Of a DNA stretch of 64,000 bases, positions 1 through 64,000 are shown piece after piece. Below the pieces are notes generated by a model. The model was given only the letters and a program-made list of their open reading frames with translations, was not told where the DNA came from and searched no databases. The stretch is taken from sequence record NC_062581.1. One strand, 5' to 3'. Within the stretch, counting starts at the first letter, position 1. The number at the start of each line of letters is the position of its first letter. Both the position numbers and the translations under genes were made by a program.

Positions 1-1
1 T

Positions 2-136
2 CAAAAAGAACTTTGTAAACATTTCAACCGCGTAATGTCGTCAAACACATATCGCATGGACGCCATCACTGATTTTGATAATCTTGAAATCAATGATCTC
101 CTGGCACTTACCGAAATTCGTTTTCCCTACCTGTAA
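2..136 (+). CDS. 3' end of upstream gene (partial), possibly a ribose-phosphate pyrophosphokinase/PRTase-like protein
   Basis: Open frame QKELCKHFNRVMSSNTY...FPYL* ends 12 nt before NAMPT; function guessed from position and weak resemblance to PRTase C-termini. Confidence 0.35.
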   Translation, partial: QKELCKHFNRVMSSNTYRMDAITDFDNLEINDLLALTEIRFPYL

Positions 137-148
137 ATAGGAGCTTCA

Positions 149-1978
149 ATGAACGCACTCAATGCAGCAACAGCAACCGATTTTTACAAACCTGGTCACG
201 GTCCATTGTACCCAGCGGGTACTACCCGTAAGTACTCGAACTTCACCCCACGTTCGGCAAAGAACTTTATTCGTTCTAAAAGCTGCTCATCGTTCTACGA
301 CAACAAAGTCGTAAACTTTGGTCTGTACGGCAGCTGGCAAGAACTGGTTGCTTTGTGGGATCGCACGTTCTTCCAGGTTTCCAAAGAGAAAGCCGTCAAA
401 GCCATCAAGCGTCGTTTTGATAATGCTTGCGGCCCAGACGTTATCTCGGTTGCCCAAATTGCTGCGCTGCATGATGTAGGCTTCCTGCCTGTCACCGTGC
501 TGTCCATCGAAGAAGGTAATCGTGTTAATGTTGGTATCCCACTGTGGGTTATCTATAACTCGGAAGAATACCCAGAGCACTACTGGCTGGTTAACTACCT
601 GGAAACCGTAACCAGTTCTTACAACTGGCAATCCATCACCAATGCCACCATTGCTTACGAATATCGTCGAGTAATGGAACACTGGGCTGAAAAGACTTGC
701 GATAACAATCTGCACGTCAAGATCCAGGGTCATGATTTCTCGTTCCGTGGGATGCCTGGTCCAGAAGCTGCCGCTCGTTCAAACTCTGGTCACTTGGTTT
801 CGTTCATTGGTACTGACACTATCCCAGCAATCGACTACGTGGAAGAATATTACCACGCTGATAGCGATAAAGAAATTCTGGGTGTATCGGTTACTGCAAC
901 AGAGCACGCCGTGGCAACCGCCAACATCCTGACCATGTTCAAGCACCGCTTCGATGCTGTATGGGATGCTAACCACGGGGACATGGACATTGTTGGTCCA
1001 TTGCTGGATAAACTCAAGCTTGAGTGTGAGCGTGATTACATCCGTCAAATCATCACCGAAAAAGTAAACAAGGGCATTATCTCCCTGGTTTGCGATTCGT
1101 TCGATTTCTGGGGCGTCATTGCAGAAGTACTTCCATCACTGCGTACTGAAATTGAAGCTCGGATCAAGAATGAAATTGGTCTGGCTAAAGTTGTAGTGCG
1201 TCCTGATTCCGGTGATCCTGTTAAAGTCATCACTGGTTTTAAACTGGTTGAGTACAACACTGCAAAAGAATTCGATGATGCATTGTATAACCTCGGTTGG
1301 GAAGCAGTCAACGGCGAAGCTGTCCGGGTAGGTGACAAGTATTACGAACTGCGTAACCACGATGCTCCAAATGCATTCCAGGCTCAGTCAACTTACGAAG
1401 ACTTCCTGGGTCGTGAAATGTCTCGCGCAGAAGCTATCGGTGCCATTGATAGCCTCTACGAATCGTTTGGTGGACATGTAAACGGAAAGGGCTACAAAGT
1501 CCTGAATGAATACATTGGCTTGATCTACGGTGATTCTATTACTGTAGAACGTGCTGAACAAATCTTTGAGCGCCTGGAAGAAAAAGGTTACGCTTCTTCT
1601 AACGTTGTTCTGGGTATTGGTTCGTTCACTTATCAATTCAACACTCGTGATACTTTTGGCATGGCTATGAAAGCCACCGCGTGTGAAGTTAACGCCGAAC
1701 TGATTGAACTGTACAAAGATCCAAAAACTGCTGCTTCCAAGAAATCTGCTAAAGGTTTCCTGCGCGTAGTGCGTGATGCTGCTGGTAACTATACACTGGA
1801 ACAAGAAGTAGAAATGGACTGGAAAGATCTGTTCTACGGTTCGGGTGAATTGAAACCACTGTGGCACAACGGTAAGTTCCAGCGCGCTGAGTTCTTCCGT
1901 GATGCCCGTGATCGTTTGGACCGTACATTTCTGCCTGCAGATACTGCTGCGGTAAATGATGGTTTTGAAGTAGCCTAA
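149..1978 (+). CDS. nadV: Nicotinamide phosphoribosyltransferase (NAMPT/NadV family)
   Basis: TDFYK, HDFSFRG, GTDT, ATEH, VVRPDSGDP, GLIYGDSIT, RDTFGMAMKAT and KKSAKG motifs; GGAG RBS. Confidence 0.93.
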   Translation: MNALNAATATDFYKPGHGPLYPAGTTRKYSNFTPRSAKNFIRSKSCSSFYDNKVVNFGLYGSWQELVALWDRTFFQVSKEKAVKAIKRRFDNACGPDVISVAQIAALHDVGFLPVTVLSIEEGNRVNVGIPLWVIYNSEEYPEHYWLVNYLETVTSSYNWQSITNATIAYEYRRVMEHWAEKTCDNNLHVKIQGHDFSFRGMPGPEAAARSNSGHLVSFIGTDTIPAIDYVEEYYHADSDKEILGVSVTATEHAVATANILTMFKHRFDAVWDANHGDMDIVGPLLDKLKLECERDYIRQIITEKVNKGIISLVCDSFDFWGVIAEVLPSLRTEIEARIKNEIGLAKVVVRPDSGDPVKVITGFKLVEYNTAKEFDDALYNLGWEAVNGEAVRVGDKYYELRNHDAPNAFQAQSTYEDFLGREMSRAEAIGAIDSLYESFGGHVNGKGYKVLNEYIGLIYGDSITVERAEQIFERLEEKGYASSNVVLGIGSFTYQFNTRDTFGMAMKATACEVNAELIELYKDPKTAASKKSAKGFLRVVRDAAGNYTLEQEVEMDWKDLFYGSGELKPLWHNGKFQRAEFFRDARDRLDRTFLPADTAAVNDGFEVA

Positions 1979-1984
1979 TTGGTT

Positions 1985-2019
1985 GGGTCCCTTCGGGGAC
2001 CCTTCCTATTTTCTTTTTT
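1985..2019 (+). terminator. Intrinsic terminator
   Basis: GGGTCCC-TTCG-GGGACCC followed by a T-rich tail. Confidence 0.85.
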
Positions 2020-2036
2020 GTTGTGAGGTATAGTAA

Positions 2037-2621
2037 ATGAGTTGCTGCAATGATTGTAAAAAAGATGAAGGTGAACGAGTGGAGTTTGACGTAGGTATTA
2101 ACTTCAATACCAATAACTCGTATCATCCAGATTTGATTGGAAAAAAGATCAACTTCGTCAGCGGCTTTCTAGTAACAGCTGAAGGGGCAATGCCTAAGGG
2201 TGGGTTTCAAATACAGTTCCACAGTTATGGTGCCCGTAAACACATCAACATTTATCGGAACCGCTTACCGTTTGATGAACTGATGGCTACTATTCAGTTT
2301 AATGAAACCACAGGTCATTTTGTGGTACAGCAATTGACTCGGATAGAGTTTGAAAAAGTTCAATTGATTTTTACCAAAGAGCATGTTGAAGAAGTACAGT
2401 ATCAAGAACTGGCTCTAGGTGTATACCGTGTACCTAACTTGGATGCAGGTATTCAACTTAGTGGACACTTGGATATCGATGATTACACTTTAACACAACT
2501 TCAAATTGGTCTGCGTAGAATTAATAGCTGGCCAGCGCTGGTATTGCACCATAGTCAAGAACTCTGTGTATTGTTTACTCCCGAACACCCTACTTGGAAA
2601 AATGACGCGTTGTGGCAATAG
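2037..2621 (+). CDS. Hypothetical protein
   Basis: 194-aa ORF with GAGG RBS. Confidence 0.75.
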   Translation: MSCCNDCKKDEGERVEFDVGINFNTNNSYHPDLIGKKINFVSGFLVTAEGAMPKGGFQIQFHSYGARKHINIYRNRLPFDELMATIQFNETTGHFVVQQLTRIEFEKVQLIFTKEHVEEVQYQELALGVYRVPNLDAGIQLSGHLDIDDYTLTQLQIGLRRINSWPALVLHHSQELCVLFTPEHPTWKNDALWQ

Positions 2622-2644
2622 TGTGTAATTAACGGGAGCATTCA

Positions 2645-4066
2645 ATGAAACAATATTTGGCAATGCAAAGGGACATTTTGACCCTGGGTACAGAAAAACA
2701 AGATCGCACTAAAACAGGTACGATCTCTTATCCGGGGATGATGGCACGTTACGACATTAGTGATAATCGTCTAGCTGTAACATCAACCAAAAAACTTCAT
2801 CTGAAAACAGGACAAGTTGAAGAAGACTGGATGTTCTCAGGTGATACACGACTAAAGTTTCTGAAAGATAACAACTGTAACATTTGGGATGAATGGGTAT
2901 TACCTGGTACGGGTACCTATCGTCTACGTACATTAAAAGAAATGCGTCGTGTATATGTGCGTAACCATTTTGGCTGGGATGAACCAGGCTTCTTTAATGC
3001 ACCTTTATCAGAAGAACAAAAGGGCTACTGCAATCTAGTTCATACCGAAATTGATTTTGACATTTACGAAGTGGTACCCACCACATTGTCTAAACCTCGG
3101 CACATGGTACTAGATAAATCAGATCCAAATAAAAATTGGCTTAACTGGATTAATCCTGACGATCCAATGTGGGTTAAGTTCTACACTGGTTTGAATATCT
3201 CCGATCAAGAAGTTGTTGATGGTGAATTGGGTAAAGTGTACGGTGCTATGTTTCGTAGCATTGAAGATACACGCATTGTAAAAGATGCGTCAGCCAAAGA
3301 AACATTGGCCATGAAAAAACGTGGGTTTACCTTTGAAGGTGAACTGGCAGGCAAGCGTTCTGTGTTTACTCGGAACATTGACCAGCTGGCAAATCTACTG
3401 CATGATCTTGAACATAACCCAGATTCACGTCGTTTGATTCTTTGCCCATGGAATCCAGCGTATGTGGATGAGCAAGCCTTACCACCTTGCCATTCATTTA
3501 TTCAATTCTGGACACGTGAAATTCCTGCGGAAGAACGTTACAACATTTACGTGAAACGTTTTGAGCGGGAAAAAGCTGAACTGTTTGACGATATTGCTCG
3601 CCGGGGGCGGGCAGATATCTACACAGTCCATGTACCGTATCCACTAAGTTCTTTCATGCATGTTGAAAACGATGCATTGGTTCGTGATGAATATAAACTA
3701 CATGCCTATTTGGATGAGCTTAATGTTCCTCGTCGTGGTTTGACCTGTATCTTCTACATGCGCTCCAACGATAACTTTTTGGGTGCTCCGTATAACCTGA
3801 CGTTTTATTCGTCGTTGACGCACAAACTTGCTCACCAGTTTAATATGTATGGTGAAGAGCTAGTGCACATGGTCGGTGATGCACACATTTACCTGAACCA
3901 TTTGGATCAAGTAAAAGAACAGCAACTGCGTACTCCGGATGAAGATATGCCACGACTAAAGATCAAATGTCCTGTAGGTACTTCCATTCTGGATATGACC
4001 TTTAATGATCTTGAAGTTGTTGGCTACAATCCACAACCGGCTATTCCTGCGCCCGTAGCAGTTTAA
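2645..4066 (+). CDS. thyA: Thymidylate synthase with large insertions
   Basis: DRTKTGT, NIWDEW, GELGKVYG, DSRRLI, ALPPCH, MRSND..LGAPYN and GDAHIYLNH motifs. Confidence 0.95.
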   Translation: MKQYLAMQRDILTLGTEKQDRTKTGTISYPGMMARYDISDNRLAVTSTKKLHLKTGQVEEDWMFSGDTRLKFLKDNNCNIWDEWVLPGTGTYRLRTLKEMRRVYVRNHFGWDEPGFFNAPLSEEQKGYCNLVHTEIDFDIYEVVPTTLSKPRHMVLDKSDPNKNWLNWINPDDPMWVKFYTGLNISDQEVVDGELGKVYGAMFRSIEDTRIVKDASAKETLAMKKRGFTFEGELAGKRSVFTRNIDQLANLLHDLEHNPDSRRLILCPWNPAYVDEQALPPCHSFIQFWTREIPAEERYNIYVKRFEREKAELFDDIARRGRADIYTVHVPYPLSSFMHVENDALVRDEYKLHAYLDELNVPRRGLTCIFYMRSNDNFLGAPYNLTFYSSLTHKLAHQFNMYGEELVHMVGDAHIYLNHLDQVKEQQLRTPDEDMPRLKIKCPVGTSILDMTFNDLEVVGYNPQPAIPAPVAV

Positions 4067-4073
4067 CGTCATA

Positions 4074-4099
4074 AAGCCTCCCTGCTAGGGAGGCTTTTA
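4074..4099 (+). terminator. Intrinsic terminator
   Basis: AAGCCTCCCT-GCT-AGGGAGGCTT hairpin followed by Ts. Confidence 0.8.
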
Positions 4100-4111
4100 T
4101 ATTGGAAGATT

Positions 4112-5847
4112 ATGATCACATTAGTTGTTGGATGCATTTTACTAGCAATGGGTATCATTGGTGGTGGATTCCTATTATGGGCGTGCATTACCAATTACAT
4201 CGAGAAAGATGATCAGCTCAATTATTGTTTCGGTGCACTGATTAGTTACCTAGTGCTACTTATGGTAATGGTTGCTATTGCCATGGCTGAAAAACAATAC
4301 CTGATGAACAACTGAGGTTAACATGCAAAGTAATCTAATTGTAGCAACTGTCTACCCAATCACTGGTTGTGATAGTGTTGGGTATGTTCGTGAAATCAAA
4401 CAAGACGAAAATGGTAAGTATTCTTTTGTCCGTACAAACTCCGTTGAACGTGCACAGTTGTTCGGCGCGGAAGTTAATGCGGTAATTGATTGGATGCGTA
4501 AGGAATGCCATTACGATGGCCTGGACACAATCTATTCATTTAGCCCATTTCCAGTTAACAACCTAACCCGTATGGTGGAAGTTAGTACTCTTTCAGAACA
4601 AGCCGAGGCAAATGATGTTCAGGCGTGAATTAACCATTAGTGAACGTTGCAGTTTGATTAACCTGCGCAACGATACACGCATGACCGGGCGGCGTTCCAA
4701 CGAAGAATTTATCACTCCGGAATCACTGTGTAAGTTTCATGATCGCACTGTGGCTGAAATGACTACTTTGTTGGATACCAAGAAAGCCCCTACGCATACG
4801 ACTAATCCATACCCATTGGTTGAAGTAGTTGAGTGGCTGGCTAACCAAAACAAATCGTTAGATGCTGCCATTGTTACTGACGATTTGAATTTTAGTTCTA
4901 CTACACATGGGTATCTGGAATTTTTTCTAGACAAAGCTTTGCAGGGGGAAATACAACGAGTTAAAAATACCACCATTCGTTTAGATTTTCCAAAACAAGA
5001 TGCCCCGACTACGACCATGCATCTTTATGAAAACGATATGTTGATCCGTCGTCCAAAAGACGCTACGACGTATGTATACTTCTGTGCCATACAACCAGTA
5101 ATTGACAAAGAGACTGTACACGATGCAGATTCAGATTGATTTAGCTACTAAACGTCCAGGTTATAAAGAAGCATTGGACGCGTTCATAGAACGAAATAAA
5201 GTTCATGGTACTTTGGTAGAGTGGGGCAATCCACCTATGGGTGCCTACAACACACCTGACCGTAAACTGTGGCGCATGAGTCAAGTAAACCCCGGACAAG
5301 TCTGTGCTGAACTTGTAGAGCCTGAGTTTGATGCATCTACCGGTATATTTACCTTTCAAGTAGCACCTTACGGTCCGCGTCGGGATATGTTTGAAAAGTA
5401 TGTTAAGGAACAAAAAGATTTGGCCCTTAATAGTCGTATGACTGTAGATGGAATGAACGAAGTTGTAGAGCTTCTACAATACAGTCTTGTTCCTATTGCT
5501 GAACAAGATGACATGGTCCTACAATCCACACGTAAAGTTAAAAAGAGTAGCAAATGAAAAAGAAAGATTGGATTGCTGAACTGGGTAAAAACGTAATCAT
5601 TGGGGCCTGTTTTGTTTGGTGGTTTATTATTCGTTGGTTTGAACCACGTGAAAACTACAAAACTTTTGCGTTGTATCTGACTGCACGCCCTAACATGGGT
5701 TATGCTACACGGAAACTGTTAGAACAATTTAAAGCAACATTAAAACCTGATGATGTAGTACGTGTTATTCAATCGCCAGGTTGGTATCCAGATAGTACCA
5801 CATGGACTTTTTCTTATAAAGACGTAACTTGGAAAATAACAGAGTAA
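4112..5847 (+). other. Block of 5 hypothetical genes
   Basis: Abutting or overlapping ORFs 4112-4315 (2 TM), 4323-4628, 4612-5139, ~5123-5557, 5554-5847. Confidence 0.7.
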
Positions 5848-5915
5848 GATAATACTCGTATGGTTTATTGATTGCGGTGAGATTGCCGCTTTCAATATCC
5901 TACGAGGTCGTTACA

Positions 5916-7256
5916 ATGTCTGAAGCAGAAGTTGTACAAAAAGAAATCAAAGCAGGTTTTGGTGTAGTAGAAAAAGATCGTAAACTTGCGCGCATCGTTA
6001 TCATTGACGATGTTGTTCCACACCCTAATGCTGAACGCTTGGAACTTGCTGTAATTGGTGGTTGGCAACTCTGTGTCAAATTGGGCGAATACAAGAAAGG
6101 TGATCGTGCCGTTTATTGCGAGATCGATTCCCTGCTACCATTGTCCAACGTAGAACTCTTTGGTTTCCTGGAAGAACGCCGTTCTGATAACCGTCGGGTT
6201 GATGGTGTTAACTTTCACCGGCTGAAGACTATCAAACTGCGTAAAGAAATTTCACAAGGTCTGTTGGTTCCAGTGCCAGCTAAGTTTAAAGATTCTCCGG
6301 TTGATACTAACCTGACTCTAGAACTGGGTATCTTGAAATACGAACCACGTGCACCAATGGAGCCATCGAACAAAGAAGCTCGCGGTTCTGACTGGTACTC
6401 TCGTTTGATTCGTAAGATCATTGGTAACCTGGATGGTTCACTGATTCCTTGGCCAGCTCAACTGACTAAGTCTGATCAGGACCGAGTACAGAACAAAACT
6501 GTTGCCTTCACCCTGGCTAAAGAAGCCGGTGAAGTATTTGAAGTTACCTACAAGCTTGATGGTAGCTCGATGACTGTGTTCTGCATCAACGATAAAGGTG
6601 TCCGTACTGGTGTGTGTTCTCGTAATTACGAGCTAGGTCTGGGTGAAGGTAATTGGTCGTTCTCTGAACAGCTGCGTCATTGGGTTGGTGCTTTCCTCAT
6701 CCGTAACCGTAAAGTAGTTAGCTTGAAGAAAGTTCCTTTGGAAGAAGGTGGTTTCAAACGTAAACTACATTGGACTGGTATTCACATTCCACAGTGGTTG
6801 AAAGGTAGCATTGCTACTGAGAACAACTTCACTCGTTATGTGAAAGAACATGAAGTTACCAAGGCGCTGCGTGAATACCAAGCGCGTACTGGTGAATTCA
6901 TTACTGTTCAAGGTGAATTGATTGGTCCGGACATTCAGTCTAACTTTGAAGGTGTAGACAAACACGAATACCACGTGTTCTCTGTGTACCGTAATGGTAA
7001 CGAAGAAGTCTTGCCTGAAGAAGCTGAAAAGATTGTTAAAGAACTGGGTCTTACTTACGTTCCAATCTTTGATCGTGCGTTTGTAATCAAACCAGAACAA
7101 GGTGTTAAAGAAATCCTGGAATTGGCTGAAGGTCAACGTGCTTTCAATCCAAAGAAAGGTACTTACCGTGAAGGTCTGGTATTCAAGTCAAAATCTCGAC
7201 TGATGTCCTTCAAAGCCATCAGCAATAGCTACCTTATCAAAAAAGCAGACGAATAA
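5916..7256 (+). CDS. ATP-dependent RNA ligase (Rnl2/DRB0094-like) with N-terminal OB-fold tRNA-binding-like domain
   Basis: N-terminal HPNAERLELAVIGGWQ..VK.GEYKKGD.AVYCEIDS; ligase motifs KLDGSS, GELIGP.IQ, REGLVFK and FKAISNSYL; likely start MSEAE at 5916. Confidence 0.88.
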   Translation: MSEAEVVQKEIKAGFGVVEKDRKLARIVIIDDVVPHPNAERLELAVIGGWQLCVKLGEYKKGDRAVYCEIDSLLPLSNVELFGFLEERRSDNRRVDGVNFHRLKTIKLRKEISQGLLVPVPAKFKDSPVDTNLTLELGILKYEPRAPMEPSNKEARGSDWYSRLIRKIIGNLDGSLIPWPAQLTKSDQDRVQNKTVAFTLAKEAGEVFEVTYKLDGSSMTVFCINDKGVRTGVCSRNYELGLGEGNWSFSEQLRHWVGAFLIRNRKVVSLKKVPLEEGGFKRKLHWTGIHIPQWLKGSIATENNFTRYVKEHEVTKALREYQARTGEFITVQGELIGPDIQSNFEGVDKHEYHVFSVYRNGNEEVLPEEAEKIVKELGLTYVPIFDRAFVIKPEQGVKEILELAEGQRAFNPKKGTYREGLVFKSKSRLMSFKAISNSYLIKKADE

Positions 7257-7261
7257 CATGG

Positions 7262-7284
7262 GTAGGCCTTCGGGCCTGCTTTTT
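7262..7284 (+). terminator. Intrinsic terminator
   Basis: GTAGGCC-TTCG-GGCCTGC followed by TTTTT. Confidence 0.85.
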
Positions 7285-7308
7285 GTCAACTAAACCAAGA
7301 AGTGAAAT

Positions 7309-9671
7309 ATGCACGATTCAAGCGTCATTCATCCATTTTTCAAAAATAAACCCAAACAAAAGAAAAAGAAATACGCCGTGAGTAGCGTTTATATCCGTGG
7401 TGCGACATCGTATTTAATCGATGCTATCCGTTGTTTGCCGCCAGAAGTATACCCACGCACTGCTGAAATTATTGCTATACTGCAAGAACCTAGATCGGGT
7501 AGTAGTATCGTAAGAATTGACCATAAAAAGACATGGTTTCTTCGGCGTCCTTATGAAACTATTTTGGTCACCGATTACCTACACACAACCATTTATGAAG
7601 TGAAACATTTTCTAGATAAATAAAAAGAGTTATTACCGTGAAAAAACTGATGACCATGTGTGTAGCACTATTAATGGGTCTGGTATTAGCTGGTGCCACT
7701 ATGGCAGCTATGCAAGTGACCGTAGTTAAAACACATAACCTGGAATCCAAATGACTTACGAAGAACAACGTAAATCTGATATTGTACATATCACTGATCT
7801 GCAACAGAATCTGTTGCGTAAACCACAAATGTGGAAAGATACATCAATGATTGAAAGCAAGTGGATACGTTTGCTGGCCGGTGAAGAACCAATTGATGAT
7901 TTCATATACGCTATTAACTATCTGTTGAAGCACTGGCTTAGTCAAGAGAACATTACTTGTTCGGCAGGTATGCATCTCTTTGCTTACTTTCAAGTCTGGG
8001 CTTGTTTTCCACAACATATCCGTGACCAACATACGTCTACACTGGAAGCTATTCAAGAATTCCTAAGACGTCCTGAATGTACACTGATGGTTTTTCTTGA
8101 TGTACTGGATGGCCCACATGACGTTAGTGAATGGGTAGACATCTGGTGGGATCGGGATGTACTAGAAACTTACGTCCGGGGCAAAAAAGAAGAACTTGAA
8201 AATCCACCGTTTAACTTTGATCTGGATAGAATGAAAGCGTCCATTGAATCAGGCACTATTTCAATTCCTCCTGGACTTGCAGGTAAAGGTGAATTGCGTG
8301 CTTATTTGAAAAATCGGTTAATTGAACTGGATAAAGATAATGGCCAAATCGGTAAGGTATAAAGACGGCACTCGGATCATGGAAGGATCGGAAGCGTGGG
8401 AACTTTATCATAACCCACCTAAGATTCTAAAAGTCCCTAATGCTCCAAAAAGTCTTGATAAACACATGGAAGACTTGGATAAGACCTTTCGTAAAATAGA
8501 AGGTCGGAAACCACGCAACGAATTAACAGAACGTGAAAAAATAATGGAAGGAATCATTCCTTTTAACGTACAACGCATTAAACAAATTGATGCGGAACAA
8601 GCTGCGCTACAATTAATTTAAGGAGTAACAAATGTTATTAAAATTGTGGAAAGCTTTTTTAAGCTTATTTGTACCTGAAGTTAAAGACCGTCATTATTGG
8701 TTTCAAGATTTGAATGACGACCGTGATGTTCGGCGTGCATTTCTATGGGACGGTAAAAAGGTATCCCGTCAGTACTTGCAAGAATTTGTAGGTAATTTAG
8801 ATGTTAAGTTTTACCCTGATGGTAATTGTATTGTAGACGGCCCTAATCCCATTCAGCTATTCCCATATACTTTTATTTGGGAAGATTCGGATGGATATGA
8901 TAGCAGCAGGTTGTATGGAGTTATCCAACGATTTGCTATGTATCGAAATCCAGACCTTCGACCAGGTACACCAAAAGCATCATGATGAAATATATCGTTG
9001 CGCTATTGTGTGCACTATTAATAACCGCGTGTAAACCACAATCGGAATACACCACTAAAGGTTTATTGATCGGCGCTAGTTGTGGTAAAGAAACCATGGG
9101 TCGTTTTGGTGTTACTTACGATAGTGGTTGCGTTGCTGCAGTTAAAGATGAAAAAGGAGTAGCTACTTTTTCTATTGAATCCGACAGTGGTGCGTTAGTG
9201 GGGTCTCAGGTAGTAATCATTAAAACGGGTGATTACATGTACCGGGTTATAAAGTCAATTGAATAAGGAGCAAGCTTATGTGTAGTTTAAGCATACGGTA
9301 GCCCGTCTCATGTCGAGGCGGGCACCGCAGTGTGAGAATTGCAAATGTCAGCCGACAAACAAACTAAAGCATTGAATCGTTCCCATGATCGTCGTACTAT
9401 TAAAAACCAATTGGTTATTTGGCGTCTGTACAATCCGAATGACCAATGGCTGGTACAACAGAAACCTTCAGGGTGGCGTAAACAACGCGCCATGAACTGC
9501 AGCTGCAAGACGTGTCGTGGTTGGGCGGTTAATGCTAAACGTTTTCGTTATAACCTTCAGTTGGAGAAACAAGGTATGTGTGATAAGTTCCACACCGCTA
9601 AATCTTTTGCCCAAGTAAAGATGAAAAAAATCGATTGGGATCTTTTTGTCAAAGAAGAAGATTGGATCTAA
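7309..9671 (+). other. Block of hypothetical genes including a lipoprotein
   Basis: ORFs 7309-7623, 7751-8362, 8340-8621, 8632-8985, 8982-9266 (lipobox LITAC), 9345-9671 (basic, CxCxxC). Confidence 0.7.
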
Positions 9672-9680
9672 GGATATAAT

Positions 9681-9720
9681 GGCTACCCTTCGGGGTAGCC
9701 TTATGTTTATTTCTTTTTTA
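9681..9720 (+). terminator. Intrinsic terminator
   Basis: GGCTACCC-TTCG-GGGTAGCC followed by TTATG and a T tract. Confidence 0.85.
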
Positions 9721-9738
9721 TTTAAAACGATTTCAAAG

Positions 9739-9747
9739 CTATATTAC
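9739..9747 (+). promoter_or_regulatory. phiKZ-type early promoter (TATATTAC)
   Basis: CTATATTAC just downstream of a terminator, AT-rich upstream; matches the published phiKZ early consensus. Confidence 0.75.
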
Positions 9748-9781
9748 ATTTAGGATATCAACTACATTAAGGAATACAGCC

Positions 9782-12700
9782 ATGTCTAAACAAAAGCAAA
9801 CCCGTAAAGTTCTTGGTGAATTGCGCCTTTTACAACACCGCTTCTGCACTGTCAATCCACAACGGACACGCCGTGAACTGATTGATAGTCTGCAAACGTT
9901 TGTCAGTACCGATGGCATTGACATCATCGATGCCACAACGCGGCAAAAGATCGATCGCGTAACTTTCGACCAGAAGGTAGTGCCTGAGCATTACTATCCG
10001 GTCATCGCACACATTGCGGCGATTACTGCTCCGCAATAAATCCCGTGGCCCTCCGTAATAGGAGGGCATTATAAAAGGAAGTAGACATGTCACTTGCAGT
10101 TGTGTTTTTCTCCACCGTGATTGGTTTGTCTGAAGGCGTCAGCATTCCACCAGAGCCCAATCAAGAAAAGATTGAGTTTCGTGGAAGTAACGCCATGCAA
10201 GCTTGCCGTTCTTTTGAGAACGCTTTTCATACTAAACAACCAACCACGTACGGCATGCGTAAGGTTTCTATTGATACCTACGGCGTCGGGCAAGTACAAC
10301 GTGAAAGCTATTGTGTAACAACTGAACAGGGTTAATAATAATGCGTACACAAGTAGAAATCTGGGAAGATGAACGTCGTAGTTTGGAAATAGCTCTGATC
10401 AGAGCAACGCTCCAGCAGCTGTGGAATCAAGACTACGAACCAGGTCTGCTAACAATGAATGGCGTGGTTCATCTGGTAGAGCATAAAGTGGACACCAGTA
10501 TGGGCAGAAATCAGACAACTGGCCATAAGGAATTCACGCTGGATGTTCTTGAATCTACAAAGTTTAAACTGGATGCACCTCTTTGGACGATCGTATTTGA
10601 CGTCGAGGACAACAAGGTTTCGGAATTGGTTATTGATACCATACTCTGCAAACGTAAAACCATCATCCATGAACTGGGTGAATATGTGTTGCATATCCTC
10701 AGCACATATCATCCCGATGGCCGGAAACTGTTTGAAAATTAAGTGTTGACACAAGGAGAGACTACGGGTAAACTATAGTCTCAATCAAAACGGAAGGGAA
10801 ACATAATGAAGTACGAAGATCTACTGCATCTGTCATCGCAAGTTCGGGTGTCTTATCTGGTAGCTGTCCTCAAAGCAGTTTGTGTCGAGGCGAAGGAATC
10901 GCCAAAGCCCCTAGCAACAGTTATAAATGCAACATTGGCAGTGTTTAGCTTGACTGCCACCGAACACGATGCGTTGAAACAAGAAGCATTAGAACGCCTA
11001 CAAGACGAATAATTGGACTGAGCCTCGCAAGGGGCTCAACTCTCAAGGAAAACAAAATGATTGAAGCACTATTGAACTTTCCATGGAAAATCCAATTGGG
11101 TTTAATATGGATTGTGTTGACTCTATTGGGTGTGTGGCTGGCTAACAACATGCTCAATGATGCATGGCGTAATAAAACCTGGTGTATGTTTATTGGGTGT
11201 TTTAACATCTTTGCCTTGTTGTTGAATCTGTTGTCTGCAACCGTAATGATTGTGGATTATAGCCAAGAACAATATCAAGATGAACTGTTTACTCAGGAAT
11301 TGCAACGTGAGAGTATTCCGTATTGAAGATGTTTACGGGAATGGTATCTACGCTGTTGAAATGGGATATGAAATGTCATTGGCTGCTGGCCTAGACGAAT
11401 ACTTTCCTTTTGAAGGTCATTCTAATCAACCCGTTCCAAGTGAAGATGGTCTTACCCGTGGTGATGAAGCATGGGGGAAATACTACGGGTTTGCTGGTAT
11501 CCCGCAACTGTTAAATTGGATTAACGGTTGTCCTGTAGAAAGGCTGTATGAAAAAGGTGGGCTTGTAATCCAACTCGATGTTAAAAAAGCAGAGTTTGGT
11601 TATAACCAATGTCGGTTTGCTGAAACCGATATCATTTCGCGTAAACCATTGAAGTTGTACGATCTACAGAGGATTCTATAAATGGCGATGTATTCTGGTC
11701 TACGGTTGGACCTTAAGTTGAAATCTGAAACCCCACCACAAATCATCGTGTGGTTGTCTAAGCATGCAATGCATGAAGGTAACATTCCAGAGATCAATAG
11801 TTTCTTTTCTTACGGGGTTACTTACTTTCCAGATTGGAAAGGTGGTTCACTAAAACGTATTGACGAAGGTGATGGTTATTGGCACCTGAAATCGAATGGT
11901 GTAAGTTCTGGTTACGATGACACTAAAATTGCTTTCTTCCTGCATGAAATCCAACCGTGGTTGATTTTAGAAGAAGGACAAATTCTGGCGTCTATTATCT
12001 ACGAAGAACGTGAAGCAGTTGAACGTATCTTCTGGATTGACCCCAAAGACACTTTGGTGCGCCGCCGTCGAGCTACAGTGTATTGTTACGAAGATGATCA
12101 TCCTCGTGATTGGAATGCATTAGAACTAGCTGAACCACTGGGTTTTGAATCTGCAGCAAACCGACCTAATTGGTTGGATGAAGAAATATTCAACTTTGCA
12201 TGCAATGCGGTGGTAAGTCCAGCACAAGAAGAAAAACGTATCCTGGCTAAACAGCATAATGAAAAATATGCAGCAGGCAGCGTAGAAGCAATTCAAGAAG
12301 AACTTAAAGCATTGGAAGGGAAGCAATGAATATTCATTCGTGGCGTGATGGGCGTTTTATTCTGGCAAAGGATTCACTGCTGGCGATGGCTGCTCGATTA
12401 GGTTTTATGTCTATTGATCAGATCAATGAACTGCCCATTGCCAGTGACGTGGGGTTGCACGATGGCTGGTGTGTTGATATCCACGCTAGTAAAGGTATTG
12501 GTGGACGTATTCGCCATACACTTGACATCAACATTTGGAATGACATTGAAGATTGTCAATGGAAGTTTACCATTGACGTGTTGGGTCAGAATCAATGTAA
12601 AAACTGTTACTTTCCAGAAATTGGAAACTTCGGTAAAGATGTAGATACATTGTCAGAAAATGATTTCAATGACATTTGTTATTTGCCGGAAGTCTTTGCA

Positions 12701-15678
12701 GATTTTGTAGCTACTCTCTTGCTCGAACATCACAGGCCAAAGTAGCATGCAGACGGAAAGAAATAAAGAATTAACCAAGCACATGATCAGTGCGGTCATT
12801 GATAAGTATCTGGAATATGGTTACTTAACTTGGTCACTGACAAAGGCTCGCACAAATGATCCGTTATACACCATGCACCATCATGGTTATGTAGAGTATC
12901 TACGAGTCGAAGCAAAAGAAGAGGGGTTTACTTTCCATCGAACTGGGGTAGGGCACCCAGATAAAAATTACACGGTGGTAGTTAAACTTAATCCACAGTT
13001 TGAAGTTGTTGAGGTGGAAATAGAAACCTCATACTTCACCCACTTAGAAATTGCAATTGATCTACATCATGTTATTTCTGAAGTAATGGACCAATATCAC
13101 GCAGATGGTTCCCTTCGTGAACCACAAGCAAAAAACATTTCTGATTGCATTTGCAATCGACAGGGGAAGTAAGTAATGAATGCAGTTGGCGTAGCTAAAC
13201 GTTTGGGTATGGGCATGTTGGAAGTGCTAGTAAAAGACTTCATTGCCAGCGGATACATTGCACTGTTTAATGACGGTTGCACCAGTCGCTCTTTCCGTTA
13301 TTCCACTACCGGTCGTATTTATATCAAATACGCTGTGGAAGGGAAGACTGAAAAAGTACACTTCACCGTACAGAACCTTACGTCATTGCGTGAGGAAACT
13401 GTGGTATACACACTGCCGAAGCGCAGTGATGGTACTGTTGAAGTATTGCATGATATTACCAAACCGTACACGTTGGATTTTGTTTGGCTCACTACCGAAC
13501 TGGCTAAAGCCATGATTGTATTGCACAATCAAATCACCATTACTGGTGAACGCCAAGAACGTATCGAAGGGGGTAAAGGTTATTCGGTTATTGCTGCCGA
13601 TAACGTTGCCGAACAATTTACACGTATGCGCAACAATGGTACACCTGGAGTAGCTAACTAATGTGGGCTTACATTTCACCCATGATTGGTTATTTGATTC
13701 CTCTACTCATCTCGGCGGTTTGGTTAACATACCGTACTTTTGTAGTGGGTATGGATTCAGTCCGTTACTCACGCAATTATAACCCACGTATTCATAAAAG
13801 AGAATATGTTCAGAAGTGTCAGGAAAAATTCCAATACTTCAGTTTTCTTTGTATGGGTGCGGTACTTATGTGGATAGCGTTTATTACTATCCTGTTCGTT
13901 TCTGTATTTGGGATAGCGCATGGAACATCTGGAATCTAGTTGCATTAAAATGCTGAATGACGTAATGACCGGCCACCAGCTGGTGCGTTACAAAATGATC
14001 ACTGAGCTTACGGCAGCCTGGCGATTAAACACACAGTGGCGAATGGATCATGCTGAAGGTGCGTCATCTTCAGCAATTGATAAATTCATCTGGAAGAACC
14101 ATCTCTGTTATTACCCGAACAAAAAGACTGATCGCACCATTCGTGGCTACTCGATTCGTGATACAGAAAACGGATGGATTATGTTTACGGATTCCGATCC
14201 AGATAAACCTATGCCCTTGAAAGACCACTTGCGTCAACTGGGGTTGCCTGCTGGAGCCATTCCGGATATTATCCGTTTGCCTTTAGAGCCGGATGGTTTT
14301 GTAACCCCCAAAGGTCGCACTTTTCAAGCAGATGCTTTTTATGTCTGGTTGTATGATCCAAAGAATTACTTTTGGAGTTAATCATGAAGCTTTTAAAGCT
14401 CATGTTGGCAGCGGGTATTGCCGTAGGTATGACCATGTGTCATCCGGTTATGGCGGTACCCAAACCAACCAATGTAATTGTAGTAGAGAACAAAACTTGT
14501 CAAACCGGGGATCGCTTCTTAGCTGAGGTTATTCGGTTAATACAAGAAGGTAGAGCAAACATTGAAATTGTTTCTTACCTGGATAAACTTACACCCAATC
14601 GCGAAAAGGACCCACAAGGTTATTTAGGTATTACGATAGTGAAATTAAACATCACCAATGTTCGTACATCTCTAAATAAAGCGTTCAGGGAGAACGCTAT
14701 TCGCAAAACCCAAATGGCTAACTGCACGGAAACAGTTGGTAAAAGTTTTACTTTATATTGAGGCACTGATATGGACCTGCAACTTATTCGCGAACTACGT
14801 GACACCTTTAAAGATCGTTACGTATCGGCTAACGATCTTTTTGTTAAGTCGTTGAACACAGTCGCAACTCCAGTCATGGGTAGTCCAAAAGCAGTTTTGT
14901 GGATTATTGTTGATAATGCTCGTGGTGAAGACATTGTTCGTCGTCATTACGAAGCAATGCTCAAGGAAGATGAAAAGATTACAGGCAAGGAACAATTGAT
15001 TGATCCTTACGGTGGTCCTTCTCAACTGGCTACCCGTCTGCGTCAACAAGGGTACCATATGGAGTTGACTGTACTGCCAGAGGACTTTGATAAAAAGACC
15101 AAGTACATCCAACTGAAGCACGCAGAAATGCTGGCAAAGCATTACGATGTTCAAGCCGTTTGTTATAACCTGGATAATCGAGTTATGCCAGATGAAGAGA
15201 CTTTGAAGATTGACGGGATCAATGAATGAAAAAGTTTGTTGCTGTGTTGCTGATGATGTTTTCAGTAATGACGTGGGCTAATAAAAAACCCGATGTCATC
15301 ATTGATTACAAAAACAAAGAAAAGATCGCAATCACCCCACATGTGTGTGAAGTGGTTGAAGGGCTGGTAGATGAAGTAGTTGTAAAGATGGAGAAAGGTG
15401 CTAGTGATGACACCCTTGTCCAACTGTTGGCAAATCTTTCTATTAAGGAAGTAGCTGACACATCAACTTATTTATCAGCTTACATGGTCGGTAGTGCAGT
15501 TCCTTATATCCGTACAATGTTGGATAACCCAACGGTATTGGTATTCATGCATAACCATCCGGATCGAACCAAAGCGGAATCAGTTGCGGCTACAATGCGA
15601 TTGAAATGCGATGTACAACACGGCACGCAATATGAAGCACCCCGTCGACTCTATCTGATTAAAGATAAGTCTATTTAA
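9782..15678 (+). other. Early operon of about 17 hypothetical genes
   Basis: ORFs 9782-10039, 10087-10335, 10341-10742, 10806-11012, 11057-11326 (TM), ~11307-11681, 11682-12329, 12326-12745, 12747-13172, 13176-13661, 13661-13939 (TM), 13920-14381, 14384-14761 and 15226-15678 (signal peptides), 14771-15229. Confidence 0.7.
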
Positions 15679-15682
15679 AGAT

Positions 15683-15720
15683 GGCCTCCCTTCGGGGAGG
15701 CTTCCCTTATTTCTTTTTTA
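15683..15720 (+). terminator. Intrinsic terminator
   Basis: GCCTCCC-TTCG-GGGAGGC followed by a T tract. Confidence 0.85.
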
Positions 15721-15740
15721 TGTTCCAAATAATCTCAGAT

Positions 15741-15749
15741 CTATATTAC
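15741..15749 (+). promoter_or_regulatory. phiKZ-type early promoter
   Basis: CTATATTAC after terminator. Confidence 0.75.
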
Positions 15750-15812
15750 TATCTTGATGTAGTCACCAAAAAGAATAATAACTCAGGAGTATCTGTTATA
15801 GGAGCAAAAGCA

Positions 15813-17670
15813 ATGGCTTTTACCAAATTAGCTATTGTTAGTGGAGAATGGCAACTTGATCCAGATCAGGTTTTTCGTCTCTATGTGCGCCCGACGCTTA
15901 CAATTTTAAATCGTGCCGGAGTTACGCACTATGTATCTGCATTCGCAACAACCGCAAGAAGAACAACTGATTCACTCGACACAACGTCGCACTCTTTCGT
16001 TTGCTCCGCCTCCGCTCCCAGTAGCGCGTTTGGGGGAACGAGCGGGTCAGACTACTCCGCGTCAAACAGCCAGTGGTTGGAACCGATAGTTCAATCACAT
16101 AACTTTCACATGCTTGGGGAATTGTCTCACGACAGTTCTCCGATTATGGCCGGTTTGCTGATACGCGATACTGTTACCTGGAAAGCATTAGACATGCAAT
16201 CTGGGTTGATCTGTATTGACGACACGGAAGCTACTAACCAATTCGATGAACAGCTCATCGAAATTCTTAAACGTTTTAAGGTGGGTTGATGTGTACTGAT
16301 ATTGCAATTACCCTGAGTCAAATCCCAACGCGGGATGACCTTTTCAAAGTGGGTATAGGTAAAACGGTTAACGAAATATTGGAGTACATTGTTAAAGAAT
16401 TCTCGGGTCCCACAGGTGAACCGGATTACTTTGCAAAAGCGCAAAACAATATGGATTATTGGAAATGGTACGTTGAACTACCTTTCTCAGTAAGTGAGTA
16501 TGCACAGCATGCCGTGCGAGATGCATTAACAGAAAAAGCTTTTGATCTGGTACATTTCAACGACTACGAATCTTTTGACTCCGGGTTTACCCGCATGTCA
16601 ATTACCGTAAACAAAAAGGGCTAAACTACATGTGTCATAGGTACGCTGATCCTGATGCTTACATTGCTGCTGAAACTGACCGAGTGGTTAACAGCGTAAT
16701 GAAAGAAGTCATGGTAAGACATGTTTTACCACTAAATGCCAAACCGGATCGTTTTCATCGTGATGGTGTTGTTTTTATAATGGATGTTACAGACGACATT
16801 CATTCCAATTCCGAAGCAGGAAAACGCATCACCAAAGAACTTATGAGTCTTGGTTTTATTCATGCGCGTTTCTACGATAACAAGAAAGAGCATTATCGCA
16901 CTATCTTGGAATACACATTGGCACCTCTGGCTTTGTTTGAAGAAGAACGCGCCAGTTATGAAAGAGAGATGGCCACTAGTGTTTGATTTAGCTAAGTGCG
17001 ATACATTTCACGAAGGCGATATCATTGTTTCTTTTAAGAAAGACGACAATGAAACTAAAGCTAAAATCATCGGTACGTTGAATGCTTTAGGGTTTCATCA
17101 ATGGGCTTATTCTCTACGTGGTGATTACGAACAGTATCTGTTTGTAGCTGATTACGAAAAGCGCAAACAAGACCATTTGAATAGTTGCATGAATTCACTT
17201 TCTCTTTTGCCGAGTGCTGTTAAGCAAAAGCTTTCGGAATTGGTAGTATGAATCCATACATTTGCGACATGCTTGATACATTGATTAGAAAGCGTCGTGA
17301 AGAGTTTTGGTGGTTAGCTGGCCCAACCACACCCTTGCCTGACGAACACATTGTCAGTCAACCTCACGGGCGCTTCTATGAATCAAGTTCACCGTTAGCC
17401 ACCGAACGGCGTGAGTTGTTACTCAGCAACAATAAAGAAAGTAACCTACTGAAGTTTGTATGGGACGATGTAGTAATTTTATACATTGGTTCCCTAACCG
17501 ATGAAGAACAAATTGTTTTCCATTGGATACGCGGAGACGCAGTAGATGAAGAAGAACCCCTATCCCGAGAGTCTCTCATTCGAAGAGATCCTAGCTTCAG
17601 TTGCTGGCGGGGCATTAGTCGTGACGACCAAGGAATTCGAAAAGAAATTTCCGGATTTGAAAACGACTGA
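15813..17670 (+). other. Block of 5 hypothetical early genes
   Basis: ORFs 15813-16289 (true start MAFTK after GGAG), 16286-16624, 16630-16986, 16979-17251 (GTG), 17248-17670. Confidence 0.7.
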
Positions 17671-17730
17671 TCCAAACAGCATTAAATTGGAACTTAAACC
17701 AGAACCCGAACACAGCGTGGATGTACACGT

Positions 17731-18015
17731 ATGAGCAATGCAAATGCCAACATGTTGGCAATTCGTGGAAAGATGGTAGAAGATCTGGTTGAAATGAATC
17801 AGAACGTTCAAGAAGTCTTGGATAACAAAGACCTTGGGTTTACCATTGAGCAGTCGGTAGCAGTTAAAAAAGCAATAGAAGAAACGACCTATGAAACTTT
17901 GCGTGTAATTGATGCAAGAGCGCAAATCTTTCCATCAGGTCATAACTTAGGTGAGATGCCATTCTTTGATGAAGGTGAACTTACCATTGCTTATATAAAA
18001 GCCATTAACACTTGA
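17731..18015 (+). CDS. IN[ST]-tail family small protein
   Basis: Ends YIKAINT*. Confidence 0.75.
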   Translation: MSNANANMLAIRGKMVEDLVEMNQNVQEVLDNKDLGFTIEQSVAVKKAIEETTYETLRVIDARAQIFPSGHNLGEMPFFDEGELTIAYIKAINT

Positions 18016-18031
18016 CACTTAGGAAGCAGTA

Positions 18032-18316
18032 ATGGGGAATAGCGTAGTAGATAATAGTTTTACCCAAGAGCGCCTTGACGAAATGGCGCAATCGGTTACT
18101 GAAGCCAACGAAGCTAAGCAGATTGAAATTCTGGACAGTCTTGTAGGTATTCGCATTGAAGCGCAAGCAATGACATTGGAGCAAGGTGTCATTCATGCAA
18201 TCACTGAAACTGCACGTGTTTATGAAAATGCGTTCTGTTTAGAAGTAACTGCTAATGGGTGCGCCACTGAATTTATGGGCGCTGCAGATCGTTTTGTGGA
18301 AGAAATCAACTCGTGA
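18032..18316 (+). CDS. IN[ST]-tail family small protein
   Basis: Ends FVEEINS*. Confidence 0.75.
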   Translation: MGNSVVDNSFTQERLDEMAQSVTEANEAKQIEILDSLVGIRIEAQAMTLEQGVIHAITETARVYENAFCLEVTANGCATEFMGAADRFVEEINS

Positions 18317-18546
18317 GAAATGACATCAGCGATGCCTCAGTAGATCTAGTCACAGACCACTTGATGGAATGGACTGGTAATTTGGACAAGAATAGTGTTG
18401 CAGCAGTAATCGTAGGAGTTGAGAAAACCCTCGATGCTCTTGCGCTAGCTATGATTATCCCGCTGAACTTCAAAGAACGTCTTACGAGTGCAATGTCACG
18501 TCGGAGCACCAAGCCTGCTCCAATTCTTAGTCTTACCCAAGACTAA
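18313..18546 (+). CDS. Hypothetical protein, possible family member lacking the tail
   Basis: AVIVGVEKTLDAL helix resembles neighbours; ends LTQD*. Confidence 0.6.
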   Translation: MRNDISDASVDLVTDHLMEWTGNLDKNSVAAVIVGVEKTLDALALAMIIPLNFKERLTSAMSRRSTKPAPILSLTQD

Positions 18547-18619
18547 AGAAATACTCCACCATGCAATAACATACGTGACCAATCCGGTGCGTATTACTAA
18601 TTCAAAAAGGAACACAGCA

Positions 18620-18856
18620 ATGAACGAAGTAAACACAATCAGCGTAGATGAATCCCGCCTGCAACTGGTAAGCGTCATCAATGACGTCCGTGCCGATGCT
18701 GTTAAGCTGGACACTGCTGCTGCTGTTGACTACGCCATTCAAGGCACCCTGGCTGCTGCTGCAACTGCAATCACCGTTACTGGTGTTGATGCCCCAGTGC
18801 TGGAAGATTTCGCCAAACAAATCGCTGCTACCTGGGTTGAAACCGTCAACTCGTAA
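18620..18856 (+). CDS. IN[ST]-tail family small protein
   Basis: AGGA RBS, start MNEVN; ends WVETVNS*. Confidence 0.8.
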   Translation: MNEVNTISVDESRLQLVSVINDVRADAVKLDTAAAVDYAIQGTLAAAATAITVTGVDAPVLEDFAKQIAATWVETVNS

Positions 18857-18929
18857 TCCATTGCCGGTAACCATTGGTGGCTAAGACAAAATAAAAGCCA
18901 CCAATGGCCTTGCTCAAAGGTTAGTATAA

Positions 18930-19205
18930 ATGTCTGTTAGCCTAAAAGAATCTGGACTTCTTGATCAATTGATTTTTGATCGGGATGAGATTGTTTGCTG
19001 CACATTGAAAGATCTGGAAGATGACTACACCAAAGAAAAGGTGACGGCTGCTCTGGATGAAGTTTACAATCGCACAGTAGGTAATACTCTGGCGACGTTA
19101 AACAAGAATGGTTTTTATACAATCGCTGATGCCATTGCTGGTACTATTGGCGATGTGGTAAGCCAAGATTCCCATGACGAATGGATTAACGCAATTAACA
19201 CGTAA
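18930..19205 (+). CDS. IN[ST]-tail family small protein
   Basis: Ends WINAINT*. Confidence 0.75.
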   Translation: MSVSLKESGLLDQLIFDRDEIVCCTLKDLEDDYTKEKVTAALDEVYNRTVGNTLATLNKNGFYTIADAIAGTIGDVVSQDSHDEWINAINT

Positions 19206-19214
19206 GGAAAGTAG

Positions 19215-19559
19215 ATGTTCCCTGTATATTGGCAAGGTAGTGTCATTGGTGCAATCATTGGTTTGATTGTGTTGGCGGTATTCGCTTATTGGTTGATCCG
19301 TACCAAAGCTGAATCACTTGGTTTTCTTACCAAGCGCACCCGTTGGATCACAGTTGTTTTACTTCCCCTCATTTGGGTACTTTCGTTTGTTAACGTGGGT
19401 ATTCATCAGACTCAAGGCGATCGTGTTCGTTTTGATCAGGCCGGTCAATTGACCGAGAAGTCTACACCTGTTGTACGCTCCAGTGCTTCCCCTGAATCAG
19501 CACGTCAAGCTGCCGCTGAAACGCGGAAAGAAATTGACGCTGGTAACCTGAACAAGTAA
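19215..19559 (+). CDS. Membrane protein (2 TM)
   Basis: Two hydrophobic segments; directly upstream of the SPFH gene. Confidence 0.8.
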   Translation: MFPVYWQGSVIGAIIGLIVLAVFAYWLIRTKAESLGFLTKRTRWITVVLLPLIWVLSFVNVGIHQTQGDRVRFDQAGQLTEKSTPVVRSSASPESARQAAAETRKEIDAGNLNK

Positions 19560-19604
19560 TTCACCGCTACACCAAACAGAATTGAATTCAATAAGGAAAG
19601 ATGC

Positions 19605-20468
19605 ATGAAACTGTTGTCCATGATTAAAACTGCTGCACTTGCAATGGTTGCTGTAGTGGCTCTGCAAGGTTGCTCGTTTGAAGTTATTCCACCTGCCTTT
19701 AAAGGTAAGGTCCTGACTACTTCTGGTTACAATCCAGAAATCCTGGAGCCGGGTAAAGAAACCCTGTTTGGTCGTGACGAACTGGTTCTTCTGGAAACCG
19801 GTACCCGCACCGTAGCGGAAACCATTACCGTTAAAATGGAAGACAAACTGGACCTCACTTTTGATGTCCGCTTCCGTACTCGCATTGGCGGTAACGAGAA
19901 AGTCCTGAACGCAATGTTCAATGACATTCAAGTTCAAAACCGTATGGTTACTCTGCAACAAGTCTACGGCGTGTATGGCCTGGACGTAGTGCAATCAGTA
20001 GCTCGTTCCGTTGTAGGTAAGTACAAGACCGAAGACGTCGGTGCTAACTTTGATAACATCACCAAAGACCTGGCTGAACGTCTGACCAAAGCAATGGTGA
20101 ATTCGCCCCTGGAAGTATCAAACGTTACCTTGGGTAATCTGAAATATCCTGATGTTATTACCATTGCAATTGAAAAGCAATCGGAACGTCGTCTGGCTAT
20201 TGAAACAGAAACCAACCAGCAGGCAATTGAAACCACCAAGCGTACCAACATGTTGGCTTTGGCACAATTGGATCGCGATATCGAACTGACTCGCGCTAAA
20301 ACCCTGCGTGACTCTAACGCTATCACTGCTGATGGCCTGAGCCCAATGCTGCTTGCTTACAAAGCACTGGACGTTCAGCAAGATATGGCTAAGAACAATG
20401 CCGCTGTATTCGTGCCTTACGAGGCTATGGGTAGCAGCGGTTTGTCGAACCGCATCTTTAACAAGTAA
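19605..20468 (+). CDS. SPFH/band-7 (prohibitin-like) lipoprotein
   Basis: Lipobox LQGC; band-7 pattern (VIPPAFKGKVLT, V.LGNLKYPD.IT.AIEK); C-terminal coiled coil. Confidence 0.85.
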   Translation: MKLLSMIKTAALAMVAVVALQGCSFEVIPPAFKGKVLTTSGYNPEILEPGKETLFGRDELVLLETGTRTVAETITVKMEDKLDLTFDVRFRTRIGGNEKVLNAMFNDIQVQNRMVTLQQVYGVYGLDVVQSVARSVVGKYKTEDVGANFDNITKDLAERLTKAMVNSPLEVSNVTLGNLKYPDVITIAIEKQSERRLAIETETNQQAIETTKRTNMLALAQLDRDIELTRAKTLRDSNAITADGLSPMLLAYKALDVQQDMAKNNAAVFVPYEAMGSSGLSNRIFNK

Positions 20469-20519
20469 TGCCTGATCTGATCGAGATGTCCGATAGCTTG
20501 AAAAAAAGCTATCGGTATA

Positions 20520-20828
20520 TTGGCTGACCGTAGGCAGCAAGAAGAACATGACCGTGTAACTAATCGCAACCTTTTTATGGCGGTGGTGGTTGAAGGGTTA
20601 ATTGAAAAAGGTAACACTGGTACTTTCTTTGAAGATAATCCGGAAGCAGCAACTGCTCACCGAGTAGGTCTGCGGGAAGGTGCAGCTGTAGTTATGAAAA
20701 CAATTGATCGGTTAGACATGTCTGTCCATTCTACAGAAGACCATTGTATTAACCTTACCGTCGATGATGGTGATACTTATTGCAGTGTTAGTCTTGCAGA
20801 AGCCTTCGCGGCATCGATTAACTCGTAA
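20520..20828 (+). CDS. IN[ST]-tail family small protein
   Basis: GLREGAAVVMKTIDR helix; ends FAASINS*. Confidence 0.75.
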   Translation: MADRRQQEEHDRVTNRNLFMAVVVEGLIEKGNTGTFFEDNPEAATAHRVGLREGAAVVMKTIDRLDMSVHSTEDHCINLTVDDGDTYCSVSLAEAFAASINS

Positions 20829-20835
20829 ACAAACG

Positions 20836-20858
20836 GCCTCTCTTCGGAGAGGCTTTTT
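20836..20858 (+). terminator. Intrinsic terminator
   Basis: GCCTCTC-TTCG-GAGAGGC followed by TTTTT. Confidence 0.85.
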
Positions 20859-20884
20859 GATGTTTTCTTTTTTGTGGGGTTGTA

Positions 20885-22041
20885 ATGGTTACAGATCCAG
20901 ATAAATTTTTTGGTGGACTAGTTGAATACTTGGATGATAACTCAGCTGGTGAAGCGGGTACACTTACCCAGCTTATTGAAGGGTCACGATTGACCATTGG
21001 TTATTTTAGTCACTTTGCTAAAACCGGTGAATCATTGACTATGGAAAAAGCAGACGACATAAAAGAAGATGTAATGTTAAAAGCTTTTGAAAAACATGTT
21101 GATTTGCATTATGGTTGATTATCAAAGATTCTTTCATGATCTGATAATTGAACAATGTGGTCCGTCATATGCCCAAAACAATCCTACCGAGTTTCACCAA
21201 GGAATGGCATTTGGTATGGCTACAATTACTCCGACTGTCATTACACAAACATTACAAATAGCTAATGAACACGGCTTATTAAAAGAAGGCGTATATGAAG
21301 CTTGGCACGAGTATTATTACAATACTGTTTCTGAAGAGAACCCTAGTCTGGAAGATTTCCGAAAAGAATTAATACGGCGTCGATCTGAAGAAGATCTTGA
21401 TGCTTAACCGGTATTAAAAAACGCTGCTGCATTCTGTATGTATCAATACCCGGAACACTGTCATGAAACTCAAGCTTATAGAATTCATCTATGGTTACCG
21501 TGCCCCTTTGGGTATGGCTGTAATAGGTGGGTTTTACATTCTCTCTGTTAATATCGCTGGCCTTAACTAACAAGGATTACCGATGCATTCGTCCACCGCT
21601 TTGACTCTCGCTGCAATCGTTCTCGTTCTATTTCTAGCCTACCGCACATGGTCTAGTCTTATCCCGGCAGCAGCTGGTGGATTAAACGAATGGATCGATC
21701 AAGATTTTCCCGAAATCGTGCACACCCCTAAGCCTACATGGCTAACGGGGTTCCGTTACAAACGACATGGTATTGATGCTATTGCTAAACTAGATGTACC
21801 CATCTGTTTGGAATATGAACAATCAGGTAATCTAGGTCGGTTTTCTATTGTTGATTCGTTTGCGCGAGCTACGGTTGCTACTGACGGGAACGATCGTTCT
21901 CATAAGAAAGACCTAGTGGCTTACAATTGTGGTTTGGACCTGGTTCAATATACCGGTGGACAAATTGCAGTCAGTGTGGTTTACAACCGTATTTGCATTA
22001 CGGAAGTTGAACCAATTATTGAGGAATCTGCCTGTGAGTAG
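20885..22041 (+). other. Hypothetical genes
   Basis: ORFs 20885-21118, ~21111-21407, 21583-22041 (N-terminal TM). Confidence 0.65.
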
Positions 22042-22384
22042 AAAAGTACCCACCAAACAAGAACTTGAAGAAGCTTATGCTAAGGTAGCCGAAATTGAAG
22101 CTGAGTTAGTTCAAGAAGCAGCCGATGCTCGCATTCTGCTCTTTACCGAAATGCAATGTCAAGTTAATGATCGCGCTATTCCTACCTTTCGTAAAGGTGC
22201 AACCATGTCCCAAGCATTCCGTATGGGCATTGATGCCGGTATTGAAGTTGCTTTGGATAGCATGGATCGTCGAGGTATTACTTTGATTGATGGCGATGAT
22301 CGTTTACTAAACGTAGCTTTCGCACATGAAGGTCCTGATCTGTTGCCCATGAATGAATTGTGGGCATCTTACATTAATAGCTGA
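22034..22384 (+). CDS. IN[ST]-tail family small protein
   Basis: GTG start after GAGGA; GIDAGIEVALDSMDR helix; ends WASYINS*. Confidence 0.8.
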   Translation: MSRKVPTKQELEEAYAKVAEIEAELVQEAADARILLFTEMQCQVNDRAIPTFRKGATMSQAFRMGIDAGIEVALDSMDRRGITLIDGDDRLLNVAFAHEGPDLLPMNELWASYINS

Positions 22385-22391
22385 GGTAGTT

Positions 22392-22700
22392 ATGGGTCAA
22401 GGACTATCTGCAGCAAATGTAGTAACAGATGACATGTACTTAGCACAAGATGCTAAATGCAATCAGGAAAATTTCTTTGGTCTTTTAACGGATACATTGG
22501 CTGGCATTAAAGCCGTAGCTTCGGAGGATCAATTAGCTGGAATAATTTGTGGTGCACGGATGGTGTTAGGTGCCATTGAAGATTTGGACTTTGAGTTAAT
22601 AAATCGCAAAGATCAAACGCCATTGAATCCTAAACACGAATACATGGATTTTGATTTAGTAGTAGCTTGGGACAATTATGTTTCCGAGATAAACACCTGA
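22392..22700 (+). CDS. IN[ST]-tail family small protein
   Basis: GAGG RBS; GIICGARMVLGAIED helix; ends YVSEINT*. Confidence 0.8.
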   Translation: MGQGLSAANVVTDDMYLAQDAKCNQENFFGLLTDTLAGIKAVASEDQLAGIICGARMVLGAIEDLDFELINRKDQTPLNPKHEYMDFDLVVAWDNYVSEINT

Positions 22701-22707
22701 GGCAATA

Positions 22708-23076
22708 ATGAACGACCTAGCTGGCGCATTTGAAAGAAACAAACTTCGCAACTTCCAAGCTAGTTCTAAACTAGAAGGCATTGACTTGATAAAAGATATT
22801 GATCCAGCTGTCCTTCAGATTGCAGGTACTCAAATTTCTCAAGGTTTGTTTGTCCAACATATTGAAGATCGAATAAACAGCTTAGTTGAACTTGGCACTG
22901 GTGCAGGATCAATTGAATGTGTTCGAACCGGTGTACGGCTTGTATTGGACACCATCGATGAATGCAATATGTTATTGTTAGATGAAGCCAACGAACCGAT
23001 CAACCCACCTCATGAAACAGTCGATTTTAGTTTAGTGGCCTATTGGGATATCCATTGCGCTGACATTAATAGTTAA
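22708..23076 (+). CDS. IN[ST]-tail family protein with N-terminal YhfG/FicA-like motif
   Basis: N-terminal RNFQASSKLEG; ends WDIHCADINS*. Confidence 0.8.
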   Translation: MNDLAGAFERNKLRNFQASSKLEGIDLIKDIDPAVLQIAGTQISQGLFVQHIEDRINSLVELGTGAGSIECVRTGVRLVLDTIDECNMLLLDEANEPINPPHETVDFSLVAYWDIHCADINS

Positions 23077-23138
23077 GCCCTGTGTGATCTTATGTATCTA
23101 CGTTTGTAGATTCTGTCTGATCATAAAGGAGCCTACTA

Positions 23139-23699
23139 ATGGCAATTCTGAATAAGCAAGATGCAATCGCTGCACGCGTTGCTACTGACATCTCCCCTGT
23201 GGAAGCCGCAATCAATGATTACCTGACTTCTCAGCGTGTTATTGATTATCTCACCAACGTAGAAATTGCTAACCCATCTGTACGTGTAAACGTTGATGGT
23301 CAAGTACTGACTAAAGCTGCACTTGATGCAGTCAAAGCTTCGGTTGAAGCCGCTGGTTGGAAATCGGTTGAAGTCATCCAAGAAGCTAAGCGTGTAGTTG
23401 TTGCTTTCTCTGTTGAAGAGAAAATCGTTACTCCACCTGAGCCGGATGTATATGTTGCTACTGTAGCCCCTGGCTCAGCAAGCATCATTGTTGGTGCAAC
23501 TGCAAAGTTCACCGCAACTGTAACTAAAAATGGTCAAGCATACACTGCTACGCCTACCTTTAGTTCTGCTACCCCTGGCGTTGCCACTGTAGCTGCTGAT
23601 GGCACCGTAACTGGTGTTGCTGCTGGTACTTCGGTTATCACCATTGCAGAAGCTGGTAAGTACAGCAAGACTGTTACCGTCACTGTTACTGCTGCTTAA
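23139..23699 (+). CDS. Ig-like (Big_2) domain protein, probable virion decoration
   Basis: C-terminal ATVAPGSASIIVGATAKFTATV...FSSATPGVATVAADGTVTGVAAGTSVITIA. Confidence 0.8.
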   Translation: MAILNKQDAIAARVATDISPVEAAINDYLTSQRVIDYLTNVEIANPSVRVNVDGQVLTKAALDAVKASVEAAGWKSVEVIQEAKRVVVAFSVEEKIVTPPEPDVYVATVAPGSASIIVGATAKFTATVTKNGQAYTATPTFSSATPGVATVAADGTVTGVAAGTSVITIAEAGKYSKTVTVTVTAA

Positions 23700-23707
23700 G
23701 TCATATT

Positions 23708-23748
23708 GCCTCTCCCCTAAGGAGAGGCATTTATGCCTTTTCTTTTTA
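23708..23748 (+). terminator. Intrinsic terminator
   Basis: GCCTCTCC-CCTAA-GGAGAGGC followed by TTTATG and Ts. Confidence 0.8.
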
Positions 23749-23770
23749 TACATTTAAACAATTTAAAAGC

Positions 23771-23779
23771 CTATATTAC
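23771..23779 (+). promoter_or_regulatory. phiKZ-type early promoter
   Basis: CTATATTAC after terminator, TTTAAAA upstream. Confidence 0.75.
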
Positions 23780-23782
23780 TTA

Positions 23783-26700
23783 TTGGAATATACTCAATTA
23801 GGTTGTAGTCCCATGCCTAGAAAAGAACAGAAGTATTCTGCAAGTGCTGCTAACCTTAGCTGCTTTGCTAACTCGCTCTCAATCTCTGTTCGAGAGTTCC
23901 ATGTTTTCTTTGGTAAGGATTCTCCCCTGGCTGAATTATTTGCCAGTCATCCTGACCGAGACATTGTAAAGGTTGCTCTAGAAAAGCGCGACCTAACCTG
24001 GGTGTATCGAGTGATTTGGATTGATGCTAGTGAGGACTCTAGTCCTTATGATGTTGATGACCCTATTCGTTTCTTTACCGCTCAGCGCTTCAACCAGCTC
24101 ATCTTTGATACTTGTGAGATCAAGCATAACGCATCCATTAATTTCATGGGTGGTGTTGTGATTGATTACAAGCATTAAAAGATGGGTAAAAATCCAATTT
24201 ATTTTTCTTTTGTGTAGAAGTGGAGTTTTAACCGTGACTGGATATGTTATTGAAATCATGCGTGGGGAAGACCGCGTATACCTCTGCCAGGATCTGAAAA
24301 AGAAACCTCTTGTAGATCCTAAAGAAAGGAATGCTCTTGTGTTCCATTCGTTTGCTGACGGTAAGACTGCATTGAATGCTTTCTTGGCACTCAAACCCAA
24401 TTACGTTCGTCACCTCATTAAAGTGGATGACAAATACAAACGTCCCCTGCATGTGTTCCTTCGTCGTACCGGTGAAAAAGAAGGATTGTTTACCAGTGCT
24501 TCCATTTCCAAGATCTATGATTTTGTTGAGGTAGTTGCATGAACTGGGTTATTACCCGTTACAACGGAGAAGTATGGGAAGCCCCATACCAAATGCTACT
24601 CACTGAAGCACTGGTGCGCTTTATGAAAGACACCGGTTGCAGTGAGTGGGACATCAAACAAATCGTTAACACCCATTAAAAGGAAGTACGTTATGATCGA
24701 AATTAAAGTTAAGCCTCAACATGGTAAAGGTCCAGGTATCAACATCCATGGCAAACACGTAACCGAATCTGTGCATCAGATCTTTTCGCGTGTAATGGCT
24801 GCAAACCATATTCATAGTCCTTTTTATAAAGCACGGACTAAATGTTCTGCTTTCTTTCAAGGTGGGTATGATGCCCCTAAAGATAACTGGGTGTTCATTG
24901 AATTCTGGGGTTCCGATTATATGGACTTTGTTCAGATAATTCGGAAATATATTAATTACCTGGATAACGCAGGTAACCCACTTCCTATCACGTATAGTTT
25001 TCCCATTGAGCGCCGTTCAGAAGCAGAAGATATTCACCACTATGTTTTGCGTGGTAAATACTGCCATAACGAAGATGGTACCATCACCCTGTATCCAGAA
25101 GATGGTGACGATGTAATGGATTTGGTCGATTCTTTGGAGCGCAGCGGTTTTGTAATCAATTGCACCAAAATTGTAATTGACCCTTACGAATGGGAAGAAA
25201 AAGGTGCACTCGGTGTATTTGAAATGATCACCGAAGATACCTCAGTTCCATACATCTGGAAACTGGGGGACAAGTTGCGTTTCCTGCCGGTAAATGAAGA
25301 ACAGAAAACAGCAGTAGCAGATCTGCTTGGCTTGTTCAAGATTGCATACGTGTTCCAGAAGTTTGCAGATGAATAACGGATTAGCTTGGGAGCTGGAATG
25401 GATTGACCAGCATCCTGAGCATTATGAAGGGCCATTACATAGAGAAGCAGTGAAAAGAAATATTACAGCTCGCTATCTAATGAATCGGTTGATCCAAGGC
25501 GAAGTGTTTTATAAACCCGTTCCTGAAACACGTTACCAATACCTAGGGCTTTCTTTAGGTGCTGGATCACGACGGGAAGAACGATTGTTTGTCTACTGGA
25601 ATGCAGAAACTAATCAACTGCATCACAGAGATCGGGACGATTACAAAATGCGAATGGAGCGTTGTAAATGAACACTCTAGCAGACGGCGAGTATGACACT
25701 TGCCCAAAACATGGTCCTAAGCTATATATGCCTACGCGCCGTGTATTGGTTACGGACAATGTGGTTAGCCTAATCCATGATGAAGCAAACCCACCGGAAC
25801 CAAAACCTTTTGGCTGGCCTTACCGATTTTCGGTAAATTCCTTTTTTGCTGTTAACGTTATCTTTGATAAAGAAAAGAACAGGGTAGTACAATGACTAAG
25901 TGTGTAATTCATCTTGATGTTCCAATTCATGGCGAAGACATGAAGCGTACATATCTGCAAGAACATGATTCCTTGGGGTTTTCTGATCCCATATCTGCAA
26001 CAGAAATGTATCCACGTTTGATTGGTACATTAGATTCCAGGGTTTTGATTTTCCCTAACCCTAAAGCAGCAGCGGACTTCGCCGAAGTGTTTAGCCGCTG
26101 CGACGGCATGGCTACACCAGGTATGGCAGTTGGTTACCATGGTATTACTGAAAACGGTAATGCCTGCCCCCCTTTCCGCATTGTGCATCGCAATCCAGTT
26201 GTCCCAGGTCCAGATGCTGTAGCTAAAATTATGTCTGGTTGGGAAAAGCGCATTGAGGCTAAACGCCAAATGTTTCTTCCTGAACTACTCACTATGGCTG
26301 ATGTCACTGTTGGTCGTCAAGGGGAATTTAGCCATTCTGAAATGCTAGATGAGATTCGTTATCTTACCGACAACATGGTGGATGAAGAAATTGCTGCTGT
26401 GATGGATCGACTAAATCGTTTCAATCATGACAGCACGGTTATCACGGACATTGATACGTATCCTGAATCAGCAAACATTCATTACACCCGTACCACCGGT
26501 GATGGTTGGCAACAACACTTCAGTCTTACTATCTGCGCATTTAACTTGTGGGATGAAGCAGGTATCCGTCAACTTAACAATTTGGCACGGCGGCGCAGAC
26601 AGCATTATGGAACAAGGTAATCTACGTCAATACACGACTAGTCAAAAGTACCAGTTTTTTGAAATAGATAAGGATACCACAATAGACCATATCACGTTAG

Positions 26701-28718
26701 GTGAACGGTTTAGTTATGGTGACTTGTACATTGTACCCGAAACAGATTTGGAATGGCAAAATTGTCAGGATGCTGGTTTTGGGGGCTATGGCATATTTCA
26801 AGTACAGGTGTGTGTTAAAGAAGGATACTCATGGAAAAATGAATTTGTTTTTCGTGAAGCGCATGTGTTGATTGTGGGTGGTAGCATTCAATCCATTCAA
26901 CATAAAGCATTGACTTGGTTTGAAAATAACCGTGATTTGGTTAACAGTAAATACCCGCATCGGTACGGTCGTGAAATCACACCTATGTTGGTAACCCTTC
27001 GTTGTTTTGACCCTTACGTTCCTAAGGAAAAATAATGCTCGACATTAAGAATTACAATTCTCTCAAGAACACTAACAGCGGTACTGTTGTGGGTATTCTT
27101 CGTGGGTTTGGTTTTGTTGTCAACGATAACAAAGTTCTTGCATTGCAGGAATACAAAAATCGCCTTGAGGTATTGGCGATGAGTGTGCGTTTGCGTACTG
27201 CTGGCAAAACCAGCAATGCTGAACTTAAAGCACATATTGCAGCGTTACAAGAAGTGATCGATACCTTAGTTGATAAAGAAGGTACGTCGTATGCATACGT
27301 TGTTAAAACGCTGCGTCGTAAAATCAATCACATCAACTATATCTTTACCGATCTTCAAGAACTGGATAGTTTGGTAAAAGACTTTCAGTTGGTAAATCCT
27401 ATGGTGAGTCTGACTGTAGCCGGTGCCAACGCTTTGCATCAAGAAATGCATGGCCTGGACGGTTACATTGAAGATGTCATTCAAGAACTTAATGATAGTG
27501 TACTTGCAGTTAGTCCTAGTTAGGGCTAAAGGATATCAAAATGAGCGTTAAGCTAATCAAGCGTGGCAATGCATGGGTAACGGAATTCCTTGGCAAAGAG
27601 CGTCACTTTATTGTTGATTCAGACTTGGTCACTTGGCGCTCCCTTGGTGTTCTTACTGGGGCTGCTGTAGAGTTTAGTATTGACCTGGGTGGTTCATTGG
27701 AGCACGTGCGTAATCTCTTGACGGGGGAAGAACTTTCAGAGTTGGAAATCCCATCAGGTCACACCGTAGCAAGAATGATAAAAGCAACTAAGCTGTATGT
27801 TAACGGGGATTCACATGCCTGATGTAAGTGTTGTACATTTGTTGATTTTGTTTGGGGTGCTGCTATTAGTAGCATGGGGATTCTTGACGTGGATCTGTAA
27901 GCCCGTCATGGTAATTACCTTTGACAATGTTGAAATCACTACGCATTATGGTGCAGACCGCATTGTGGAGCGAACTGAGCTTGATTCTCCTTGTGGGGGT
28001 AAAAGTCTCAGTGCTGGCATGAACGACTTCTACATTACCATTACAGAGGGCATTGTCCGATACCATACTCCTGGGGAAGCAGCACTGTTGACCCCAATCT
28101 TACGTAGCTCTGAAGATATTCTTTTCTTCCGACTGCAAATTCGAGTAGTAGGTAAACGCATCACTCGTTTTGAGCCAACCAATTTGTCCAAACCTTTGGC
28201 CCGGTTAGCTTGGAGTAAAGTAGCGTAGTATCGTTAACGTTTCTAAGGAACGCAACATGTCAGAGAAATTGAATGCTGGGCAATTCCCGGTATTGCAACG
28301 TAACAATAACGCTAACCTGTTTGTGCAGCATCAGCAGTCCATGCCGCAACGCGTCACTCTACCTAACGGGGATCTGGCTGAAACGGGTTATGTAAAAGTA
28401 ACAGGTTCCGAATCTATTGATCTGTACGCGTTGTGTCAGAACAATGGTAACAGTAAGACTTTGTCAGTAAAAGCTATTGCCTATGTTGATGAAGGTGATA
28501 ACTTGCAAGTTCATCCTATCGCTCGGATGAAACCGTCAGAACTAAAAGATCCGGCATATACCGCTAAAGGTAAAACCCTTATTGAAATTGGACATGTGAC
28601 TAAGTTGGTTGGATTGCGTTGGGGCTTTAATCTCAAGCTTGATCCTAAAACTGGTTACTGCACAATCAGCGTAGATCGGGAATCCCCGATTGTCGGTTTG
28701 AAATTACAGTTTGATTAA
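23783..28718 (+). other. Early operon of about 11 hypothetical genes
   Basis: ORFs ~23783-24178, ~24208-24542, 24693-25376, 25369-25671 (DUF1653-like C-terminus), 25668-25895, 25892-26620, ~26607-27035, 27035-27523, 27541-27822, ~27815-28228, 28257-28718. Confidence 0.7.
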
Positions 28719-28721
28719 ACA

Positions 28722-28745
28722 GAGTCCCTTCGGGGACTCGTTTAT
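28722..28745 (+). terminator. Intrinsic terminator
   Basis: GAGTCCC-TTCG-GGGACTC followed by TTTATG. Confidence 0.8.
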
Positions 28746-28764
28746 GTTCCAAAAAATCACAGCT

Positions 28765-28773
28765 CTATATCAC
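28765..28773 (+). promoter_or_regulatory. Early promoter variant
   Basis: CTATATCAC after terminator. Confidence 0.6.
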
Positions 28774-28819
28774 TTAGAAGTATAGACTGCCTGCTATACA
28801 CAACAAGGGGATTTAAAAA

Positions 28820-29104
28820 ATGTTTAGTAAACTTATCGGTTTGGCTGTACATGGCATTGCTGCTTCTAAAGTAGAGCCAGGAATGATTCTTACAGCGGCA
28901 CGCGATATTTTTCAGACTATCATTGATCGCAATGGTAATCATCACGAAATTGCTTATGCTAACGAAGGTGACCAAATCCGTGTTGAACACTCTGATGACG
29001 TACGTCCGGGTGAACTGTTTGTATGTACTAACATCGATAACTTTGAAGAAGTTGCTTCGGTAAACCCACATGACCTTGATGATGTTTTGAAGGAATACAC
29101 TTAA
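28820..29104 (+). CDS. Small protein with SH3-like beta-barrel C-terminal half
   Basis: IAYANEGDQIRV motif shared with three other small ORFs. Confidence 0.7.
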   Translation: MFSKLIGLAVHGIAASKVEPGMILTAARDIFQTIIDRNGNHHEIAYANEGDQIRVEHSDDVRPGELFVCTNIDNFEEVASVNPHDLDDVLKEYT

Positions 29105-29454
29105 TGCTTGATTTTGACAATCTAAAAGAATACATTGAACAAGTCTATCGTGTTCGCATGGATCAATCTTTCTTAGAAAAAGAAGCTCCTGCGTTAACGT
29201 ATTTGAAGCTTGTTCGTGTATTGAGTTTTCTGCGCATTCAGCCAGTTGGCATGACAGCAGAAGAAATTTTTGCTGATGCTGTTCGTGAAGAACGCAATTG
29301 GGGTGGCAACAGTCCATCGCCAGAAACCCGCACGGTATTGCTTTATCAATTGGCTGATCTTCACGAGATCATTGAACTCCTCATTCGCAAATCGGAAGTA
29401 AAGAAAAATGACTCTTTCAGCGCAGAGCTCTGGAGCAACGACATTAACAGCTAA
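29104..29454 (+). CDS. IN[ST]-tail protein (outlying member)
   Basis: Ends WSNDINS*. Confidence 0.75.
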   Translation: MLDFDNLKEYIEQVYRVRMDQSFLEKEAPALTYLKLVRVLSFLRIQPVGMTAEEIFADAVREERNWGGNSPSPETRTVLLYQLADLHEIIELLIRKSEVKKNDSFSAELWSNDINS

Positions 29455-29467
29455 AGAAGATCTAATC

Positions 29468-29617
29468 ATGACTGGTCCTAACGATGAGCAAATGGTCATC
29501 GCTAAGAAAGGGGATGTATTAGAACTGGTTGTTGATGCCGGTGAAGTATATGAAGTTAAAACCAGCTCTGGTGTTTTCTTTTATACTCATCGCGATAAGG
29601 TTATACTGGCCTCTTAA
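29468..29617 (+). CDS. Small SH3-like protein
   Basis: VIAKKGDVLELV motif; 49 aa from ATG 29468. Confidence 0.6.
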   Translation: MTGPNDEQMVIAKKGDVLELVVDAGEVYEVKTSSGVFFYTHRDKVILAS

Positions 29618-29641
29618 ATCCAATGTGATTATGGAGGCGGT

Positions 29642-29977
29642 ATGTTTAGAACTGAAGCAAAGTCATACTCGTGGTCTTCGACGGTACATGGTCGAGGTGC
29701 ACGAAGTGTGTTGGTTACACAGGGGACTTATGTAATCGATCATATTTCCAGTGGTTGGTTTATTGTGGGTACATCTCGTACTGTCAGTGCTGACGTTGAC
29801 AAGCAAATTGCTTTGTTGAAAGCAGGCCGACATCCTAATCGGAAGCTGCAACAACAATACGCTTGGGAGCCCGACGTTAAGTTAATTGAGTTCCCGTTAG
29901 ATACAGCCAAACAATCTAAAAAGGTTGAAGCTGAAATCCGTAGCACTAATGATACGGACTATTGTCTTTTAAACTGA
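29642..29977 (+). CDS. Degenerate GIY-YIG-like domain protein
   Basis: GTYVIDHISSGWFIVGTS...RHPNRKLQQQY pattern; GGAGG RBS. Confidence 0.65.
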   Translation: MFRTEAKSYSWSSTVHGRGARSVLVTQGTYVIDHISSGWFIVGTSRTVSADVDKQIALLKAGRHPNRKLQQQYAWEPDVKLIEFPLDTAKQSKKVEAEIRSTNDTDYCLLN

Positions 29978-29986
29978 GGGTGAGTA

Positions 29987-32900
29987 ATGCTTTCGTATAC
30001 AAACATGCATTCCAAAGATGGTATTGCTGAGTTGAAGTTGATTGCTGTTGAAACCATCCGAGATTCGCTGGGTGATTCCGAATGGGAATTCATTCGCACT
30101 GATCAGGATATGGATTTCCCTTCACTGCATGCCACCATTGGTTGTGTACGTAATGGCAATCCCGATATTGTCATGGGGTTCCAAGCAGCGCCTGTGTCGA
30201 TGGGGACTATGCGCGAGCTGGTAAGTAACATGGTTGCATACCTGGCATGGAATAAAGAGTTTGTATCGGGTGATGTTGATTTAATTGATTACACCACTTT
30301 CCTTTTACAGCATCGTGGTTATAAAGATGCTGCTCCATTAGAAGCAACTGATCGTATTCATTTTCGAGAGATCGATGCGCAACGTTGGTTTGCAGGTCAG
30401 GGTTGGCAACATGCCACCTACTACACTGCAGATGAACGTAAGAATGCACGTTTCCTTCAGTTTGTAATGTCCGACCTAAACGGTCTTATTCCAGGCGAAG
30501 AAGGTTATTCGGGTATTAAACAAATCATGCTGTCGGCTGAACCATTTGGTAAAGCGGACAAAGTAACAACCCCAGTGAGTGCGGAACGTGCTCGCTATTT
30601 AAACTGAGGTTCAGATGTCAGATCGTGAATTTGAGGTTCGTGAGTTCGTCCGTTTGAATGTTGACGTGATGATTAACAAACCAGGTGCTGGCCAAGTACT
30701 TTACGCACCGGCTGGTACAATTGTGCAAGTCATGTCGTATGACCCAAGCTTGGATGCTAAGTATGGTGTACGCGCACCACGCGAGCCGTACCGTAATGCA
30801 CCTGTCACCGAAGCAATGATGGCTAAGTTACCTGAGGGTTATGTCTATGCCGAGCCCGTGGGACTATAGAGACGACCAACGGCGAGGGGTTATTCCACCA
30901 AGACGGTATTACATTGTTTTGGTGGATGAAAACCTTACTCCAGTTTATACTTACTCACGTTTAGTGGGTAAGTTTTATTCTCGTGTGAAGTCAACTCGTA
31001 AAGCCCTCTTCATAAAAACTGAAGAGCCTCATGAAAGAATCTATTTTGATCAGTACAACTATGCACGATATGCATTGATTGAAATAGGTAAGACTCCTGT
31101 TAGTTTAGATGTCCCAGTGGGACAGTACAACTTGCAAATTCGTGAAACCAATTCGGACGAACCCGTAGCGGTTCTTCCTTACTACGTAGTGAAGGAAGTA
31201 AAGTATGCCCCAGAGCGAACCAAAAGTGTTGGACATTAAGTTGTTCAATCAATCAACCCATTACTACCGTTTGGTGGTTCAAGGTAAAGACGTATCCATT
31301 ACCTCAAATGCCGAATCGCAAGACTTCAACGCCTATACCCGCCTGGCTGCTGATAATGGGCGTACCATTGAAGACGAATCCATTACTGGTATTGCCTGCC
31401 TGGGTAACCAACATCCGTCCGCAGTAGTGCGCGATATGTTGCGCGTGGTTAAGTGGGACAAACAAACCCTTAAAGAATACTCGATGTTTACCATTGGGGA
31501 TTTCTTGATTACCACCGACAAAGCAATTTACTTTGCTGTCAATGGCGATTTGGTTGAACGCGATCTGTGCTATGGTCTGGATCAAGTTCGAGGCTTGGGT
31601 TAATGCACGTAGTCCGCGTATGCCGCGATCGGATGGGTGATGATCCCATTGGACAAGTCTGTGAGGCTTCTAAGGTTAAACGTCTGCTATGGTGTCCTAA
31701 GGGCACCAGCAACACCATTGCTGACACTGCCGACTACCATGTAGGTATGATGATGGCAATGGGTTACGTTAATGAACCTGAAGAGCTTTCTAAGTTCTTG
31801 CGTAAGCTTAAGCAACCGGCAGGTGAATACTACGTCATGTTGTGGAATGTCACACGACGTAGCTCCGATGCAGTGTTTGAGTTTGATTTTAAGGGGTAGG
31901 CCTTCGGGCCTGCTTTATTTTGTCTTAAGGAAAATTATGAACAATTACGTCGCTTTAAAATGTTTTTTGTTACTGGTAATAACTTTCTTTATTCCCGATT
32001 TTTCCCGTATTGTTTTTCCTAGCTCTGCCGATTACTTTAGTCGGGGGGTTCTGTCATTTACAATACTGTTCATTATGGTAACTGCAGTTTTTACATATCC
32101 TGCATTCTTTGCCAAAAAGTATTATCGCAAATTTACGTTAGATGGCGTAACATTAGTTAACCGAGAATTGTTTTGCAGTTACACTGAACGGATGTCTGTT
32201 ATTGCAAACGGTTCATTTGAATTTCCAATGGATGTAAAAGAATTCTGGATTGACCTAGAAGAAACCTCTGACGGAGAATATATCCAAGGGGGAACTGTAT
32301 TTGAATTGGTTCCTAAGTTCCATTTGAATTTACATAAAGTTTCTTTTTATGACCAAACTGATCTGTTAAAAGTTACCATTGATAAAGATGGTTTTGTTAA
32401 GGTCGAATATAAAACTAACCAGCCCATGGTGGAAGGCTCTGCCCAATGGGAAATCTCCGAGGTTTATGCAAAATGAATACCCAACAGTTTTATGTTGTCG
32501 AAGTAACACGTAAAGTCGACAACATGATCTTTATGTTGATTGGCTACCATTCGCATGATCCCATGGATACCTGGCAATTCGAACCATTACGTCAGTACAA
32601 CGAAATGTCACTGTGGTCTAAACTGCAAACCATGACTAAGTTGGGTGATCACCAAGATCACAATAAATGGCTGGTTGATTTTGTAATCCCGGCCATGCGT
32701 CAAGCAGCAGTGAGCCATCCAATTCATCCGGATGTTACTCCACAAGCTGTGCAATCACATCTGTTAACTATCTACAAAGTTGATTTGATGGCAAGTTTAA
32801 ATCTACGTTTCAAACCAATGTTGTGCCAGACATTTCATTTGTCGGGTGAACCCTTTACTGGTGCAATAAAACAAGGATACTGTAATGAGTAACAAAACAA

Positions 32901-34814
32901 TCGTAGAAACCCGCGTTGAAACTAAAGATGCCAAACTTGCGCGACTGCGTAAAGAATACATCTTGGAACATTGGCCACGGTTTGTAGAACTCTTTCCGGG
33001 CATGCCTGGTTATCGTGGTGATGGCCCATTTGAACAAAAAGCTTTGGAGATTCTGGAGCTAAGTAAAGAAGCACAAGTTTCTATTACTGGTCAGAATTGG
33101 GACCCTGAAGATCTGGATACATTAAACAATCGTCCAGCTAAAGACTTTATTAAGCATATCCGTTCTAACTACAATCGCATTAACCTGGGTAACCAGTGGC
33201 GTGTAGTGCGTGATCAGTATTTGCTGGATAGTCGAATTGCCGCATAAAGGGCTACCCTGCGGGGTAGCTTTATTACGTTAAACGGATTGCTAATGAATCA
33301 TCAACATTACCTGACCCATGTGTATCCAATGTATCAAGCTTATTTTCCAGGAGGGATTTATTATCGTTATAAATCACCTATGGTTGAAAGGTTAGAAGCA
33401 CTCTACCGGGCGGCTGAAGTTTTGATTAACCATGCAACTGATTTGGGATGTAGCCATTTAGGTTTACCCAATAGTGACGTGCGTTTTAATGCAGTTACTT
33501 TATTAGAGCGTGTGCTCAATCATCATTGTCCCTTGAATGACCGAAAGAAATGGTTGGCTATTTGTAAAGAACATAATGTTCAGCATTTGGTTAATACCTG
33601 GAGTCTTGGGACTAGTAAACATGACGTAGCTAACTGGGCTGAATTCCGGGCTGCTTTAAAACAGTTTCTGAAGACCAAGCGAACGAATAGTTTAGAGGAA
33701 TAAGATGTGGCAATGACGTCTCAAGAAAAAACCCAAATGGCTAAGTTTCCTAGCCCATCTGGTCCCAAATACAAACCGTGGTACATGGCTAATGGAAACA
33801 CACATGTTTCTACTGTGGACATGTTTGACACTGACCGCAAACAAAATGCTTTCATTATTACGGTGTACAGCTATCTAAATAAGAAACAAGAACTGATTGA
33901 AGAAATCATTCGTGTAGTCCATCTTGGACCCATCACTAAAGACATCGTTGATGAGTACTTGAAAGAAAAAGGCATACCCATTTATTACCGGGAATTCAAA
34001 CGTGAATGTATCAATCGAGAATCGGTTGAGTTAATCATAAAACGTTTAAAAGCTTTAGTTTCATAAGTCATCAATTTGATAGGGTAGTAGATCTGTAATG
34101 ACGACAATTAAAGAACATGCTATTGCTAAGTTGCATGTAATGGCGGAAAACCCAGAATACATCGAATACCTTACTGTCAAGTTTCCTGAGTGGATGTCAC
34201 ATTCCCCAGGTGGCTTGAACTATCTACCAAATGTCTTTCCTAATCGACTAACCCGTGTACGTCGTTGGATGGATGCAACAATTGAAATCATTCGCGAATC
34301 TCAACGTCTGGGGATTGGTTTGAATGGTTACCCTGCACCAATGCCACCACCAGGTAGCATGGAAGAACCTGCTGTCTTTTATTCAGTAGCCGGTAAAATC
34401 CGTGATGCTCGTAAAGGCTGGAAAAATCACATGCGTCTGTTAGATTTCGTTCCTTGTGATGACCTGTGGCGTTGTGAAGATGCCCGCAGTGGTGCATGGG
34501 AAAAAGAATGGAAAGAGTTCCGTGAACTTGTCTATTCTGAATACGGAATAAAAAACTAGAGTCATCCATTAAATGACCCTTTTAACTTAACCATAGGTAG
34601 AACAATGTTACAGAAAAAGCAAGAAGTTATCCTTAAGCAAACTTTGGCAGTTAACGCACTTAAAGGGCGTTCTCGAATTGTTCTGGGTAATGAAGGTGAC
34701 AAATTCTCAGTGGTAGCGCCACATGAGAACCTGGCTGGGTACTACTACATGCGTGGTACCAATCCAGAGTGTCCACCAATGTCAGTTCTACACTTCACTG
34801 AAGTTGTGGCATAA
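29987..34814 (+). other. Block of hypothetical genes
   Basis: ORFs 29987-30607, 30615-30869 (SH3-like), 30841-31239, 31205-31603, ~31603-31899, 31937-32476 (2 TM), 32473-32892, 32885-33247, 33287-33703, 33707-34066, 34098-34559, 34605-34814 (SH3-like); internal terminators at 31897-31921 and 33251-33272. Confidence 0.7.
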
Positions 34815-34816
34815 TT

Positions 34817-34845
34817 GCAGCCCTACGGGGCTGCTTTATTTTGTT
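34817..34845 (+). terminator. Intrinsic terminator
   Basis: GCAGCCC-TACG-GGGCTGC followed by TTTATTTT. Confidence 0.8.
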
Positions 34846-35149
34846 TGGGGAATCTCAGTGAAAAGTAAGGCAACCTGTTTCTTTGCAGCTTGTTTTGTTA
34901 TTGGCTTTACAGCATTAGCTATTAATGCTTGGAACACATACTACCCAGAATACGTTCCGGGTTTGCCACACGCAGAAGAAGAACATCAAGAAAAAGTAAT
35001 TGCCATGATTCAAGGGCGCGTCAGTTATAAAGCATCCTGCATTATGGGCGAACGAGAACTTGATGTCATTTACGGTAAGATGGTGTATGATTGCGAAAAG
35101 ATTGCTCAACAAGTCTACGCATATCCAGATGTTTGAATACATCTGAAAT

Positions 35150-35158
35150 CTATATCAT
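35150..35158 (+). promoter_or_regulatory. Possible early promoter variant
   Basis: CTATATCAT in the intergenic gap before the 35188 gene. Confidence 0.4.
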
Positions 35159-35187
35159 CTCTTTGACACTTACATTAGGGGTAGAAA

Positions 35188-35856
35188 GTGGAACTAGTTA
35201 AAACCAATCGTGATATCGCCCGTGGTATCCTACGTCGTTACATGGCCGATTTTTCGAATCAGCGCACACCACCTAAATCAGTAGAGGGTGGTTTTTATGC
35301 TATCCTGATGACTGACACTGGTGAAGTGTGGTTGTCTGAATGTGGTAGCTTTAAAACAACAATTACCCGTTTCTACAGCAAGACTACAGTACAACCAGAT
35401 TGCATTACAAAAGCACGTGCTCGTGGTGCACAACTGGAACTTTGGTTTTTGACTCAACCACAACGTTTCTCCGCTCAAGCATTAGAAAACGAATTGTTTG
35501 AAGCCGACCTATTGGCTTCACGCAAACAAATCAATAAAGAGGGCTCTGGTTTTCTTTATGTTATTCGTCATCGCAGTACTTTGGATTATTTTGTTGTAAC
35601 CGATCGACAAGGAATTGTGGAATCTACAATCCTTAGTAACTTCTACACCCGTTTGGCAAGTATGCGTGGGAACGTACACAATACCAAATTAAGTAAGTTT
35701 GTAACTGAACAAGCTTCCGACATCCTGAATCAACGCAACTTCGACATCGTACGTCTGGGAACATTCCTGGACAAAGAAGATGAATGGCTGAAACGTCAGC
35801 TGTATATCGATGGTTGCACGTCAGGTGAAAACTTGAACTTACGTTCGGTGGATTAA
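35188..35856 (+). CDS. Protein with two degenerate GIY-YIG-like domains
   Basis: GFYAILMTDTGEVWLS and GFLYVIRHRSTLDYFVV...HNTKLSKFV repeats. Confidence 0.55.
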   Translation: MELVKTNRDIARGILRRYMADFSNQRTPPKSVEGGFYAILMTDTGEVWLSECGSFKTTITRFYSKTTVQPDCITKARARGAQLELWFLTQPQRFSAQALENELFEADLLASRKQINKEGSGFLYVIRHRSTLDYFVVTDRQGIVESTILSNFYTRLASMRGNVHNTKLSKFVTEQASDILNQRNFDIVRLGTFLDKEDEWLKRQLYIDGCTSGENLNLRSVD

Positions 35857-35932
35857 GTAATACTTGGCCTTATTATTTGGTGAGCGAATTGTCTCAACCA
35901 GAACTCTCAAATAATCAAAAGGCCAAGTATTC

Positions 35933-38219
35933 ATGAGTGCACATATCGTCGAGGTTCATGACGTCATTAAGATCCTGCTAAAACGGATTGAAAATTACAC
36001 CGTCAACAAACAGTACGGCGAGGGAAACATTCCTCACCTATGTATAAAAGTAAAGCATAACAATGGTTTTGCATGGTTTGGTGTTCACATTTTGGAAGCA
36101 CCTGCCCAGAACTGGTCAATTGAAATTCGTGATCAGATCGAAAAAGAAATTCAAGAAGGTCTTAATAAGATCTGCGACATCCAGGAACTAGTTACGGACA
36201 TGCCTCGTTTGATGGATTCAATATCAGACGTAGTATCATCACGCAAACGTCCCACCATCTTTGGTGGGATGGGTAATGATCTGCTACAACTTCACATGGA
36301 AGGCAATGTGCAGCTTGACGTGTATCGAAATGATCGTAATCCAGATACTCTGTCTTATGGTGGGTTTGAAGGTGAACTCATGTTGAATGGTCGTTGGTAT
36401 ACCTTCTTCCTGTATCATCGTGGTGTCATCCTTTATAACTACATCGACAGCGAAATTGCTGTTAACATGATCCGTCGTGCGCTTACTCGCCAGTTCCCTG
36501 AAATCTTTGATGAAGATGATCTGGACTTTGTGCAAGTTGATCGCTCGGTAGATCGTACGCGGAACAAACGTCGGGAGGCATAATGTCCCAGCTAGTGGTT
36601 GTAGATATAGCACCGATAGAGCAGCCATTAGATTTTCCTCGTTTGTCTGGGGAATCGTTGACCTGCTTAGAGTCCTACGCAGACAAGGTTACTGATCTAT
36701 ACACCATTCGTCAATACGGGTATCACCCTGAATACGGGGCGACTATCTTTGAGATCATCATTGATTGGGGAGTAAACTATGTTCCTCCAAAACCGCAGAG
36801 TGCGGAGATAGGGGAATCAGTTCCATTTGATGATCTAACAAAGGCTCTAATGAAACTGCAGAGACAGTACGAGATAATCTTAGAAGCAAACTGTCAGGTT
36901 GTGCGCCACGAGGGCCGGATTACTCGGTGTTCATTTAAGCCTAAAGGCGAATATCGAGAAGCCCCAACCAATTTAGACTGGTTGCTTGAAGATCCTCCAT
37001 TACGAGATCCCGTTTGATTTAAGAAAGTGTACAACTATATATGTGGTTATACTGCATGTGTTGTTTTCCTTTTCTTGAAGCTCTTTAACAACTTAGTGTT
37101 TAACGACTAGCAGGGTTAGATTCCCTTGCACCTCCTAGGCGTCTTTCATCGACTGATGCCGCACCTGGGTTGCCAGGCGCAATAATATTGCCTCTCCTTC
37201 GGGAGAGGCTTTATGCTGTTATAAGACTAAATTAATTTAATTATGGGGCGAGAGATGTATTACGAGTTCACGCATGACGAACTTCCTTTTCAATTTAACA
37301 CCATGCTTCGTTTCTTTTGTAAAGCCACAGTCATACGAAAACAGTTTGAACCCAACGAACACGTTTCTTTTTCACCAGAAACTGTCGTAAGACTGGTAGT
37401 GCCAACCGCCAGTGAAGAAGACCTACAGCCATTCATTACGGCCAGTTGCCCGGTGCATGGTAGCAATTTACATATAAATATCAAAATGGTCCCAGAACGC
37501 AAGTTAGAGAATCGTAACGATGCTATTGCATACGTTCGCCGTACTTTGTGTAAAGAAGCCATTATGGTAACAGAACGAGATATCCGTAACCTTGACAAAC
37601 ATGGTGCACGGAAACACTATAGCAAAGATTTCTTTGGCAAGTTGATCTCTAAGTGTCGTTATCGAATGGAAACATTTCATACGTATAACTTCTATCCATC
37701 TTACGACTAGGTGAATTTGTGTTTAAAAAGATCCTGCTGCGTGAAACTAGAATTATTTTCTTTACGCTGCTGATGCTGACTTTAGGAATAATTACTTTAG
37801 TCGGATGCATGGCTGCTTTGATGGGTGTTGTAACACAATCGATGCCGCATTTTGTTTACGGTATTTTAATTGCAGTTATTGTTGGACGTGCATTTATTGT
37901 TAGCATAGCACCTACCAGCAAAGCTTGGAGACGTTAAGTGGAAATCCCAACTCTAGATGACCGGATACAAAACAAGTACGCCGATCAGATTGAAGAATAT
38001 AGCACTATCTTCAATAAAGAAATATTGAATGGCCATCAACACACCAGCGATAGTGGTTATCCATATTTTGAATGCGTCATCAATGACGGTGAATGGATAC
38101 ACAGTGAATTGTTTGACTATCTAGTTAAGCTTTATTACGAAGCTTTTTGGATTGTTGAACAATATGAAGAAAAAGAAGGTTATTGCATTCGTATCTTTCG
38201 ACGTAAAGTTGAGAATTAA
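35933..38219 (+). other. Hypothetical genes
   Basis: ORFs 35933-36583, 36583-37017, 37243-37710, 37719-37937 (2 TM), 37938-38219. Confidence 0.7.
37190..37215 (+). terminator. Intrinsic terminator
   Basis: GCCTCTCC-TTCG-GGAGAGGC followed by TTTATG. Confidence 0.85.
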
Positions 38220-38240
38220 ATACTTGATGTGTAATAGTAT
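38219..38240 (+). promoter_or_regulatory. Bipartite phage promoter AATACT-N6-GTAATAGTAT
   Basis: AATACT-TGATGT-GTAATAGTAT; same motif at 7 other intergenic sites. Confidence 0.75.
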
Positions 38241-38242
38241 AA

Positions 38243-38350
38243 TGACGAACTGGAGTTCCGTGGAACATCTCCCAACTTAGTACCTACCCGTCGGTATGTT
38301 GGTGCCACGTGAACTCCACCTATTTTTAGAGCCAGCCTTCGGGTTGGCTT
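38243..38350 (+). ncRNA. Putative stand-alone rod-shaped small RNA
   Basis: Nested stems TGGAGTTC/GAACTCCA, CGTGG/CCACG, CCAAC/GTTGG and TACC/GGTA between a promoter and the terminator at 38330-38350. Confidence 0.6.
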
Positions 38351-38536
38351 TATGCCGTTAGGACAAAATATGTCAATTAATCAATTCTGTTTAGTGGCCA
38401 TTATTTACATGTTGGTTACTACTGGGCTTGAACTTCGTTACGATTTGCATTTCGATATGACCAGCTGGAAATACTGGGTTGGTAACTGTTTGCTCTGGGC
38501 AAGTATCTATCTCATTGATCGAGTAATCAAAACAAA

Positions 38537-39268
38537 ATGACTTACATTGTTTATGATGGGAAAACACTCATTGCCGACAAGTTAATGTCGCAAGGTGTTG
38601 GGTCATATGCCCTGGGGCGTAAACCTAGGACAGCCGGTGGGTTTGTCGTTAACCGGCCTGGTAAAAAAGTTGATGTTTATTACAACGATACTGAAAAAGT
38701 TATCTTCCTGCGTAAGGGTCTGTATGAAGGAAAAGAAATAAAGTGTTTAGCTATGGCTGGACAAATTGTTAACCTAGGTGAGCTTATAAGTTACCTAGAG
38801 CAAGGTCACGATCTGGACCATTATTTGGATTGTGAAGCAGCGGTCTATCCGGTTAAAGAAAGACGTAATTTTGGCCCTGGTAACAGCATTACTGTTGTTA
38901 TGAAAGATGGAGCTGGTTATAATTTCCATCATGTCAGTGATGGCATTGATCGAGTTATGTCGTCTAAGGGCTTGATCCATGGCGGGGCTGGTGTGAGTTG
39001 GGTGAATGGCATTAACCCACATCTATCGACCCCCCTAACAGCCCTGGAAGCTTTTGTGATAGGTTCTCATTACTCTTCTGTAGTTAGTGAAGAGTTTGAT
39101 TACTATTGCTCGGTTACCAATGAGTACAAAAAGAACCAGAAGCTTAGTATGCGTCAACGTGAATCCATACTGGCAAGAGTTCAATCCCGCTTTGCATTAA
39201 ATGGGGAAGTTGCTAACGAAAATTACGTTAACCTTCCTTTTACTAACATTATCAAAAAGGCAGATTAA
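38537..39268 (+). CDS. Ntn-hydrolase (HslV/proteasome-beta-like) protein
   Basis: N-terminus MTYIVYDGKTLIADK resembles the Thr-nucleophile TTIAxDGKTLAAD motif. Confidence 0.55.
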   Translation: MTYIVYDGKTLIADKLMSQGVGSYALGRKPRTAGGFVVNRPGKKVDVYYNDTEKVIFLRKGLYEGKEIKCLAMAGQIVNLGELISYLEQGHDLDHYLDCEAAVYPVKERRNFGPGNSITVVMKDGAGYNFHHVSDGIDRVMSSKGLIHGGAGVSWVNGINPHLSTPLTALEAFVIGSHYSSVVSEEFDYYCSVTNEYKKNQKLSMRQRESILARVQSRFALNGEVANENYVNLPFTNIIKKAD

Positions 39269-39426
39269 GGCCTATGAATAATCCTTTATTGGACAGGATG
39301 CATCGTCGACAGAAAGCACATCGGCTCGACACCCTACAACGGTTTGGAATGCTTGCTTTTATAGCAGCAGTTGTCGTTATAAGTATTATCGAATTGTTTA
39401 AGCCTGTACTCTAAAAAATTATAGGC

Positions 39427-39435
39427 CTATATTAC
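39427..39435 (+). promoter_or_regulatory. phiKZ-type early promoter
   Basis: CTATATTAC upstream of the 39478 gene. Confidence 0.75.
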
Positions 39436-39477
39436 AACCCTGCAATACACACATCCTTTAAACTAAGAGGTAATACC

Positions 39478-39660
39478 ATGGAACTCGAAAACACCGAAAT
39501 GTACACCCTGGAAATCAAAGACCTGGCGGCAGACGAGTCTGAAGTTCAGACCGTAACCAAAGCAGGTTGGGAACTGATGCAAGAATTCAACTTCCTGCAA
39601 ATCGGTCAAGTTGTACGTGACTGGAAAATGTTCATTGTTACACCCCTAATCATGGGCTAA
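39478..39660 (+). CDS. Small early protein
   Basis: GAGG RBS; directly downstream of the early promoter. Confidence 0.75.
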   Translation: MELENTEMYTLEIKDLAADESEVQTVTKAGWELMQEFNFLQIGQVVRDWKMFIVTPLIMG

Positions 39661-39662
39661 CG

Positions 39663-40220
39663 ATGATTTGCGTTTATACTCTTTATCTCCCCTTTACTGG
39701 GGTTTACTACATTGGTTATACGGATAATTTTAACCGTCGGCGCAGACAGCACATTAATACGCTGCGCCGCGGTGTTCATGACAATAGTTTTCTACAGTAT
39801 GCTTTTAATGTAGACAACCAAGTTATTGTAATTCCGGAACCTGTAGAGACAATTGAAAAAGCAATTGCTTTAGAAAAACAAAAGATTCTTGACCATAAAG
39901 ACAATCCATTGTTAGCTAATATTATTTACGCTAAAGCACGTAGTGCCGAATGGTGTGAGGCTATGTCACAAAGTCGTATTGGGACAAAAGCCAGTCAAGA
40001 AACAAAAGACAAAATGTCAGCGACTAGGACAGGAGTCAAACAATCAGCTGAATGGGTTGAGAATAGGGCAAAGCATAGACGCCTATCGGTAACAATTGCC
40101 GGTACAGTGTATAAAAGTGTAACGGATGCTGTAAAAGCATTAGGTATACCGTGCAACACTTTACTGCGGCGAGTGAGAAATCCTAATCTCAAATTTAAAG
40201 ACTATGTTTTCACTTCGTAA
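39663..40220 (+). CDS. GIY-YIG homing endonuclease with NUMOD3-like repeats
   Basis: CVYTLYLPFTGVYYIGYTDNFNRRRRQH...HDNSFLQ; ETKDKMSATRTG NUMOD3-like; C-terminal HTH (YKSVTDAVKALGI). Confidence 0.85.
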   Translation: MICVYTLYLPFTGVYYIGYTDNFNRRRRQHINTLRRGVHDNSFLQYAFNVDNQVIVIPEPVETIEKAIALEKQKILDHKDNPLLANIIYAKARSAEWCEAMSQSRIGTKASQETKDKMSATRTGVKQSAEWVENRAKHRRLSVTIAGTVYKSVTDAVKALGIPCNTLLRRVRNPNLKFKDYVFTS

Positions 40221-40230
40221 GGAACTCGGT

Positions 40231-40740
40231 ATGTCTCATCTTCAAAAACTTGTTGCACTCTATGCAGAAGATAAAAAACTGGTGCCTGTAGCGTACTATG
40301 CCGTTACCGGTTTGCTGATATCTGGTAAAATCCAGAGCATTGACAATGGCACAGCGCTAGTCGCCTGGGAAGGTGAGACAATGCGAGTAAAGATCCAGGT
40401 CTCCGGTCTGGCTGGTCCAAGTTTTCCACAGGAATGGTGCTTGACCAAAGAAGGGCTGCAGAAGTATGCCGTGCTTGCTAATGAGGATTGCGATGCTCTC
40501 AAGCAACTACGGTTCACAACGATCTGTAACCTGTTTAATGACGTAAAGAATGTCAGTGATGACATGACGTACCACTACGTCGATAAATGGCCTGGTGTAG
40601 AAGCTGAGGACATCATGGGCTTTGTGTCATTGAACATTCACACAGTCGGTTCTCCACTGAGTGGTTTCTTGGTTAACATGGAAGGACGAGCTCGTTTCAT
40701 CCACCGCGTACCAGAAAACATTAAACTTCGACCGATGTAA
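40231..40740 (+). CDS. Hypothetical protein
   Basis: AAGGA RBS, start MSHLQK. Confidence 0.7.
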   Translation: MSHLQKLVALYAEDKKLVPVAYYAVTGLLISGKIQSIDNGTALVAWEGETMRVKIQVSGLAGPSFPQEWCLTKEGLQKYAVLANEDCDALKQLRFTTICNLFNDVKNVSDDMTYHYVDKWPGVEAEDIMGFVSLNIHTVGSPLSGFLVNMEGRARFIHRVPENIKLRPM

Positions 40741-40754
40741 TAAAACGACATAAT

Positions 40755-40790
40755 GGCTACCCTTTGGGGTAGCCTTATATCTTATTTTTT
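40755..40790. terminator. Bidirectional terminator at the strand switch
   Basis: GGCTACCC-TTTG-GGGTAGCC between convergent gene blocks. Confidence 0.85.
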
Positions 40791-40791
40791 T

Positions 40792-42348
40792 TTACTTTCC
40801 TACAGAACGCAACCAACGATCAATCAATTCATTGGTCTTAGCTTTGTATTTCAGGTATTTCAAAAACAGTTCTTCAGCACGTGGGTGCTCACGAACAATC
40901 ATGAAACCATGTGTTACACGCAGGTAATCTTCTGCACCAATAACAATGGATGGATCTTCCAGAGCAATAGCAATGTCTTCCAACCGATCAAGGTTTTGAA
41001 GAGCAGTCCATGCATCTTCCACATCAGCGTAGATTGTTTTTGGGATAGCGCTTTGGCTGATGTGGTACAGTGTAAAAGGACCTTCGTGTTTAGTAACTAC
41101 AATTGCTTCACCGTCACCAAAACGATCCAACCAACGTTCGTTGTTAATAGCCAGGTCAGTGTAGTACTTAGCTACGGATGGCATGGTTTCTTCTAGCAAC
41201 GCTTGTAGACCATCATTAAGATGCTGAAAAATACGGAAACCATTACTAACAAATGATTCTGGATTAAATTCAGGATCGGTAGTGTCAACGTAAAGCAATG
41301 CCAGTTGCTTACCTTCCGGCAGATCACGTTCAAATAGGTACGCATGCTTACGTGATTCAGGATCAGCCAGATTATGCTTAGCAATAGACATTGCCAGTTG
41401 TGGTGCTTGTTCCTGAATTGCTTCTCTGACGAGATCTACGGTAGTTTCCGGATCAGGATCGGCGGGATCAATTGTGAGTTCGACGTCTTTTGGAAAATCT
41501 TCCTGATATCGTTTTACAATATCCTCGGTCACTAGGTAATTAAGTTTAGCTTTAATTACAATATCCGCATCTGGATATTTTCTTTTGAAGTGATCTACAA
41601 TCAGTTCTGGGTTAGTTTCGTCTTTATCCAGTTCTAGTTTCAGAGTCACTTTGCGAGGTGGAACATACAGTTCAGCAGTAGCAATACCTTCTTGCGAACC
41701 AACATCATCAAATGGATCACAGTCAGGATCTTCACCGTATTCCGGTTCATCTCCACTGTCGTATTCTTGCTCATCAGTGTCCGTATCCACCGCTTCATCT
41801 GGATCACCCAGTGGGCGATGACGATCGGTGTGCCATCGAGATTCTACACCAGTGATAACAATCTTACTACCAGCTGGAGGTAATGACAATCCACGTTCTT
41901 CGTGGGTCAATGTAGTGTCGGCAATATTAAGTGCAGTATCGTAACCACCACCAACCAAAAACAAAGGCAAGCGACGCGCCAGTGCTTCAGCGCCAGAATT
42001 TGCCTGGAAACCAGTTACGGTAATATGCAAGGTGTTTTCTTCCACACCTACAATATCACCGGCTTTATCAACTACAAAATCAGCTGTAGTTTTTTCTTCT
42101 GGTTTAATTACATCAGCATATTCGCTTTGCTTAGTAATGTCGTATTTGAACAGATGCGACATCAGTCGAGCAGCGGCAATGTTAGCTTGTTGACGTGTAA
42201 TACCAGTAGCATCCATGATAGGCATGGCCAGGTTACATTGCCAACCCCACGCGTAACCTTCATCATCACGAATCGCAGCTTTAAGGCGATCAAATGCTTC
42301 ACCTGTGGTAATAGTGTATTCTACAGCTTTTGTAATTTCGGTGCTCAT
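40792..42348 (-). CDS. Hypothetical multidomain protein with acidic linker
   Basis: 518 aa; D/E-rich central segment; N-terminal GYAWGWQCNLAM. Confidence 0.8.
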   Translation of the reverse strand: MSTEITKAVEYTITTGEAFDRLKAAIRDDEGYAWGWQCNLAMPIMDATGITRQQANIAAARLMSHLFKYDITKQSEYADVIKPEEKTTADFVVDKAGDIVGVEENTLHITVTGFQANSGAEALARRLPLFLVGGGYDTALNIADTTLTHEERGLSLPPAGSKIVITGVESRWHTDRHRPLGDPDEAVDTDTDEQEYDSGDEPEYGEDPDCDPFDDVGSQEGIATAELYVPPRKVTLKLELDKDETNPELIVDHFKRKYPDADIVIKAKLNYLVTEDIVKRYQEDFPKDVELTIDPADPDPETTVDLVREAIQEQAPQLAMSIAKHNLADPESRKHAYLFERDLPEGKQLALLYVDTTDPEFNPESFVSNGFRIFQHLNDGLQALLEETMPSVAKYYTDLAINNERWLDRFGDGEAIVVTKHEGPFTLYHISQSAIPKTIYADVEDAWTALQNLDRLEDIAIALEDPSIVIGAEDYLRVTHGFMIVREHPRAEELFLKYLKYKAKTNELIDRWLRSVGK

Positions 42349-43616
42349 GCAGTTACCTGTTCATTGGATTGATATTCACGAGAAGCACGAAGACGAACCT
42401 TGGCTTCAGTTGTAGTTTCAGTGACCCACACAGTCATGCAACCATTTTGATATTGGGCATTGACTGTAAATTTCAGTTCTGGAAATTTATCTACTAGTTG
42501 TTGTGTAATGTGTTCTGATACAACTGCATCGGCATTACCCAGGATAGCTTCCGTACCTAGGAAAACATCTTCCAGCGCTTTGGTTGCTACTGTAGTGATT
42601 TCAATAATCTTACTGACATTACGTGAACGTTTCTTTTGTTCTTCCGTACGTACAGGGAAAAGATCATTGACCACATTGTCATTTGGCACTGGTGCACCTA
42701 TAGTCATTTCGGTACGAGTAAAACCTAGATCATGAACAACTTCTTCATCACTGAGAGTATCCTCTACTACAATGGTGAATGTCCAATCCCGACCAATAGC
42801 AGCGGTTACGTTTACTTGGAAGTTTTCATTCTCGTAACGCTCAACCAAACGTTCTTTAATACGGATGTTAGCTGCGCAGATCATTTCATGGGTGTTCAGT
42901 TTAGAATCACCCAGTAGTTCATTAAATACTTCAGCAGCAATCTTCTTTACTTGTTTTGCAAAAACACTTTCTGTTTGGGACATTGTATCACCTTCAAAAC
43001 GGGTAAGTGGTGCTTGTACCACTTCTACATAACAATGGTCAGGTGAGTTATAAATTGCACCCTGTACATTAAACATCAATGGCGCACCCAGTTCGTAGTC
43101 GGAATAATACACCGAAACCGTAGTGTGATTTTCAGGGTAGACCATTTTTACTTGATCACGAATATCTTCTTCTACAAACAGACGAAGTTCTTCTGCCGTA
43201 GAGATAGCGTTGTTGCTAACATCAGCAACAACTTCTTTGGTAACGTTAATCAAGAACTCTTTGAAATCGGTAAACAACGGAATGAGTTCTTCCACTGGTA
43301 AAGTTTGTACCGATTTGACAATCTGGAATTGATCAATATCACGATTAAGCTTTTCACAAACTTTAACCATGTACTGTTCTACATCAGAACCCTTAACCAA
43401 AGTAACGGTAACGGTATGGTAATAGGTACCTAGCTCGTGGGTATCGGGAGTCCATTTGTAATCCGTTGCTAACTTGGCTTCTAACTTAGTAGCAAGTTCC
43501 AGGTTAATGCGACCCACAATGTAAACATACTTCTGCGCATGGGTCAGATAAACTTGGCTGGTCACATCCTGCAAGTGCTTTAATACGGTTTCTTCTACTT
43601 GTTTGATTGTGTCCAT
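42345..43616 (-). CDS. Hypothetical protein
   Basis: 423-aa ORF coupled to rtcB. Confidence 0.8.
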   Translation of the reverse strand: MDTIKQVEETVLKHLQDVTSQVYLTHAQKYVYIVGRINLELATKLEAKLATDYKWTPDTHELGTYYHTVTVTLVKGSDVEQYMVKVCEKLNRDIDQFQIVKSVQTLPVEELIPLFTDFKEFLINVTKEVVADVSNNAISTAEELRLFVEEDIRDQVKMVYPENHTTVSVYYSDYELGAPLMFNVQGAIYNSPDHCYVEVVQAPLTRFEGDTMSQTESVFAKQVKKIAAEVFNELLGDSKLNTHEMICAANIRIKERLVERYENENFQVNVTAAIGRDWTFTIVVEDTLSDEEVVHDLGFTRTEMTIGAPVPNDNVVNDLFPVRTEEQKKRSRNVSKIIEITTVATKALEDVFLGTEAILGNADAVVSEHITQQLVDKFPELKFTVNAQYQNGCMTVWVTETTTEAKVRLRASREYQSNEQVTA

Positions 43617-43617
43617 A

Positions 43618-44880
43618 TTAACCTTTCACACAGAGGAATTGTTTTAGGGTGTGCACGATTTCAACCAGTTCAGATTGTGCCGCCATTACGTCATCAATGT
43701 TCTTGTATGCCTTAGGGGTTTCATCCAGAACACTTGCATCTTTACGACATTCTACACCAGCTGTATCACGGATATGATCTTCCAGTGTAAAAGTCTTTTC
43801 TGCTTGTGTACGGGACATTACTCGACCTGCACCATGTGAACATGAACAGAACGATTCTCGGTTTCCTTTACCGCGGACAATGAATGACTTAGCACCCATA
43901 GAACCTGGAATGATCCCCAGTGTTCCTTCACTTGCGTTGACTGCACCTTTACGTGTTACAATAACATTCTCACCAAAGTGGCGTTCTTGTGATACGTAGT
44001 TGTGGTGGCAGTTAATTGCCTCTAGATCCGAATCAATTGGCAGGCCCAGTGTTTTGTGGATGGCATCCAAAGCAGCGTGCATCATCACGGAACGATTTAG
44101 TGCAGCAAAGCGTTGTGCCCAAGATACGGCTTCAACGTAGTCATCGTAGTAACGTGAACCTTCCGGCAGATAAGAAAGATCTTTATCCGGAAGGTGGATA
44201 AAGAAACGCCCCATTTCTTCTTTGGCTTTGCTAATGAAGTAAGTACCAATAGCGTTACCAATACCACGCGAACCCGAGTGTAGCATAATCCATACACGAT
44301 CTGTTTCATCAAGACACAGTTCAATGAAGTGGTTACCCGTACCCAGTGTCCCTACATGGTTCCAAGCACGCTCGGATGCTTTCTTCAATTTAGGGTGGCG
44401 TTCAACAATGCTATCCAATTGCTTCCGTAGTTTTGCAGCTTCTTCACGAACAGCTACGGTTGGGTGATTGAAGATATTAACGGTACCAAATGCACCACGA
44501 TCATTCTTACCACCATTGTCAGTACGACCATGTGGCACACATGCTTCAATGGCTGCACGAAGATGTCCCAGAGAGTCTGGAAGCGCGTCTGAAGAGAATC
44601 TCAGACGTTGTGCTGCCATTCCGCATCCAATATCAACACCTACCGCAGAAGGGATGATAGCGCCTTTGGTAGCAATAACAGAACCAATGGTTGCACCTTT
44701 ACCCACATGAACGTCTGGCATCACTGCTACGTGGGAATAAATGAATGGCAATGCTGCAATGTTTTTCAATTGCTTTACTGCATCGGGTTCTACTGGTACA
44801 CCTACGGTCCAGCCTTTAATTGGCTTAGCTCCGTCAATAGGCTCACCACCTAGAATTTCAAATGTTTTACTCTGTTTCAT
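43618..44880 (-). CDS. rtcB: RtcB RNA-splicing/repair ligase
   Basis: MPDVHVGKGATIG, VGVDIGCG, GTLGTGNHF, LHSGSRG, HHNY, IPGSMG, SCSHGAGR and DETPKAYK motifs. Confidence 0.96.
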   Translation of the reverse strand: MKQSKTFEILGGEPIDGAKPIKGWTVGVPVEPDAVKQLKNIAALPFIYSHVAVMPDVHVGKGATIGSVIATKGAIIPSAVGVDIGCGMAAQRLRFSSDALPDSLGHLRAAIEACVPHGRTDNGGKNDRGAFGTVNIFNHPTVAVREEAAKLRKQLDSIVERHPKLKKASERAWNHVGTLGTGNHFIELCLDETDRVWIMLHSGSRGIGNAIGTYFISKAKEEMGRFFIHLPDKDLSYLPEGSRYYDDYVEAVSWAQRFAALNRSVMMHAALDAIHKTLGLPIDSDLEAINCHHNYVSQERHFGENVIVTRKGAVNASEGTLGIIPGSMGAKSFIVRGKGNRESFCSCSHGAGRVMSRTQAEKTFTLEDHIRDTAGVECRKDASVLDETPKAYKNIDDVMAAQSELVEIVHTLKQFLCVKG

Positions 44881-44908
44881 ATAAATCTCTCACGGATGGA
44901 ATTAGAGT

Positions 44909-45574
44909 TTATTGATTAACGAATGTTTCACAATGCCCTTTTGGATCAAGCACAATATTACCTGTCCAAGTAAAACCTTTTTGTTCTTCTGTTTCAACGT
45001 TTGCTACTGCGCTGATTACAATTTGCCTTACTTCGCCATTTTTAATACTAGCAAAGTCTTTAGGAAACAAATGATCCCGAACTGCATTCAATACAACGTC
45101 GCCTTGAGTGGTTGTTGTAGGGACAGTAACAAATGCACTTAGTGCACGATCAACTTCGTTGTCTAGCAGACGCCACTGGACGTACGGGTGCAAGTGTCTG
45201 ATGCTATCCCCGTCCATGTAATCCAAATGGGCTGAATGTTTATCGATCAAACGGTCTTGAAAAAGATCTGCTGTCTTGGTATACAGTTCAGGGTGGTCAC
45301 GGAACAGCGAGTTTGTACAGTAAGTATTTTCTACAGTAGAAACGGGCTCAAGTTTTTCTAATGTTTCCCGGTAACACTCTTCCAACAGCATGAAGTAATT
45401 CTTACGCACAGGTCCCCAAATGTCCTCACGAATGATTTCGCGCAGGGCTGCAAATTCAGTAAGTTCCTTAAGGTTAACGCTACGGTTTGCACAGTGTAGT
45501 TCGTGCAAGCGTTCTTTAAATCCTTCTTGTAGCAAAGGAGCGAAGGGCTCCATAAATTTATCAAGTGCTGACAT
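44909..45574 (-). CDS. Hypothetical protein
   Basis: 221-aa ORF. Confidence 0.75.
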   Translation of the reverse strand: MSALDKFMEPFAPLLQEGFKERLHELHCANRSVNLKELTEFAALREIIREDIWGPVRKNYFMLLEECYRETLEKLEPVSTVENTYCTNSLFRDHPELYTKTADLFQDRLIDKHSAHLDYMDGDSIRHLHPYVQWRLLDNEVDRALSAFVTVPTTTTQGDVVLNAVRDHLFPKDFASIKNGEVRQIVISAVANVETEEQKGFTWTGNIVLDPKGHCETFVNQ

Positions 45575-45636
45575 TGTAGATACCTATTGGGTTTGGTTAT
45601 ATAAACTGAAGCGGTAAGTATTATTAAACGGCATAA

Positions 45637-45936
45637 GAGCAGACCCGAAGGTCCACTCCTATTAAGGACTGTATAGTTATTAGCTGGCCAGCTTACCCCC
45701 GTAGTGTTCAGAGGTTAATAGCTATTACAGCACCGCGAGTCTTTTACATATCCAATGGTCCTACCACATGCAGCAAGAGGTGGCTTGGACGGACCTTGGA
45801 TAAAAAGAAACTTACGATTCGGATCAGACGTAGTTGTCACACTAAGTAAGTCCATTCGGGTCGAAGCTTGACTGGCTTCGTTATGAGGTCTTCCCTCTAT
45901 TTAAGAGCCGAAACCGCGCAACCGGCAATGTTCTTC
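45637..45936 (-). ncRNA. Putative ~280-nt non-coding transcription unit
   Basis: Promoter 45937-45958, terminator 45637-45658, several hairpins, no RBS-led ORF. Confidence 0.45.
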
Positions 45937-45958
45937 ACATTATTACGTCTGTAGTATT
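45937..45958 (-). promoter_or_regulatory. Bipartite phage promoter
   Basis: AATACT-ACAGAC-GTAATAATGT. Confidence 0.65.
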
Positions 45959-45961
45959 TCT

Positions 45962-46843
45962 TTATTTTAAGAACGTACCACATGATGCTTTTACGTCTGT
46001 ACCTACGCGAGGAATAACTTTGACTCGTGCCTTAGGCAAGCGTCTACGAATATAACCTGCCAGGTAATTAATCTGTCCTTCTAAGCTTTCTTGTGAGCTA
46101 TGACCATCGGGTGGATTGTACCGAACAATGTTCCAATTGACATCCAGCTTATACGTATCAAGTTGATCACAGATCTTTGCTACGTCTGCAAGATCATCAT
46201 TTTCATTACGAATGAATGCATAATGAATCTTTGGTTTTTTACCGGTGGCTTGTTGCCAGGACATTAGCTTAGCAAACGCCGCACTCGGATTAAGTGCTTT
46301 AGGTATCCAGCGTTTACGAAACTCGGGTTTTAAGGAATACACCGAGTAATAAATTTCTGGATAAAGATCTGGATGTGTGAAGATTTCAGTTAATCCACGG
46401 TTCATCATTTCCTGTGGAAAAATGGTAGACACCAAAAACTTATATTCCAAACCGTAACGTGAAGCACGTTCCGCTAAACCATCCAAAATGATGTCGGCAT
46501 TGTCTAGGAAGATCTTGTTGGCTAAAGGTTCACCACGAGCCATGAAATTGAAATGTACTTTACGAGCCATTGTTTTAGTGGCGTAGTATTGTAGTACACG
46601 TTCAGCTTGATCCCAGTATTCTTCAATGGTTACATCACGTAGTTTGTTTTGTCCCGTAGCTGTTAAATGGCACATACGGCAGGCTTGATTACAGCCTGTC
46701 TGAGAAGACAAATAAACAATGAAGTAATCATCGCTCCGACGTACATACCGTGCCTCTAACATCCCTGGGTGATCTTCAAAGCGGTGTTCAAAGTTAACGG
46801 ACTGATCAAGTTGTGATATGTGTTGTTTAAAGATAAGTTCCAT
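45962..46843 (-). CDS. RlmN/Cfr-family radical SAM RNA methyltransferase-like protein
   Basis: YLSSQTGCNQACRMC (CxxxCxxC), FMARGEPLAN, RYNP and C-terminal ASCG motifs. Confidence 0.85.
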   Translation of the reverse strand: MELIFKQHISQLDQSVNFEHRFEDHPGMLEARYVRRSDDYFIVYLSSQTGCNQACRMCHLTATGQNKLRDVTIEEYWDQAERVLQYYATKTMARKVHFNFMARGEPLANKIFLDNADIILDGLAERASRYGLEYKFLVSTIFPQEMMNRGLTEIFTHPDLYPEIYYSVYSLKPEFRKRWIPKALNPSAAFAKLMSWQQATGKKPKIHYAFIRNENDDLADVAKICDQLDTYKLDVNWNIVRYNPPDGHSSQESLEGQINYLAGYIRRRLPKARVKVIPRVGTDVKASCGTFLK

Positions 46844-47392
46844 TAATCCACCTGTATTTCAATGAAGACTTCGGTACGACCAACCCATATTGAACCACGG
46901 GTGGCATATTGCGCATTGTAAGTCGCTTTGTTATCTACCCAAACTTGGTATACATCCTGACCACAATCTCGAATAAAATTCGAAACTTTATTAATAGCAT
47001 AACGAACTTGCTTATCATTGAACCAGGGAAATGATAAGCGAATCTGTTTTTCCATGTTATCGTGGTACGACATTGTTATACTCCGCAATTTGGAAATCAC
47101 CTAGGTTAACAACAAACCCTCCAATTGTACTAATCACAACCGGTCTGTGTTTACGATAAAGCCCGTGTTGCTCACGCCAGTAATCTTGTAGATGTGCATC
47201 TACAAAAGCTTCTGTATGTCCTGGGGTAAATATTTCACCCCATTGCGGTTCTAACGCCTTCTCTATTTGGTATTGGTAACTCTTAATAACGTGGTGTGGT
47301 GGATCAGTCTCTGGACCAAAATAGGTCTCACGTTTATGTGCAATCTTTGCGTGGATCATGTCTTTAAATGCAGCATTAGTTCTTTCATTCAT
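46843..47392 (-). other. Two hypothetical genes
   Basis: ORFs ~46843-47073 and 47057-47392. Confidence 0.6.
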
Positions 47393-47414
47393 TGTAAATT
47401 CCTATTTTTAGTAT

Positions 47415-47927
47415 TTAACCAATCCGAATAACTAGTACATCTTCAGCAAAGTTATTAGCAACCCATTGCATGAAGTTAGCATCAGTAACACCCATAAAGT
47501 TTAGAGTGTATGATGCATCATCAATAAGAATGTATTTAATGCGTTCATACAATTCTTTTTCTGGTTCTGCTCCATGCTTAACTTTATCTCTTAACGTACA
47601 TGTTGACAAATGGGGAACAATAGTGGTGGTGCTATTTTTCTTATTGTATTTGGCAGTAAGTGACCGTTGAGTAAAGTCATCTTTTACAATAAGCAAGCAT
47701 TCACCAAGTTGTTTCTTACTGATGAAATCAATAATGGTTTCTGTTTTACCTGATTGACGTCCAACAAAGAAACCGACTGTCCTTAGTTCACGAATAGTAG
47801 AGGGTAAGCCCAAACGCAAACTATCTTTGTTTTTGTAGTAGACCTCATTGGTCTTTTCAATTAGTGCATCAAGCATTGCCTGATAATCAATTTGAATTGC
47901 CGGTGTTTTAATGTATTCGTTTTTCAT
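47415..47927 (-). CDS. Small P-loop NTPase-like protein
   Basis: Walker A-like VGRQSGKT and Walker B-like YILIDD. Confidence 0.65.
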   Translation of the reverse strand: MKNEYIKTPAIQIDYQAMLDALIEKTNEVYYKNKDSLRLGLPSTIRELRTVGFFVGRQSGKTETIIDFISKKQLGECLLIVKDDFTQRSLTAKYNKKNSTTTIVPHLSTCTLRDKVKHGAEPEKELYERIKYILIDDASYTLNFMGVTDANFMQWVANNFAEDVLVIRIG

Positions 47928-48011
47928 GGGTATTCCAATAGTAGAGGTACTGCAATCGTAAAGACCATTCTTTACTTATACATTGTCGCACTGAGTATTT
48001 TATGGCATAAA

Positions 48012-48031
48012 GCTTTCCCCTAGGGGAAAGC
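48012..48031 (-). terminator. Intrinsic terminator after tRNA-Leu(TAG)
   Basis: GCTTTCCC-CTAG-GGGAAAGC followed by TTTATG on the - strand. Confidence 0.8.
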
Positions 48032-48043
48032 ACTATACTTGTT

Positions 48044-48129
48044 TGGTGCGGACGAAGAGACTCGAACTCTCACGGGCTAAGCCCGCTGGAACCTAAATCC
48101 AGTGCGTCTACCAATTCCGCCACATCCGC
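48044..48129 (-). tRNA. tRNA-Leu(TAG)
   Basis: GCGGATG...CTGGA-TTTAGGT-TCCAG, long variable arm, TTCGAGT T-loop, encoded CCA. Confidence 0.95.
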
Positions 48130-48133
48130 TTGT

Positions 48134-48155
48134 ATATTATTACACTTGTGGTATT
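48134..48155 (-). promoter_or_regulatory. Bipartite phage promoter
   Basis: AATACC-ACAAGT-GTAATAATAT, 4 nt upstream of tRNA-Leu(TAG). Confidence 0.7.
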
Positions 48156-48166
48156 CTTTTACAGTA

Positions 48167-48889
48167 TTAGGTTATTTGAATTGACCACTCATTGTTTTCC
48201 CAACTGTCTTTTTGTTTTGTTATAAGAGCTTTATGAATTGTAGTGTAATTTATTTTGGTATATTTAGCAGCATCCATAAGTGTTTCAAATGTGTGAGCTT
48301 CGCCTGTAACTTTATTAGCCGCCATTGTAATAAACCATGTTCTCTTTTTACTAGATATCTTAGGCCATGGTTTTATTGACATGTGTCTGAAAGCGTAGTT
48401 GCAATAAGCGTATTGTCCAGCCATGTTACCCCGTAAATGTTTGGCTAGGGTAGGTAATGGTACACCATATTTCTCTGCTGCTCGTCGAATAGATTTCTCT
48501 GTAAATATCTCACCGCTATTAATGTTAAGAATTTGTATTTCTATTGGGATAGGGGTAAGCTTATTATCAACCGCATGAATAACATTACCTGATCCTGTTA
48601 CCCATTCTAAGTTAGTTTTTGTATTGTTTGCTTTATTGCCGTCTTTATGATTAACTTCAAGTTGTTTAAATGGAATATGTTGTAAATGCATTGGTCGTTT
48701 AACATAGGTAATTGCATATATGCGGTGTACTCGATACGCCCTATGTTTCATTCCAGGTGAGGTTAAAACAATATTCATGTATCCTGATTTTGTTTTATGT
48801 TGTTTAAGTATTTTGCATGTTCGGTAATTAAACAATACCCCTTCGGGACTTACTCCGATCCTATTGTCATTTGGAAATGGTTTATACAT
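48167..48889 (-). CDS. NUMOD4-HNH homing endonuclease
   Basis: RIGVSPEG.LFN, YRVHRIYA, EVNHKDGNKANNTKTNLEWVT..GN..HA; C-terminal HTH repeats; free-standing between two tRNA-Leu genes. Confidence 0.9.
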   Translation of the reverse strand: MYKPFPNDNRIGVSPEGVLFNYRTCKILKQHKTKSGYMNIVLTSPGMKHRAYRVHRIYAITYVKRPMHLQHIPFKQLEVNHKDGNKANNTKTNLEWVTGSGNVIHAVDNKLTPIPIEIQILNINSGEIFTEKSIRRAAEKYGVPLPTLAKHLRGNMAGQYAYCNYAFRHMSIKPWPKISSKKRTWFITMAANKVTGEAHTFETLMDAAKYTKINYTTIHKALITKQKDSWENNEWSIQIT

Positions 48890-48930
48890 TTTAAGTCCTG
48901 TCTACTATTACACTATACAATAGGACATAA

Positions 48931-48950
48931 AACCAACCCTAAGGTTGGCT
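48931..48950 (-). terminator. Intrinsic terminator after tRNA-Leu(TAA)
   Basis: AGCCAACC-TTAG-GGTTGGTT followed by TTATG. Confidence 0.8.
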
Positions 48951-48958
48951 ATGTTTTT

Positions 48959-49044
48959 TGGTGCCTGAAGGGGGACTCGAACCCACCAATCCCGAAGGCG
49001 GGAGTGTTTAAGACTCCTATCTATACCAATTCGATCATTCAGGC
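48959..49044 (-). tRNA. tRNA-Leu(TAA)
   Basis: GCCTGAA/TTCAGGC acceptor, GGAGT-CTTAAAC-ACTCC, long variable arm, CCA. Confidence 0.93.
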
Positions 49045-49050
49045 GTATAC

Positions 49051-49089
49051 TTTCTAGAATGGTGTGTCTACCGATTTCACCATCCGGGC
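49051..49089 (-). pseudogene. tRNA-Leu-like 5' half only
   Basis: GCCCGGATGGTGAAATCGGTAGACACA (acceptor 5' strand plus D arm); no anticodon-stem partner, T arm or 3' strand. Confidence 0.65.
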
Positions 49090-49094
49090 TAATT

Positions 49095-49860
49095 TGATCC
49101 AGCATCCAAAACGTACAGGTTTGGTTAACAACAAACACAAGGTCGTTGGTAGATCGGTCGCTGGAAGAACCTTTTCATCCTAGTACATAGCCACAACGAA
49201 CTGCGGTAAACCGCTAGAGTTGTAACCGGCGAGCTAGGTCTATCTACTTACTCGCCTACAGCGCTTCAGGACGATGGAGGGCAAGTAATTGAGAATCGAG
49301 GGTAACCAATTAGACGCTTTGCTAGCTCCGGCTTTCACGGAGTGCCGACTAACCCATTACCATGACCAGTAGGCAGACTGGGTAGCTGGGACACAAGGTC
49401 CAGTTCGGGAATATGGGGTTGCGTGTAAGAAATCAGCCAGGGATCTGAAACATGTTTTCTTACACCAACCAGTGACGGACATCTGATCCGTTGCAGCCGA
49501 GTCTGCCGCCTCTTCGGTATGCGCCTTAGTAACCGGGACTATCCAGTCTTTGGGGTATCATGGGTCGGGCTTTGAGCTTCCCTGTTAACTGACTATTCTA
49601 GTCTTTTGTCAGTCGTCGTAGGGGTTCATTAAAATCTCACACCATGCAGCTCGGTGCCCTAGTCTGAGGATTAATCAGGCATCAGTGTAAGACTTGCCTA
49701 TCCCTTCCGGGCTAGGGCTTCACCGTTCCAATGGGCTCGGTGTATGAGATTGATAGTAACGATTTAACGCTCCTTGGCAGCTTTCCCAATTCACGCAACC
49801 TTTACCGAACGTTAGAGGAAACCTCCTTACCCAACATCCGAACTATCTATCTCATGCTCT
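49095..49860 (-). ncRNA. Large (~770 nt) structured non-coding RNA of unknown class
   Basis: No ORF >=60 aa; GC-richer than flanks; many long stems (10 bp 49423-49432/49456-49465; 8 bp 49372-49379/49500-49507; 7 bp 49633-49639/49745-49751). Confidence 0.7.
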
Positions 49861-49863
49861 TGA

Positions 49864-50538
49864 CTACTCGTGAGTAGTTTCTAAACTGTGTATTACGCAA
49901 ACTGAACCATCGTCTAACGCGGTCTTGGCGTTGTAATCAATTTGATTATAGACACCACCATGAAATTGGAAGATTCGATCACGCCAAGTACTATCCAGCT
50001 TTAAAGCAGGACAATCAGATTTACGACCTTCGCACAGAGCGTTGATTGTTACTGAACCTGCTTTAGTTACGTGGAGAGTAATCTTGAACGGCACACCTAG
50101 TGGTACGTTTTCCAAAACAGTAAAGTTATTGATTACTGGATCGGTAAAGCTACTACGGAAACCAGCCGTAAGTTTTCCTTTATTCCAGAAAACTTTCAAT
50201 GGTGGAGTAGTAGCATTTTTAACGTGTACTTGAGCAACTACCACTTTCTTAGCTGAGTTAACTCGAACTAATGTCATCTCTTGTCGAGACCAGTGATGTG
50301 CGGCACTATCCATAGGCCAGTAGTTTGCTTCTTTCCATTCACACCGCGTACGATGTGTACTTTTACTAGATGCACCTAATGTTGGTGCTGAGAGTTGTAT
50401 CGAACCGTCTTCTAATTGACTGATCACATCCGCACACTTCACCAAGGCCTCTGAACCAATTAATTCCCAAGCAACAGGATTATTGATACTGACCGGTAAG
50501 GGAGTGGCTATTAAGTAATGATTAATGTCAACTAACAT
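49864..50538 (-). CDS. Polysaccharide lyase family 7 (alginate lyase)
   Basis: PL7 motifs RTRCEWKE, VVAQVH and FHGGVYNQ. Confidence 0.85.
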   Translation of the reverse strand: MLVDINHYLIATPLPVSINNPVAWELIGSEALVKCADVISQLEDGSIQLSAPTLGASSKSTHRTRCEWKEANYWPMDSAAHHWSRQEMTLVRVNSAKKVVVAQVHVKNATTPPLKVFWNKGKLTAGFRSSFTDPVINNFTVLENVPLGVPFKITLHVTKAGSVTINALCEGRKSDCPALKLDSTWRDRIFQFHGGVYNQIDYNAKTALDDGSVCVIHSLETTHE

Positions 50539-50561
50539 TTCTTTACTCTCTTTTAATAGGT

Positions 50562-50622
50562 GGAGCGTCCTAGTCTAACTAGACGACAGCTAATGCTGAT
50601 TGGATTTGCACCAATGTACTCC
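50562..50622 (-). ncRNA. Circularly permuted tRNA-like RNA (unit B, degenerate)
   Basis: GGAG-TAC-[ATTGG TGCAAAT CCAAT]-[CAGC ATTA GCTG]-TC-[GTCT...GGAC]-G-CTCC. Confidence 0.55.
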
Positions 50623-50628
50623 GGGTAC

Positions 50629-50697
50629 GAGAGTGTCCTTGGCCACTAGACGAACTACCCTAATGGATAGTAACGGGGTCGAACCGTTGTTTCTCTC
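50629..50697 (-). ncRNA. Circularly permuted tRNA-like RNA (unit A)
   Basis: GAGAG-AAAC-[AACGG TTCGACC CCGTT]-[ACTATCC ATTA GGGTAGT]-TC-[GTCT AGTGGCCAA GGAC]-A-CTCTC; all four stems pair in the permuted register. Confidence 0.8.
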
Positions 50698-50703
50698 TAT
50701 CAC

Positions 50704-50795
50704 TGGAGGAAGAATAGGGATTTGAACCCTAGGGCAGTCCTTAGACCACCAGAGCTTTAGCAAAGCCCCTCGTTAAACCACTCCGACATTCTTCC
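50704..50795 (-). tRNA. tRNA-Ser(GCT)
   Basis: GGAAGAA/TTCTTCC, GGGCT-TTGCTAA-AGCTC, long variable arm, CCA. Confidence 0.93.
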
Positions 50796-50801
50796 TGTAA
50801 T

Positions 50802-50877
50802 TGGCGGGCTATGATGGACTCGAACCACCAACACGCGGCTTTGGAGGCCGCTGTTCTGCCAATTGAACTAATAACCC
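50802..50877 (-). tRNA. tRNA-Trp(CCA)
   Basis: GCGGC-CTCCAAA-GCCGC; canonical 76-nt cloverleaf with CCA. Confidence 0.95.
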
Positions 50878-50989
50878 TAAACCTGTACGGGTTTGATTTA
50901 ACTGAGCTAACCGTGATCCTCAGTCCCTTCGCTAACCTTTGGGAAAAGTTAGCTTACGCTTGATTGGAGACTTAACGACAGTCTCTCGT

Positions 50990-51011
50990 ATACTATTACA
51001 CAACCAGTATT
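50990..51011 (-). promoter_or_regulatory. Bipartite phage promoter
   Basis: AATACT-GGTTGT-GTAATAGTAT. Confidence 0.8.
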
Positions 51012-51017
51012 TTATTT

Positions 51018-51725
51018 TTAGAAAGGCACGTAAGTGTACGATCTAGAATACCTAGCAAAATCACTAATCCGAATTCGTCCATGGTAGCCGGTAACTGCCG
51101 GAGTAGAACTGGCTTCAAATCCTAAACGTAGTCGCGTTATATTAGCCAAGCTATCTTGCGGAGTAAATGATTGTAGATTATAAACCGTTGTTGTTCCACG
51201 AGCCAAAGATTGTTGTAGGCCATTACAGAATATTTTGATTTGGCCATCTTTACATACCAGAGCGTAATGATTCAATACGTTGGTAGCATTTGCTTTGGTA
51301 ATAGCCGGAGCCCAAGTATTGTTAGCTACTCCAAATGAAGTACCAAAATGTAACCTGTTTTGGAATCCTTGATCACCATACCGTGATAACACACCTGTAC
51401 CAGCCGTAGAACTTAACAAACTAAATTCATGTGCATAACTAGCTGCTGCTGTGGTGTTTTTAGACGACCATTCCACAGTCCAGTTTTTGCCCTGCAGATT
51501 TAAAGGGATAGCAAATGTAATAAGTAGTCCAGCAGACGTACTAGGAAAAGACAAAGAACTACGTCCATCAATAGGGTTAGCTGCGTCAGCTACCGCTCCT
51601 CCCGATAAAACGATTGTGGGGTTAGTACCCATCAACTCCGTATTGGTTACAGGGTCATATAAAAAGATAACGTTACCGGTGTCTTCCGGGGGCGATTCTA
51701 ACAGCCCCAATAAAGATTCAAGCAT
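51018..51725 (-). CDS. LamG/concanavalin-A-like lectin domain protein (probable tail-associated)
   Basis: WTVEW, NHYALVCKDGQIKIFCNG and GYHGRIRISDFARY beta-sandwich motifs. Confidence 0.7.
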   Translation of the reverse strand: MLESLLGLLESPPEDTGNVIFLYDPVTNTELMGTNPTIVLSGGAVADAANPIDGRSSLSFPSTSAGLLITFAIPLNLQGKNWTVEWSSKNTTAAASYAHEFSLLSSTAGTGVLSRYGDQGFQNRLHFGTSFGVANNTWAPAITKANATNVLNHYALVCKDGQIKIFCNGLQQSLARGTTTVYNLQSFTPQDSLANITRLRLGFEASSTPAVTGYHGRIRISDFARYSRSYTYVPF

Positions 51726-51766
51726 GGGATAATTCCAAATAGTAAATACACACTATTGGGACATAA

Positions 51767-51786
51767 AGCCAACCCGCAGGCTGGCT
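51767..51786 (-). terminator. Intrinsic terminator
   Basis: AGCCAGCC-TGCG-GGTTGGCT followed by TTATG. Confidence 0.8.
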
Positions 51787-51789
51787 ATG

Positions 51790-51981
51790 TTAGTCATGTC
51801 GAATTCCGTAATCAATTACTTTATTCATTTGTTCTTGAGTGGGGATTCTGTTGCGGGCTCGTTCAGCACATTCGATATCAAATTGTTTAATTCTAGCCTG
51901 CCATTCTTTTATTTGTTTTGGTGTCAGTTGGATTGGCTTTATGTTACCATTGGCTAAATCAATCAGTTTCTTTAGGCTCAT
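51790..51981 (-). CDS. Small helical paralog 1
   Basis: MSLKKLIDLA...IPTQEQMNKVIDY. Confidence 0.7.
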   Translation of the reverse strand: MSLKKLIDLANGNIKPIQLTPKQIKEWQARIKQFDIECAERARNRIPTQEQMNKVIDYGIRHD

Positions 51982-52151
51982 ATTGAACAAGTCTTTGCTA
52001 ACAATTCAGGGCCAACTCTTTTATTTCTAACTTGAGTTTCTAGTTGAATATCCAAAAGCCTTTGCTTTGCTCTGGCCAATATTAACCGTTCTAAATAATC
52101 CGGACCACTTGGTTTTAACTCGGCGAGGTCCATTAAAGCTTGAAGACTCAT
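51978..52151 (-). CDS. Small helical paralog 2 (not in ORF track)
   Basis: MSLQALMDLAELK...RVGPELLAKTCSI*, 57 aa, ATGA-coupled at both ends. Confidence 0.7.
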   Translation of the reverse strand: MSLQALMDLAELKPSGPDYLERLILARAKQRLLDIQLETQVRNKRVGPELLAKTCSI

Positions 52152-52330
52152 AAACTAATCACCTTATTTAAAAGTTCTTGTGTAGGAATAGATGCTTTGA
52201 GTAAAGCATTTAATCGTTCATCTGCAGCAGCCATACGTTCATTCATTTGTTTAATACGGGCAGCTCTTTCTTCTGGTGGTTCTTGAGACCGTCTATATTC
52301 AATTAGTTCTTCTAAGCTTTTCATATTCAT
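52148..52330 (-). CDS. Small helical paralog 3
   Basis: MKSLEELIEY...IPTQELLNKVISL. Confidence 0.7.
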   Translation of the reverse strand: MNMKSLEELIEYRRSQEPPEERAARIKQMNERMAAADERLNALLKASIPTQELLNKVISL

Positions 52331-52341
52331 CGATCAATTAC

Positions 52342-52416
52342 TCAGGTTAATGCGAATAGCCAATCGTCATAGGTTCCTTTGAAACCATGAATTACTGCAC
52401 ATTCATAAGCACTCAT
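52342..52416 (-). CDS. 24-aa micropeptide
   Basis: MSAYECAVIHGFKGTYDDWLFALT*, ATGA-coupled to the upstream ORF. Confidence 0.5.
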   Translation of the reverse strand: MSAYECAVIHGFKGTYDDWLFALT

Positions 52417-52547
52417 AGATTCACCACTCGATTTAACATTTCTGGAGTAACTTGTTGGGCTTTCATTTGTGCTCTTAAGATACGTGTAATTATAACAGTC
52501 CGTGCCCTTGCTTTACGGAGAAATTCTTCATGTGACGAATAACCCAT
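52413..52547 (-). CDS. Small helical paralog 4 (not in ORF track)
   Basis: MGYSSHEEFLRK...VTPEMLNRVVNL*, 44 aa. Confidence 0.6.
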   Translation of the reverse strand: MGYSSHEEFLRKARARTVIITRILRAQMKAQQVTPEMLNRVVNL

Positions 52548-52595
52548 AATTTTCCAGCAAGTTGGTACATGTTCTTTTGTCATAACGTAAACCTT

Positions 52596-52850
52596 TTAAT
52601 GCATGAATGTTGATCCAATAACGTGACAGTTACAACCACACAAATTATGCTCGTCAGTTCCATCTATCACAATAGTTAAAGTTGGATACCAACCACGTTT
52701 AGCAAAGACTAACTTACCCCAAACAGATTCTGTATCTTCACGTTTCTCCACATGGGCTAATTCATTAAACTTCTTTATTAACCAATCAGAATTAACAGTA
52801 CGGTCTTCGTTAAAGTATTGTTGTCCACATCTATCACAACACGGTACCAT
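52596..52850 (-). CDS. Small Cys-rich (putative Zn-binding) protein
   Basis: CCDRC...CGCNCH; GGAG RBS. Confidence 0.7.
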   Translation of the reverse strand: MVPCCDRCGQQYFNEDRTVNSDWLIKKFNELAHVEKREDTESVWGKLVFAKRGWYPTLTIVIDGTDEHNLCGCNCHVIGSTFMH

Positions 52851-53058
52851 GGGGTAGTTCCTCCGAGAATGTTTTAAGGAATATGCTTTCAGCTATTACC
52901 CAGATTTCATTAGTCTTAGAATCTTTAGTAGGTTCTAGATTGGTATACACTACCATTGGCCAACTACAGTCTTGTCCATGCTTACCAACACAGATAACAT
53001 GAAATCGAATACCCGATGGTGAGAAGTATGTGTGGTTTGGTTTAATTGATTCAAGCAT
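52834..53058 (-). CDS. DUF1653-like small protein
   Basis: FHVICVGKH...MVVYTNL...WVI...F pattern. Confidence 0.6.
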   Translation of the reverse strand: MLESIKPNHTYFSPSGIRFHVICVGKHGQDCSWPMVVYTNLEPTKDSKTNEIWVIAESIFLKTFSEELPHGTVL

Positions 53059-53066
53059 TAATGAAC

Positions 53067-53633
53067 CTATTGGGTTTGGACACTTACCGATACACCACCG
53101 GATGCGGTGAATCTAGTAAAGCGGGGTTTGATTTCTATTCCGTACTGCTTACACCATTTACGCACTGAGTTATCTGATACACCATATTTCTCTCCAACCT
53201 TTACCATGGACATTATTAACATGTCTGCTTCTAGTTGTTCTTTATCTGGACGTTCTACTTTTCTTCGACCCAAAGCAGAACATTCCGAACTGCAATATAC
53301 ATCAAGATCTTTACTAAGTACACACTGACATTGTTCACAAAGTTTAGTTGGATATTGTTTTGGGTCAATACCCATACGGCGCATCCAACCATGCAGCTTT
53401 TGGTGTTGTGATTGCGTAAGTACTAATAAATTTTCAGGGTGATTATTCATTTTGTTTTCGTCTAGATGATGTACCTCTTCATCTTTAGCCAACGGACGAC
53501 CCATGAACTCTTCTGCTACCACGCGATGCTCATATACCCAGCCATACATCTTTGGATTCATTAAAGCATGTAAATGATCAGGTAGGTGTAGAGCAATGTA
53601 CCCATTAATAACTTTTTGTTTGATCTTTTCCAT
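53067..53633 (-). CDS. HNH homing endonuclease
   Basis: YEHRVVAEEFMGRPL...VHHLDENKMNNHPENL; CxxC...C...C zinc motif; C-terminal HTH. Confidence 0.9.
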   Translation of the reverse strand: MEKIKQKVINGYIALHLPDHLHALMNPKMYGWVYEHRVVAEEFMGRPLAKDEEVHHLDENKMNNHPENLLVLTQSQHQKLHGWMRRMGIDPKQYPTKLCEQCQCVLSKDLDVYCSSECSALGRRKVERPDKEQLEADMLIMSMVKVGEKYGVSDNSVRKWCKQYGIEIKPRFTRFTASGGVSVSVQTQ

Positions 53634-53673
53634 TTACGTCTCCCGTCCATGGTTCGAATAGATATAACGAAAT

Positions 53674-53697
53674 AATGGAAGCCGAAGCTTCCATTAG
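53674..53697 (-). terminator. Hairpin/terminator after tRNA-Asn
   Basis: TAATGGAAGC-TTCG-GCTTCCATTA, 10-bp stem. Confidence 0.75.
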
Positions 53698-53701
53698 AAA
53701 T

Positions 53702-53789
53702 TGGCTGGTAAGGCTGGACTCGAACCAGCGGTGTGCTTTCGCAAACGGATTAACAGTCCGCCCCCTGCTACCAACTCGGGTACTTACCA
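53702..53789 (-). tRNA. tRNA-Asn(GTT) with long variable arm
   Basis: U1-A72, G73, GCGGA-CTGTTAA-TCCGT, variable hairpin TGC-GAAA-GCA, CCA. Confidence 0.88.
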
Positions 53790-53797
53790 ATTTTAAA

Positions 53798-53835
53798 ACG
53801 TATCGGCAATGACTCTACCAACTGAGCTATTTACC
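53798..53835 (-). pseudogene. tRNA-like 5' half only
   Basis: GGTAAATAGCTCAGTTGGTAGAGTC (D arm) without T arm or 3' strand. Confidence 0.55.
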
Positions 53836-53858
53836 AATGTATCGACAGTTCTTCATGT

Positions 53859-53880
53859 ATACTATTACACATCAAGTACT
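53859..53880 (-). promoter_or_regulatory. Bipartite phage promoter
   Basis: AGTACT-TGATGT-GTAATAGTAT. Confidence 0.75.
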
Positions 53881-53969
53881 TTTAATCTGTATTGGGATGC
53901 CAGGCTTCCACTGGATGATTGTTTTACCTAGACTCCCTTTAAAGATCTAGCAATGCTTGAAACTATTAC

Positions 53970-54079
53970 CTCAACAGTTCCCTAGTTACTGATTACCCTG
54001 CGCGCCAGGTCGTACGTTAACTAGGTAGGCGTGGAACGACGCCTCGTTTTAGTTCTGCACCGAAGTGCCTTCTGTTGAG
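53970..54079 (-). ncRNA. Putative four-way-junction RNA
   Basis: CTCAACAG/CTGTTGAG closing stem; GCAC-TTCG-GTGC; AGGCGT/ACGCCT; CCTAGTTA/TAACTAGG. Confidence 0.6.
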
Positions 54080-54080
54080 C

Positions 54081-54158
54081 AGCCCTCCTTAGATACCGAA
54101 TCTAAATCTCTCTATCCGTGGTATGGACAGAGCGCTTTACCGATTAAGCTAGGTGGGC
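54081..54158 (-). ncRNA. tRNA-like RNA with 8-bp anticodon stem, no CCA
   Basis: GCCCACC/GGAGGGC, GCTT-AATCGGTA-AAGC, CTCTGTCC-ATACCAC-GGATAGAG, TTAGA-TTCGGTA-TCTAA. Confidence 0.7.
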
Positions 54159-54165
54159 ATTGAAT

Positions 54166-54251
54166 TGGTGGATGAAGGAAGGAATTGAACCTCTAGGAGA
54201 ACCGGCGGGGTTACAGGCCGCTGACAGTAGCCATCTGTCTCTACATCATCC
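54166..54251 (-). tRNA. Non-canonical tRNA-Tyr(GTA)
   Basis: Loop CTGTAAC; 8-bp acceptor with one U-U pair; 5-bp D stem GACAG/CTGTC; A73 and CCA. Confidence 0.75.
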
Positions 54252-54259
54252 GTAAAACA

Positions 54260-54394
54260 TTTGAAACTAACTATGGAGAAAGGCGACTCGTTTTATCTCC
54301 TGACTTGTACCCATGCACCCATTATTGAATCACCGGGCGGCTCCTTTAGTGTGATTCGGGCTGTACCTTACCGTCGTTGTTAGTTAATTTCAAA
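54260..54394 (-). ncRNA. Putative structured RNA between tRNA-Pro and tRNA-Tyr
   Basis: Outer TTTGAAA..AACTA/TAGTT..TTTCAAA; inner GAATCAC/GTGATTC and GGAGA/TCTCC. Confidence 0.5.
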
Positions 54395-54396
54395 AC

Positions 54397-54472
54397 TGGT
54401 CAGAGTGGGAGGACTTGAACCTCCGACCACGTAGTCCCAAACCACGCATTCTACCAACTGAACTACACTCTG
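54397..54472 (-). tRNA. tRNA-Pro(TGG)
   Basis: CAGAGTG/CACTCTG, CGTGG-TTTGGGA-CTACG, CCA; 76 nt. Confidence 0.96.
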
Positions 54473-54479
54473 ATGAAAC

Positions 54480-54556
54480 TGGCGGTTCCTACGGGACTTG
54501 AACCCGTGACCTCTCGCGTGACAGGCGAGCGCTCTAACCAACTGAGCTAAGGAACC
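54480..54556 (-). tRNA. tRNA-Asp(GTC)
   Basis: GGTTCCT/AGGAACC, CTCGC-CTGTCAC-GCGAG, G73 and CCA. Confidence 0.96.
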
Positions 54557-54562
54557 TAAAGC

Positions 54563-54667
54563 ATTGAGAGTAACGGCGCTTTAACCGATTAAGCTAACGG
54601 CCCTGTTGGATAGGCGGGCCTTCCGAGTCAAGGGATTTGAACCCAAGTACCTCCGTTACTCTCGAAT
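54563..54667 (-). ncRNA. Circularly permuted tRNA-like RNA, YrlA/Y-RNA-like (unit C)
   Basis: 11-bp outer stem GAGAGTAACGG/CCGTTACTCTC extended by ATT/AAT with bulged C; T-loop GGG-TTCAAAT-CCC; closed acceptor GGCCC/GGGCC; D arm GCTT-AATCGGTTA-AAGC. Confidence 0.8.
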
Positions 54668-54835
54668 CTATGCTACTTGCTGTTCACGTTTACTGACCAT
54701 GTAATCAGCATCGTTTACAGCTTCCCGAAGTATCTGTTTATCTAGTTTAAGATTCTTCCAACTTAGCCTGCTGCAACAGCGGCAATCTGCTGGACCAAAG
54801 TCATCTAAAGGACGTGGTTTAATCTTAACTTTCAT
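54668..54835 (-). CDS. 55-aa protein inside the tRNA cluster (not in ORF track)
   Basis: GGAG RBS; MKVKIKPRPLDDFGPADCRCCSRLSWKNLKLDKQILREAVNDADYMVSKREQQVA*. Confidence 0.65.
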   Translation of the reverse strand: MKVKIKPRPLDDFGPADCRCCSRLSWKNLKLDKQILREAVNDADYMVSKREQQVA

Positions 54836-54856
54836 AGACTACTCCGAGAAAAGAAT

Positions 54857-54934
54857 TGGTGTGAATGAAGAGGATCGAACTCTTGACTTCCAGGGTCACA
54901 TCCTGGCACTCTAACCGACTGAGCTACATTCACC
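54857..54934 (-). tRNA. tRNA-His(GTG)
   Basis: GTGAATG/CATTCAC, CCAGG-ATGTGAC-CCTGG, genomic G at -1, A73, CCA. Confidence 0.92.
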
Positions 54935-54964
54935 ATCAAGCGTCGAGGCAGCAACTGCTCTCGT

Positions 54965-54986
54965 ATACTATTACATACCAAGTATT
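54965..54986 (-). promoter_or_regulatory. Bipartite phage promoter
   Basis: AATACT-TGGTAT-GTAATAGTAT. Confidence 0.8.
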
Positions 54987-55070
54987 ATTTTACATTGGGT
55001 CAAAACTCTTGCAGCTGGACCTGCACTATTGCGCCAGTCCAACCACATATAGTTGTATACAATCAACTAC

Positions 55071-55922
55071 TTAACCGATAAACACAATCTTAGTGTTTAC
55101 TCGACCCAGTTTGGCTAACACTCGGTAGAGACGATTAATGTTGATGTCGTCACTATTAATACGCTTAGCAGCATTAGTGATAATCAGTGTATGAAAGTTA
55201 GTATGGAACTGTGGGAAGTTAGCTAGCAAATGATCATTCAACCATTTCGATTCCCAAAACCATTTACGATGGGTAACTAATTTTTCACCATCGTTACTGC
55301 TGGTCATGATGCTAATTTCCGCTGATGGATCAGCCGCCATATACGCCAATGCTTCTCGAACATTAAAGTGTTGACACAGTTGATCTTCAATGAGTTGCTT
55401 AGCTTCATTGTCCAACGCCAGCAATTTAAACAACACCGACCATGAACATTGATCAATACGTGAATGGATGTCATCGTGATCAAAATGCACAAACCCACGA
55501 CCTAGCGTTTGTTTGAATGCATTAACAAAAGTAGTTACGTTACCCAATGCCGGTCCATTTAAAAACGAAGTATTGTCACGAACGCGTTTCCAATCGGGTA
55601 CATCGCCTTCTAACAAATCCAAGTTATTTGCTTTTTGGATTATGCGTGCCATTTCCTTAGCAATGATTTCCGTAGGTTCATCTGTATCCAGTTCCGCTGT
55701 ATCCAATGCTTCCTCAGTAAACCAGTAATGCAATGCATCATACCGTTTAAGAGTAAACTGTGAGATCACCTCACTAACTACCGGTACGTCTTCGCACAGG
55801 TGCTGTAGGCCCGTTGGGCTATTTTTACCATTACCAAAAACATAAGTTTCTAGTGGTTTATATTTCAAAGGTAACAAATCCCTAGGGTTTTCTATTCTTG
55901 CGGTCATTGCTGCTATGTTCAT
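55071..55922 (-). CDS. Hypothetical protein
   Basis: 283-aa ORF downstream of the promoter at 55980-56001. Confidence 0.8.
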   Translation of the reverse strand: MNIAAMTARIENPRDLLPLKYKPLETYVFGNGKNSPTGLQHLCEDVPVVSEVISQFTLKRYDALHYWFTEEALDTAELDTDEPTEIIAKEMARIIQKANNLDLLEGDVPDWKRVRDNTSFLNGPALGNVTTFVNAFKQTLGRGFVHFDHDDIHSRIDQCSWSVLFKLLALDNEAKQLIEDQLCQHFNVREALAYMAADPSAEISIMTSSNDGEKLVTHRKWFWESKWLNDHLLANFPQFHTNFHTLIITNAAKRINSDDININRLYRVLAKLGRVNTKIVFIG

Positions 55923-55979
55923 TTCTGTGTCCTATTCCCTAACGGGATGTGGTATCAGTTTAAGTAGCGGTATTGCTAC

Positions 55980-56001
55980 ACATTATTACCTTATCAGTAT
56001 T
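55980..56001 (-). promoter_or_regulatory. Bipartite phage promoter
   Basis: AATACT-GATAAG-GTAATAATGT. Confidence 0.7.
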
Positions 56002-56037
56002 TTACAGCATAAAGCCTCCCTAAGGAGACTAGATGCA

Positions 56038-56517
56038 TTAATTAGTAAATTTACCTGTGGTAACGTCGTAGTGAGATTCGGCAATGTGTTTCCATTCAGG
56101 CCATCGTTCACGAAAAGCTTTACGGGCTATTACCATCTCTTCTGGAGTCAGAACGATATCATACTGAATATCGTTGTTCCAAGGAAGAGGATTAAAACGG
56201 CCCGTTGATTTGTGGTAGAACGAATACTCGCCACTATCTACTGGCATTGCTACAGTATTGTTAGGGCCAGGTTTAACTGGGTGTTCTACTTCTACCCTTG
56301 GTGTAGCATTAGAGGCTTCCTTTAGAATAACAACAATTGATTTCCTGACAAATGGGGTAGGGCTTGCAAACTGGCTTAAGTCTGGAACGTAAGTGTCTTT
56401 GGTACCATGTAATTGATAGCTTCGGCCATTTGCATTAGATCCTCGAAGACCAGGGAATTGTACTTTGATAAAAGTTTCTTGATCTGCTGATTGGACTTCA
56501 GTTGATGTTCGTTCCAC
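56038..56517 (-). CDS. Hypothetical protein
   Basis: 159-aa ORF. Confidence 0.65.
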   Translation of the reverse strand: MERTSTEVQSADQETFIKVQFPGLRGSNANGRSYQLHGTKDTYVPDLSQFASPTPFVRKSIVVILKEASNATPRVEVEHPVKPGPNNTVAMPVDSGEYSFYHKSTGRFNPLPWNNDIQYDIVLTPEEMVIARKAFRERWPEWKHIAESHYDVTTGKFTN

Positions 56518-56792
56518 TGGTAACCTTCCACTTCCATAAACATGACAAACAAAGGCTTATCAGAAACAATAGCCAGTTCGGTTAGTTCTGCTACTGAATA
56601 CATTCCAATAGCGGCTGGTGTAATTACAAAGACATTAGCCGAAGCTTCTTCTTTAGCCCTATCTTCACGGGCAGCATCTTCGGGTTTCCAATCGGCCATT
56701 ACTGGATTAAAGTAAGGTACCTTTAATAGAGGAATTAAAAGCTCACGATAATCAGGGCCTGCGCAAGTGCCACCTAAAAAGACTTCACTCAT
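56376..56792 (-). CDS. Nucleoside 2-deoxyribosyltransferase-like protein
   Basis: VFLGGTC...YFNPV..DW...E...K...VITP...YSVAE pattern; likely start MSEVF; overlaps the next ORF. Confidence 0.7.
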   Translation of the reverse strand: MSEVFLGGTCAGPDYRELLIPLLKVPYFNPVMADWKPEDAAREDRAKEEASANVFVITPAAIGMYSVAELTELAIVSDKPLFVMFMEVEGYQWNEHQLKSNQQIKKLLSKYNSLVFEDLMQMAEAINYMVPKTLTFQT

Positions 56793-56912
56793 TTGACAGT
56801 CACCCGAACACCTTTGTTCCACAAATCTACTCGACCAAAAAGACGATAGTTATTACGCCCTACGCCAATGCGAATCATTTCATTACCTGGTTTATTGACG
56901 AGTGGGGTGAAC

Positions 56913-57449
56913 TTAACTTGCTTTGATGCTCGAATTATTGATGTTGCCAATGCTGTCGCTACTAACTTGATTAATTGATCCATTTTCTAGTTCCACTTTC
57001 TTTCTATTGATAACCGGTTTGGTTGGATTAGTCAATACACGGTAACCATCAATACCCACTTGAATAACGTTACGTCTCCAAGCTGCAACTTCTAGTACTC
57101 GCATTGCTTCATACAAAATGCGATCTACTTCTTTGCGATCAATTCTTACCTGTGTAGGTACACCATTGATTACCTGGGTAATTTCGTAATGTTCACAGAG
57201 GTAGTCATGTAAAGTAGTAGCTTGAGAGTATTCGCCTAATGGGGAGATAAGCCATTGGAAGATAAATGGAACAGAAGCACCGTCCGTTAGAAAACCGGTA
57301 GGAATGTCAACATACTTGTCTGAGTTTTCTTGTCCGATGTAATAACGGAAACCAGGAATGACACGGTAATAAGTTTTACCTAAGATACGACTAGCTTCTT
57401 TATCAAACGTCAGTTGTTCGTCTGCGGTGAATCGAGTAAACGTACTCAT
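56913..57449 (-). CDS. DUF1353-like protein
   Basis: IPTGFLTDGASVP...ATTLHDYL...DRILYEAM. Confidence 0.8.
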   Translation of the reverse strand: MSTFTRFTADEQLTFDKEASRILGKTYYRVIPGFRYYIGQENSDKYVDIPTGFLTDGASVPFIFQWLISPLGEYSQATTLHDYLCEHYEITQVINGVPTQVRIDRKEVDRILYEAMRVLEVAAWRRNVIQVGIDGYRVLTNPTKPVINRKKVELENGSINQVSSDSIGNINNSSIKAS

Positions 57450-57516
57450 TGTTATTTCGCCTGTGGTTGTTGTACATACGATTACGGCATAGAGAGAGCC
57501 ATTGGCTCTCTCTATT

Positions 57517-58224
57517 TTATCCGCTTACATATTCTACAACTGGACGCCATGCACGGTTCTTATCTGTTGTAGTGGTACTGTACGGATAAAGTCCCGTAAC
57601 TGCGCCACTACCATTATTTCGTTGTACGTGATTTCCTGTACCAGAAATTAACTCTTGCATGATTGGGCAAGCCCCTAGCTGACTAAGTGTTCCTAAACCC
57701 ATATCCGTAGGTGTATAGTCCGCCAATATTGGTCCTTCCAATGCTGTTCTTGTTGCCGACGTATTAATAAGACCATACATTAATTTGTTCCATTCTGAGC
57801 CGACCGAACCAGGTGGATTTAATGTATTTATTGCCCCGTCATAAGGACTAGAGTTAGCGCCGCGCATTAACCTAACTCGATATGTCACACCTTTAATAAC
57901 AACAAGTTTATTTTGTGTTGGTGTAACTACACCAAAATTATTAAGGGAAGTCCATGACAAGTTAGTTCGAATAGACATCTTTGGAATAAATTGAATGTTG
58001 CCATTAAAAGCTAATTTAATCCAGTTAACTGTATCGTTAACTAACACTCCACCCGTTACACCACATAGTGCAGCTAGCTCTGAGCCACTAATAAATTCAC
58101 TACTACCTACTTCACCAAAGTAACCAATTTGGTCGTTACCTGTGGCCAACACTTGTGGCCCCGGAATACCGTTAGGCCATGTAGTCTGTTTCCCAATACC
58201 TGAAGAGACTAATAAGTCAAACAT
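57517..58224 (-). CDS. phiKZ-like virion structural (tail-associated) paralog-family protein
   Basis: PGPQVL..GNDQIGYFGEV.SSEFISG.ELA...WIK...RVRLMRG...SEWNKLMY...WRPV pattern. Confidence 0.7.
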   Translation of the reverse strand: MFDLLVSSGIGKQTTWPNGIPGPQVLATGNDQIGYFGEVGSSEFISGSELAALCGVTGGVLVNDTVNWIKLAFNGNIQFIPKMSIRTNLSWTSLNNFGVVTPTQNKLVVIKGVTYRVRLMRGANSSPYDGAINTLNPPGSVGSEWNKLMYGLINTSATRTALEGPILADYTPTDMGLGTLSQLGACPIMQELISGTGNHVQRNNGSGAVTGLYPYSTTTTDKNRAWRPVVEYVSG

Positions 58225-58261
58225 AATTGTTACTCAGAAAAAATTCATATGATTACGACAT

Positions 58262-58382
58262 AAAGGCCATCCCTAAGGACAGCCTTTAAGAAATGATAGC
58301 TACAGAAGGATCTCTTCTAGAGAACTCTACGATAGAGTGCCCGGCGGGTAACTAGTAGGTGTTGAGACAGCAGGTCTCTAAC
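58262..58382 (-). ncRNA. Putative ~100-nt small RNA between promoter and terminator
   Basis: Promoter 58383-58404; hairpins GAGAC/GTCTC, CTCT/AGAG and TCTCT/AGAGA; terminator 58262-58287; no ORF. Confidence 0.55.
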
Positions 58383-58404
58383 ATACTATTACCTACCCAG
58401 TATT
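58383..58404 (-). promoter_or_regulatory. Bipartite phage promoter
   Basis: AATACT-GGGTAG-GTAATAGTAT. Confidence 0.8.
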
Positions 58405-60213
58405 TTATTCATTGCTATTTACTTTTACACCAGTGATGGATTTCTCAATCCAACGCATCAAACCAGTAGCCATTGATTCTACAAGATCCCAATAAGCATA
58501 TTGGTTCTGGAAAAACAATTCCACAAAGTATTCTTGAATTCCATCTACCTCATCGTACAACTTAAGTAATGCTTCTTTTAGTTGTTTGTCATTTACATCA
58601 CGAATAAGGTGCATTCTTTTGTAATCAATGTGCATAGGAAAACTACCCATTGATAAACCAATGTATTCATCACGTGCTTTGATGAGTTCGATTACTGTAT
58701 TAGTAGCAGCTTTAACACCAGCAATATCTAAACTAGGTAATTCAACTTCGGCATCGTCATCTAAGAAGTTATTAGGTTCTTTGTGATCAACGTCAAAATC
58801 TAATTCTTCAAAGTTAGCTGATTTTAATAGCTTCTCGACTTGCTCTGTATTTGCACCCTTAACATTGCCTTCCGTAATAAGTACTATAGCTGCACTGATT
58901 GGTTTTGCCCAAGCATCAGTTTTAGTACCGTTATGTTTACCGGTACGTTCCAATTCTTCTTTAATGCGTTTAACCACGGGTTGGTAATTGCCATCCATAG
59001 CTGCATCAGGAAAACGAACTGTAACTTTACCTGCAGTGATTGTTTGTTTCTTCAACCAACTATCATTGAGTAAAGTATCTTTTAATTTATCAATGGAATG
59101 CTTATCTACAGATTCATCTACGGCTAGTTCTTTAGGCTTAGCTTTAAAGAGATCTTTTAAAGCATCAATCAAACCCTCGTTAGAAACTATGTGTTGTTCA
59201 TTAGCAACTGTAGCCTTACCACCTTTAATAGAACGTTCCATGTAAATAACTGCGGCGATACATGTAGCGCTAAATTGACGCGATCCTTGCAATGCTTCTT
59301 GAATACCACTATGCGACAATTTTTCCAACACACGGGTAGTTAGCTTTTCCCAAGCTTGTGAATTATAAGACTCACTTTCTAGGTCATTGCGTACAATTTC
59401 AAAATGGGCTTCTGAGAAACCACCTAATCCTTGGTCTAACTCATCATTTTGATTTTCAATCCGGGCAACGTCTGTTTTTATACATGTTAATATTGCCGTG
59501 GCTAATTCCAACATGGCTTCTGTGCTAAGAGGGGATGCTGTTGGTTCACCTTTACTCGGCAACAGATTTGTTTTAGTGCGTGTAGGTTTCTTAATGACAT
59601 CTAAAACGTTTGGAATTGTATTCAATGCTTCCGAAGTCTTTTCGTATGCTTTGTCCGTAAGTTTACGTGCATCCCACAATTTTAAAACAGGTTGCAAATG
59701 TTTAATTACTTCTAACTGCGCACGGTCTACAGCTTGAGCAAAGGATAGATTAATAGCAAATGTCTCTTGTACACTGCTCACTAAATTCTTTAGATTCAGA
59801 TCTTCTAACAAGTCAGAAACTTTTACATCGTGTTTAACTGGCGTTTGTTTATCTAACCATTCTTTGGACGCAAACGTACCTTCAATTGTTTTATGGATCT
59901 TGCCAATGCTTGCACTAGCATTACCATCAATCTCAATAAACTTCTTACCACGGTTATGAATACCAAACAACTTTCTTACCGATTCAATAACCCCTTCATT
60001 AGAAACAGTATCTTCTGGATCGACGATAGTTATTTCTTTATGTTGTTCTGTATCGTCTGTTACTCGCCCGCCCCCAGCGTTAGAATGTAACTCACGGGTT
60101 GTACCATCTTCGTCATCTGGTACGTGTGGACGATTACCTGGGTCCTCACGAGTACCCGGTTCATTAAGAGGGGGCTTACCCTCAGTTTCTTCCATCCAGT
60201 CGTATACGTTCAT
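58405..60213 (-). CDS. Internal head/virion protein with S-x-E processing sites (tandem two-domain)
   Basis: Acidic propeptide then VSNE|GVIESVRKLFG; internal VSNE|GLIDALKDLFK; ends NSNE*. Confidence 0.75.
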   Translation of the reverse strand: MNVYDWMEETEGKPPLNEPGTREDPGNRPHVPDDEDGTTRELHSNAGGGRVTDDTEQHKEITIVDPEDTVSNEGVIESVRKLFGIHNRGKKFIEIDGNASASIGKIHKTIEGTFASKEWLDKQTPVKHDVKVSDLLEDLNLKNLVSSVQETFAINLSFAQAVDRAQLEVIKHLQPVLKLWDARKLTDKAYEKTSEALNTIPNVLDVIKKPTRTKTNLLPSKGEPTASPLSTEAMLELATAILTCIKTDVARIENQNDELDQGLGGFSEAHFEIVRNDLESESYNSQAWEKLTTRVLEKLSHSGIQEALQGSRQFSATCIAAVIYMERSIKGGKATVANEQHIVSNEGLIDALKDLFKAKPKELAVDESVDKHSIDKLKDTLLNDSWLKKQTITAGKVTVRFPDAAMDGNYQPVVKRIKEELERTGKHNGTKTDAWAKPISAAIVLITEGNVKGANTEQVEKLLKSANFEELDFDVDHKEPNNFLDDDAEVELPSLDIAGVKAATNTVIELIKARDEYIGLSMGSFPMHIDYKRMHLIRDVNDKQLKEALLKLYDEVDGIQEYFVELFFQNQYAYWDLVESMATGLMRWIEKSITGVKVNSNE

Positions 60214-60264
60214 TGCAGTTCCTTGGTGTGTTTGTGTTGTGATATAAGATTGAGGCGAACAAAT

Positions 60265-60284
60265 GGCTTCCCCTAGGGGAAGCC
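60265..60284. terminator. Intrinsic terminator after nrdB
   Basis: GGCTTCCC-CTAG-GGGAAGCC. Confidence 0.8.
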
Positions 60285-60293
60285 AATATGTCG

Positions 60294-61511
60294 TTATGCC
60301 GGTACCACTTCTTTTGGCTGATAGTCTTTCAACAGAGCCATATCAAAACCAGGAATAGCAAATTCAAAGGTTGCGTTCTCATCACGACGTGTCAACAGAT
60401 TCGTCATGTAATCACCTTTCTTTTCTTCTTGTGCAGAAGCTTGTGTAGCGGAGATCTGAATGTACTTGGTCATGTAAGGAAGAGGGTTCTTCTCAGGCCA
60501 TTCAAATGGGAAACCAGAGATTTGCTCAAAGTCCCAATCAAACCGGAAGAAGATGTCATCTTTAACGCCCAAGAATTCTGCTGCTGCTTTAGCGTTAAAC
60601 AGAACCCATTGAATCAAAGACTTGGCAGTAACACCTGTCAGTTCACGACCTTCTGAGAACAGGTAAGTAGCCCATTCAACTTCAGTGCGAATAACTTCCC
60701 ACAACAAACGGACAATCTTATCTTTACATTGTTCGTACGCAATCTTACCACGTTCAGTAGCAAGTTCTGCTCGCAGTACATGTTGACCGAATTGTGCATG
60801 GATCTCAAATTCATCAATTGCGATCTTTTGGACTGCTTTAGTAATCTGTTGGAACAGACCAGTACGACCAATGGCAAAGGTTACAGCAAACGATGCCATG
60901 AACTGGATACGTTCCAAGAAGTACAATGCAATCAAGAACATGAAAATATCGTTATATGTTTCTTGGGTGTTACCTACTTCACCAAGACCATACTGCAATG
61001 ATGTTTTCAATGCACGAGACATTACATCGGAGACTACGGTCATCCGAGAGTGTGCTTCTTCTACTTTCAGAATCTCTTCACGAATCTCATCCGGATCATC
61101 AAAAGAACCACGAACGATTTCAGAATACGTCAACGCGTGAACACATTCGTTTTCAGAGATACGGTTATAGCCAGTCCAGATACGGCCATCAGTTACAACG
61201 TTACCCAGAATGGTTACAATCGAACGAGAGGCGACCGAGTCTGCTTCCCATTGCCATGCTAGGGTTTTAATCATCATGTCGTAGATCGACTTGTCAGCTG
61301 CTTTGAATTCAGCATTACAAGAAGAGAAGTCGAATTCTAGTTCATCCCAATCCAGCGAACGAAGACGCTTGTACAATGCCCAAGCTTCTGGATGGTTGTG
61401 TGTAATGGAGTCAAGCAAACCTGGATCTTCACCCAAGATGATGCTGTAGGAACCGTAGTCCCCTTTACTCAAGTTAAAAATCTTTGAAGACGTATCTGCA
61501 ACAGTAGTCAT
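60294..61511 (-). CDS. nrdB: Ribonucleotide reductase class Ia beta subunit
   Basis: Metal ligands WEADS, ENECVHALTY (radical Tyr), LERIQFMASF and DEFEIH; likely start MTTVADT at 61511. Confidence 0.93.
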   Translation of the reverse strand: MTTVADTSSKIFNLSKGDYGSYSIILGEDPGLLDSITHNHPEAWALYKRLRSLDWDELEFDFSSCNAEFKAADKSIYDMMIKTLAWQWEADSVASRSIVTILGNVVTDGRIWTGYNRISENECVHALTYSEIVRGSFDDPDEIREEILKVEEAHSRMTVVSDVMSRALKTSLQYGLGEVGNTQETYNDIFMFLIALYFLERIQFMASFAVTFAIGRTGLFQQITKAVQKIAIDEFEIHAQFGQHVLRAELATERGKIAYEQCKDKIVRLLWEVIRTEVEWATYLFSEGRELTGVTAKSLIQWVLFNAKAAAEFLGVKDDIFFRFDWDFEQISGFPFEWPEKNPLPYMTKYIQISATQASAQEEKKGDYMTNLLTRRDENATFEFAIPGFDMALLKDYQPKEVVPA

Positions 61512-61561
61512 GTATATTTTCCAATTAGGGTGTTGTGGGTGACCGAAGCCACCCAGTCTAT

Positions 61562-63847
61562 TCAGAGGGAGCAAGCACCACTGGCACAGCCAGCATCTTC
61601 AGTTGTGTTAGCAAACGCAGACACACCACCATTCAAGTTTGCACCAGCAACGATTTCAACGTTGTGGTAGTAACGAGTTTTCTGACCTACGTGGTTCATG
61701 TACAACCAATCGTCAATCAGTTCGTTCGAATAGATGTGTTCTTGACCTGGAAGGATTCGACGGAACAAGTCAGCAGAGATACCACCATCAGTCCATTTCT
61801 GCCAGATGCCGTATCCATCAATTTGACGACGTGTTGGAATTTCCCAAGCCAGTTCATATTCGTATTCAGGATCATCGCTGAACGGAGCAGCCCACTGAAT
61901 GGTAATGTTGTTGTCTGTCTTGATGATAGTCAATGCACGAACGGCGTAGATTGAGTTAGCGCCACCCAGTGCTTTAGACGAAGCTTCGCCTGGCATGAAT
62001 GCACCCAATACAGAGTGAGCCAACCCACCAGCTTTGATGATCAGTTTACGCAGTGGTTCCCAGTCTTGTTCGTTAACAAAACCACCAGCAACAACGGTAT
62101 CAATGTTACGGTTGTAAGTATCGAGAGGCAACCAACCTTGAGGCCACTTGGTCTTATGAATCCATGGAGCCAACCCACGCTCTTCAACAATACGTAGCGA
62201 TGCTTTGATCAAGCAATACATGTGGCGTTCTGCAAGACGGTGCATCTCACGCAAACCTTCTTCCGAAGAATAACGCAGTTTACGTTTGGCCATGTGGGTA
62301 GCCAGACCCATGATACCAACACCAGCGGAGCGTCGAGATTTAGCAGTCAGTTCCAAATGCGGGAAAGCATATTCGGAATTGTCAATACAGTAGTCAATCA
62401 TCTTCAATGCATAGTAAGAAACTTCTTCATAACGCTCTTGGGTATGAATGTTGTTTACTACAATTGCAGCCAACGAACAAGTAGCAATTTCACCACGGCC
62501 ATGATCTTCAGTTGAGTGCAGATCTTGCATCGAGTAATACGGTGCCGTCGGTTGGCAGATTTCCAAACACAGGTTAGACGACAAGATTGGATCAAGGAAA
62601 GGCGTGTGCCGATTGATCTCAGTCATGTTAGCCCAGTAAGCTGTACCGGTTTCAATACCTTCGTTCAGTGCAGTCAATACAACTTTACGTGCGTTGACGT
62701 AAACTTTCTTGAATGCTGGATCTTTCTCGTACTGCATGTACAGATTAATAAACTTGGAGATATCGCCATCATAGAAAGCAGTGTGTAGATCTGGAGCAGT
62801 GTAGATGTTCCAGGTCATCATCTCTCTGTCATTTGCAACCAACCATGCGGTAAAGGTGTTGGTCATCATGGCGTAATGCAGGTCACGGTTCTTTTTGTCG
62901 TCAGTCGACTTAGGGTTCCGCAAACGGGAGATGGTTTCTACTTCTGGGTCAAAGACGTTGTAGTACAATGAAATTGCACCGCCACGACCGTTCTGTGTGT
63001 TAGCACGAACAGCTTTACCTTGAGCAGCAATGTACGGCAGTTTACCTTGGTGTTTGATCAGACCGTTACGAACTGGATCGTTCAAAGAACGAGTAATCAA
63101 GTTAACGCCAATGCCTGCAGCTTTCTGTGTCATCACGTTAGCAATGTAATCACCAACTGCTAGCGATACGCCATTATCACCGGAAGCAAACAAGCAGCAC
63201 GATGCAAAGCCTTTAAGGACAGTACCCAGGTTAACGTAGTTAGGTGTTGGTGCAGACAGTTCCCGTTGCGAGAACATCTCGTACCAATTCTTAACATGTT
63301 TCATACGTACATTAGCTGGCTCTTTCTCAGCCAATGCCATAGCCATACGCATGTAAGTGAACTGAGGTGTTTCATATTCTTTCTTGGTAACACGGTTCAT
63401 CAGGGAATACTTCTGACGAATGTGATGCAAAGCAAAGTGTGGTGAATCCAAGTCTAGATCGTGATTGATCAGTTTTTCTAGTTGTGCATATTCACGAGTA
63501 GAGTAATCCAACTTAACCATTACTTTGTCAGCACGCATCCGAGTGTGCAGTGCTTTAATGCTTGGGATACCATCCAGGCTGTAAATCTTCTTGCGTACAC
63601 TTACTGCATACAAACGACCAGCTGCTACATAAGCTGACCAGGTTTCCATATCCAGCAGTCGATTGATAAGTGCTTGTTGGAATTCTTGAGAGTGGACTTT
63701 CTCTGGCAGTTCAGCAACTGTATCCATTACAACAGATGCCCAGTCGATATTGTGCAGGTTCTTAGAGAACCACTCACCCCAACCGTTGGCTTTATGAGCC
63801 ATGTAGGGTTCTTCAGTGCCGTCCAACTTGATGATTGTCTTGATCAT
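61562..63847 (-). CDS. nrdA: Ribonucleotide reductase class I alpha subunit
   Basis: N-terminal ATP-cone-like MIKTIIKLDG; ETPQFTYMR, PTPNYVN, ASCC, SSNLCLEI, CSLAAI and C-terminal CASGACSL. Confidence 0.95.
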   Translation of the reverse strand: MIKTIIKLDGTEEPYMAHKANGWGEWFSKNLHNIDWASVVMDTVAELPEKVHSQEFQQALINRLLDMETWSAYVAAGRLYAVSVRKKIYSLDGIPSIKALHTRMRADKVMVKLDYSTREYAQLEKLINHDLDLDSPHFALHHIRQKYSLMNRVTKKEYETPQFTYMRMAMALAEKEPANVRMKHVKNWYEMFSQRELSAPTPNYVNLGTVLKGFASCCLFASGDNGVSLAVGDYIANVMTQKAAGIGVNLITRSLNDPVRNGLIKHQGKLPYIAAQGKAVRANTQNGRGGAISLYYNVFDPEVETISRLRNPKSTDDKKNRDLHYAMMTNTFTAWLVANDREMMTWNIYTAPDLHTAFYDGDISKFINLYMQYEKDPAFKKVYVNARKVVLTALNEGIETGTAYWANMTEINRHTPFLDPILSSNLCLEICQPTAPYYSMQDLHSTEDHGRGEIATCSLAAIVVNNIHTQERYEEVSYYALKMIDYCIDNSEYAFPHLELTAKSRRSAGVGIMGLATHMAKRKLRYSSEEGLREMHRLAERHMYCLIKASLRIVEERGLAPWIHKTKWPQGWLPLDTYNRNIDTVVAGGFVNEQDWEPLRKLIIKAGGLAHSVLGAFMPGEASSKALGGANSIYAVRALTIIKTDNNITIQWAAPFSDDPEYEYELAWEIPTRRQIDGYGIWQKWTDGGISADLFRRILPGQEHIYSNELIDDWLYMNHVGQKTRYYHNVEIVAGANLNGGVSAFANTTEDAGCASGACSL

Positions 63848-64000
63848 TTTTCTACCATGAGTGACTGTGTGTGATATCGAAATACCAGAGCTTTAAACAT
63901 AAACTTAGGGCTATCAGTATTTCTCAACTTTGTCTCTTTGGGAAGATTTTACCTCCCCGTCGCATAGTATGTTAGAGGACTGCTAAGAGCAAAGGAGGGA

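Follow-up and report, generated by a model that had tools for sequence, protein, structure and literature searches.

The stretch of DNA analysed here (the window) is the last 64 kb of the genome of Pseudomonas phage Psa21, a nucleus-forming jumbo phage of the Chimalliviridae. In such phages, small genes without a known function number in the hundreds, and we know of no linear signal described in these phages that organises small-gene products. In the window, nine plus-strand genes (gp339, gp340, gp342, gp343, gp346, gp350, gp351, gp352 and gp367; Table 1) encode small, mostly dissimilar proteins with a common seven-residue C-terminal tail. An earlier note on this DNA had quoted the nine C-termini, and all of them were borne out as endings of plus-strand open reading frames (ORFs). 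The starts that it gave held for eight of the nine; the exception, gp342, is annotated from a GTG at 18575, while the note had begun it at the in-frame ATG at 18620. As had also been noted, an aromatic residue stands at position -7 in eight of the nine tails, and gp352 has His there. We observed that the end of gp349 and the start of gp350 overlap by 8 nt, and the stop of gp366 and the ATG of gp367 by 1 nt.

Table 1. Tail genes and candidate transcription signals, in window coordinates
Feature	Position	Strand	Length	Tail	Remarks
Candidate early (virion RNA polymerase) promoter	15728..15755	+			Core TATATTAC at 15742-15749; upstream of the gp339-gp346 block
gp339	17731..18015	+	94 aa	YIKAINT	Orthologs with tail in RVTF4, D6 and L021 (two copies)
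gp340	18032..18316	+	94 aa	FVEEINS	Tail kept in 4/4 orthologs
gp342	18575..18856	+	93 aa	WVETVNS	Tail kept in 6/6 orthologs
gp343	18930..19205	+	91 aa	WINAINT	Tail kept in 3/3 orthologs
gp346	20520..20828	+	102 aa	FAASINS	TTG start; intrinsic terminator directly 3′
Intrinsic terminator	20835..20854	+			After gp346
gp350	22034..22384	+	116 aa	WASYINS	Tail kept in 22/22 family members
gp351	22392..22700	+	102 aa	YVSEINT	Tail kept in orthologs
gp352	22708..23076	+	122 aa	HCADINS	Tail kept in L018 ortholog
Intrinsic terminator	28722..28739	+			Before the gp366/gp367 promoter
Candidate early promoter core, variant	28766..28773	+			TATATCAC; just upstream of gp366/gp367
gp367	29104..29454	+	116 aa	WSNDINS	Tail kept in 29/29 family members

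Predicted early promoters and gene context

By k-mer count, the core of the candidate early promoter was enriched, with 20 occurrences in upstream non-coding DNA versus 4 in coding DNA. The same core was found upstream of the clusters in RVTF4, D6 and PS119XW, as well as 51 nt upstream of PHIKZ260, a gene whose primary TSS is early (PMC8244752). The tail genes thus lie in predicted early operons and are probably expressed early. Sigma-70 promoters were rejected as a feature of the region, 25 being found against 30 expected, which is no enrichment. Linkage of the tail genes to an embedded cassette of an SPFH lipoprotein and a small TM protein was likewise rejected, since each occurs without the other: Erwinia phage RisingSun and the 88-kb phage PAK_P3 have the cassette but no tail genes, and no SPFH gene is annotated in the sampled regions of Phabio and PhiPA3, though tail genes are there.

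Conservation of the terminal motif

The codons of the nine tails vary (Ile is ATT, ATC or ATA, Val is GTC, Asn is AAC or AAT, Ser is TCG, AGC or AGT, and Thr is ACT, ACG or ACC), the stop codon that follows is TGA or TAA, and the DNA 3′ of the tail genes is unrelated from gene to gene. Because synonymous codons differ, the tail is conserved at the protein level, in agreement with the earlier note, and because the downstream DNA is unrelated, it is not a DNA repeat. We also considered that the last codons might be kept as a DNA or RNA motif or as a termination or re-initiation signal. TGAGG follows the tail at the gp350/gp351 and gp351/gp352 junctions and could serve as the ribosome-binding site of the next gene; against this, both Ser codon families and both stop codons are used, and the downstream sequence and spacing are heterogeneous. 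The codon data effectively refute a nucleic-acid or translational signal, which we regard as scarcely credible.

The ending [IV]N[ST] was found in 9 of 120 plus-strand ORFs of the window, whereas none of 76 minus-strand ORFs had it (ORFs of 80 aa or more). Given its internal frequency genome-wide (0.0013), 0.56 such endings are expected among the 428 genes of Psa21, whereas 11 annotated genes (12 ORFs) were observed (Poisson P = 2.5e-11), and nine of these 11 genes fall within 12 kb. The seven-residue pattern was found 8 times in the genome against 0.10 expected (P = 1.8e-13), and the excess persists at P = 3e-4 when only five independent body groups are counted. Outside the window, gp251 and gp276 also end in [IV]N[ST], both without an aromatic residue at -7. 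Their membership in the set is doubtful and neither was accepted: the ending of gp251 is kept, but conservation runs at 71-84% over its full length, and IMG/VR yielded no relatives of gp276.

Among 91 distinct proteins profiled, Asn occupies -2 in 100%, Ser (80%) or Thr (20%) occupies -1, Ile, Val or Leu occupies -3, and -7 is aromatic in 97%; in all 91 the chain stops exactly after N-[ST]. The tail is kept in 36/36 orthologs from seven related genomes and in the metagenome relatives of gp350 (22/22) and gp367 (29/29), and none of these 36, 22 and 29 proteins extends past N-[ST]. An exhaustive HMMER search of 1.84e9 proteins gave 17 small matches, all of which have the tail and end exactly after N-[ST]. 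The relatives of gp346 were detected only by this search, and the tail is on all of them. As a control, the last tripeptide was compared between ortholog pairs: it was identical in 40/237 (17%) pairs of neighbouring genes versus 23/37 pairs of tail genes (Fisher P = 3e-8), and the tail class was retained in 37/37 tail-gene pairs. Altogether, the tail is a real and strongly conserved feature, under stronger selection than the bodies or ordinary C-termini.

Protein bodies, predicted folds and relatives in other genera

Profile comparison linked the bodies of gp346, gp350, gp351 and gp352 (hhalign 60-94% probability; gp346 to the gp350 family, 89%), and gp351 and gp352 are paralogs by BLAST (E 1.6e-10). 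The bodies of gp340 and gp342 were also linked (44-71%), and the links of gp339 and gp343 were weaker than these. The earlier note was therefore right to take several members for divergent paralogs, and right to set gp367 apart: with the tail trimmed, the gp367 body matched the others at no more than 0.7% probability, and its predicted fold is different, so that a shared terminal peptide is found on unrelated bodies. In the AF2 models, gp350 (pLDDT 91) carries the tail inside the helix 106-114 at a pLDDT of about 89-94, whereas gp367 forms a five-helix bundle (body pLDDT >90) with a flexible tail at about 52, and in the gp367 family a linker of variable length precedes the tail. By these models, proteins of at least two different predicted folds carry the tail, and the gp367 tail has the usual look of a linear motif, not of a core element. 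The earlier note had named an outcome that would go against its own idea, namely a tail that is, in every one of the nine, a helix buried in a common fold. This is not what the gp367 model shows; it may fit the gp350 group, because its tail helix is modelled confidently.

Curated families (Pfam, PHROGs, NCBIfam) gave nothing above threshold for eight of the nine proteins, no PDB sequence profile matched, and a Foldseek search of the PDB with the gp350 and gp367 models returned a best E of 0.6-1 with a TM of about 0.3. In BFVD, the best non-self matches to the gp350 model were other Psa21 proteins with the lengths of tail proteins. The N-terminal 20 residues of gp352 match Pfam PF10832 (YhfG; 25.3 bits versus a cutoff of 22.6, E 1.4e-5), and the NCBIfam YhfG model scored 15.8 against a cutoff of 77. 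The role of a YhfG-type Fic antitoxin was nevertheless not supported for gp352: the acidic residue at the position that corresponds to the inhibitory helix is changed in the L018 ortholog, the segment differs again in P0059, and no Fic gene is annotated in the neighbourhood of gp352.

Many members probably belong to one superfamily, so shared ancestry explains part of the sharing. The tail may accordingly be a structural element of one divergent paralog superfamily, a last helix with its cap that is shared by descent without a reader, and that either packs against the body of the same protein or joins family members as the interface of homo- or hetero-oligomers. The small genes of similar size in tandem arrays, the profile links and the BFVD matches all speak for this, as does the gp350 tail helix, which is modelled with such confidence that this tail may simply pack on its own body. 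However, folds usually show least conservation at their ends, as in our control, yet the tail is the only invariant part of these proteins. Nor does gp367 conform, with its different predicted fold and its low-confidence, linker-attached tail, and simple helix packing needs no exact stop after N-[ST] of the kind seen in all 91 proteins.

Homologous arrays of small genes with variant tails were found in PS119XW, Phabio, PhiPA3 and phiKZ (gp258), sampled over 40-50 kb each, with 201phi2-1 left out. phiKZ gp258, PhiPA3 gp306, Phabio gp366 and PS119XW gp309 are mutual homologs (BLAST E 1e-22 to 1e-48). Like the Psa21 set, they are small proteins of a syntenic small-gene region with variant tail endings, which differ by genus (N-S, S-S, or N plus two more residues), and we regard them as putative relatives of the set rather than as established direct homologs of one particular Psa21 member. 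A weak link also connects gp342 with PS119XW gp311 and PhiPA3 gp313. We found no published function for the gp258 family in the literature; as we interpret the supplementary tables, infected cells contain detectable phiKZ gp258, and its gene withstands transposon insertions. No tail-less gp367-like body was found in the sampled loci of the other genera.

All four or five PhiPA3 members have Ser where their PS119XW and Phabio orthologs have Asn. These S-N variants were recovered by body profiles, and a pattern requiring Asn at -2 scores PhiPA3 negative. A Ser change common to the PhiPA3 paralogs is expected if one reader co-evolves with them, and the joint change of one position speaks against a structural element without a reader. 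In Phabio, N-S and S-N endings stand side by side in one genome. Outside the Psa21 clade the chain does not always stop at the same point: five residues are added in a relative of the PS119XW INQ-variant protein, and phiKZ gp258 runs on for two more. A looser core pattern was noisy, with 3 matches on the opposite strand of PhiPA3, and the membership of phiKZ gp241 and gp242 is therefore unproven. By these comparisons, and beyond the earlier note, the tail is not special to Psa21: it marks an old superfamily of small genes, spread over at least five chimallivirus genera, whose endings differ by lineage. Such cross-genus orthology, in indicating an old family, again favours the structural element, and we consider this alternative a tentative but serious possibility. 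Even if it is only a structural cap, the tail sets the bounds of a large paralog superfamily, phiKZ gp258 included, that had gone unrecognised.

Possible roles of the tail

The reading that we prefer, with a probability of about 0.4, is that the tail serves for C-terminal docking in an early accessory family of Pseudomonas chimalliviruses that is old and diverges rapidly. After an acidic lead-in, the aromatic residue at -7 and the Ile or Val at -3 would lie on one face of a short helix, followed by the invariant Asn and a Ser or Thr bearing the free carboxylate. A single binding site, common to all the tails and located on a phage or host protein, could then accommodate both hydrophobic residues together with the Asn side chain and the terminus of the chain, and the variable bodies would provide differing activities. 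The motif, its fixed terminal position, the stronger selection on it, its presence on at least two predicted folds and its predicted early operons all emerged from the comparisons; from these we infer binding in trans and a single reader. The early-operon context fits proteins of cytoplasmic takeover or accessory proteins. The confident gp350 tail helix counts against docking, as do the shared ancestry of many members, the mixed endings of Phabio and the shifted chain ends outside the Psa21 clade.

In a bolder form, which we think unlikely, a single phage or host receptor would read the tail as an address tag and gather early effectors of unrelated folds at a place such as the early infection vesicle or the nascent nuclear shell, with a changing effector repertoire. 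On this view, the endings that differ between lineages (N-S, S-N and others) would trace how tag and receptor evolved together.

Terminal address peptides on unrelated cargo have precedents in other systems. The T4 capsid-targeting peptide is a short terminal address on otherwise unrelated small internal proteins and resembles the Psa21 tail as a short terminal peptide common to unrelated small phage proteins; however, it is N-terminal and cleaved, and its carriers are packaged, whereas the Psa21 tail is C-terminal and its genes lie in predicted early operons. The encapsulin cargo-loading peptide is C-terminal and attaches cargo of diverse kinds at one site on a shell that resembles a phage capsid; the likeness to the tail is one of position, not of compared sequences, and predicted early expression is unlike capsid cargo. 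In the case of peroxisomal targeting signal type 1, one receptor reads a C-terminal tripeptide whose carboxylate is free and brings folded, unrelated proteins to a compartment. This signal differs from the tail in being eukaryotic and in its residue chemistry, and known phage nuclear proteins do not bear the tail. In bacterial hub tips, such as the SSB tip and sliding-clamp-binding peptides, an acidic or hydrophobic C-terminus docks its carboxylate in a pocket. With SSB, the tail of one protein meets many partners, and with the clamp, many proteins carry a different motif; both were likened to the Psa21 motif in arrangement rather than by sequence.

As a chimallivirus, Psa21 must sort proteins (PMC11087766), and the earlier note had listed import into the phage nucleus or a vesicle and capsid loading among the possible roles of the tail. 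However, no annotated Psa21 DNA polymerase, RNA polymerase, helicase, ligase or virion protein bears the tail, and the motif is restricted to one accessory small-gene family. Proteins annotated for replication or transcription are all without the tail, which disfavours a general nuclear-import signal; the location of the genes in predicted early operons likewise disfavours capsid loading. None of the nine is annotated as a virion protein. A sorting signal, early infection vesicle recruitment included, is in our judgement distinctly unlikely.

The tail could also be a C-terminal degron, by which a host or phage protease would remove the early proteins on schedule and limit their action to the start of infection. 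Its terminal position with a free carboxylate, the predicted early expression and the one fate that it would give to many unrelated bodies suit this role, but the tail ends polar. Well-known bacterial C-terminal degrons end in non-polar residues, and canonical PDZ ligands have a hydrophobic last residue at the free C-terminus; no such residue ends any of the 91 tails. The phage 'FtsH-like' gp301 was rejected as the protease, having BCS1_N and AAA domains and no protease domain, and BCS1-like gp301 is widespread in jumbo phages whether or not tails are seen there. We consider a degron very improbable. Engagement by PDZ domains or a tail-specific protease, and a part in anti-defence, which the earlier note had also suggested, are candidate roles.

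The tail offers a concrete handle on these genes: a short, strictly terminal motif with an invariant Asn, found on at least two predicted folds and in five genera. It delineates a family with about 7-10 probably early accessory members in each genome and, under the docking reading, predicts one common, searchable binding site. The N-S and S-N endings provide a natural covariation series for locating that site by comparative genomics. Should the address-tag reading be true, nucleus-forming phages would have, in the tail, their first described linear code for sorting or docking.

Connections to published proteins were rejected for Clamp-like Rhc, the Rhc papers containing no tail motif, and for the Avs5 activator, the published protein being unrelated and 721 aa long. 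Mimicry of the C-terminal docking segments of chimallin was also rejected, as the termini of Psa21 chimallin bear no likeness to the tail. Chimallin still offers a parallel, from the same virus family, to the docking proposed here, as its flexible N- and C-terminal segments dock into pockets of neighbouring protomers (PMC9365700).

The nine genes and the conservation of their C-terminal tail

The final 64 kb of Pseudomonas phage Psa21 (NC_062581.1, 305,260 bp) and the window are identical in sequence; window positions equal record positions minus 241,260. This jumbo phage belongs to the genus Tepukevirus in the Chimalliviridae and was isolated on Pseudomonas syringae pv. actinidiae. The nine small ORFs described in the earlier note are real genes, annotated as gp339, gp340, gp342, gp343, gp346, gp350, gp351, gp352 and gp367, and each ends with the residues quoted there. 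All nine lie on the + strand and all nine are annotated as 'hypothetical protein'. Their coordinates also agreed, except for gp342, whose annotated start is a GTG at 18575 and which had been read from an ATG at 18620. At the ends of these genes, Ile is encoded by three different codons, Val by one and Asn by both of its codons; Ser draws on both of its codon families, Thr on three codons and the stop on two. The DNA 3′ of the stop differs from gene to gene without relatedness. The shared signature [WFY]xxx[IV]N[ST]-stop (the tail; -1 is the last residue) is therefore conserved in the protein, as had been proposed.

Among the window ORFs of at least 80 aa, 9/120 on the + strand ended in [IV]N[ST], versus 0/76 on the - strand. 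The remainder of the Psa21 genome was scanned in separate pieces. Genome-wide, the internal frequency of [IV]N[ST] is 0.0013 per position, by which 0.56 of the 428 genes would be expected to end so, and 11 were observed (P = 2.5e-11). For the pattern with an aromatic residue at -7, 8 were observed versus 0.10 expected (P = 1.8e-13), and counting just five independent protein groups gave P = 3e-4. Two additional [IV]N[ST] genes, gp251 and gp276, are distant from the window cluster and have no aromatic residue at -7. The ending is kept in gp251 orthologs, but these share 71-84% identity across the whole protein, and gp276 had no relatives in IMG/VR; membership of either is doubtful.

Relatives were drawn from the related phages RVTF4 and D6, IMG/VR contigs of 305-315 kb and Logan contigs. 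The [IV]N[ST] ending was present in 36/36 detectable orthologs of the nine proteins from seven related genomes, at an identity of only 25-76% in the body (the protein without its tail). In a large protein collection, the tail was carried by all 22 gp350-family and all 29 gp367-family proteins, preceded in the latter by a linker of variable length; the sources were all jumbo-phage-sized contigs or metagenomes, and no Pfam domain was found in these members. The control set consisted of 41 nearby genes that lack the tail (237 ortholog pairs). The last tripeptide was identical in 40/237 control pairs versus 23/37 tail-gene pairs (Fisher P = 3e-8), and the motif class was kept in 37/37 of the latter, with a lower overall identity in tail genes (46% versus 51%). 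Control-gene ends often differed in length among orthologs. Across 91 distinct proteins, the residues were W 52%, Y 25%, F 20% and H 3% at -7; A 56%, V 15% and I 11% at -6; I 77%, V 21% and L 2% at -3; N 100% at -2; and S 80% and T 20% at -1. The mean net charge of their last 12 residues was -1.45, and none of the 91 extended past -1.

Relatedness of the proteins and distribution in other genera

Among the nine, BLAST related only gp351 with gp352 (E 1.6e-10). Ortholog-built profiles were compared with and without the last eight residues, giving hhalign probabilities of 94% (89% trimmed) for gp350 with gp351/352, 89% (50%) for gp346 with gp350, 60% (36%) for gp346 with gp351/352 and 44% (71%) for gp340 with gp342. 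The gp343 and gp350 profiles were linked at 60% only when the tail was included, and gp339 had weak links only. The links among gp346/350/351/352 and gp340/342 support the earlier view that several members are divergent paralogs. The 29104 protein, gp367, had been thought unrelated apart from its tail, and its trimmed profile indeed showed no link to the other tail proteins (at most 0.7%). An exhaustive HMMER search with the gp346/350/351/352 profile against 1.84 billion representatives found 18 proteins, 17 of which were 81-161 aa long and aligned to the very last residue with the tail at the end; the 18th (1118 aa) was disregarded, its match being short and internal.

AlphaFold2 was run on the family alignments of gp350 and gp367. 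The gp350 model (pLDDT 91) contains a pair of long helices, a small hairpin and, at the C-terminus, a helix (106-114) bearing W110 and I114 (pLDDT about 89-94), and the gp367 model (pLDDT 86) is a five-helix bundle above pLDDT 90 followed by 16 last residues, the tail among them, at about 52. This check, named in the earlier note, gave a divided answer, with the tail in a confident helix in gp350 and in a low-confidence end in gp367. Neither model resembled solved structures, and the top non-self matches of gp350 in BFVD were other Psa21 proteins, 122, 94 and 102 aa long (E 3e-3 to 0.3). Most members probably form one very divergent superfamily, in which conservation is highest in the tail. 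In our reading, gp367 combines this tail with a different body, and its last third may have a very distant common origin with the others.

From other genera, 40-50 kb each of PS119XW, Phabio, PhiPA3 and phiKZ were sampled. A well-conserved SPFH lipoprotein gene inside the tail cluster served as the anchor for PS119XW. This phage (Pawinskivirus) has four small V-N-[ST]-ending genes around the SPFH gene, a fifth farther upstream in the locus and two more with Q or N last; one metagenomic relative of the Q-ending variant has five extra residues. Phabio (Phabiovirus) has seven contiguous small genes ending in V-N-[ST] or I-S-[NT]. PhiPA3 members, reached by tail-trimmed body profiles and then a broader ending scan, are four proteins with two aromatic residues followed by [IV]-S-[NS] at the end. 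BLAST joined phiKZ gp258, PhiPA3 gp306, Phabio gp366 and PS119XW gp309 (E 1e-22 to 1e-48) in one family, and PhiPA3 gp313, Phabio gp373 and PS119XW gp311 (E about 1e-15 to 1e-17) in a second, which has a weak link to Psa21 gp342. Judged by these cross-genus families, the tail is the mark of an old superfamily of small genes that spans at least five genera, and the last two residues of the tail are lineage-specific. The aromatic pair, Val and Asn are retained in phiKZ gp258, whose chain ends two residues later. Every PhiPA3 member has Ser where orthologs elsewhere have Asn, and Phabio has both kinds; the PhiPA3 difference is a change common to paralogs within one genome.

The SPFH gene itself belongs to a two-gene cassette, gp344/gp345, embedded in the tail cluster. 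Its homologs are present in 135 phage records, among which are 88-kb PAK_P3-like phages, Vibrio phages and Erwinia phage RisingSun, and a small membrane gene lies directly upstream of the SPFH gene in 3/3 cases read. RisingSun and PAK_P3 had no tail genes, though the cassette is present.

A possible docking role

The -7 aromatic residue and the -3 Ile/Val are one helical turn apart, and in the AlphaFold2 models a short helix holds both and ends just before the invariant Asn. Such a helix, confidently modelled in gp350, could be purely structural or serve oligomerisation, a reading that we rate only slightly below docking. Because the last residue is polar, the Asn invariant and the chain end strictly kept, the terminus itself would be recognised, rather than simply packed into a core. 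In this region, ordinary C-termini are free to drift. We tentatively propose (probability about 0.4) that the tail acts as a docking motif and that one common site receives it. This site would be in trans for proteins of the gp367 type, and in the gp350 group it may lie in cis or between family members. This docking model is the most economical.

In function, the closest comparisons are with terminal peptides that serve as addresses or bind hubs, namely the T4 capsid-targeting peptide and encapsulin cargo peptides, the C-terminal signal of peroxisomal proteins, and SSB and clamp-binding tips; the Psa21 tail proteins are not assignable to any of these families. A compartment-sorting signal is unlikely. 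Import into the phage nucleus, raised in the earlier note, is unsupported as a general code, because the genome-wide scan found the Psa21 replication and transcription proteins to be without the tail. A degron is about as unlikely as a sorting signal. Literature searches returned no description of the tail motif or of phiKZ gp258, and we rate the tail as a terminal short linear motif not described before in the searched literature.

Expression context and neighbouring genes

By k-mer enrichment, the motif core TATATTAC occurs 20 times in upstream non-coding DNA of Psa21 versus 4 times in all coding DNA, about 95-fold enriched upstream. It is a candidate early promoter, common to phiKZ, PS119XW, RVTF4 and D6. 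Early promoters of jumbo phages have been characterised as AT-rich motifs, about 10 nt long and near -10 (PMC7598289). In phiKZ, the core stands 51 nt ahead of the start codon of PHIKZ260, a gene whose early primary transcription start has been mapped, typical 5′UTRs being 31-40 nt (PMC8244752). The core is likewise found ahead of the tail clusters in RVTF4, D6 and PS119XW. Genes gp339-346 sit between the 15742 site and a terminator at 20835-20854, and gp366/367 are the first genes past the 28766 site, which a terminator precedes; no core was found between 20854 and gp350. From this arrangement we infer that the tail genes would be expressed early by the virion RNA polymerase. PHIKZ258 was detected in infected cells according to published phiKZ supplements. 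Transposon insertion sites numbered 8 and 28 in PHIKZ258 versus 2 and 6 in PHIKZ260 (as read from unlabelled supplement columns), which suggests that PHIKZ258 is a dispensable accessory gene.

Features of the tail loci and their surroundings (window positions unless stated)
Feature	Coordinates	Strand	Remarks
Candidate early promoter cores	9740, 15742, 23772, 28766, 39428	+	window scan; 28766 is a one-base variant
Inverted repeat	18876-18911		between gp342 and gp343; perfect 11 bp, 14-nt A-rich loop
gp344 + gp345	19215-20468		small membrane protein + SPFH/Band-7 protein with lipoprotein-type signal
gp349/gp350	21583-22384	 	8-nt overlap
gp352 N-terminus	22708-22790		residues 8-27 match Pfam YhfG, just over gathering score
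gp353	23139-23699		186 aa; RefSeq 'major head protein'
gp366/gp367	28820-29454		stop and start overlap by 1 nt
Switch region	~41000-42000		signs of GC-skew and coding strand both switch
gp301	record 238744-240108 (42744-44108 of genome piece L006)		annotated 'cell division protein FtsH'
Phabio small-gene array	13831-16938 of sampled Phabio locus (L036)		permuted endings (S-N, S-S or S-T in place of N-S or N-T)
PhiPA3 small-gene array	19341-23167 of sampled PhiPA3 locus (L035)		permuted endings, as in Phabio

Two overlapping pairs, gp366/gp367 and gp349/gp350, are apparently translationally coupled and are conserved in all relatives examined; gp349 has an N-terminal membrane helix. The inverted repeat upstream of gp343 was not among the scored + strand terminators. 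In the window, genes are on the + strand as far as about 41 kb, and from there to the record end mostly on the - strand. YhfG, matched by gp352, is an antitoxin family of Fic toxins. The key acidic position is not kept in gp352 orthologs and NCBIfam gives no support. A possible inhibition of a Fic-type enzyme by gp352 is a weak lead.

Two annotations nearby are odd. The name of gp353 looks wrong: its domain matches are bacterial Ig-like only (Big_2, Big-like), and the true Psa21 major head protein is gp170. In gp301, BCS1_N and AAA domains were found and no protease domain, and its homologs occur widely among jumbo phages. Relatives of BCS1 transport folded proteins through membranes, and the likeness of gp301 to BCS1 may interest work on nucleus-forming phages.

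Follow-up and report, generated by a model that had tools for sequence, protein, structure and literature searches.

Why would a phage tRNA gene cluster carry RNAs that resemble tRNAs but lack an anticodon, and are these RNAs part of a dedicated system or merely remnants of tRNA genes? We addressed this question in a 64,000-nucleotide window (the whole stretch of DNA analyzed, to which all coordinates below refer) that is 100% identical to positions 241,261-305,260 of Pseudomonas phage Psa21 (accession no. MK552327.1), a phiKZ-like jumbo phage, and forms the right end of its genome. A sequence-only reading of the region from 48.0 to 55.0 kb had described 9 tRNA genes sharing transcription units with three circularly permuted tRNA-like RNAs, one extended-anticodon tRNA-like RNA, two tRNA 5' halves, and at least three other structured RNAs, with RtcB and an RlmN-like enzyme just downstream and an Rnl2-like ligase at 5916, and had proposed that these form a tRNA decoy/repair system. 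Our analysis confirms that the described elements exist, albeit with some reclassified, whereas the proposed interpretation is only partly supported.

All features of the interval lie on the minus strand. ARAGORN identified 9 tRNAs, of which Rfam confirmed 8 at the gathering score: tRNA-His(GTG) (54857-54933; 66.6 bits), tRNA-Asp(GTC) (54480-54556), tRNA-Pro(TGG) (54397-54472), tRNA-Asn(GTT) (53702-53789; 52.2 bits), which has a long variable arm and an identical copy in L016, tRNA-Trp(CCA) (50802-50877), tRNA-Ser(GCT) (50704-50795), tRNA-Leu(TAA) (48959-49044), and tRNA-Leu(TAG) (48044-48129). (D6, Phabio, RVTF4, and designations beginning with L refer to related jumbo-phage genomes or contigs.) The ninth, called Gly-ACC at 54081-54158, scores only 19.5 bits against a threshold of 29 and is a degenerate tRNA (54082-54158) with an 8-bp anticodon stem and a noncanonical T loop; the syntenic element in L011 and L149 is a canonical Ile-like tRNA. 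The supposed extended-anticodon RNA (54166-54251) is an atypical tRNA-Tyr(GUA) with a CCA end and a 5-bp D stem with an AUGGCUA loop, which matched the tRNA-Sec model at 22.8 bits. It aligns with the canonical tRNA-Tyr of D6 and L011 with 11 compensatory pairs, and its anticodon loop is a normal 7 nt in RVTF4, the Psa21 version having only a C.C mismatch at the 31-39 position.

The sharing of transcription units is inferred only. A promoter-like motif, TGTAATAGTATAC, has 7 matches in the window against 2.0 expected, and 6 of these are on the minus strand inside the island; one copy (54963-54975) heads the His unit, and others lie at 53857-53869, 50988-51000, 48900-48912, and 48132-48144. Terminator-like hairpins follow three of the units, after tRNA-Asn (53673-53696), tRNA-Leu(TAA) (48929-48950), and tRNA-Leu(TAG) (48012-48031). 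The island reads as about four or five units, each headed by this motif. A 55-amino-acid ORF with a CRCC motif (54668-54835) is embedded in the tRNA operon; its DNA is conserved in RVTF4, and it had no Pfam hit. A PL7 alginate lyase gene (49864-50538; PF08787, 5.7e-35) lies inside the RNA transcription unit.

The three circularly permuted, anticodon-less tRNA look-alikes are designated cp1, cp2, and cp3. In cp1 (54566-54663), an 11-bp closing stem is followed by a T arm, a capped acceptor-like hairpin, and a D arm. Across four phages the T arm, capped hairpin, and D arm are almost unchanged, although in three of them the T stem has two U.U mismatches, while the 9- to 11-bp closing stem is rewritten in each phage yet still pairs: 8 of 9 pairs change on both sides, and 92.7% of cells are paired against 25 to 49% with slid partners, a level reached by 0 of 500 shuffles. 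A cp1 covariance model scored 114.7 bits. cp2 (50629-50697) is an exact circular permutation of a tRNA-Glu-like body with segment lengths exactly those of a tRNA; its 5-bp closing stem corresponds to the anticodon stem, and it has a 4-nt variable loop, a T arm, a 7-bp acceptor stem capped by a tetraloop, and a D arm, but no anticodon loop. All 21 of its 21 pairs hold in both Psa21 and L149, and all six stem substitutions are compensatory, forming 3 compensatory pairs, but this comparison rests on only two sequences and its shuffle control is correspondingly weak (56 of 500). cp3 (50562-50622) is a degenerate second permuted copy with a 4-bp closing stem, a UGCAAAU T loop, and a D arm collapsed into a hairpin, and no homolog was found in relatives.

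Four further structured RNAs are present, the largest of which has two domains and lies within an 819-nt noncoding stretch (49045-49863) between the lyase gene and tRNA-Leu(TAA). Domain A (49475-49860; ~385 nt) has 102 pairs in an alignment of 9 sequences, with 90% paired against 33 to 43% with slid partners and 35 pairs with double changes, and contains a covarying kissing loop between 49598-49603 and 49537-49542. A variable linker and domain B follow (49096-49474), with a domain B core at about 49123-49298 that has invariant loops CCCUCCAUC..CUGAAGC and GAUGAAAAG and 27 pairs, 9 with double changes, in 9 sequences. This RNA lies directly upstream of tRNA-Leu(TAA) in every related phage examined, with tRNA-Trp or tRNA-Ser upstream in most. 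The second RNA, N6 (53900-54079), is a ~180-nt two-domain RNA that always follows the preceding tRNA-like element; an alignment of 4 phages has 73 pairs, 31 with compensatory changes, although this count includes the tRNA-like part. N7a (54260-54394) is a ~135-nt RNA closed by a long stem that is always just upstream of the Tyr or Tyr-like tRNA and has 95.7% identity to D6 and 80% to L149, but only 2 of its 47 pairs are compensatory, so covariation support is weak. Finally, a three-hairpin leader between the promoter motif and tRNA-Trp (50882-50987) is conserved in 5 phages, with 31 pairs, 11 of them compensatory. None of these RNAs, cp1 and cp2 included, reaches an Rfam threshold.

Could these elements simply be nonfunctional debris of tRNA genes, shuffled by homing endonucleases? 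Two HNH endonuclease genes (48167-48889 and 53067-53633; HNH_3, NUMOD1) lie in the island, and both tRNA 5' halves proposed from sequence exist. The Leu-like remnant (49057-49089) folds as an 8-bp hairpin with one compensatory change between Psa21 and D6, by inspection, and occurs only in the two phages that carry the HNH gene downstream; the Asn-like remnant (53805-53835) consists of an acceptor strand plus D arm at a position where D6 has two tandem tRNA-Asn genes. These halves, together with cp3 and the Gly-ACC element, which are degenerate and lineage specific, look like tRNA gene remnants or decay linked to homing endonucleases rather than parts of a system, and show that the island also collects tRNA debris. 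However, the compensatory evolution of cp1, cp2, N6, the leader, and the large RNA argues for selection on structure, and debris is therefore an unlikely explanation overall, already disfavored for cp1, cp2, and the large RNA.

The anticodon-less RNAs keep the tRNA elbow nucleotides (U8, A14, G18-G19, G53, U54-U55-C56, A58, and C61), have a closed acceptor end, and lack a cleavable anticodon loop. The sequence-only reading suggested that they could be decoys or inhibitors of host anticodon nucleases of the PrrC, RloC, PARIS, or VapC type, or ligation substrates of the phage ligases. The protein genes it invoked are confirmed: RtcB (43618-44880, minus strand; Pfam, 4.1e-129) has an 82% identical ortholog in RVTF4; an RlmN/Cfr-like radical-SAM protein without the N-terminal domain (45962-46843, minus strand) was recovered below the curated cutoffs (Cfr, 2.8e-9; TIGR00048, 5.7e-15, far below its cutoff); and an ATP-dependent RNA ligase family protein (PF09414 plus a PHA02142 OB domain) is encoded at 5868-7256 on the plus strand. 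The RlmN-like and RtcB genes follow the island in at least Psa21 and RVTF4, and jumbo phages commonly pair tRNAs with RNA ligases (PMC7824862). The island also encodes all four GUN-anticodon tRNAs, and its odd tRNA-Tyr is shared with unrelated P. syringae phages (92 to 93% identity to nickie-like phages), which fits pressure from tRNA-targeting defense. Nevertheless, anticodon nucleases are generally thought to recognize the anticodon loop itself, which these RNAs lack, there is no evidence that the RNAs have ligatable ends, and the second ligase lies 42 kb away. Nothing computed here shows decoy activity, ligation, or any functional tie to either ligase beyond synteny, and co-occurrence with RtcB is seen only within one clade of related phages and so is not independent evidence. 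This specific version is plausible, but we consider it unlikely on present evidence.

The parallel with the rsr-yrlA-rtcBA arrangement of Salmonella raised the further possibility that cp1 is a true Y RNA that would bind a Ro60/Rsr-type protein, either host encoded or an unrecognized phage one, and redirect PNPase-type RNA decay. YrlA (RF02553) is a bacterial tRNA mimic recognized by tRNA enzymes (PMC4201824), and cp1 aligns end to end and collinearly with its model, sharing the order of closing stem, variable region, T arm, capped acceptor-like stem-loop, D arm, and closing stem, the elbow nucleotides, and a nearby RtcB gene; moreover, some Pseudomonas species (P. fulva) carry YrlA and Ro60 (PMC4201824), and YrlA occurs in Ro60-encoding phages. 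However, the score of 20.5 bits is far below the gathering score of 69, and a tandem tRNA junction in L008 scores 22.9. cp1 also lacks the Ro-binding motif (GNCGAAN0-1G), its stem sequence is not conserved, and it is embedded in a tRNA array rather than lying next to rsr, while cp2, with only a 5-bp closing stem, is a bare permuted tRNA. No Ro60/TROVE gene was found in the protein genes tested, most of them next to the island, and the 518-amino-acid neighbor of RtcB gave no Ro60 match by sequence or fold. TROVE proteins are reported only in group 2 and 3 jumbo phages (PMC7824862); phiKZ-like phages belong to group 1, so none would be expected here. The Salmonella parallel is weakened accordingly, and a true Y RNA appears improbable.

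The position of these elements also allows a role only in cis, as RNase P/RNase Z punctuation marks and stabilizers that cut the long transcripts into tRNAs, the lyase mRNA, and the small-ORF mRNA. cp2 and cp3 lie between tRNA-Ser and the lyase start codon, cp1 follows the 55-amino-acid ORF in Psa21, and the YrlA of M. smegmatis, which like cp2 has a 7-bp acceptor stem (capped in cp2), is cleaved by RNase P (PMC4201824). But RNase P and RNase Z chiefly recognize the acceptor/T-arm half of a tRNA, leaving selection on the closing stem and D arm unexplained, and in RVTF4, L011, and L015 cp1 lies between tRNAs or after a leader and not next to an ORF; we therefore regard this reading as doubtful. 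Least likely of all is that cp2 is a permuted pre-tRNA gene like those of the alga Cyanidioschyzon merolae, whose ends would be joined by RtcB and whose capped acceptor would be opened by RNase P to give a working tRNA. The 3' half does precede the 5' half, with exact tRNA dimensions, and the phage encodes RtcB, but the flanks (GUGAUA upstream; GUACCC in Psa21 and GCUUAU in L149 downstream) cannot form a plausible 7-nt anticodon loop, and the downstream flank is not conserved. In addition, no bulge-helix-bulge motif was seen by eye in the cp2 flanks, bacteria are not known to have a tRNA-splicing endonuclease, and the acceptor end is capped by a tetraloop, with no CCA or trailer.

The explanation we favor, tentatively, is that cp1 and cp2 are stable mimics of the tRNA body that occupy a protein recognizing tRNA shape, potentially a host tRNA-targeting toxin or nuclease or an RNA repair or decay factor. 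The noncoding RNAs of the island are discrete, fold independently, and are packed between tRNAs with spacers of 0 to 10 nt, so that the RNase P and 3'-end processing that matures the neighboring tRNAs should release them as stable species; being tRNA bodies opened at the anticodon loop and closed at the acceptor end, cp1 and cp2 could not be aminoacylated, decoded, cut in an anticodon loop, or modified at a 3' end. Our analysis demonstrates the sequences, folds, conservation, covariation, and synteny of these elements, whereas their transcription, processing, stability, binding partner, and benefit to the phage are inferred. No partner protein was identified, and the cp RNAs are confined to about ten related jumbo-phage genomes or contigs, with cp1 missing from D6, indicating that they are dispensable within the clade. 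In support of this view, cp1 sits between tRNAs as a tRNA gene would.

The 0.8-kb RNA, N6, and N7a would be further members of this tRNA-linked set. In its genomic context, and in that respect only, the large RNA resembles GOLLD and ROOL, large ornate RNAs of phages and prophages: these are likewise RNAs of unknown function, with a size of 700 to 850 nt, many helices with strong covariation, a pseudoknot-type kissing loop, and a location next to phage tRNA islands. However, no Rfam match was found even at E values up to 10 in Psa21 and five relatives (RVTF4, L008, L012, L014, and L022), and the hosts differ, the large RNA belonging to Pseudomonas-type jumbo phages. It is also made of two separable modules; L016 has domain A alone next to tRNA-Leu, and only domain B was found in the Phabio region searched. 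A further comparison is with the species 1 and 2 stable RNAs of phage T4 (rnaC and rnaD), which are not circularly permuted and share no sequence similarity, but which are small stable RNAs of unknown function encoded at the end of a phage tRNA cluster that also holds a homing endonuclease, with rnaC having a tRNA-type T arm and an acceptor-like stem.

The stretch at positions 48000 to 55100 is 100% identical to Pseudomonas phage Psa21 (MK552327.1, Tepukevirus, 305,260 bp, host P. syringae pv. actinidiae), with window position 1 corresponding to record position 241,261. All genes from 40.8 kb to the end lie on the minus strand, and the deposited record annotates 8 tRNAs and no other RNA in this stretch. 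The sequence-only reading had described a cluster of nine tRNA genes interleaved with permuted tRNA-like and other structured RNAs, and our analysis confirms that observation. ARAGORN called nine tRNAs, of which eight (Leu-TAG, Leu-TAA, Ser-GCT, Trp, Asn, Pro, Asp, and His) were confirmed with the Rfam tRNA model (RF00005) at scores of 43 to 74 bits, above the gathering score of 29. The ninth, called as Gly-ACC at 54081 to 54158, reaches only 19.5 bits and has an 8-bp anticodon stem and an off-consensus T loop. At the same syntenic position, two contigs from the IMG/VR collection (L011 and L149) carry a canonical Ile-like tRNA and the related phage D6 carries another degenerate version, indicating that the Psa21 element is a decayed or repurposed tRNA. 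Among the confirmed genes, tRNA-Asn(GUU) at 53702 to 53789 has a type II body, with a long variable arm, a Tyr/Ser-like D arm, and the discriminator G73, which is unusual in bacteria and phages; an identical 88-nt copy is present in the IMG/VR locus L016.

The earlier suggestion that these RNAs share transcription units is reasonable, but it rests on motif positions only. A 13-mer, TGTAATAGTATAC, occurs 7 times in the window when up to 2 mismatches are allowed, against 2.0 expected, and six copies are on the minus strand inside the island, each in front of a block of RNA genes or an HNH gene. The motif and the first transcribed bases (ACGAGAG) are conserved in the related phages, and terminator-like hairpins follow tRNA-Asn, tRNA-Leu(TAA), and tRNA-Leu(TAG). 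A 55-amino-acid open reading frame at 54668 to 54835 (MKVKIKPRPLDDFGPADCRCCSRLSW...) also sits inside the tRNA operon; it is conserved at the DNA level in phage RVTF4 and probably in L149, has no Pfam match, and may encode a small zinc-binding protein.

The first of the permuted tRNA look-alikes, cp1 (54566 to 54663), consists of an 11-bp closing stem, a 5-nt variable region, a T arm (GGGUUCAAAUCCC), 8 unpaired nucleotides, a 5-bp hairpin with a 12-nt loop, UA, a D arm (GCUU-AAUCGGUUA-AAGC), and the return strand of the closing stem. Homologs exist in RVTF4, in the IMG/VR contigs L011 and L015, and in one further IMG/VR contig, L151, which was found by an exact motif match only. The internal arms are almost invariant, while the closing stem has a different sequence in each phage and always pairs: 8 of its 9 pairs change on both sides, 92.7% of all cells are paired compared to 25 to 49% when partners are slid, and none of 500 shuffles reaches the observed values. 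L015 additionally repairs the two U.U mismatches of the T stem to U-A and C-G. A covariance model built from the four aligned sequences scored them at 105 to 115 bits and found nothing beyond this training set in 165 kb of related loci.

We compared cp1 to YrlA (RF02553), the bacterial Y RNA that mimics tRNA. Both cp1 and cp2, the second look-alike, have the tRNA-like domain in the YrlA order of T arm, acceptor-like stem-loop, and D arm, closed by a stem, and cp1 aligns end to end with the Rfam model, but only at 20.5 bits against a gathering score of 69. A tandem-tRNA junction in the contig L008 scores 22.9 bits, which is the type of false positive that Chen et al. (PMC4201824) warned about, and it is therefore the covarying closing stem, not the score, that establishes the permuted topology. 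The other defining features of YrlA fail. The GNCGAAN0-1G motif near the 5' end, which is the Ro60 contact, is absent from the 5' strands of all four cp1 sequences, and the expected Ro60/TROVE gene within about 4 kb on the same strand was not found, with no TROVE domain among the 19 proteins of the window that were examined, most of them flanking the island. Two open reading frames of 518 and 423 amino acids lie directly downstream of the phage RtcB gene (40792 to 43616, minus strand). The 518-amino-acid protein is about the length of Ro60, but it has no family assignment, its homologs occur only in this jumbo phage clade, it has no match in the PDB by sequence, and its AlphaFold model is poor (pLDDT of 64.7, pTM of 0.35) and has no significant structural match; the 423-amino-acid protein has no family assignment either, apart from a subthreshold LPD29 match. 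TROVE proteins are reported only in group 2 and 3 jumbo phages. The phiKZ-like phages belong to group 1, so none would be expected here. Thus cp1 has the shape of YrlA but cannot be filed as a member, although a Y RNA function involving a host Ro60 remains among the rival explanations.

The second look-alike, cp2 (50629 to 50697), is an exact circular permutation of a tRNA-Glu-like body, with a 5-bp closing stem (the anticodon stem), a 4-nt variable loop, a 5-bp T stem with the loop UUCGACC, a 7-bp acceptor stem capped by a tetraloop, UC, a D arm, and A26. Its only homolog is in L149, again right after a tRNA and before the lyase gene. The two differ at 10 positions, of which six form three compensatory pairs, one in each of three helices, three are in the cap (AUUA to UUCG), and one is in the D loop; all 21 pairs hold in both, although with two sequences the shuffle control is weak (56 of 500). 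We considered whether cp2 could be a permuted pre-tRNA gene of the Cyanidioschyzon merolae type, in which joining the termini rebuilds a complete tRNA with its anticodon loop, but the flanks of cp2 in Psa21 and L149 give no conserved 7-nt loop, and this possibility is nearly excluded. The third look-alike, cp3 (50562 to 50622), is a degenerate tandem copy for which we found no homolog. The original count of three permuted tRNA-like RNAs is therefore correct, with two well supported and one that looks like decay. A custom pattern scanner for permuted tRNAs was too permissive, with 41 hits in 1.8 Mb of unrelated control DNA, and it missed cp1, so it was abandoned. In L150, a related 315-kb contig, a tRNA-Glu-like gene with an insertion of about 28 nt in place of the anticodon loop lies between the leader and tRNA-Trp (about 1618 to 1710, minus strand), representing another tRNA-Glu body without a normal anticodon loop.

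The RNA at 54166 to 54251, initially described as a tRNA-like RNA with an extended anticodon, is an atypical tRNA-Tyr and not an anticodonless mimic. It has no RF00005 hit, but it aligns with the canonical tRNA-Tyr of D6 and L011, keeps the loop CUGUAAC (anticodon GUA), and ends in ACCA. Its D arm is a 5-bp stem with the loop AUGGCUA and its variable arm is shortened; RVTF4 has a perfect 5-bp anticodon stem, while Psa21 and L149 have a C.C pair next to the loop. The stretch at 54166 to 54258 is 92 to 93% identical to one in unrelated 112-kb P. syringae phages (nickie, phiK7B1, ZY21, and Nican01), where it is unannotated in nickie and appears to be the element annotated as tRNA-Tyr in ZY21, suggesting horizontal exchange among phages that share a host. 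The two tRNA 5' halves listed in the sequence-only reading are remnants. The Leu-like one (49057 to 49089) folds as an 8-bp hairpin, with one compensatory change between the two phages in which it occurs, Psa21 and D6. These are the two phages in which a different tRNA-Leu(TAA) allele plus an HNH endonuclease gene follows, which looks like a homing cassette that replaced the resident tRNA gene; two HNH homing endonuclease genes (48167 to 48889 and 53067 to 53633) lie inside the Psa21 island. The Asn-like remnant (53805 to 53835) lies where D6 has the first of two tandem tRNA-Asn genes. Gene debris of this kind is one of the rival explanations for the elements of the island.

The 819 nt between the stop codon of the PL7 alginate lyase gene (49864 to 50538) and tRNA-Leu(TAA) hold no open reading frame longer than 48 amino acids and encode a large structured RNA. 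Patchy homologs were found in D6, RVTF4, and Phabio, and motif scans of IMG/VR added L008, L011 (the same sequence as L009 and L012), L014, L022, L149, L150, and the partial L015 and L016. In every phage the RNA lies directly upstream of tRNA-Leu(TAA), and where the upstream flank was included it is preceded by tRNA-Trp or tRNA-Ser(GCT), with spans of 706 to 852 nt. In Psa21 the lyase gene is embedded between the permuted tRNA mimics and the large RNA; the lyase gene intervenes in Psa21, L149, and probably L150, and the large RNA therefore forms its 3' untranslated region in these three; in D6, RVTF4, L011, and L022 the lyase is absent and the RNA directly follows tRNA-Ser or tRNA-Trp. In domain A (49475 to 49860), 102 proposed pairs are 90% canonical across 9 sequences, compared to 33 to 43% with slid partners, and 35 pairs (80 cells) change on both sides, compared to 6 to 18 pairs in the slid controls, values that no shuffle out of 500 reaches. 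A loop-loop interaction also covaries, with GACUA and UAGUC in six sequences and GAUCA and UGAUC in RVTF4, L022, and L014. Domain B (core at about 49123 to 49298) has 27 pairs, 9 of them with double changes, plus invariant unpaired strings. The domains are separable, as L016 has domain A alone directly before tRNA-Leu, and only domain B was found in the Phabio region searched. A shorter RNA in L015 (950 to 1070) and L016 (about 3520 to 3630), both on the minus strand, shares the invariant string CCCUCCAUCGAACUGAAGCG of domain B but has a different 3' half and ends in a terminator, and it may be a distant relative of domain B. A metagenome scan with the domain B motif gave only chance matches among the rows returned, none of them homologous by nhmmer, and further IMG/VR motif scans added only L149, L150, and L151, indicating that the families are small.

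Searches of Rfam release 15 gave no hit at E values up to 10 for the large RNA of Psa21 or of five relatives (RVTF4, L008, L012, L014, and L022), which excludes detectable membership of GOLLD, ROOL, RNase P RNA, group I or II introns, and tmRNA. Short look-alike strings (GCAAGUCC, GGCAGGAUGUUGGGUAAG, and ACUCCACCC) had suggested RNase P RNA, but no P4 partner strand exists. Likewise, the R/S-like strings CAGACUAGGG and GAUAGUCC, which had suggested a group I intron, turned out to be a hairpin and a loop-loop interaction and not P7. The evidence for a group II intron was a single 16.6-bit partial hit (E = 0.32) in RVTF4, and ARAGORN called no tmRNA, with Rfam giving only a 9.4-bit partial tmRNA match against a threshold of 47. 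As a large, covariation-supported multihelix RNA encoded in a phage next to tRNAs, the RNA nonetheless matches by context what is written about GOLLD and ROOL, which are phage encoded, near tRNA islands, and of unknown function. Our literature searches found no paper describing such an RNA in jumbo phages.

Three smaller RNAs complete the set. N6 (53900 to 54079) always follows the degenerate or Ile-like tRNA, and together with that tRNA it shows 31 compensatory pairs across four phages, while the leader preceding tRNA-Trp has 11 compensatory pairs across five phages. N7a (54260 to 54394) is highly conserved and so offers little covariation (2 pairs). Species 1 and 2 RNAs of phage T4 (rnaC and rnaD) are the classical precedent for orphan stable RNAs in a phage tRNA cluster, but they are not permuted tRNAs.

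Of the three proteins highlighted in the sequence-only reading, RtcB is certain (PF01139, full-length match above the Pfam cutoff at 432 bits, 4.1e-129) and has an 82% identical ortholog after the island in RVTF4. The RlmN-like protein scores 55 bits against TIGR00048, for which the cutoff is 290, and matches Cfr in the PDB at 2.8e-9, with an alignment that starts near RlmN residue 78 to 100, such that the N-terminal domain is missing; on these below-cutoff matches it appears to be a distant RlmN/Cfr relative. An equivalent gene follows the island in D6, RVTF4, and Phabio. The ligase at 5868 to 7256 belongs to the ATP-dependent RNA ligase family PF09414 (67 bits, above the Pfam cutoff, plus the PHA02142 OB domain at 84.7 bits), an assignment made here at the level of the family.

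Taken together, these analyses establish that the island encodes a set of conserved structured RNAs beyond tRNAs, two of which are tRNA bodies without an anticodon loop or a free acceptor end. It is by inference only that we propose that flanking tRNA processing releases these RNAs and that they act in trans, and the same holds for any binding of Ro60 or another protein and for any self-assembly of the large RNA. We tentatively favor a role as mimics of the tRNA body that bind a shape-recognizing protein, a reading that falls short of even odds, while cis-acting processing signals remain among the alternatives. The proposal that the mimics form a tRNA decoy/repair system with the phage ligases is a sub-case of this view that finds only partial support; we consider it doubtful, and it is weakened by the fact that anticodon nucleases mostly read the loop that these RNAs lack. 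A bolder and unlikely possibility that is still compatible with the data is that this clade carries an RNA-based toolkit built around its tRNA island. One part would be a new class of ∼0.8-kb ornate RNA, convergent in function with GOLLD and ROOL and possibly self-assembling or binding tRNA elbows, and the other would be Ro-independent permuted tRNA mimics that neutralize host proteins attacking tRNAs or that work with RtcB. If true, this would be the first case of noncoding tRNA decoys used as a phage counterdefense.

Both tRNA mimicry by Y RNAs and the large ornate phage RNAs are open problems in which no function is known. This locus offers a compact system, tractable by phage genetics, in which both kinds of RNA sit in one inferred transcription context beside RtcB: a YrlA-shaped RNA that lacks the Ro-binding motif, a bare permuted tRNA, and an unclassified 0.8-kb RNA with a covarying kissing loop. 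As far as the collections searched show, these RNAs are confined to about ten related jumbo phages. If the mimics bind defense or repair proteins, the known phage countermeasure against tRNA-targeting immunity (replacement tRNAs plus ligases) would gain a second arm in the form of noncoding decoys. The large RNA is also a ready candidate for structural work of the kind that showed GOLLD and ROOL to form cages. Finally, the island encodes all four GUN-anticodon (queuosine family) tRNAs, namely His, Asp, Asn, and Tyr (53702 to 54933, minus strand). This is the set cleaved by colicin E5-type anticodon nucleases, and RlmN methylates A37 of the His and Asp tRNAs in E. coli.

Follow-up and report, generated by a model that had tools for sequence, protein, structure and literature searches.

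As judged from the comparison of homologous loci, the minus strand at positions 49045–49863 of the window (the whole 64,000-nucleotide stretch of sequence record NC_062581.1 that was analysed, to which all coordinates refer) carries a large structured RNA that forms one block with tRNA genes, and selection acts on the fold of this RNA. The same comparison resolves the fold into a 5′ module, a central domain and a pseudoknotted 3′ domain, with a linker separating the latter two. In the reading that we favour, held with moderate confidence, the RNA belongs to an uncatalogued family of large non-coding phage RNA that would be co-transcribed with tRNAs and processed by tRNA enzymes and, more tentatively, may be particle-like in the manner of ROOL and GOLLD. 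The decisive support for a structured RNA comes from the homologues rather than from folding of the single sequence.

The stretch corresponds to nucleotides 290305–291123 of MK552327 (Pseudomonas phage Psa21), whose GenBank record has no annotation across it; position p of the RNA is window position 49864 − p. The original prediction had placed a densely base-paired RNA at 49095–49860 within a tRNA operon. The feature is real, but its natural limits are somewhat wider, and the operon context is borne out by tRNA genes on the same strand at 48959–49044 (tRNA-Leu(taa)) and 50704–50877 (tRNA-Ser and tRNA-Trp). The locus is organized as follows.

48933–48948, minus strand: G+C-rich hairpin (terminator-scan listing), followed by UUUUAU (U-run read from the sequence)
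48959–49044, minus strand: tRNA-Leu(UAA), adjoining the 3′ end of the RNA (ARAGORN and the Rfam tRNA model)
49045–49863, minus strand: whole RNA gene, ORF-free, bounded by the upstream ORF's stop codon and the first base of tRNA-Leu(UAA)
49064–49089, minus strand: tRNA-Leu remnant (acceptor and D arm only), matching in alignment the 5′ portion of tRNA-Leu(taa) where that gene is intact (RVTF4 and L015)
~49093 to 49855, minus strand: conserved core of the RNA gene
49864–50538, minus strand: 224-aa ORF, immediately upstream in Psa21 (phrog_31475 match, E 1e-94)
50704–50795, minus strand: tRNA-Ser, upstream of the RNA
50802–50877, minus strand: tRNA-Trp, upstream of the RNA

As had been claimed, 49095–49860 contains no ORF of at least 60 aa; the longest ORFs contained there have 48, 41, 39 and 32 aa, and a mechanical 76-aa ORF (48908–49138) merely clips the 3′ edge of the RNA and reads through the tRNA gene. 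The G+C content is likewise above that of the flanks, at 0.51–0.52 for 49150–49749 (0.51 for the RNA gene overall) versus 0.34–0.37 downstream and 0.41–0.43 upstream. Single-sequence folding alone is weak evidence, since its z scores (20 shuffles only) are −2.2 for the minus strand and −2.4 for the plus strand, about two standard deviations under the shuffles on both strands equally.

Phages D6, RVTF4 and Phabio carry syntenic homologues of 0.7–0.95 kb, as do seven contigs of uncultivated jumbo phages; including Psa21, this gives a family set of 11 sequences (two of them partial) from a single phage clade. The D6, RVTF4 and Phabio copies appeared as partial blastn matches in unannotated gaps at the same site. 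Where the flanks are covered, tRNA-Trp lies upstream of the RNA and tRNA-Leu(taa) 0–8 nt downstream, with the exception of Phabio, in which the upstream tRNA-Trp was not found. Every member has all parts of the RNA, arranged in one order and uninterrupted by any tRNA, ORF or terminator, and across these 11 diverged phages invariant blocks of 10–16 nt adjoin hypervariable stretches. Two 5′ hairpins of other members are absent in Psa21, L014, L015 and L020; because of this, and of the ORF directly upstream, the 5′ end is uncertain.

In 185,579 genomes of bacteria and archaea, neither of two pattern scans found a match, blastn with the RVTF4 and Phabio copies as queries returned no additional phages, and a related-locus search with the neighbouring 235-aa protein returned Psa21 alone. 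A metagenome scan added one member to the family, its two other matches being a duplicate contig and a chance match (L016); both L016 and L013 were rejected as family members, being chance matches. As far as these searches see, the family appears confined to nucleus-forming Pseudomonas jumbo phages of the Phabio/Psa21 group. No description of a large ncRNA in Psa21, Phabio, D6 or chimalliviruses, the present RNA included, was found in the literature.

A decayed protein gene, named at the outset as an outcome that would count against a functional RNA, has left no sign. Between pairs of homologues, mismatches are spread evenly across the three codon positions (e.g., 86/78/82), only 1–3 of 12–25 indels per pair are divisible by three, so that frames are broken, and the longest stop-free stretches (62–115 aa) are not conserved. 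Neither a conserved frame nor three-base periodicity nor a preference for in-frame indels, the marks of a protein gene or pseudogene, was found among these sequences.

The elements of the fold, from the 5′ to the 3′ end of the RNA, are as follows.

49744–49855, minus strand: 5′ module, ~110 nt (closing helix, internal hairpin, second branched stem)
49696–49717, minus strand: GGAA-tetraloop hairpin, the CCC-GGAA-GGG of the original prediction
49522–49681, minus strand: central domain, closed by UGCCU/AGGCG and including GGGC..GAGCU/AGCUC..GCCC
49587–49614, minus strand: hairpin GACUGAC/GUCAGUU of the central domain
49599–49603, minus strand: GACUA, side 1 of the kissing contact, in the loop of 49587–49614
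49532–49547, minus strand: hairpin ACUGG/CCGGU of the central domain
49537–49541, minus strand: UAGUC, side 2 of the kissing contact, in the loop of 49532–49547
49475–49517, minus strand: two conserved hairpins, CCGA...UCGG (49497–49517) and ACGGA...UCCGU (49475–49491)
49299–49471, minus strand: hypervariable linker, lineage-specific in length and sequence
49093–49298, minus strand: 3′ domain, the most conserved part, with invariant blocks and compensatory changes in each helix
49280–49286 with 49250–49256, minus strand: hairpin ACUUGCC/GGCGAGU of the 3′ domain
49242–49247, minus strand: GUAGAU, 5′ strand of the pseudoknot, pairing with AUCUAC
49234–49238 with 49179–49183, minus strand: helix CCUAG/CUAGG of the 3′ domain
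49160–49165 with 49098–49103, minus strand: helix UCCAGC/GCUGGA of the 3′ domain
49149–49154, minus strand: AUCUAC, 3′ strand of the pseudoknot, pairing with GUAGAU
49106–49124, minus strand: terminal hairpin of the 3′ domain

Of the 78 consensus pairs in the full alignment, 32 show changes on both sides. At least two doubly compensated pairs are present in 16 stems, versus 0.5 stems on average (at most 1) in 20 alignments with permuted columns; the relatedness of the 11 sequences inflates the covariation counts, and this control takes no account of it (this control and the slid-partner control were both scripted). The homologues whose collection had been proposed for this locus do covary, and the absence of covariation, which had been named as a refuting outcome, is not what was seen. 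G-U cells number 36 and A-C cells 4, of 315; this asymmetry indicates selection at the RNA level and, with the orientation of the tRNA genes, identifies the minus strand as the RNA strand, in agreement with the strand favoured by the original prediction.

The closing helix of the 5′ module is formed by AUGAGAU.GAUAG with CUAUC.AUCUCAU, and in the aligned sequences of D6, L006, L012, L015 and copy 1 of L014 its sequence changes while complementarity is kept. The conserved GGAUGUUGGG block is the 5′ strand of the internal hairpin, and the GGAUG...CUG stem shows A-U/C-G and A-U/G-C swaps. RNAalifold places 21 pairs in the module (nine copies), which exists in two types and is duplicated in tandem in L014. 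The stem of the GGAA hairpin varies yet remains complementary, as read by eye from the aligned sequences without tabulation, and its loop is GGAA, GAAA or longer.

In the central domain, 12 of 40 predicted pairs have both-sided changes. Standard pairs fill 95.9% of its cells versus 27–48% with partners slid by 1–3 columns, and the covariation score is 0.34 versus at most 0.09 with slid partners. The two loops that form the kissing contact read GACUA/UAGUC in six sequences and GAUCA/UGAUC in three (RVTF4, L012, L009), which amounts to two adjacent pairs swapped on both sides. Of the two hairpins that follow, CCGA/UCGG becomes CCAC/GUGG in RVTF4 and L009, and ACGGA...UCCGU (49475–49491) is nearly invariant. 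The linker ranges from ~25 nt in L012 to ~330 nt in L014, and even close relatives differ in it by indels of 24–95 nt; in Psa21 it contains the 10-bp GUGUAAGAAA/UUUCUUACAC hairpin and CUCCG/CGGAG of the original prediction.

In the 3′ domain, the 23-nt loop of the ACUUGCC/GGCGAGU hairpin is partly invariant, with CUCCAUC and CUGAAGC conserved, and the conserved GGAUGAAAAG is a further element. The GUAGAU/AUCUAC pseudoknot retains 6/6 pairs in all 10 sequences that cover the site, with RVTF4 carrying AUAGAU/AUCUAU, a swap of G-C to A-U. A covariance model of the domain (a 22-pair RNAalifold structure from an imperfect MAFFT alignment, which served copy counting only) finds one copy per phage at 103–205 bits and no second site in the window. 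CUCCAUC, CUGAAGC and GGAUGAAAAG are invariant blocks of 7–16 nt that lack a detectable pairing partner, and their contacts are not inferable because these blocks do not vary. The complementarity of the conserved unpaired blocks to the phage tRNAs and the 3′ end of 16S rRNA consists of runs of 5–9 nt with G-U allowed, which is unremarkable as judged without a shuffle control.

No clearly covarying helix that joins the 5′ module, the central domain and the 3′ domain was found in the family alignment, and the three parts could therefore be separate RNAs. The sole inter-part candidate (CUGA with UYAG) is weak and does not hold in Psa21. A long-range helix of GAUGUUGGGUAAGUG with UACUUGCCCUCCAUC, which RNAalifold drew from the full alignment, was rejected because both blocks sit in covarying local hairpins; L009 and L012 also break its register. 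The 11 sequences thus support one pseudoknot and one loop-loop contact and gave no complete fold.

All six helix pairs that had been read from the Psa21 sequence, as well as the CCC-GGAA-GGG hairpin, are present where they had been located, but as features of the family about half of these helices are not conserved, being specific to Psa21 or in competition with covarying helices. ACTGAC/GTCAGT is conserved with many compensatory changes. However, GTGTAAGAAA/TTTCTTACAC, CTCCG/CGGAG and the partner of GGCAGACT lie in the hypervariable stretch and are particular to Psa21, GGCGAG/CTCGCC competes with the covariation-supported ACUUGCC/GGCGAGU and CCUAG/CUAGG, and AATCTCA/TGAGATT does so with the helix that closes the 5′ module.

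Rfam 15, searched with the window at the gathering threshold and with the region at E ≤10, returned no family beyond tRNAs and sub-threshold noise. The GOLLD and ROOL models gave no match in Psa21 and RVTF4 at E ≤10 or in six homologous loci at E ≤5, which agrees with the initial reluctance to assign the RNA to either. RNase P and tmRNA had no Rfam match in Psa21 or the six homologous loci (nor did ARAGORN find a tmRNA in Psa21), and the tRNA model had none inside 49095–49860 at E ≤10. Group I models at permissive E and group II domain V/VI found nothing in the Psa21 region, the six homologous loci and RVTF4; group-II-D1D4-4 gave two weak matches in RVTF4 (16.6 and 13.9 bits against a threshold of 49). 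The element moreover lies between genes, not within one as a group I intron would. GOLLD, ROOL, introns, RNase P and tmRNA are thus excluded at the sensitivity of these searches. The suggestion that a new class may be at hand gains from the covarying homologues and the blank Rfam 15 result, within the scope of 11 sequences from one phage clade.

A local match to LSU rRNA (25.4 bits, E 1e-3, 57 nt, model positions 325–381) occurs in RVTF4 alone, within its variable region, and in Smith–Waterman alignment the same piece scores 35 against nucleotides 298–343 of E. coli 23S rRNA, versus at most 28 for shuffles. Psa21, L006 and L012 lack this piece, which lies in the dispensable linker. A hairpin with a GAAGGUGAYAGYCCYGUA element that resembles 23S rRNA at about nt 298–343 is present in many members, but not in all. 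Remaining similarity to the E. coli rRNA operon (blastn, Smith–Waterman) is at shuffle level. A 23S rRNA origin, considered for GAC-like CAGGAUGUUGG, for UACCCCAAA...AAGGCGC and for GGCUGCAAC, was rejected, since the scores against the E. coli rRNA operon are at shuffle level apart from the one element in the variable region of some members; an 11-mer identity with the operon has a chance expectation of ~0.5 per comparison.

The hairpin and UUUUAU after tRNA-Leu(UAA) likely mark the end of the transcription unit. Promoters were scanned with a sigma-70 model, and those of these phages fall outside its coverage. The 224-aa ORF (49864–50538) is present in some family members only. The tRNA-Leu remnant at 49064–49089, which D6 shares, probably forms the 3′ tail of the RNA in Psa21; in both phages the original tRNA-Leu has been destroyed and replaced, and the RNA has been kept intact. 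The neighbourhood includes RtcB and a radical-SAM enzyme annotated as RlmN, and the surrounding region is rich in mobile HNH genes and shows gene presence/absence polymorphism. No partner protein gene is constantly adjacent, as tRNAs lie on either side and not every member has the upstream ORF.

The existence of a transcript, as well as its ends and stability, is a prediction. The RNA would be transcribed within a tRNA precursor that terminates at the hairpin after tRNA-Leu, and RNase P would generate the 3′ end of the RNA by cutting where the adjoining tRNA-Leu(UAA) begins. Its 5′ end would arise by 3′ processing of the upstream tRNA-Trp/Ser or, in Psa21, of the intervening mRNA. Taken jointly, we regard these steps as rather probable.

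The tRNA cluster of phage T4 encodes stable non-tRNA RNAs, species 1 and 2 (RNA C and D), which are released from a tRNA precursor by tRNA-processing enzymes and are ~120–140 nt long with a simple structure. Like the present RNA they lie within the tRNA operon of a lytic phage, and their processing route is the one proposed here; homology is not expected. OLE is a large (~600 nt) ornate bacterial RNA whose long invariant stretches are protein-binding sites; unlike the present RNA, which has no Rfam OLE match, it is chromosomal in Bacillota, has dedicated oap genes and lacks tRNA neighbours.

The GOLLD assembly is a 14-mer RNA-only nanocage. GOLLD and ROOL are large phage or prophage RNAs, often located beside tRNAs and containing a variable linker, in which a tertiary contact predicted from covariation proved to be an intermolecular kissing loop; in ROOL, the covarying loop-loop contact is a quaternary kissing loop of the nanocage (PMC5737381; bioRxiv 10.1101/2024.12.08.627333). 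ROOL resembles the present RNA as a large structured phage or prophage RNA near tRNA islands, possibly co-transcribed with them. It has multistem junctions, pseudoknots, a non-conserved internal linker and a covarying loop-loop contact; in the present RNA one pseudoknot, a hypervariable linker and one covarying loop-loop contact are supported. However, the present RNA matches the Rfam ROOL model in neither sequence nor structure and exceeds the ROOL average of 581 nt. ROOL is distributed over several bacterial phyla and has few highly conserved nucleotides, whereas the present RNA has long invariant blocks and is seen only in a single clade of lytic Pseudomonas jumbo phages, with no match among the bacterial genomes scanned. 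GOLLD (Weinberg et al. 2009), a phage or prophage RNA of ~800 nt (often >800 nt) near tRNA genes, is universally conserved in its 3′ region and less so in its 5′ region and linker, much as the tRNA-flanked present RNA of 0.7–0.95 kb is most conserved in its 3′ domain. These similarities in size, tRNA flanks and conserved 3′ region are features of context, not homology. In contrast to GOLLD, which occurs in Lactobacillales and aquatic metagenomes, the present RNA is found in Pseudomonas jumbo phages, does not match the Rfam GOLLD model, and has no tRNA embedded in the linker of any member.

That the RNA is nevertheless a divergent member of GOLLD or ROOL rather than a new family, which its size, phage origin, tRNA neighbours, variable internal linker, strongly conserved 3′ part (as in GOLLD) and covarying loop-loop contact would fit, is very improbable: Psa21, RVTF4 and the six homologous loci gave no Rfam 15 match with permissive filters, and the shared context is no evidence of homology because GOLLD and ROOL are themselves unrelated in sequence and fold (bioRxiv 10.1101/2024.12.08.627333). 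It is just as improbable that the stretch is what remains of a mobile or cellular RNA, be it a group I or group II intron lacking an ORF, an rRNA fragment or a degenerate tRNA array. The LSU rRNA match of RVTF4 (25.4 bits; Smith–Waterman 35 versus ≤28), the two group-II-D1D4-4 matches (16.6 and 13.9 bits, threshold 49) and the true tRNA half at 49064–49089 speak for such a remnant, but the LSU-like piece is missing from Psa21, L006 and L012 and confined to the dispensable linker, the E. coli rRNA operon otherwise scores no better than shuffles, group II domain V/VI, group I, RNase P and tmRNA gave no match, the tRNA model finds nothing inside 49095–49860 at E ≤10, and the flanks are complete tRNAs, so that there are no exons. 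A decayed protein gene, or a non-functional spacer that folds merely from its G+C richness, could be expected in a region with mobile HNH genes and presence/absence polymorphism, where the folding z-score is weak and the annotators of Phabio placed small CDSs. Such decay is scarcely credible and largely refuted already, given that the same site is kept in 11 diverged phages with invariant 10–16-nt blocks beside hypervariable stretches, that codon periodicity is absent and indels break the frame, and that compensatory changes far exceed the controls and are accompanied by the G-U/A-C asymmetry.

Other alternatives accept a structured RNA and differ as to its extent or role. Two or three smaller RNAs, or a platform acting in cis to process or stabilize tRNA-Leu or the upstream mRNA, would account for the lack of a covariation-backed helix between the three parts, for the independence of the 5′ module (duplicated in L014 and of two types) and for the constant abutment on tRNA-Leu(UAA). 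This is unlikely, since the order of the parts is constant with no tRNA, ORF or terminator between them, the RNA stayed intact in Psa21 and D6 despite the destruction and replacement of tRNA-Leu, and 0.7–0.95 kb with pseudoknots far exceeds any known tRNA leader. A possible, though not probable, role is that of a decoy or scaffold for proteins, e.g., host ribosomal or RNA-processing proteins or tRNA-attacking defence nucleases, for which OLE is a precedent. The partnerless invariant blocks of 7–16 nt are what protein or ligand contacts would leave, many members carry the 23S-like hairpin and element, and RNA-repair and modification genes (RtcB, the RlmN-annotated radical-SAM enzyme) lie nearby, but the rRNA-like element is not universal and no partner protein gene is constantly adjacent. 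This alternative concerns function only and is compatible with the whole fold as described.

For the preferred reading, in which the RNA is co-transcribed with and processed like the tRNAs, we tentatively suggest by analogy with ROOL and GOLLD that the released RNA may act in trans as a stable self-folded particle. The covarying loop-loop contact may then drive self-assembly and the variable linker would be a tolerated spacer, and the RNA would not be a cis-regulator, an intron or a tRNA-processing ribozyme. A more specific and rather improbable version is that it represents a third independent class of RNA-only assembly, with GACUA/UAGUC acting between molecules, made in the phage nucleus and able to package, protect or escort phage tRNAs.

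Structured bacterial or phage RNAs above ~500 nt are, to our knowledge, very rare, and rRNAs, group II introns, RNase P, GOLLD, ROOL, OLE and raiA have each revealed unusual biochemistry. The present RNA is a candidate to join the few large phage RNAs known, of which GOLLD and ROOL have recently been shown to be RNA nanocages (bioRxiv 10.1101/2024.12.08.627333). Even a merely clade-specific accessory element would correct the annotation of four phage genomes. Because the lytic phages Phabio, D6, RVTF4 and Psa21 are in culture and grow on laboratory strains of Pseudomonas (P. fluorescens SBW25 in the case of Phabio), knock-outs and infection phenotypes are testable, and a third family would thus provide a much more tractable system. 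The phages in question are nucleus-forming jumbo phages, homologues of ChmA and ChmB being reported for Phabio and one of ChmB for Psa21 (PMC10643120), which raises the testable question of where transcripts of the tRNA operon undergo processing and by what route they exit the phage nucleus. If RNA-only assembly were true, no class of this kind would have been found before in lytic nucleus-forming jumbo phages of a Gram-negative host; and a third unrelated family in phage tRNA clusters, if true, would mean that this niche repeatedly evolves large RNAs.

The element is identical in sequence to 290305-291123 of Pseudomonas phage Psa21 (MK552327), a 305-kb jumbo phage (Tepukevirus), and no features are annotated there. 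As originally predicted, there is no ORF of at least 60 aa within 49095-49860, and the stretch is G+C-richer than its flanks (0.51-0.52 vs 0.34-0.43). All genes around the element are on the minus strand. The element and tRNAs form an uninterrupted block on this strand, in which tRNA-Leu(UAA) directly abuts the element and is followed by a hairpin and a U-run.

Features around the element (window coordinates)
50704-50877, minus: tRNA-Trp and tRNA-Ser(gct)
49864-50538, minus: 224-aa ORF, annotated as polysaccharide lyase family 7; matches phrog_31475, function unknown
49045-49863, minus: ORF-free stretch (the element)
48959-49044, minus: tRNA-Leu(taa)
48933-48948, minus: G+C-rich hairpin, then UUUUAU
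Beyond the hairpin at lower coordinates, minus: HNH endonuclease gene and second tRNA-Leu

Between tRNA-Ser and the 224-aa ORF, 50590-50660 (minus) carries D-arm-like and T-arm-like sequences (e.g., GGUGCAAAUCCAAUC); it is recognised as a tRNA by neither ARAGORN nor Rfam and may be another tRNA remnant. At 54081-54158, ARAGORN also predicts a tRNA-Gly whose anticodon, ACC, is unusual; it is absent from the Rfam tRNA model matches and the GenBank annotation, and adjoining it is a weak tRNA-Sec-like match (54170-54251; 22.8 bits). Both may be tRNA genes of a degenerate or atypical kind.

A blastn search of 50,697 phage records gave matches to D6, RVTF4, and Phabio alone; these are short and patchy (9-25% of the query, 75-83% identity), and each sits in a gap whose annotation is either lacking or dubious. 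Pattern scans built from conserved blocks added the uncultivated jumbo-phage contigs L006 (identical to L007, L008, and L017), L012, L014, L015, and L020, and partial copies in L005 and L009; L013 and L016 were rejected as chance hits. Two scans of the same type found no element in bacteria or archaea (one genome per species, 185,579 species). Members are ~660 to 950 nt long. Wherever flanks are available, the element shares the strand of the tRNAs and lies downstream of tRNA-Trp, except in Phabio, for which no upstream tRNA-Trp was found, and tRNA-Leu(taa) begins 0-8 nt downstream of the element. D6 and RVTF4 additionally have tRNA-Ser(gct) between tRNA-Trp and the element. Two small hypothetical CDSs that overlap the Phabio homologue, PHABIO_450 and PHABIO_451 (L004:3142-3372, 3496-3672), are probably spurious calls. 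The tRNA cluster of L015 includes a tRNA-SeC(tca) called by ARAGORN (L015:9711-9787; 40.9 bits with the Rfam tRNA model), a possible case of an opal-suppressor-like tRNA encoded by a jumbo phage.

Substitution patterns argue that the element is not a protein gene. Mismatches between member pairs are even over the three codon positions (e.g., 86/78/82, Psa21 vs L015), of the 12-25 indels in each pair, just 1-3 have lengths divisible by three, and the longest stop-free stretches (62-115 aa) include none common to members. Folding energy alone says little about structure (minus strand, z about -2.2; plus strand, z about -2.4; 20 shuffles). Comparison of members instead points to an RNA fold that is under selection. 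RNAalifold predicts 78 pairs from eight full-length members, 32 of which persist although both partners have changed in one or more sequences. When all column pairs of a 10-sequence alignment were scanned for stems that comprise 4 or more pairs, two or more of them doubly compensated, 16 stems were found, vs an average of 0.5 and no more than 1 in any of 20 column-permuted alignments, a control that ignores kinship. In the well-aligned central domain, 95.9% of cells in 40 predicted pairs are standard, vs 27-48% when partners are slid by 1-3 columns, and the covariation score is 0.34 vs at most 0.09; the sample comprises about nine distinct lineages, and the controls leave phylogenetic relatedness in. 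The strongest evidence comes from individual helices with several independent pair types, as in the hairpins at 49587-49614 (four pair types at one position) and 49532-49547. G-U cells outnumber A-C cells (36 vs 4, of 315), which indicates that the selected strand is minus, the same as that of the tRNAs.

Architecture of the element (Psa21 window coordinates)
49744-49855, minus: 5' module, ~110 nt
49696-49717, minus: GGAA-capped hairpin
49522-49681, minus: central domain, closed by UGCCU/AGGCG
49475-49517, minus: two conserved hairpins
49299-49471, minus: linker, wholly different in length and sequence between lineages
49093-49298, minus: 3' domain, most conserved part
Within the 3' domain: CCUAG/CUAGG helix; UCCAGC/GCUGGA helix; freely covarying terminal hairpin

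The closing helix of the 5' module changes in sequence between lineages with complementarity kept, and the conserved GGAUGUUGGG block supplies one side of a local hairpin in which A-U/C-G and A-U/G-C swaps occur. In L014 (6151-6396, minus), this module occurs twice in tandem, one copy of Psa21 type and one of D6 type, and thus behaves as a duplicable, exchangeable unit. Two hairpin loops of the central domain are complementary (GACUA, 49599-49603; UAGUC, 49537-49541), and RVTF4, L012, and L009 carry the matching double change GAUCA/UGAUC. In the 3' domain, hairpin ACUUGCC/GGCGAGU becomes ACUUACC/GGUGAGU in D6, RVTF4, and others; its 23-nt loop is partly invariant (CUCCAUC and CUGAAGC are conserved). 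A pseudoknot of GUAGAU with AUCUAC is backed by one G-C to A-U swap (RVTF4). A covariance model of this domain detects a single copy in each phage (103-205 bits) and nothing further in the 64-kb window. The helices listed in the original prediction are all present in the sequence, but not all are family features: three fall in the variable linker, and two, GGCGAG/CTCGCC and AATCTCA/TGAGATT, compete with covariation-supported helices and are probably either not formed or Psa21-specific.

The neighbours of the element vary. In Psa21 and D6, the original tRNA-Leu, intact as tRNA-Leu(taa) in RVTF4 and L015, is cut to its first 26 nt (Psa21 49064-49089); 19 nt past this remnant comes a complete but different tRNA-Leu(taa), then a terminator-like hairpin and a gene for an HNH endonuclease (window 48167-49089, minus; D6, L002:1857-2780). 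This arrangement suggests that an HNH cassette took the place of most of the resident tRNA-Leu gene and brought its own copy; the element's RNA was kept intact through the truncation. The 224-aa ORF is present between tRNA-Trp and the element in Psa21, L014 (6397-7071), L015 (6284-6958), L009, and L020, and absent from D6, RVTF4, L006, and L012; such variable presence marks it as an optional neighbour outside the element proper. Two small 5' hairpins seen in other members are missing where the ORF abuts the RNA (Psa21, L014, L015, L020), whereas L009 carries the ORF as well as the hairpins.

At gathering thresholds, Rfam 15 (4227 families) gives tRNAs only, with no match to GOLLD, ROOL, introns, RNase P, or tmRNA, and the region alone gives nothing relevant at E up to 10. 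By any testable feature, the element belongs to none of GOLLD, ROOL, group I/II introns, RNase P, tmRNA, or rRNA. The sole non-tRNA signal inside the element across six homologous loci is a 57-nt match of the RVTF4 linker to LSU rRNA (25.4 bits, E 1e-3); RVTF4 alone also gives two weak group-II-D1D4-4 matches (16.6 and 13.9 bits; threshold 49). The LSU-like piece, a UGGAAU-loop hairpin followed by GAAGGUGAYAGYCCYGUA (RVTF4, L003:3264-3319), aligns with nt 298-343 of E. coli 23S better than shuffled sequences do. It occurs in the linkers of RVTF4, D6, Phabio, L014, L015, L009, and L020 and is absent from Psa21, L006, and L012, and is thus an optional insert. A related motif, GGUGA.AGYCC, appears again at an earlier position in the RNA as well as in the consensus of group-II-D1D4-4. 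This could represent a common structural module or mimicry of a protein-binding site. Further 23S rRNA resemblances were rejected as no better than chance.

The RNA would be part of a tRNA precursor, with its 3' end generated by RNase P cleavage at tRNA-Leu and its 5' end by 3' processing of the upstream tRNA or, in Psa21, of the ORF mRNA. Non-tRNA species of the phage T4 tRNA cluster are established to arise by this route.

The element resembles GOLLD and ROOL in its large size, phage origin, tRNA adjacency, variable linker, and covarying loop-loop contact (PMC5737381; bioRxiv 10.1101/2024.12.08.627333), and by this analogy the mature RNA might, tentatively, be a self-folded and possibly self-assembling particle. 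Long invariant unpaired blocks suggest a protein-binding scaffold or decoy, a candidate role that we consider about as likely as such a particle or slightly less so; complementarity of these blocks to phage tRNAs or the 16S 3' end revealed nothing outstanding. That the element comprises several separate RNAs or a cis-acting element is improbable.

No description of this RNA was found among the papers searched, and the element constitutes a new family of an established kind, the large structured RNAs that phages encode in tRNA clusters. It has a narrow distribution, being confined to a single clade of nucleus-forming Pseudomonas jumbo phages; Phabio is reported to have ChmA and ChmB homologues and Psa21 a ChmB homologue (PMC10643120). 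Four members are cultivated phages, and the function of the element is therefore directly testable.

What the first reader, a model, noticed from the sequence alone, without database searches (positions are those of the whole stretch)
50562..50697. Two tandem circularly permuted tRNA-like genes, each with the acceptor stem closed by ATTA
Unit A (50629-50697): GAGAG/CTCTC anticodon stem forms the open ends, with T arm AACGG-TTCGACC-CCGTT, a 7-bp acceptor ACTATCC/GGGTAGT joined by ATTA, and a Glu/Asp-type D arm. Unit B (50562-50622) repeats the plan with GGAG/CTCC, ATTGG-TGCAAAT-CCAAT, CAGC-ATTA-GCTG and a degenerate D arm. Read linearly the region looks like a broken pseudo-tRNA, but in the permuted register all stems pair. 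Established: permuted tRNA genes are known from Cyanidioschyzon and Thermofilum, where they mature via a circular intermediate. Inference: these are either permuted precursors needing ligation (RtcB/Rnl2 present) or 'pre-nicked' decoys.
Basis: partly seen in the sequence, partly recalled or inferred. Interest (0 to 1): 0.9.

Follow-up and report, generated by a model that had tools for sequence, protein, structure and literature searches.

The report
Permuted tRNA-like RNAs in phage
Inside its tRNA gene cluster, the Pseudomonas jumbo phage Psa21 encodes small conserved RNAs that fold like a tRNA-Glu with its amino-acid end sealed by a loop and its anticodon loop missing, so they are tRNA look-alikes of the bacterial Y-RNA (YrlA) type, not broken or split tRNA genes.

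Summary
Unit A (50629-50697) and unit B (50562-50622) each read 3' tRNA half, 4-nt loop, 5' tRNA half. They lie between tRNA-Ser and an alginate-lyase gene of Pseudomonas phage Psa21. No linear tRNA is detectable there, yet un-permuted unit A is called a tRNA.

The units are not debris. Unit A is kept at the same locus in eight related jumbo-phage contigs and unit B in two, with compensatory changes. A wider Glu-type family (about 25 loci) occurs in phage and metagenome tRNA arrays. It was absent from 185,579 cellular genomes under the patterns used.

The acceptor stem is a closed hairpin. It is capped by ATTA, cUUCGg or GNRA loops, or lengthened to 9 bp. No anticodon loop can be rebuilt from the flanks. 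A ligation-dependent permuted tRNA is therefore not supported.

The layout (T arm, closed acceptor, D arm, closing stem) matches the tRNA-like domain of YrlA Y RNAs. Three family members sit beside Ro60-like genes, but Psa21 has no detectable Ro60 homologue and no Ro-binding motif.

A third such element, unit C (54566-54663), is conserved in two relatives, each with a different and perfectly paired closing stem.

Best reading: Ro-less, non-decoding tRNA mimics. Their binding partner is unknown.

The parts
50629..50697 (-). Unit A: permuted tRNA-Glu-like RNA. Closing stem GAGAG (50693-50697) / CTCTC (50629-50633); variable loop AAAC (50689-50692); T arm 50672-50688; closed acceptor hairpin ACTATCC-ATTA-GGGTAGT (50654-50671); U8C9 plus D arm 50635-50653.
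   Evidence: Orthologues at the same locus in L014, L015, L079, L150, L151, L152, L165. Covariation.
50623..50628 (-). Spacer GTACCC between units A and B (GCTTC in L151/L165).
50562..50622 (-). Unit B: diverged second unit. Closing stem GGAG/CTCC; T-like hairpin ATTGG-TGCAAAT-CCAAT; 4-bp hairpin CAGC-ATTA-GCTG; D arm remodelled into a 7-bp bulged hairpin GTCTAGT-TAG-ACTAgGAC. It lacks G18G19 and the T-loop UUC.
   Evidence: model hit 25.9 bits, E=3e-6. Conserved in L151 and L165 with the A-U to G-C change in the T stem compensated.
54566..54663 (-). Unit C: a third element of the same topology but another type. 11-bp closing stem GAGAGTAACGG/CCGTTACTCTC; T-like arm with loop TTCAAAT; hairpin GGCCC-12 nt-GGGCC; D arm AGCT-TAATCGGTTA-AAGC.
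   Evidence: z=-2.26. Homologues in RVTF4 (L003 about 10048-10127) and L015 (about 757-847) have an 82-92% identical core. Their closing stems are entirely different but perfectly paired: CATTGATAG/CTATCAATG and AAACTAGTCG/CGACTAGTTT.
50704..50795 (-). tRNA-Ser(GCU) with encoded CCA, 6 nt upstream of unit A.
50802..50877 (-). tRNA-Trp(CCA), first gene of the inferred transcription unit.
50988..51000 (-). Promoter-like repeat TGTAATAGTATAC upstream of tRNA-Trp. Other copies at 48132, 48900, 53857 and 54963 (minus strand) and 38230 (plus strand).
   Evidence: 6 matches against 0.06 expected. Also conserved upstream of tRNA-Trp in relatives. A promoter role is inferred.
49864..50538 (-). PSA21_405, polysaccharide lyase family 7 (alginate lyase). 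Its start codon is 23 nt downstream of unit B.
43618..44880 (-). RtcB RNA ligase, same strand, about 5.7 kb downstream. Context only; no link to the units was shown.
   Evidence: PF01139, E=4e-129.

Best explanation
Units A and B, and unit C 4 kb away, are genes for small non-decoding RNAs that mimic the body of a tRNA.

Anatomy. Unit A keeps every element needed for the L-shaped fold of a tRNA-Glu. These are U8, A14, G15/C48, G18G19, the T-loop UUCGA, the 3-bp D stem with U13.G22, and a 4-nt variable loop. Its acceptor stem is sealed by a short loop, and its ends meet in a 5-bp stem where the anticodon arm would be. It therefore has no anticodon and no chargeable 3' end. This is the topology of the tRNA-like domain of bacterial YrlA Y RNAs: T arm, closed acceptor stem-loop, D arm.

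Inferred steps. The units are co-transcribed with tRNA-Trp and tRNA-Ser from the repeated TGTAATAGTATAC promoter-like motif. They are released or trimmed by the enzymes that process the neighbouring tRNAs. They act by occupying a protein that recognises the tRNA body (elbow, acceptor/T helix, Glu-type D helix), as a decoy or scaffold. In some phages that partner is probably a Ro60-like protein. In Psa21, which has none, the partner is unknown; host or phage RNA-repair, quality-control or defence factors are candidates.

Origin, also inferred: loss of the outer halves from a tandem pair of tRNA-Glu genes.

Shown here: the structure, its conservation, its covariation, its restriction to phage sequences, and the absence of an anticodon. 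Not shown: expression, processing, or any partner.
For: - Structure in the sequence.
- Same-locus orthologues in a clade of related jumbo-phage contigs show compensated changes. The closing stem changes from GAGAG/CTCTC to GAGGG/CCCTC. Acceptor pair 4:69 changes from U-A to C-G while G3.U70 is kept. T-stem pair 2 is A-U, U.G or C-G. The unit B T stem changes from A-U to G-C.
- Across ten family members, 96.3% of cells are paired and 9 of 19 pairs change on both sides, including 4 of 5 pairs in the closing stem. 0 of 500 shuffles reach this, and slid registers pair only 32-51%.
- Acceptor caps are cUUCGg (L014, L079, L055, L148; L132 on a longer stem), GNRA (L133 GTAA, L149 GAAA), or stems of 8-9 bp (L015, L150, L151, L133). 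This fits a hairpin meant to stay closed.
- A signature at the base of the acceptor hairpin (ACU...RGU) picks out all permuted units and none of the 88 ordinary tRNA dimers.
- Two patterns found no permuted unit in genome contigs: 0 hits, and 4 hits that were all ordinary tRNA-Glu genes (three tandem pairs). They found 12 viral contigs and at least 15 metagenome loci, all but two (L163, L097) with tRNA genes in the stretch fetched.
- Ro60-like genes lie just downstream on the same strand in L162 (vWA_Ro60 plus a weak TROVE match), L163 (DUF2828/DUF7788) and L125. The L162 and L163 proteins both hit phrog_850.
- The YrlA topology, and its authors' warning about tRNA dimers as false positives, are in PMC4201824.
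- Unit C has three different, perfectly paired closing stems around a conserved core.
Against: - There are no expression data, so the RNA has not been seen.
- Psa21 has no detectable Ro60/DUF2828 homologue anywhere in its genome. This rests on tblastn and phmmer with two queries over all pieces, and on Pfam, PHROGs and PDB searches of the unknown proteins beside RtcB. The obvious partner is therefore missing.
- The Rfam YrlA model does not hit the units.
- The closing stem is only 4-5 bp in units A and B and has no Ro-binding motif.
- Part of the family-wide covariation could be inherited from different ancestral tRNA-Glu genes rather than selected in the permuted form. Within the orthologous clade only 3 pairs change on both sides.
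- The Psa21 tRNA region also holds obvious tRNA debris, so rearrangement products are common there.
- The family was collected with patterns that fix the T loop and the Glu-type D arm. Conservation of those parts is partly by construction.
Confidence: 0.55

Rival explanations
1. Circularly permuted tRNA-Glu genes. The transcript would be opened at the acceptor loop by RNase P and 3' trimming with CCA addition. Its ends would be joined by RtcB or an Rnl-type ligase to make a decoding tRNA.
For: The 3' half precedes the 5' half, and all four stems pair. Un-permuted unit A is called a tRNA. RtcB and an RNA-ligase-family protein are encoded in the window. No ordinary tRNA-Glu is found in Psa21. 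M. smegmatis YrlA, with a 7-bp acceptor, is cut by RNase P and receives CCA (PMC4201824).
Against: No anticodon loop is available. The 5' flanks (..AUA..GUC..GAGC) and 3' flanks (GCUUAU, GUACCC, GCGUUU, CCUUCAC) vary and never yield YU-UUC-RN. Acceptor stems of 8-9 bp and cUUCGg or GNRA caps do not fit a 7-bp stem plus discriminator. Unit B has a 4-bp acceptor and no elbow nucleotides, yet is conserved. Units coexist with canonical tRNA-Glu genes in L112, L133 and L027.
Confidence: 0.07
2. Neutral rearrangement debris: leftovers of tandem tRNA-Glu genes in a tRNA cluster churned by homing endonucleases, with no function of their own.
For: Tandem tRNA-Glu dimers are very common and give the same stems automatically; 88 of 120 pattern hits were ordinary tRNA dimers, and they score about 60 bits on the model. 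The Psa21 cluster contains HNH endonuclease genes. It also contains clear fragments: a tRNA-Asn 5' half, a degenerate tRNA-Tyr and an odd tRNA called only by ARAGORN. D6 has a tRNA-Leu 5' half. D6 and RVTF4 lack units A and B.
Against: Unit A is kept at one locus across contigs whose neighbouring PL7 protein is only 74-76% identical, with compensated substitutions and exact truncation at both ends of the closing stem. Structured tetraloops were acquired independently. The unusual loops of unit B are conserved in L151 and L165. Unit C has three unrelated but perfect closing stems. No such remnants turned up in 185,579 cellular genomes with the family patterns.
Confidence: 0.1
3. A cis-acting element of the downstream mRNA. 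The tRNA-shaped fold at the 5' end of the PL7 message would act as a processing site (RNase P or RNase E 'punctuation') or as a 5' stabiliser.
For: In the Psa21 clade the unit always sits 20-24 nt before the PL7 start codon, next to the conserved AAGAGAG ribosome-binding region. The PL7 gene is embedded in tRNA arrays in many jumbo-phage contigs.
Against: In L055/L112, L148, L149 and L040 the unit is followed by another tRNA, not a coding gene, and in L163 and L125 by a Ro-like gene. More distant PL7 loci (L018, L022) have ordinary tRNAs upstream and no unit. A plain hairpin would be enough for 5' protection.
Confidence: 0.13
4. A canonical Y RNA that works only as the partner of a Ro60 protein. 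That protein would be a phage Ro60 too diverged to detect, or the host's Rsr.
For: The topology is that of YrlA. Ro-like genes lie next to family members in L162, L163 and L125. There is a weak Rfam YrlA hit beside the unit in L162 (25.6 bits, E=0.16). RtcB is nearby, as in the Salmonella rsr-yrlBA-rtcBA operon (PMC7790460, listed).
Against: There is no Ro-like homologue in the whole Psa21 genome by tblastn or phmmer. No annotated ORF within 4 kb is long enough to be one. There is no GNCGAAN0-1G motif and the closing stem is only 5 bp. Whether the host encodes Rsr was not tested.
Confidence: 0.15

Closest known systems
YrlA bacterial and phage Y RNAs (Rfam RF02553; Chen et al. 2014, PMC4201824)
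   Same: The order of elements is the same: variable region, T arm, acceptor-like stem closed by a loop, D arm, with the RNA's own ends forming the stem where the anticodon arm would be. The tRNA tertiary-contact nucleotides are kept. Multiple copies occur in tandem. Some members sit next to Ro60-like genes, and RtcB is in the neighbourhood.
   Different: No GNCGAAN0-1G Ro-binding motif. The closing stem is only 4-5 bp in units A and B. The Psa21 genome has no Ro60/TROVE/DUF2828 gene. The units sit inside tRNA arrays. The D arm and variable loop are clearly Glu-type. The Rfam YrlA model does not detect them.
Circularly permuted tRNA genes of Cyanidioschyzon merolae and Thermofilum pendens (from general knowledge; review hits)
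   Same: The 3' half is encoded upstream of the 5' half, and the likely origin is a tandem duplication followed by loss of the outer halves.
   Different: Those genes keep a complete anticodon loop split between leader and trailer, plus a bulge-helix-bulge motif for the splicing endonuclease, and their linker is removed to free a 7-bp acceptor end. Here there is no anticodon, no such motif, and a structured or lengthened cap.
Ordinary tandem tRNA-Glu gene pairs
   Same: The stretch from the T arm of copy 1 to the D arm of copy 2 has the same stems and scores about 60 bits on the unit model. This is probably the evolutionary source.
   Different: In dimers both full tRNAs are called, the junction carries a discriminator (with or without CCA) and a spacer, and anticodon loops are present. 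The units lack the outer halves and carry a 3-4-nt cap plus the ACU...RGU signature.
Two-piece (permuted) tmRNA
   Same: A permuted gene order for a tRNA-like domain.
   Different: tmRNA has no D-arm cloverleaf core of this kind, has a tag reading frame and a free CCA end. ARAGORN finds no tmRNA here.

Membership tests
Canonical tRNA (Rfam RF00005 / ARAGORN) | Linear cloverleaf detectable by the tRNA covariance model or ARAGORN | tested here: not met
   No hit in 50539-50703 on either strand, even at E<=10. The linear reading A5'+B3' is not called.
Canonical tRNA (Rfam RF00005 / ARAGORN) | 7-nt anticodon loop with U33 and an anticodon | tested here: not met
   The closing stem is open-ended, and the flanks give no conserved loop.
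Canonical tRNA (Rfam RF00005 / ARAGORN) | Free acceptor end (discriminator, CCA encoded or addable) | tested here: not met
   The acceptor is closed by ATTA. In relatives it is closed by cUUCGg or GNRA loops or is an 8-9-bp stem.
Canonical tRNA (Rfam RF00005 / ARAGORN) | Conserved core nucleotides: U8, A14, G18G19, U54U55C56, G53-C61 | tested here: met
   Met for unit A (ARAGORN accepts the un-permuted form). Not met for unit B, which has T loop UGCAAAU and no GG in the D loop.
Circularly permuted tRNA genes (C. merolae / Thermofilum type) | 3' half encoded upstream of the 5' half of the same tRNA | tested here: met
Circularly permuted tRNA genes (C. merolae / Thermofilum type) | Leader and trailer together supply the anticodon loop and a processing motif that allows end joining | tested here: not met
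   Flanks were compared in 15 members. There is no conserved loop, no UUC, and no bulge-helix-bulge-like pairing.
Circularly permuted tRNA genes (C. merolae / Thermofilum type) | Removable linker that leaves a 7-bp acceptor stem with a discriminator | tested here: not met
   9-bp stems in L015, L150, L151 and L165; 8 bp in L133; 4 bp in unit B; tetraloop caps.
Circularly permuted tRNA genes (C. merolae / Thermofilum type) | Circular intermediate and mature decoding tRNA observed | not testable with these tools
   Needs RNA from infected cells.
YrlA Y RNA (RF02553) | tRNA-like domain in the order T arm, closed acceptor-like stem-loop, D arm | tested here: met
   Definition taken from PMC4201824.
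YrlA Y RNA (RF02553) | GNCGAAN0-1G (Ro-binding) motif near the 5' end | tested here: not met
   The 5' side reads CCAGUGAUAGAGAG, with no such motif in or beside units A and B.
YrlA Y RNA (RF02553) | Encoded within about 4 kb of a Ro60/TROVE gene on the same strand | tested here: not met
   No ORF of suitable size lies within 4 kb. No Ro-like homologue is found in the whole Psa21 genome. The feature is met for family members L162, L163 and L125.
YrlA Y RNA (RF02553) | Score at or above the Rfam gathering threshold (69 bits) | tested here: not met
   No YrlA hit on the window region at E<=10. Only a 25.6-bit hit on a neighbouring element in L162.
YrlA Y RNA (RF02553) | Bound by Ro60, and tRNA-type modifications present | not testable with these tools
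   Needs immunoprecipitation and modification mapping.
Two-piece tmRNA | Permuted tRNA-like domain together with a tag reading frame | tested here: not met
   ARAGORN (tRNA and tmRNA search) reports none in the window.

The most novel reading that the evidence does not exclude
A phage-specific, Ro-independent class of tRNA-Glu body mimics carried in the tRNA arrays of jumbo phages. They would work as counter-defence or repair-pathway RNAs. One possibility is that they soak up a host factor that senses or attacks tRNAs, while being uncleavable (no anticodon loop) and unchargeable (sealed acceptor). Another is that the phage RtcB seals them into small circles. Unit C would represent a second, independent family of the same design.
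Probability: 0.25. Interest if true: 0.85.

Novelty: new variant of a known kind. Interest (0 to 1): 0.7.

Why it matters
Phage tRNA clusters are normally read as lists of tRNA genes, and anything the tRNA finders miss is left blank. Psa21 has no annotation across 50539-50703.

This work shows that such gaps can hold conserved, structured tRNA look-alikes with the circularly permuted layout so far described for YrlA Y RNAs next to Ro60. Here the layout occurs without Ro60 and is clearly derived from tRNA-Glu.

If the RNAs are expressed, they give a tractable system for asking what the tRNA-like module of Y RNAs binds, a question left open in the YrlA paper read here (PMC4201824). They would also add a candidate RNA player to the tRNA-centred conflicts between phages and bacterial defences.

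Practically, the ACU...RGU signature and the model built here separate these units from tRNA dimers and could be used to annotate them.

Tried and rejected
- A linear pseudo-tRNA made of the 5' half of A and the 3' half of B. A weak BLAST match to phage tRNA-Glu genes spans this junction. The acceptor strands do not pair, and neither ARAGORN nor Rfam accepts it.
- My first collection pattern had one N too many and found nothing. The corrected narrow patterns found only chance matches in coding DNA plus Psa21.
- Anchoring on the neighbouring protein PSA21_408 found only Psa21 itself. Phage-collection homologues of the PL7 protein (41% identity, P. putida phages) have no tRNA context.
- The covariance model alone as a discriminator: rejected, because ordinary tandem tRNA-Glu pairs score about 60 bits.
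- Ro60 in Psa21. Pfam, PHROGs and PDB sequence searches of PSA21_394, 395 and 397 found nothing. BLASTP against the L163 Ro-like protein found nothing. Searches of the whole genome in pieces gave only a spurious hit inside the terminase gene.
- KVP40, which has a DUF2828 gene, shows no Glu-type unit within 3.5 kb of it.
- Unit C in IMG/VR by pattern: only Psa21 and an ordinary His-Met dimer. Homologues were then found by BLAST in loci already fetched.
- Literature searches for permuted tRNAs in phages, phage tRNA mimics or decoys, and stable RNAs of phage tRNA clusters found no description of this family. That library is incomplete.
- The sigma-70 promoter and terminator scan of 49000-51800 gave nothing above the shuffled background.
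Full report
WHERE THE WINDOW COMES FROM

The window is the last 64 kb of Pseudomonas phage Psa21 (MK552327.1, 305,260 bp, genus Tepukevirus). Window position x equals record position x + 241,260. Psa21 is annotated with PhuZ and split RNA-polymerase subunits.

All nine tRNA genes that ARAGORN finds in the genome lie in the window, on the minus strand. The finding lies in an unannotated gap. On one side is tRNA-Ser(GCU), 50704-50795, whose encoded CCA ends at 50704. On the other is the start codon (50538) of PSA21_405, a family-7 polysaccharide (alginate) lyase.

CHECKING THE OBSERVATION

On the minus strand the gap reads as follows:

CCA GTGATA [GAGAG AAAC AACGG TTCGACC CCGTT ACTATCC ATTA GGGTAGT TC GTC TAGTGGCCAAG GAC A CTCTC] GTACCC [GGAG TAC ATTGG TGCAAAT CCAAT CAGC ATTA GCTG TC GTCTAGTTAGACTAGGAC G CTCC] ACCTATTAAAAGAGAGTAAAGAAATG

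Each bracketed unit has this order:
- 3' strand of an anticodon-type stem;
- variable loop;
- T arm;
- 3' acceptor strand, a 4-nt loop, then the 5' acceptor strand;
- U8C9 and the D arm;
- 5' strand of the anticodon-type stem.

RNAfold gives exactly this permuted cloverleaf as the minimum-energy fold of each unit. The energies themselves are not unusual (z between -0.4 and -1.7).

ARAGORN and the Rfam tRNA model see nothing here on either strand, even at E<=10. If the halves of unit A are swapped and joined by any 7-nt loop, even NNNNNNN, ARAGORN calls a tRNA. Unit B, and the linear combination of A's 5' half with B's 3' half, are not called.

Unit A is close to bacterial and phage tRNA-Glu. 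It shares the D arm UCGUCUAGUGGCC.AGGAC and a 4-nt variable loop.

IS IT MORE THAN DEBRIS?

The two closest isolated relatives, phages D6 and RVTF4, have Trp-Ser followed by a 700-850-nt conserved non-coding stretch, and no units A or B. Compared with D6, Psa21 carries about 1 kb (units, PL7 gene and 175 nt) in place of about 230 nt of that stretch.

The region also contains obvious tRNA fragments, so debris was a serious possibility. The PL7 protein gave the way in. It has homologues of 60-76% identity on metagenomic contigs of 220-317 kb.

The contigs with the closest PL7 proteins (74-76% identity) carry a unit A orthologue in the same place, between tRNA-Trp and the PL7 start. These are L014, L015, L150, L151 and L152. 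L079, L165 and the duplicate L013 were found by DNA pattern. L151 and L165 also carry unit B.

Within this orthologous set:
- The closing stem is GAGAG/CTCTC or GAGGG/CCCTC.
- Acceptor pair 4:69 is U-A or C-G, while G3.U70 is kept.
- T-stem pair 2 is A-U, U.G or C-G, with two mismatched cases.
- The first pair of unit B's T stem is A-U or G-C, while its unusual T loop UGCAAAU and remodelled D hairpin are unchanged.
- Overall 98.7% of cells pair, against 32-51% in slid registers.

The cap on the acceptor changes from ATTA to cUUCGg (L014, L079, L152). In L015, L150, L151 and L165 the stem grows to 9 bp with a TTCC loop.

A WIDER FAMILY

A pattern that fixed only the variable loop, the T loop and the Glu-type D arm was scanned over metagenome contigs.

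Of those hits, 88 are ordinary tRNA dimers in which ARAGORN calls both genes. Eighteen have no tRNA call and show the permuted layout with no outer halves.

All permuted units share ACU at the 5' base and RGU at the 3' base of the acceptor hairpin. A pattern that requires this recovers every unit and none of the dimers.

That pattern has no match in one genome from each of 185,579 bacterial and archaeal species. A relaxed form gives four matches there, all ordinary tRNA-Glu genes, three of them tandem pairs. The same patterns give 5 and 12 viral contigs, including contigs of 371 and 392 kb.

In all but two of the loci checked (L163 and L097) the stretch fetched around the unit also holds tRNA genes. 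Some of these arrays also have canonical tRNA-Glu genes.

Caps include cUUCGg (five lineages, one of them on a lengthened stem), GUAA and GAAA (GNRA type), GCCA, a 3-nt loop, and longer inserts.

On an alignment of ten members:
- 96.3% of cells pair.
- 9 of 19 pairs change on both sides, including 4 of 5 pairs in the closing stem.
- No shuffle out of 500 reaches these values.

A covariance model built from that alignment scores unit B, which was not in the seed, at 25.9 bits (E=3e-6 in the window).

Two cautions apply. The same model gives about 60 bits to tandem tRNA-Glu genes. Family-wide covariation could partly be inherited from different ancestral tRNA-Glu genes. The within-clade changes and the caps are the cleaner evidence.

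A THIRD ELEMENT

The model's next hit in the window led to unit C (54566-54663, minus strand), between the small ORF PSA21_418 and tRNA-Asp. It consists of:
- an 11-bp closing stem GAGAGTAACGG/CCGTTACTCTC;
- a T-like arm;
- a 5-bp hairpin with a 12-nt loop;
- a D arm of a non-Glu type.

Its folding z-score is -2.26. RVTF4 and L015 carry the same core at 92% and 82% identity. Their closing stems have entirely different sequences, CATTGATAG/CTATCAATG and AAACTAGTCG/CGACTAGTTT, and each is perfectly paired. This is strong direct evidence that the closing helix is selected for.

WHAT IT IS NOT

It is not a permuted tRNA gene awaiting ligation.
- The flanks of the closing stem differ between members, and no anticodon loop or UUC anticodon can be composed from them.
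- Acceptor hairpins of 4, 8 and 9 bp, and caps of very stable tetraloops, do not fit a linker that must be removed to free a 7-bp acceptor end.
- The units coexist with normal tRNA-Glu genes elsewhere.

It is not a tmRNA, and no Rfam family reaches threshold on it.

WHAT IT RESEMBLES

The order of T arm, closed acceptor-like stem-loop and D arm, with the RNA's ends forming the remaining helix, is the published architecture of the tRNA-like domain of YrlA. YrlA is the Y RNA encoded next to Ro60 (Rsr) in many bacteria and 22 phages. Its authors noted that tRNA dimers are the typical false positive (PMC4201824).

The link is more than topological. Three family members have a Ro-like gene just downstream on the same strand:
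- L162: vWA_Ro60 plus a weak TROVE match, 1.9 kb away.
- L163: DUF2828/DUF7788, 0.6 kb away, with no tRNA genes in that locus.
- L125: a DUF2828-like ORF about 100 nt away.

The L162 and L163 proteins both match phrog_850, 'RNA-binding protein'. L162 also has a weak Rfam YrlA hit on a neighbouring element (25.6 bits).

MEMBERSHIP FAILS FOR PSA21

- There is no GNCGAAN0-1G motif.
- The closing stems of A and B are 4-5 bp.
- No ORF within 4 kb is large enough to be a Ro60.
- Neither Ro-like query finds a homologue in any piece of the Psa21 genome.
- The unknown proteins beside RtcB match nothing.

MOST LIKELY MECHANISM

The repeated motif TGTAATAGTATAC occurs six times in the window against 0.06 expected. 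Four copies sit just upstream of tRNA subclusters, and it is conserved upstream of tRNA-Trp in relatives. This suggests one transcript covering Trp, Ser, unit A, unit B and PL7. That is inferred, not shown.

Processing of the flanking tRNAs would leave the units as compact RNAs closed at both ends. Unit A keeps all the nucleotides needed for the tRNA L-shape and the Glu-type 'augmented D helix', but it can be neither charged nor read. It would therefore be an inert copy of the tRNA-Glu body.

I conclude that the units act by binding a protein that recognises that body, as decoy or scaffold. In Ro-encoding phages the likely partner is the Ro-like protein. In Psa21 the partner is unknown.

Unit B has lost the elbow nucleotides but is conserved, so it probably binds something different or works together with A. 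None of this was tested. Confidence that this is a real, selected RNA structure is high (about 0.85). Confidence in the mimic mechanism is moderate (0.55).

NOVELTY

Phage YrlA RNAs next to Ro60 are known. The following points appear undescribed in the literature I could search and are absent from Rfam 15:
- a Glu-type, Ro-less version embedded in the tRNA arrays of jumbo phages;
- a diagnostic signature for it;
- tetraloop-sealed acceptor stems;
- a second family (unit C) in the same cluster.

I rate it a new variant of a known kind.

Noticed in passing
L002 (phage D6) about 5295-6000 and L003 (RVTF4) about 5150-6000, minus strand; remnant in window 49483-49688: A 700-850-nt non-coding stretch between tRNA-Ser(GCU) and tRNA-Leu(UAA). 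A 353-nt segment is 87% identical between D6 and RVTF4. It has no Rfam match even at E<=1. Psa21 keeps only a 206-nt piece at 82% identity, with the 5' part replaced by units A/B and the PL7 gene. It could be a large structured RNA.
   Followed up: partly
window 38230 (+); 48132, 48900, 50988, 53857, 54963 (-): The repeat TGTAATAGTATAC (6 copies against 0.06 expected). Four copies sit just upstream of tRNA subclusters, and the motif is conserved in relatives, followed by a GAGAGACTG...TCTC hairpin. It is probably a phage promoter or leader.
   Followed up: partly
window 54081-54158 (-): A 'tRNA-Gly(ACC)' called only by ARAGORN, not by Rfam or GenBank. It has a 7-8-bp anticodon stem and an odd T arm. 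D6 annotates the counterpart as tRNA-OTHER. Its D arm is nearly identical to that of unit C.
   Followed up: no
window about 53822-53858 (-) and about 54163-54250 (-): Two tRNA remnants: a lone tRNA-Asn-like 5' half directly upstream of the 88-nt tRNA-Asn, and a degenerate tRNA-Tyr-like gene not called by either tool. D6 likewise has a lone tRNA-Leu 5' half (L002 about 5300-5335).
   Followed up: no
L097 2631-2761 (+): A nested arrangement in a low-GC metagenomic contig: the 5' half of a Glu-like tRNA, then a complete permuted unit, then the matching 3' half. The two tRNA-like bodies would be joined tail to tail with no anticodon loop. Rfam reads the whole as a 131-nt tRNA (35.5 bits).
   Followed up: partly
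L062, L095, L099/L125, L147, L159, L161, L164: A subtype of the family with a GCCG-N-(A/U/G)AAC junction and only a 3-bp inner stem. Five of them (L062, L147, L159, L161, L164) also show a 6-10-bp outer helix formed by distant flanks (for example TTCAACGGGC/GCCCGTTGAA in L164), giving RNAs of about 150 nt with a Y-RNA-like outline.
   Followed up: partly
L149 953-1026 (-) and L062 10191 (+): In two phage contigs, tRNAs with a CUA (amber-reading) anticodon lie near the unit: immediately downstream in L149 and about 150 nt downstream in L062.
   Followed up: no
window 49864-50538 (-) and loci L018-L026: The family-7 alginate lyase gene is widespread on metagenomic jumbo-phage contigs and repeatedly sits inside or beside tRNA clusters, an unusual place for a depolymerase-type gene.
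   Followed up: partly
window 40792-43616 (-) and 44909-45574 (-): Three proteins flanking RtcB on the same strand (PSA21_394, 518 aa; PSA21_395, 423 aa; PSA21_397, 221 aa) have no meaningful match in Pfam, PHROGs or PDB sequences. PSA21_397 was not searched against PDB. They are candidates for RNA-repair partners.
   Followed up: partly
L022-L025, upstream of the PL7 gene: ARAGORN calls unusual tRNAs there: a 77-nt 'tRNA-Ser(GCU)' and an 88-nt 'tRNA-Leu(CAG)' with the anticodon at position 28. These suggest non-canonical tRNAs in that phage lineage.
   Followed up: no
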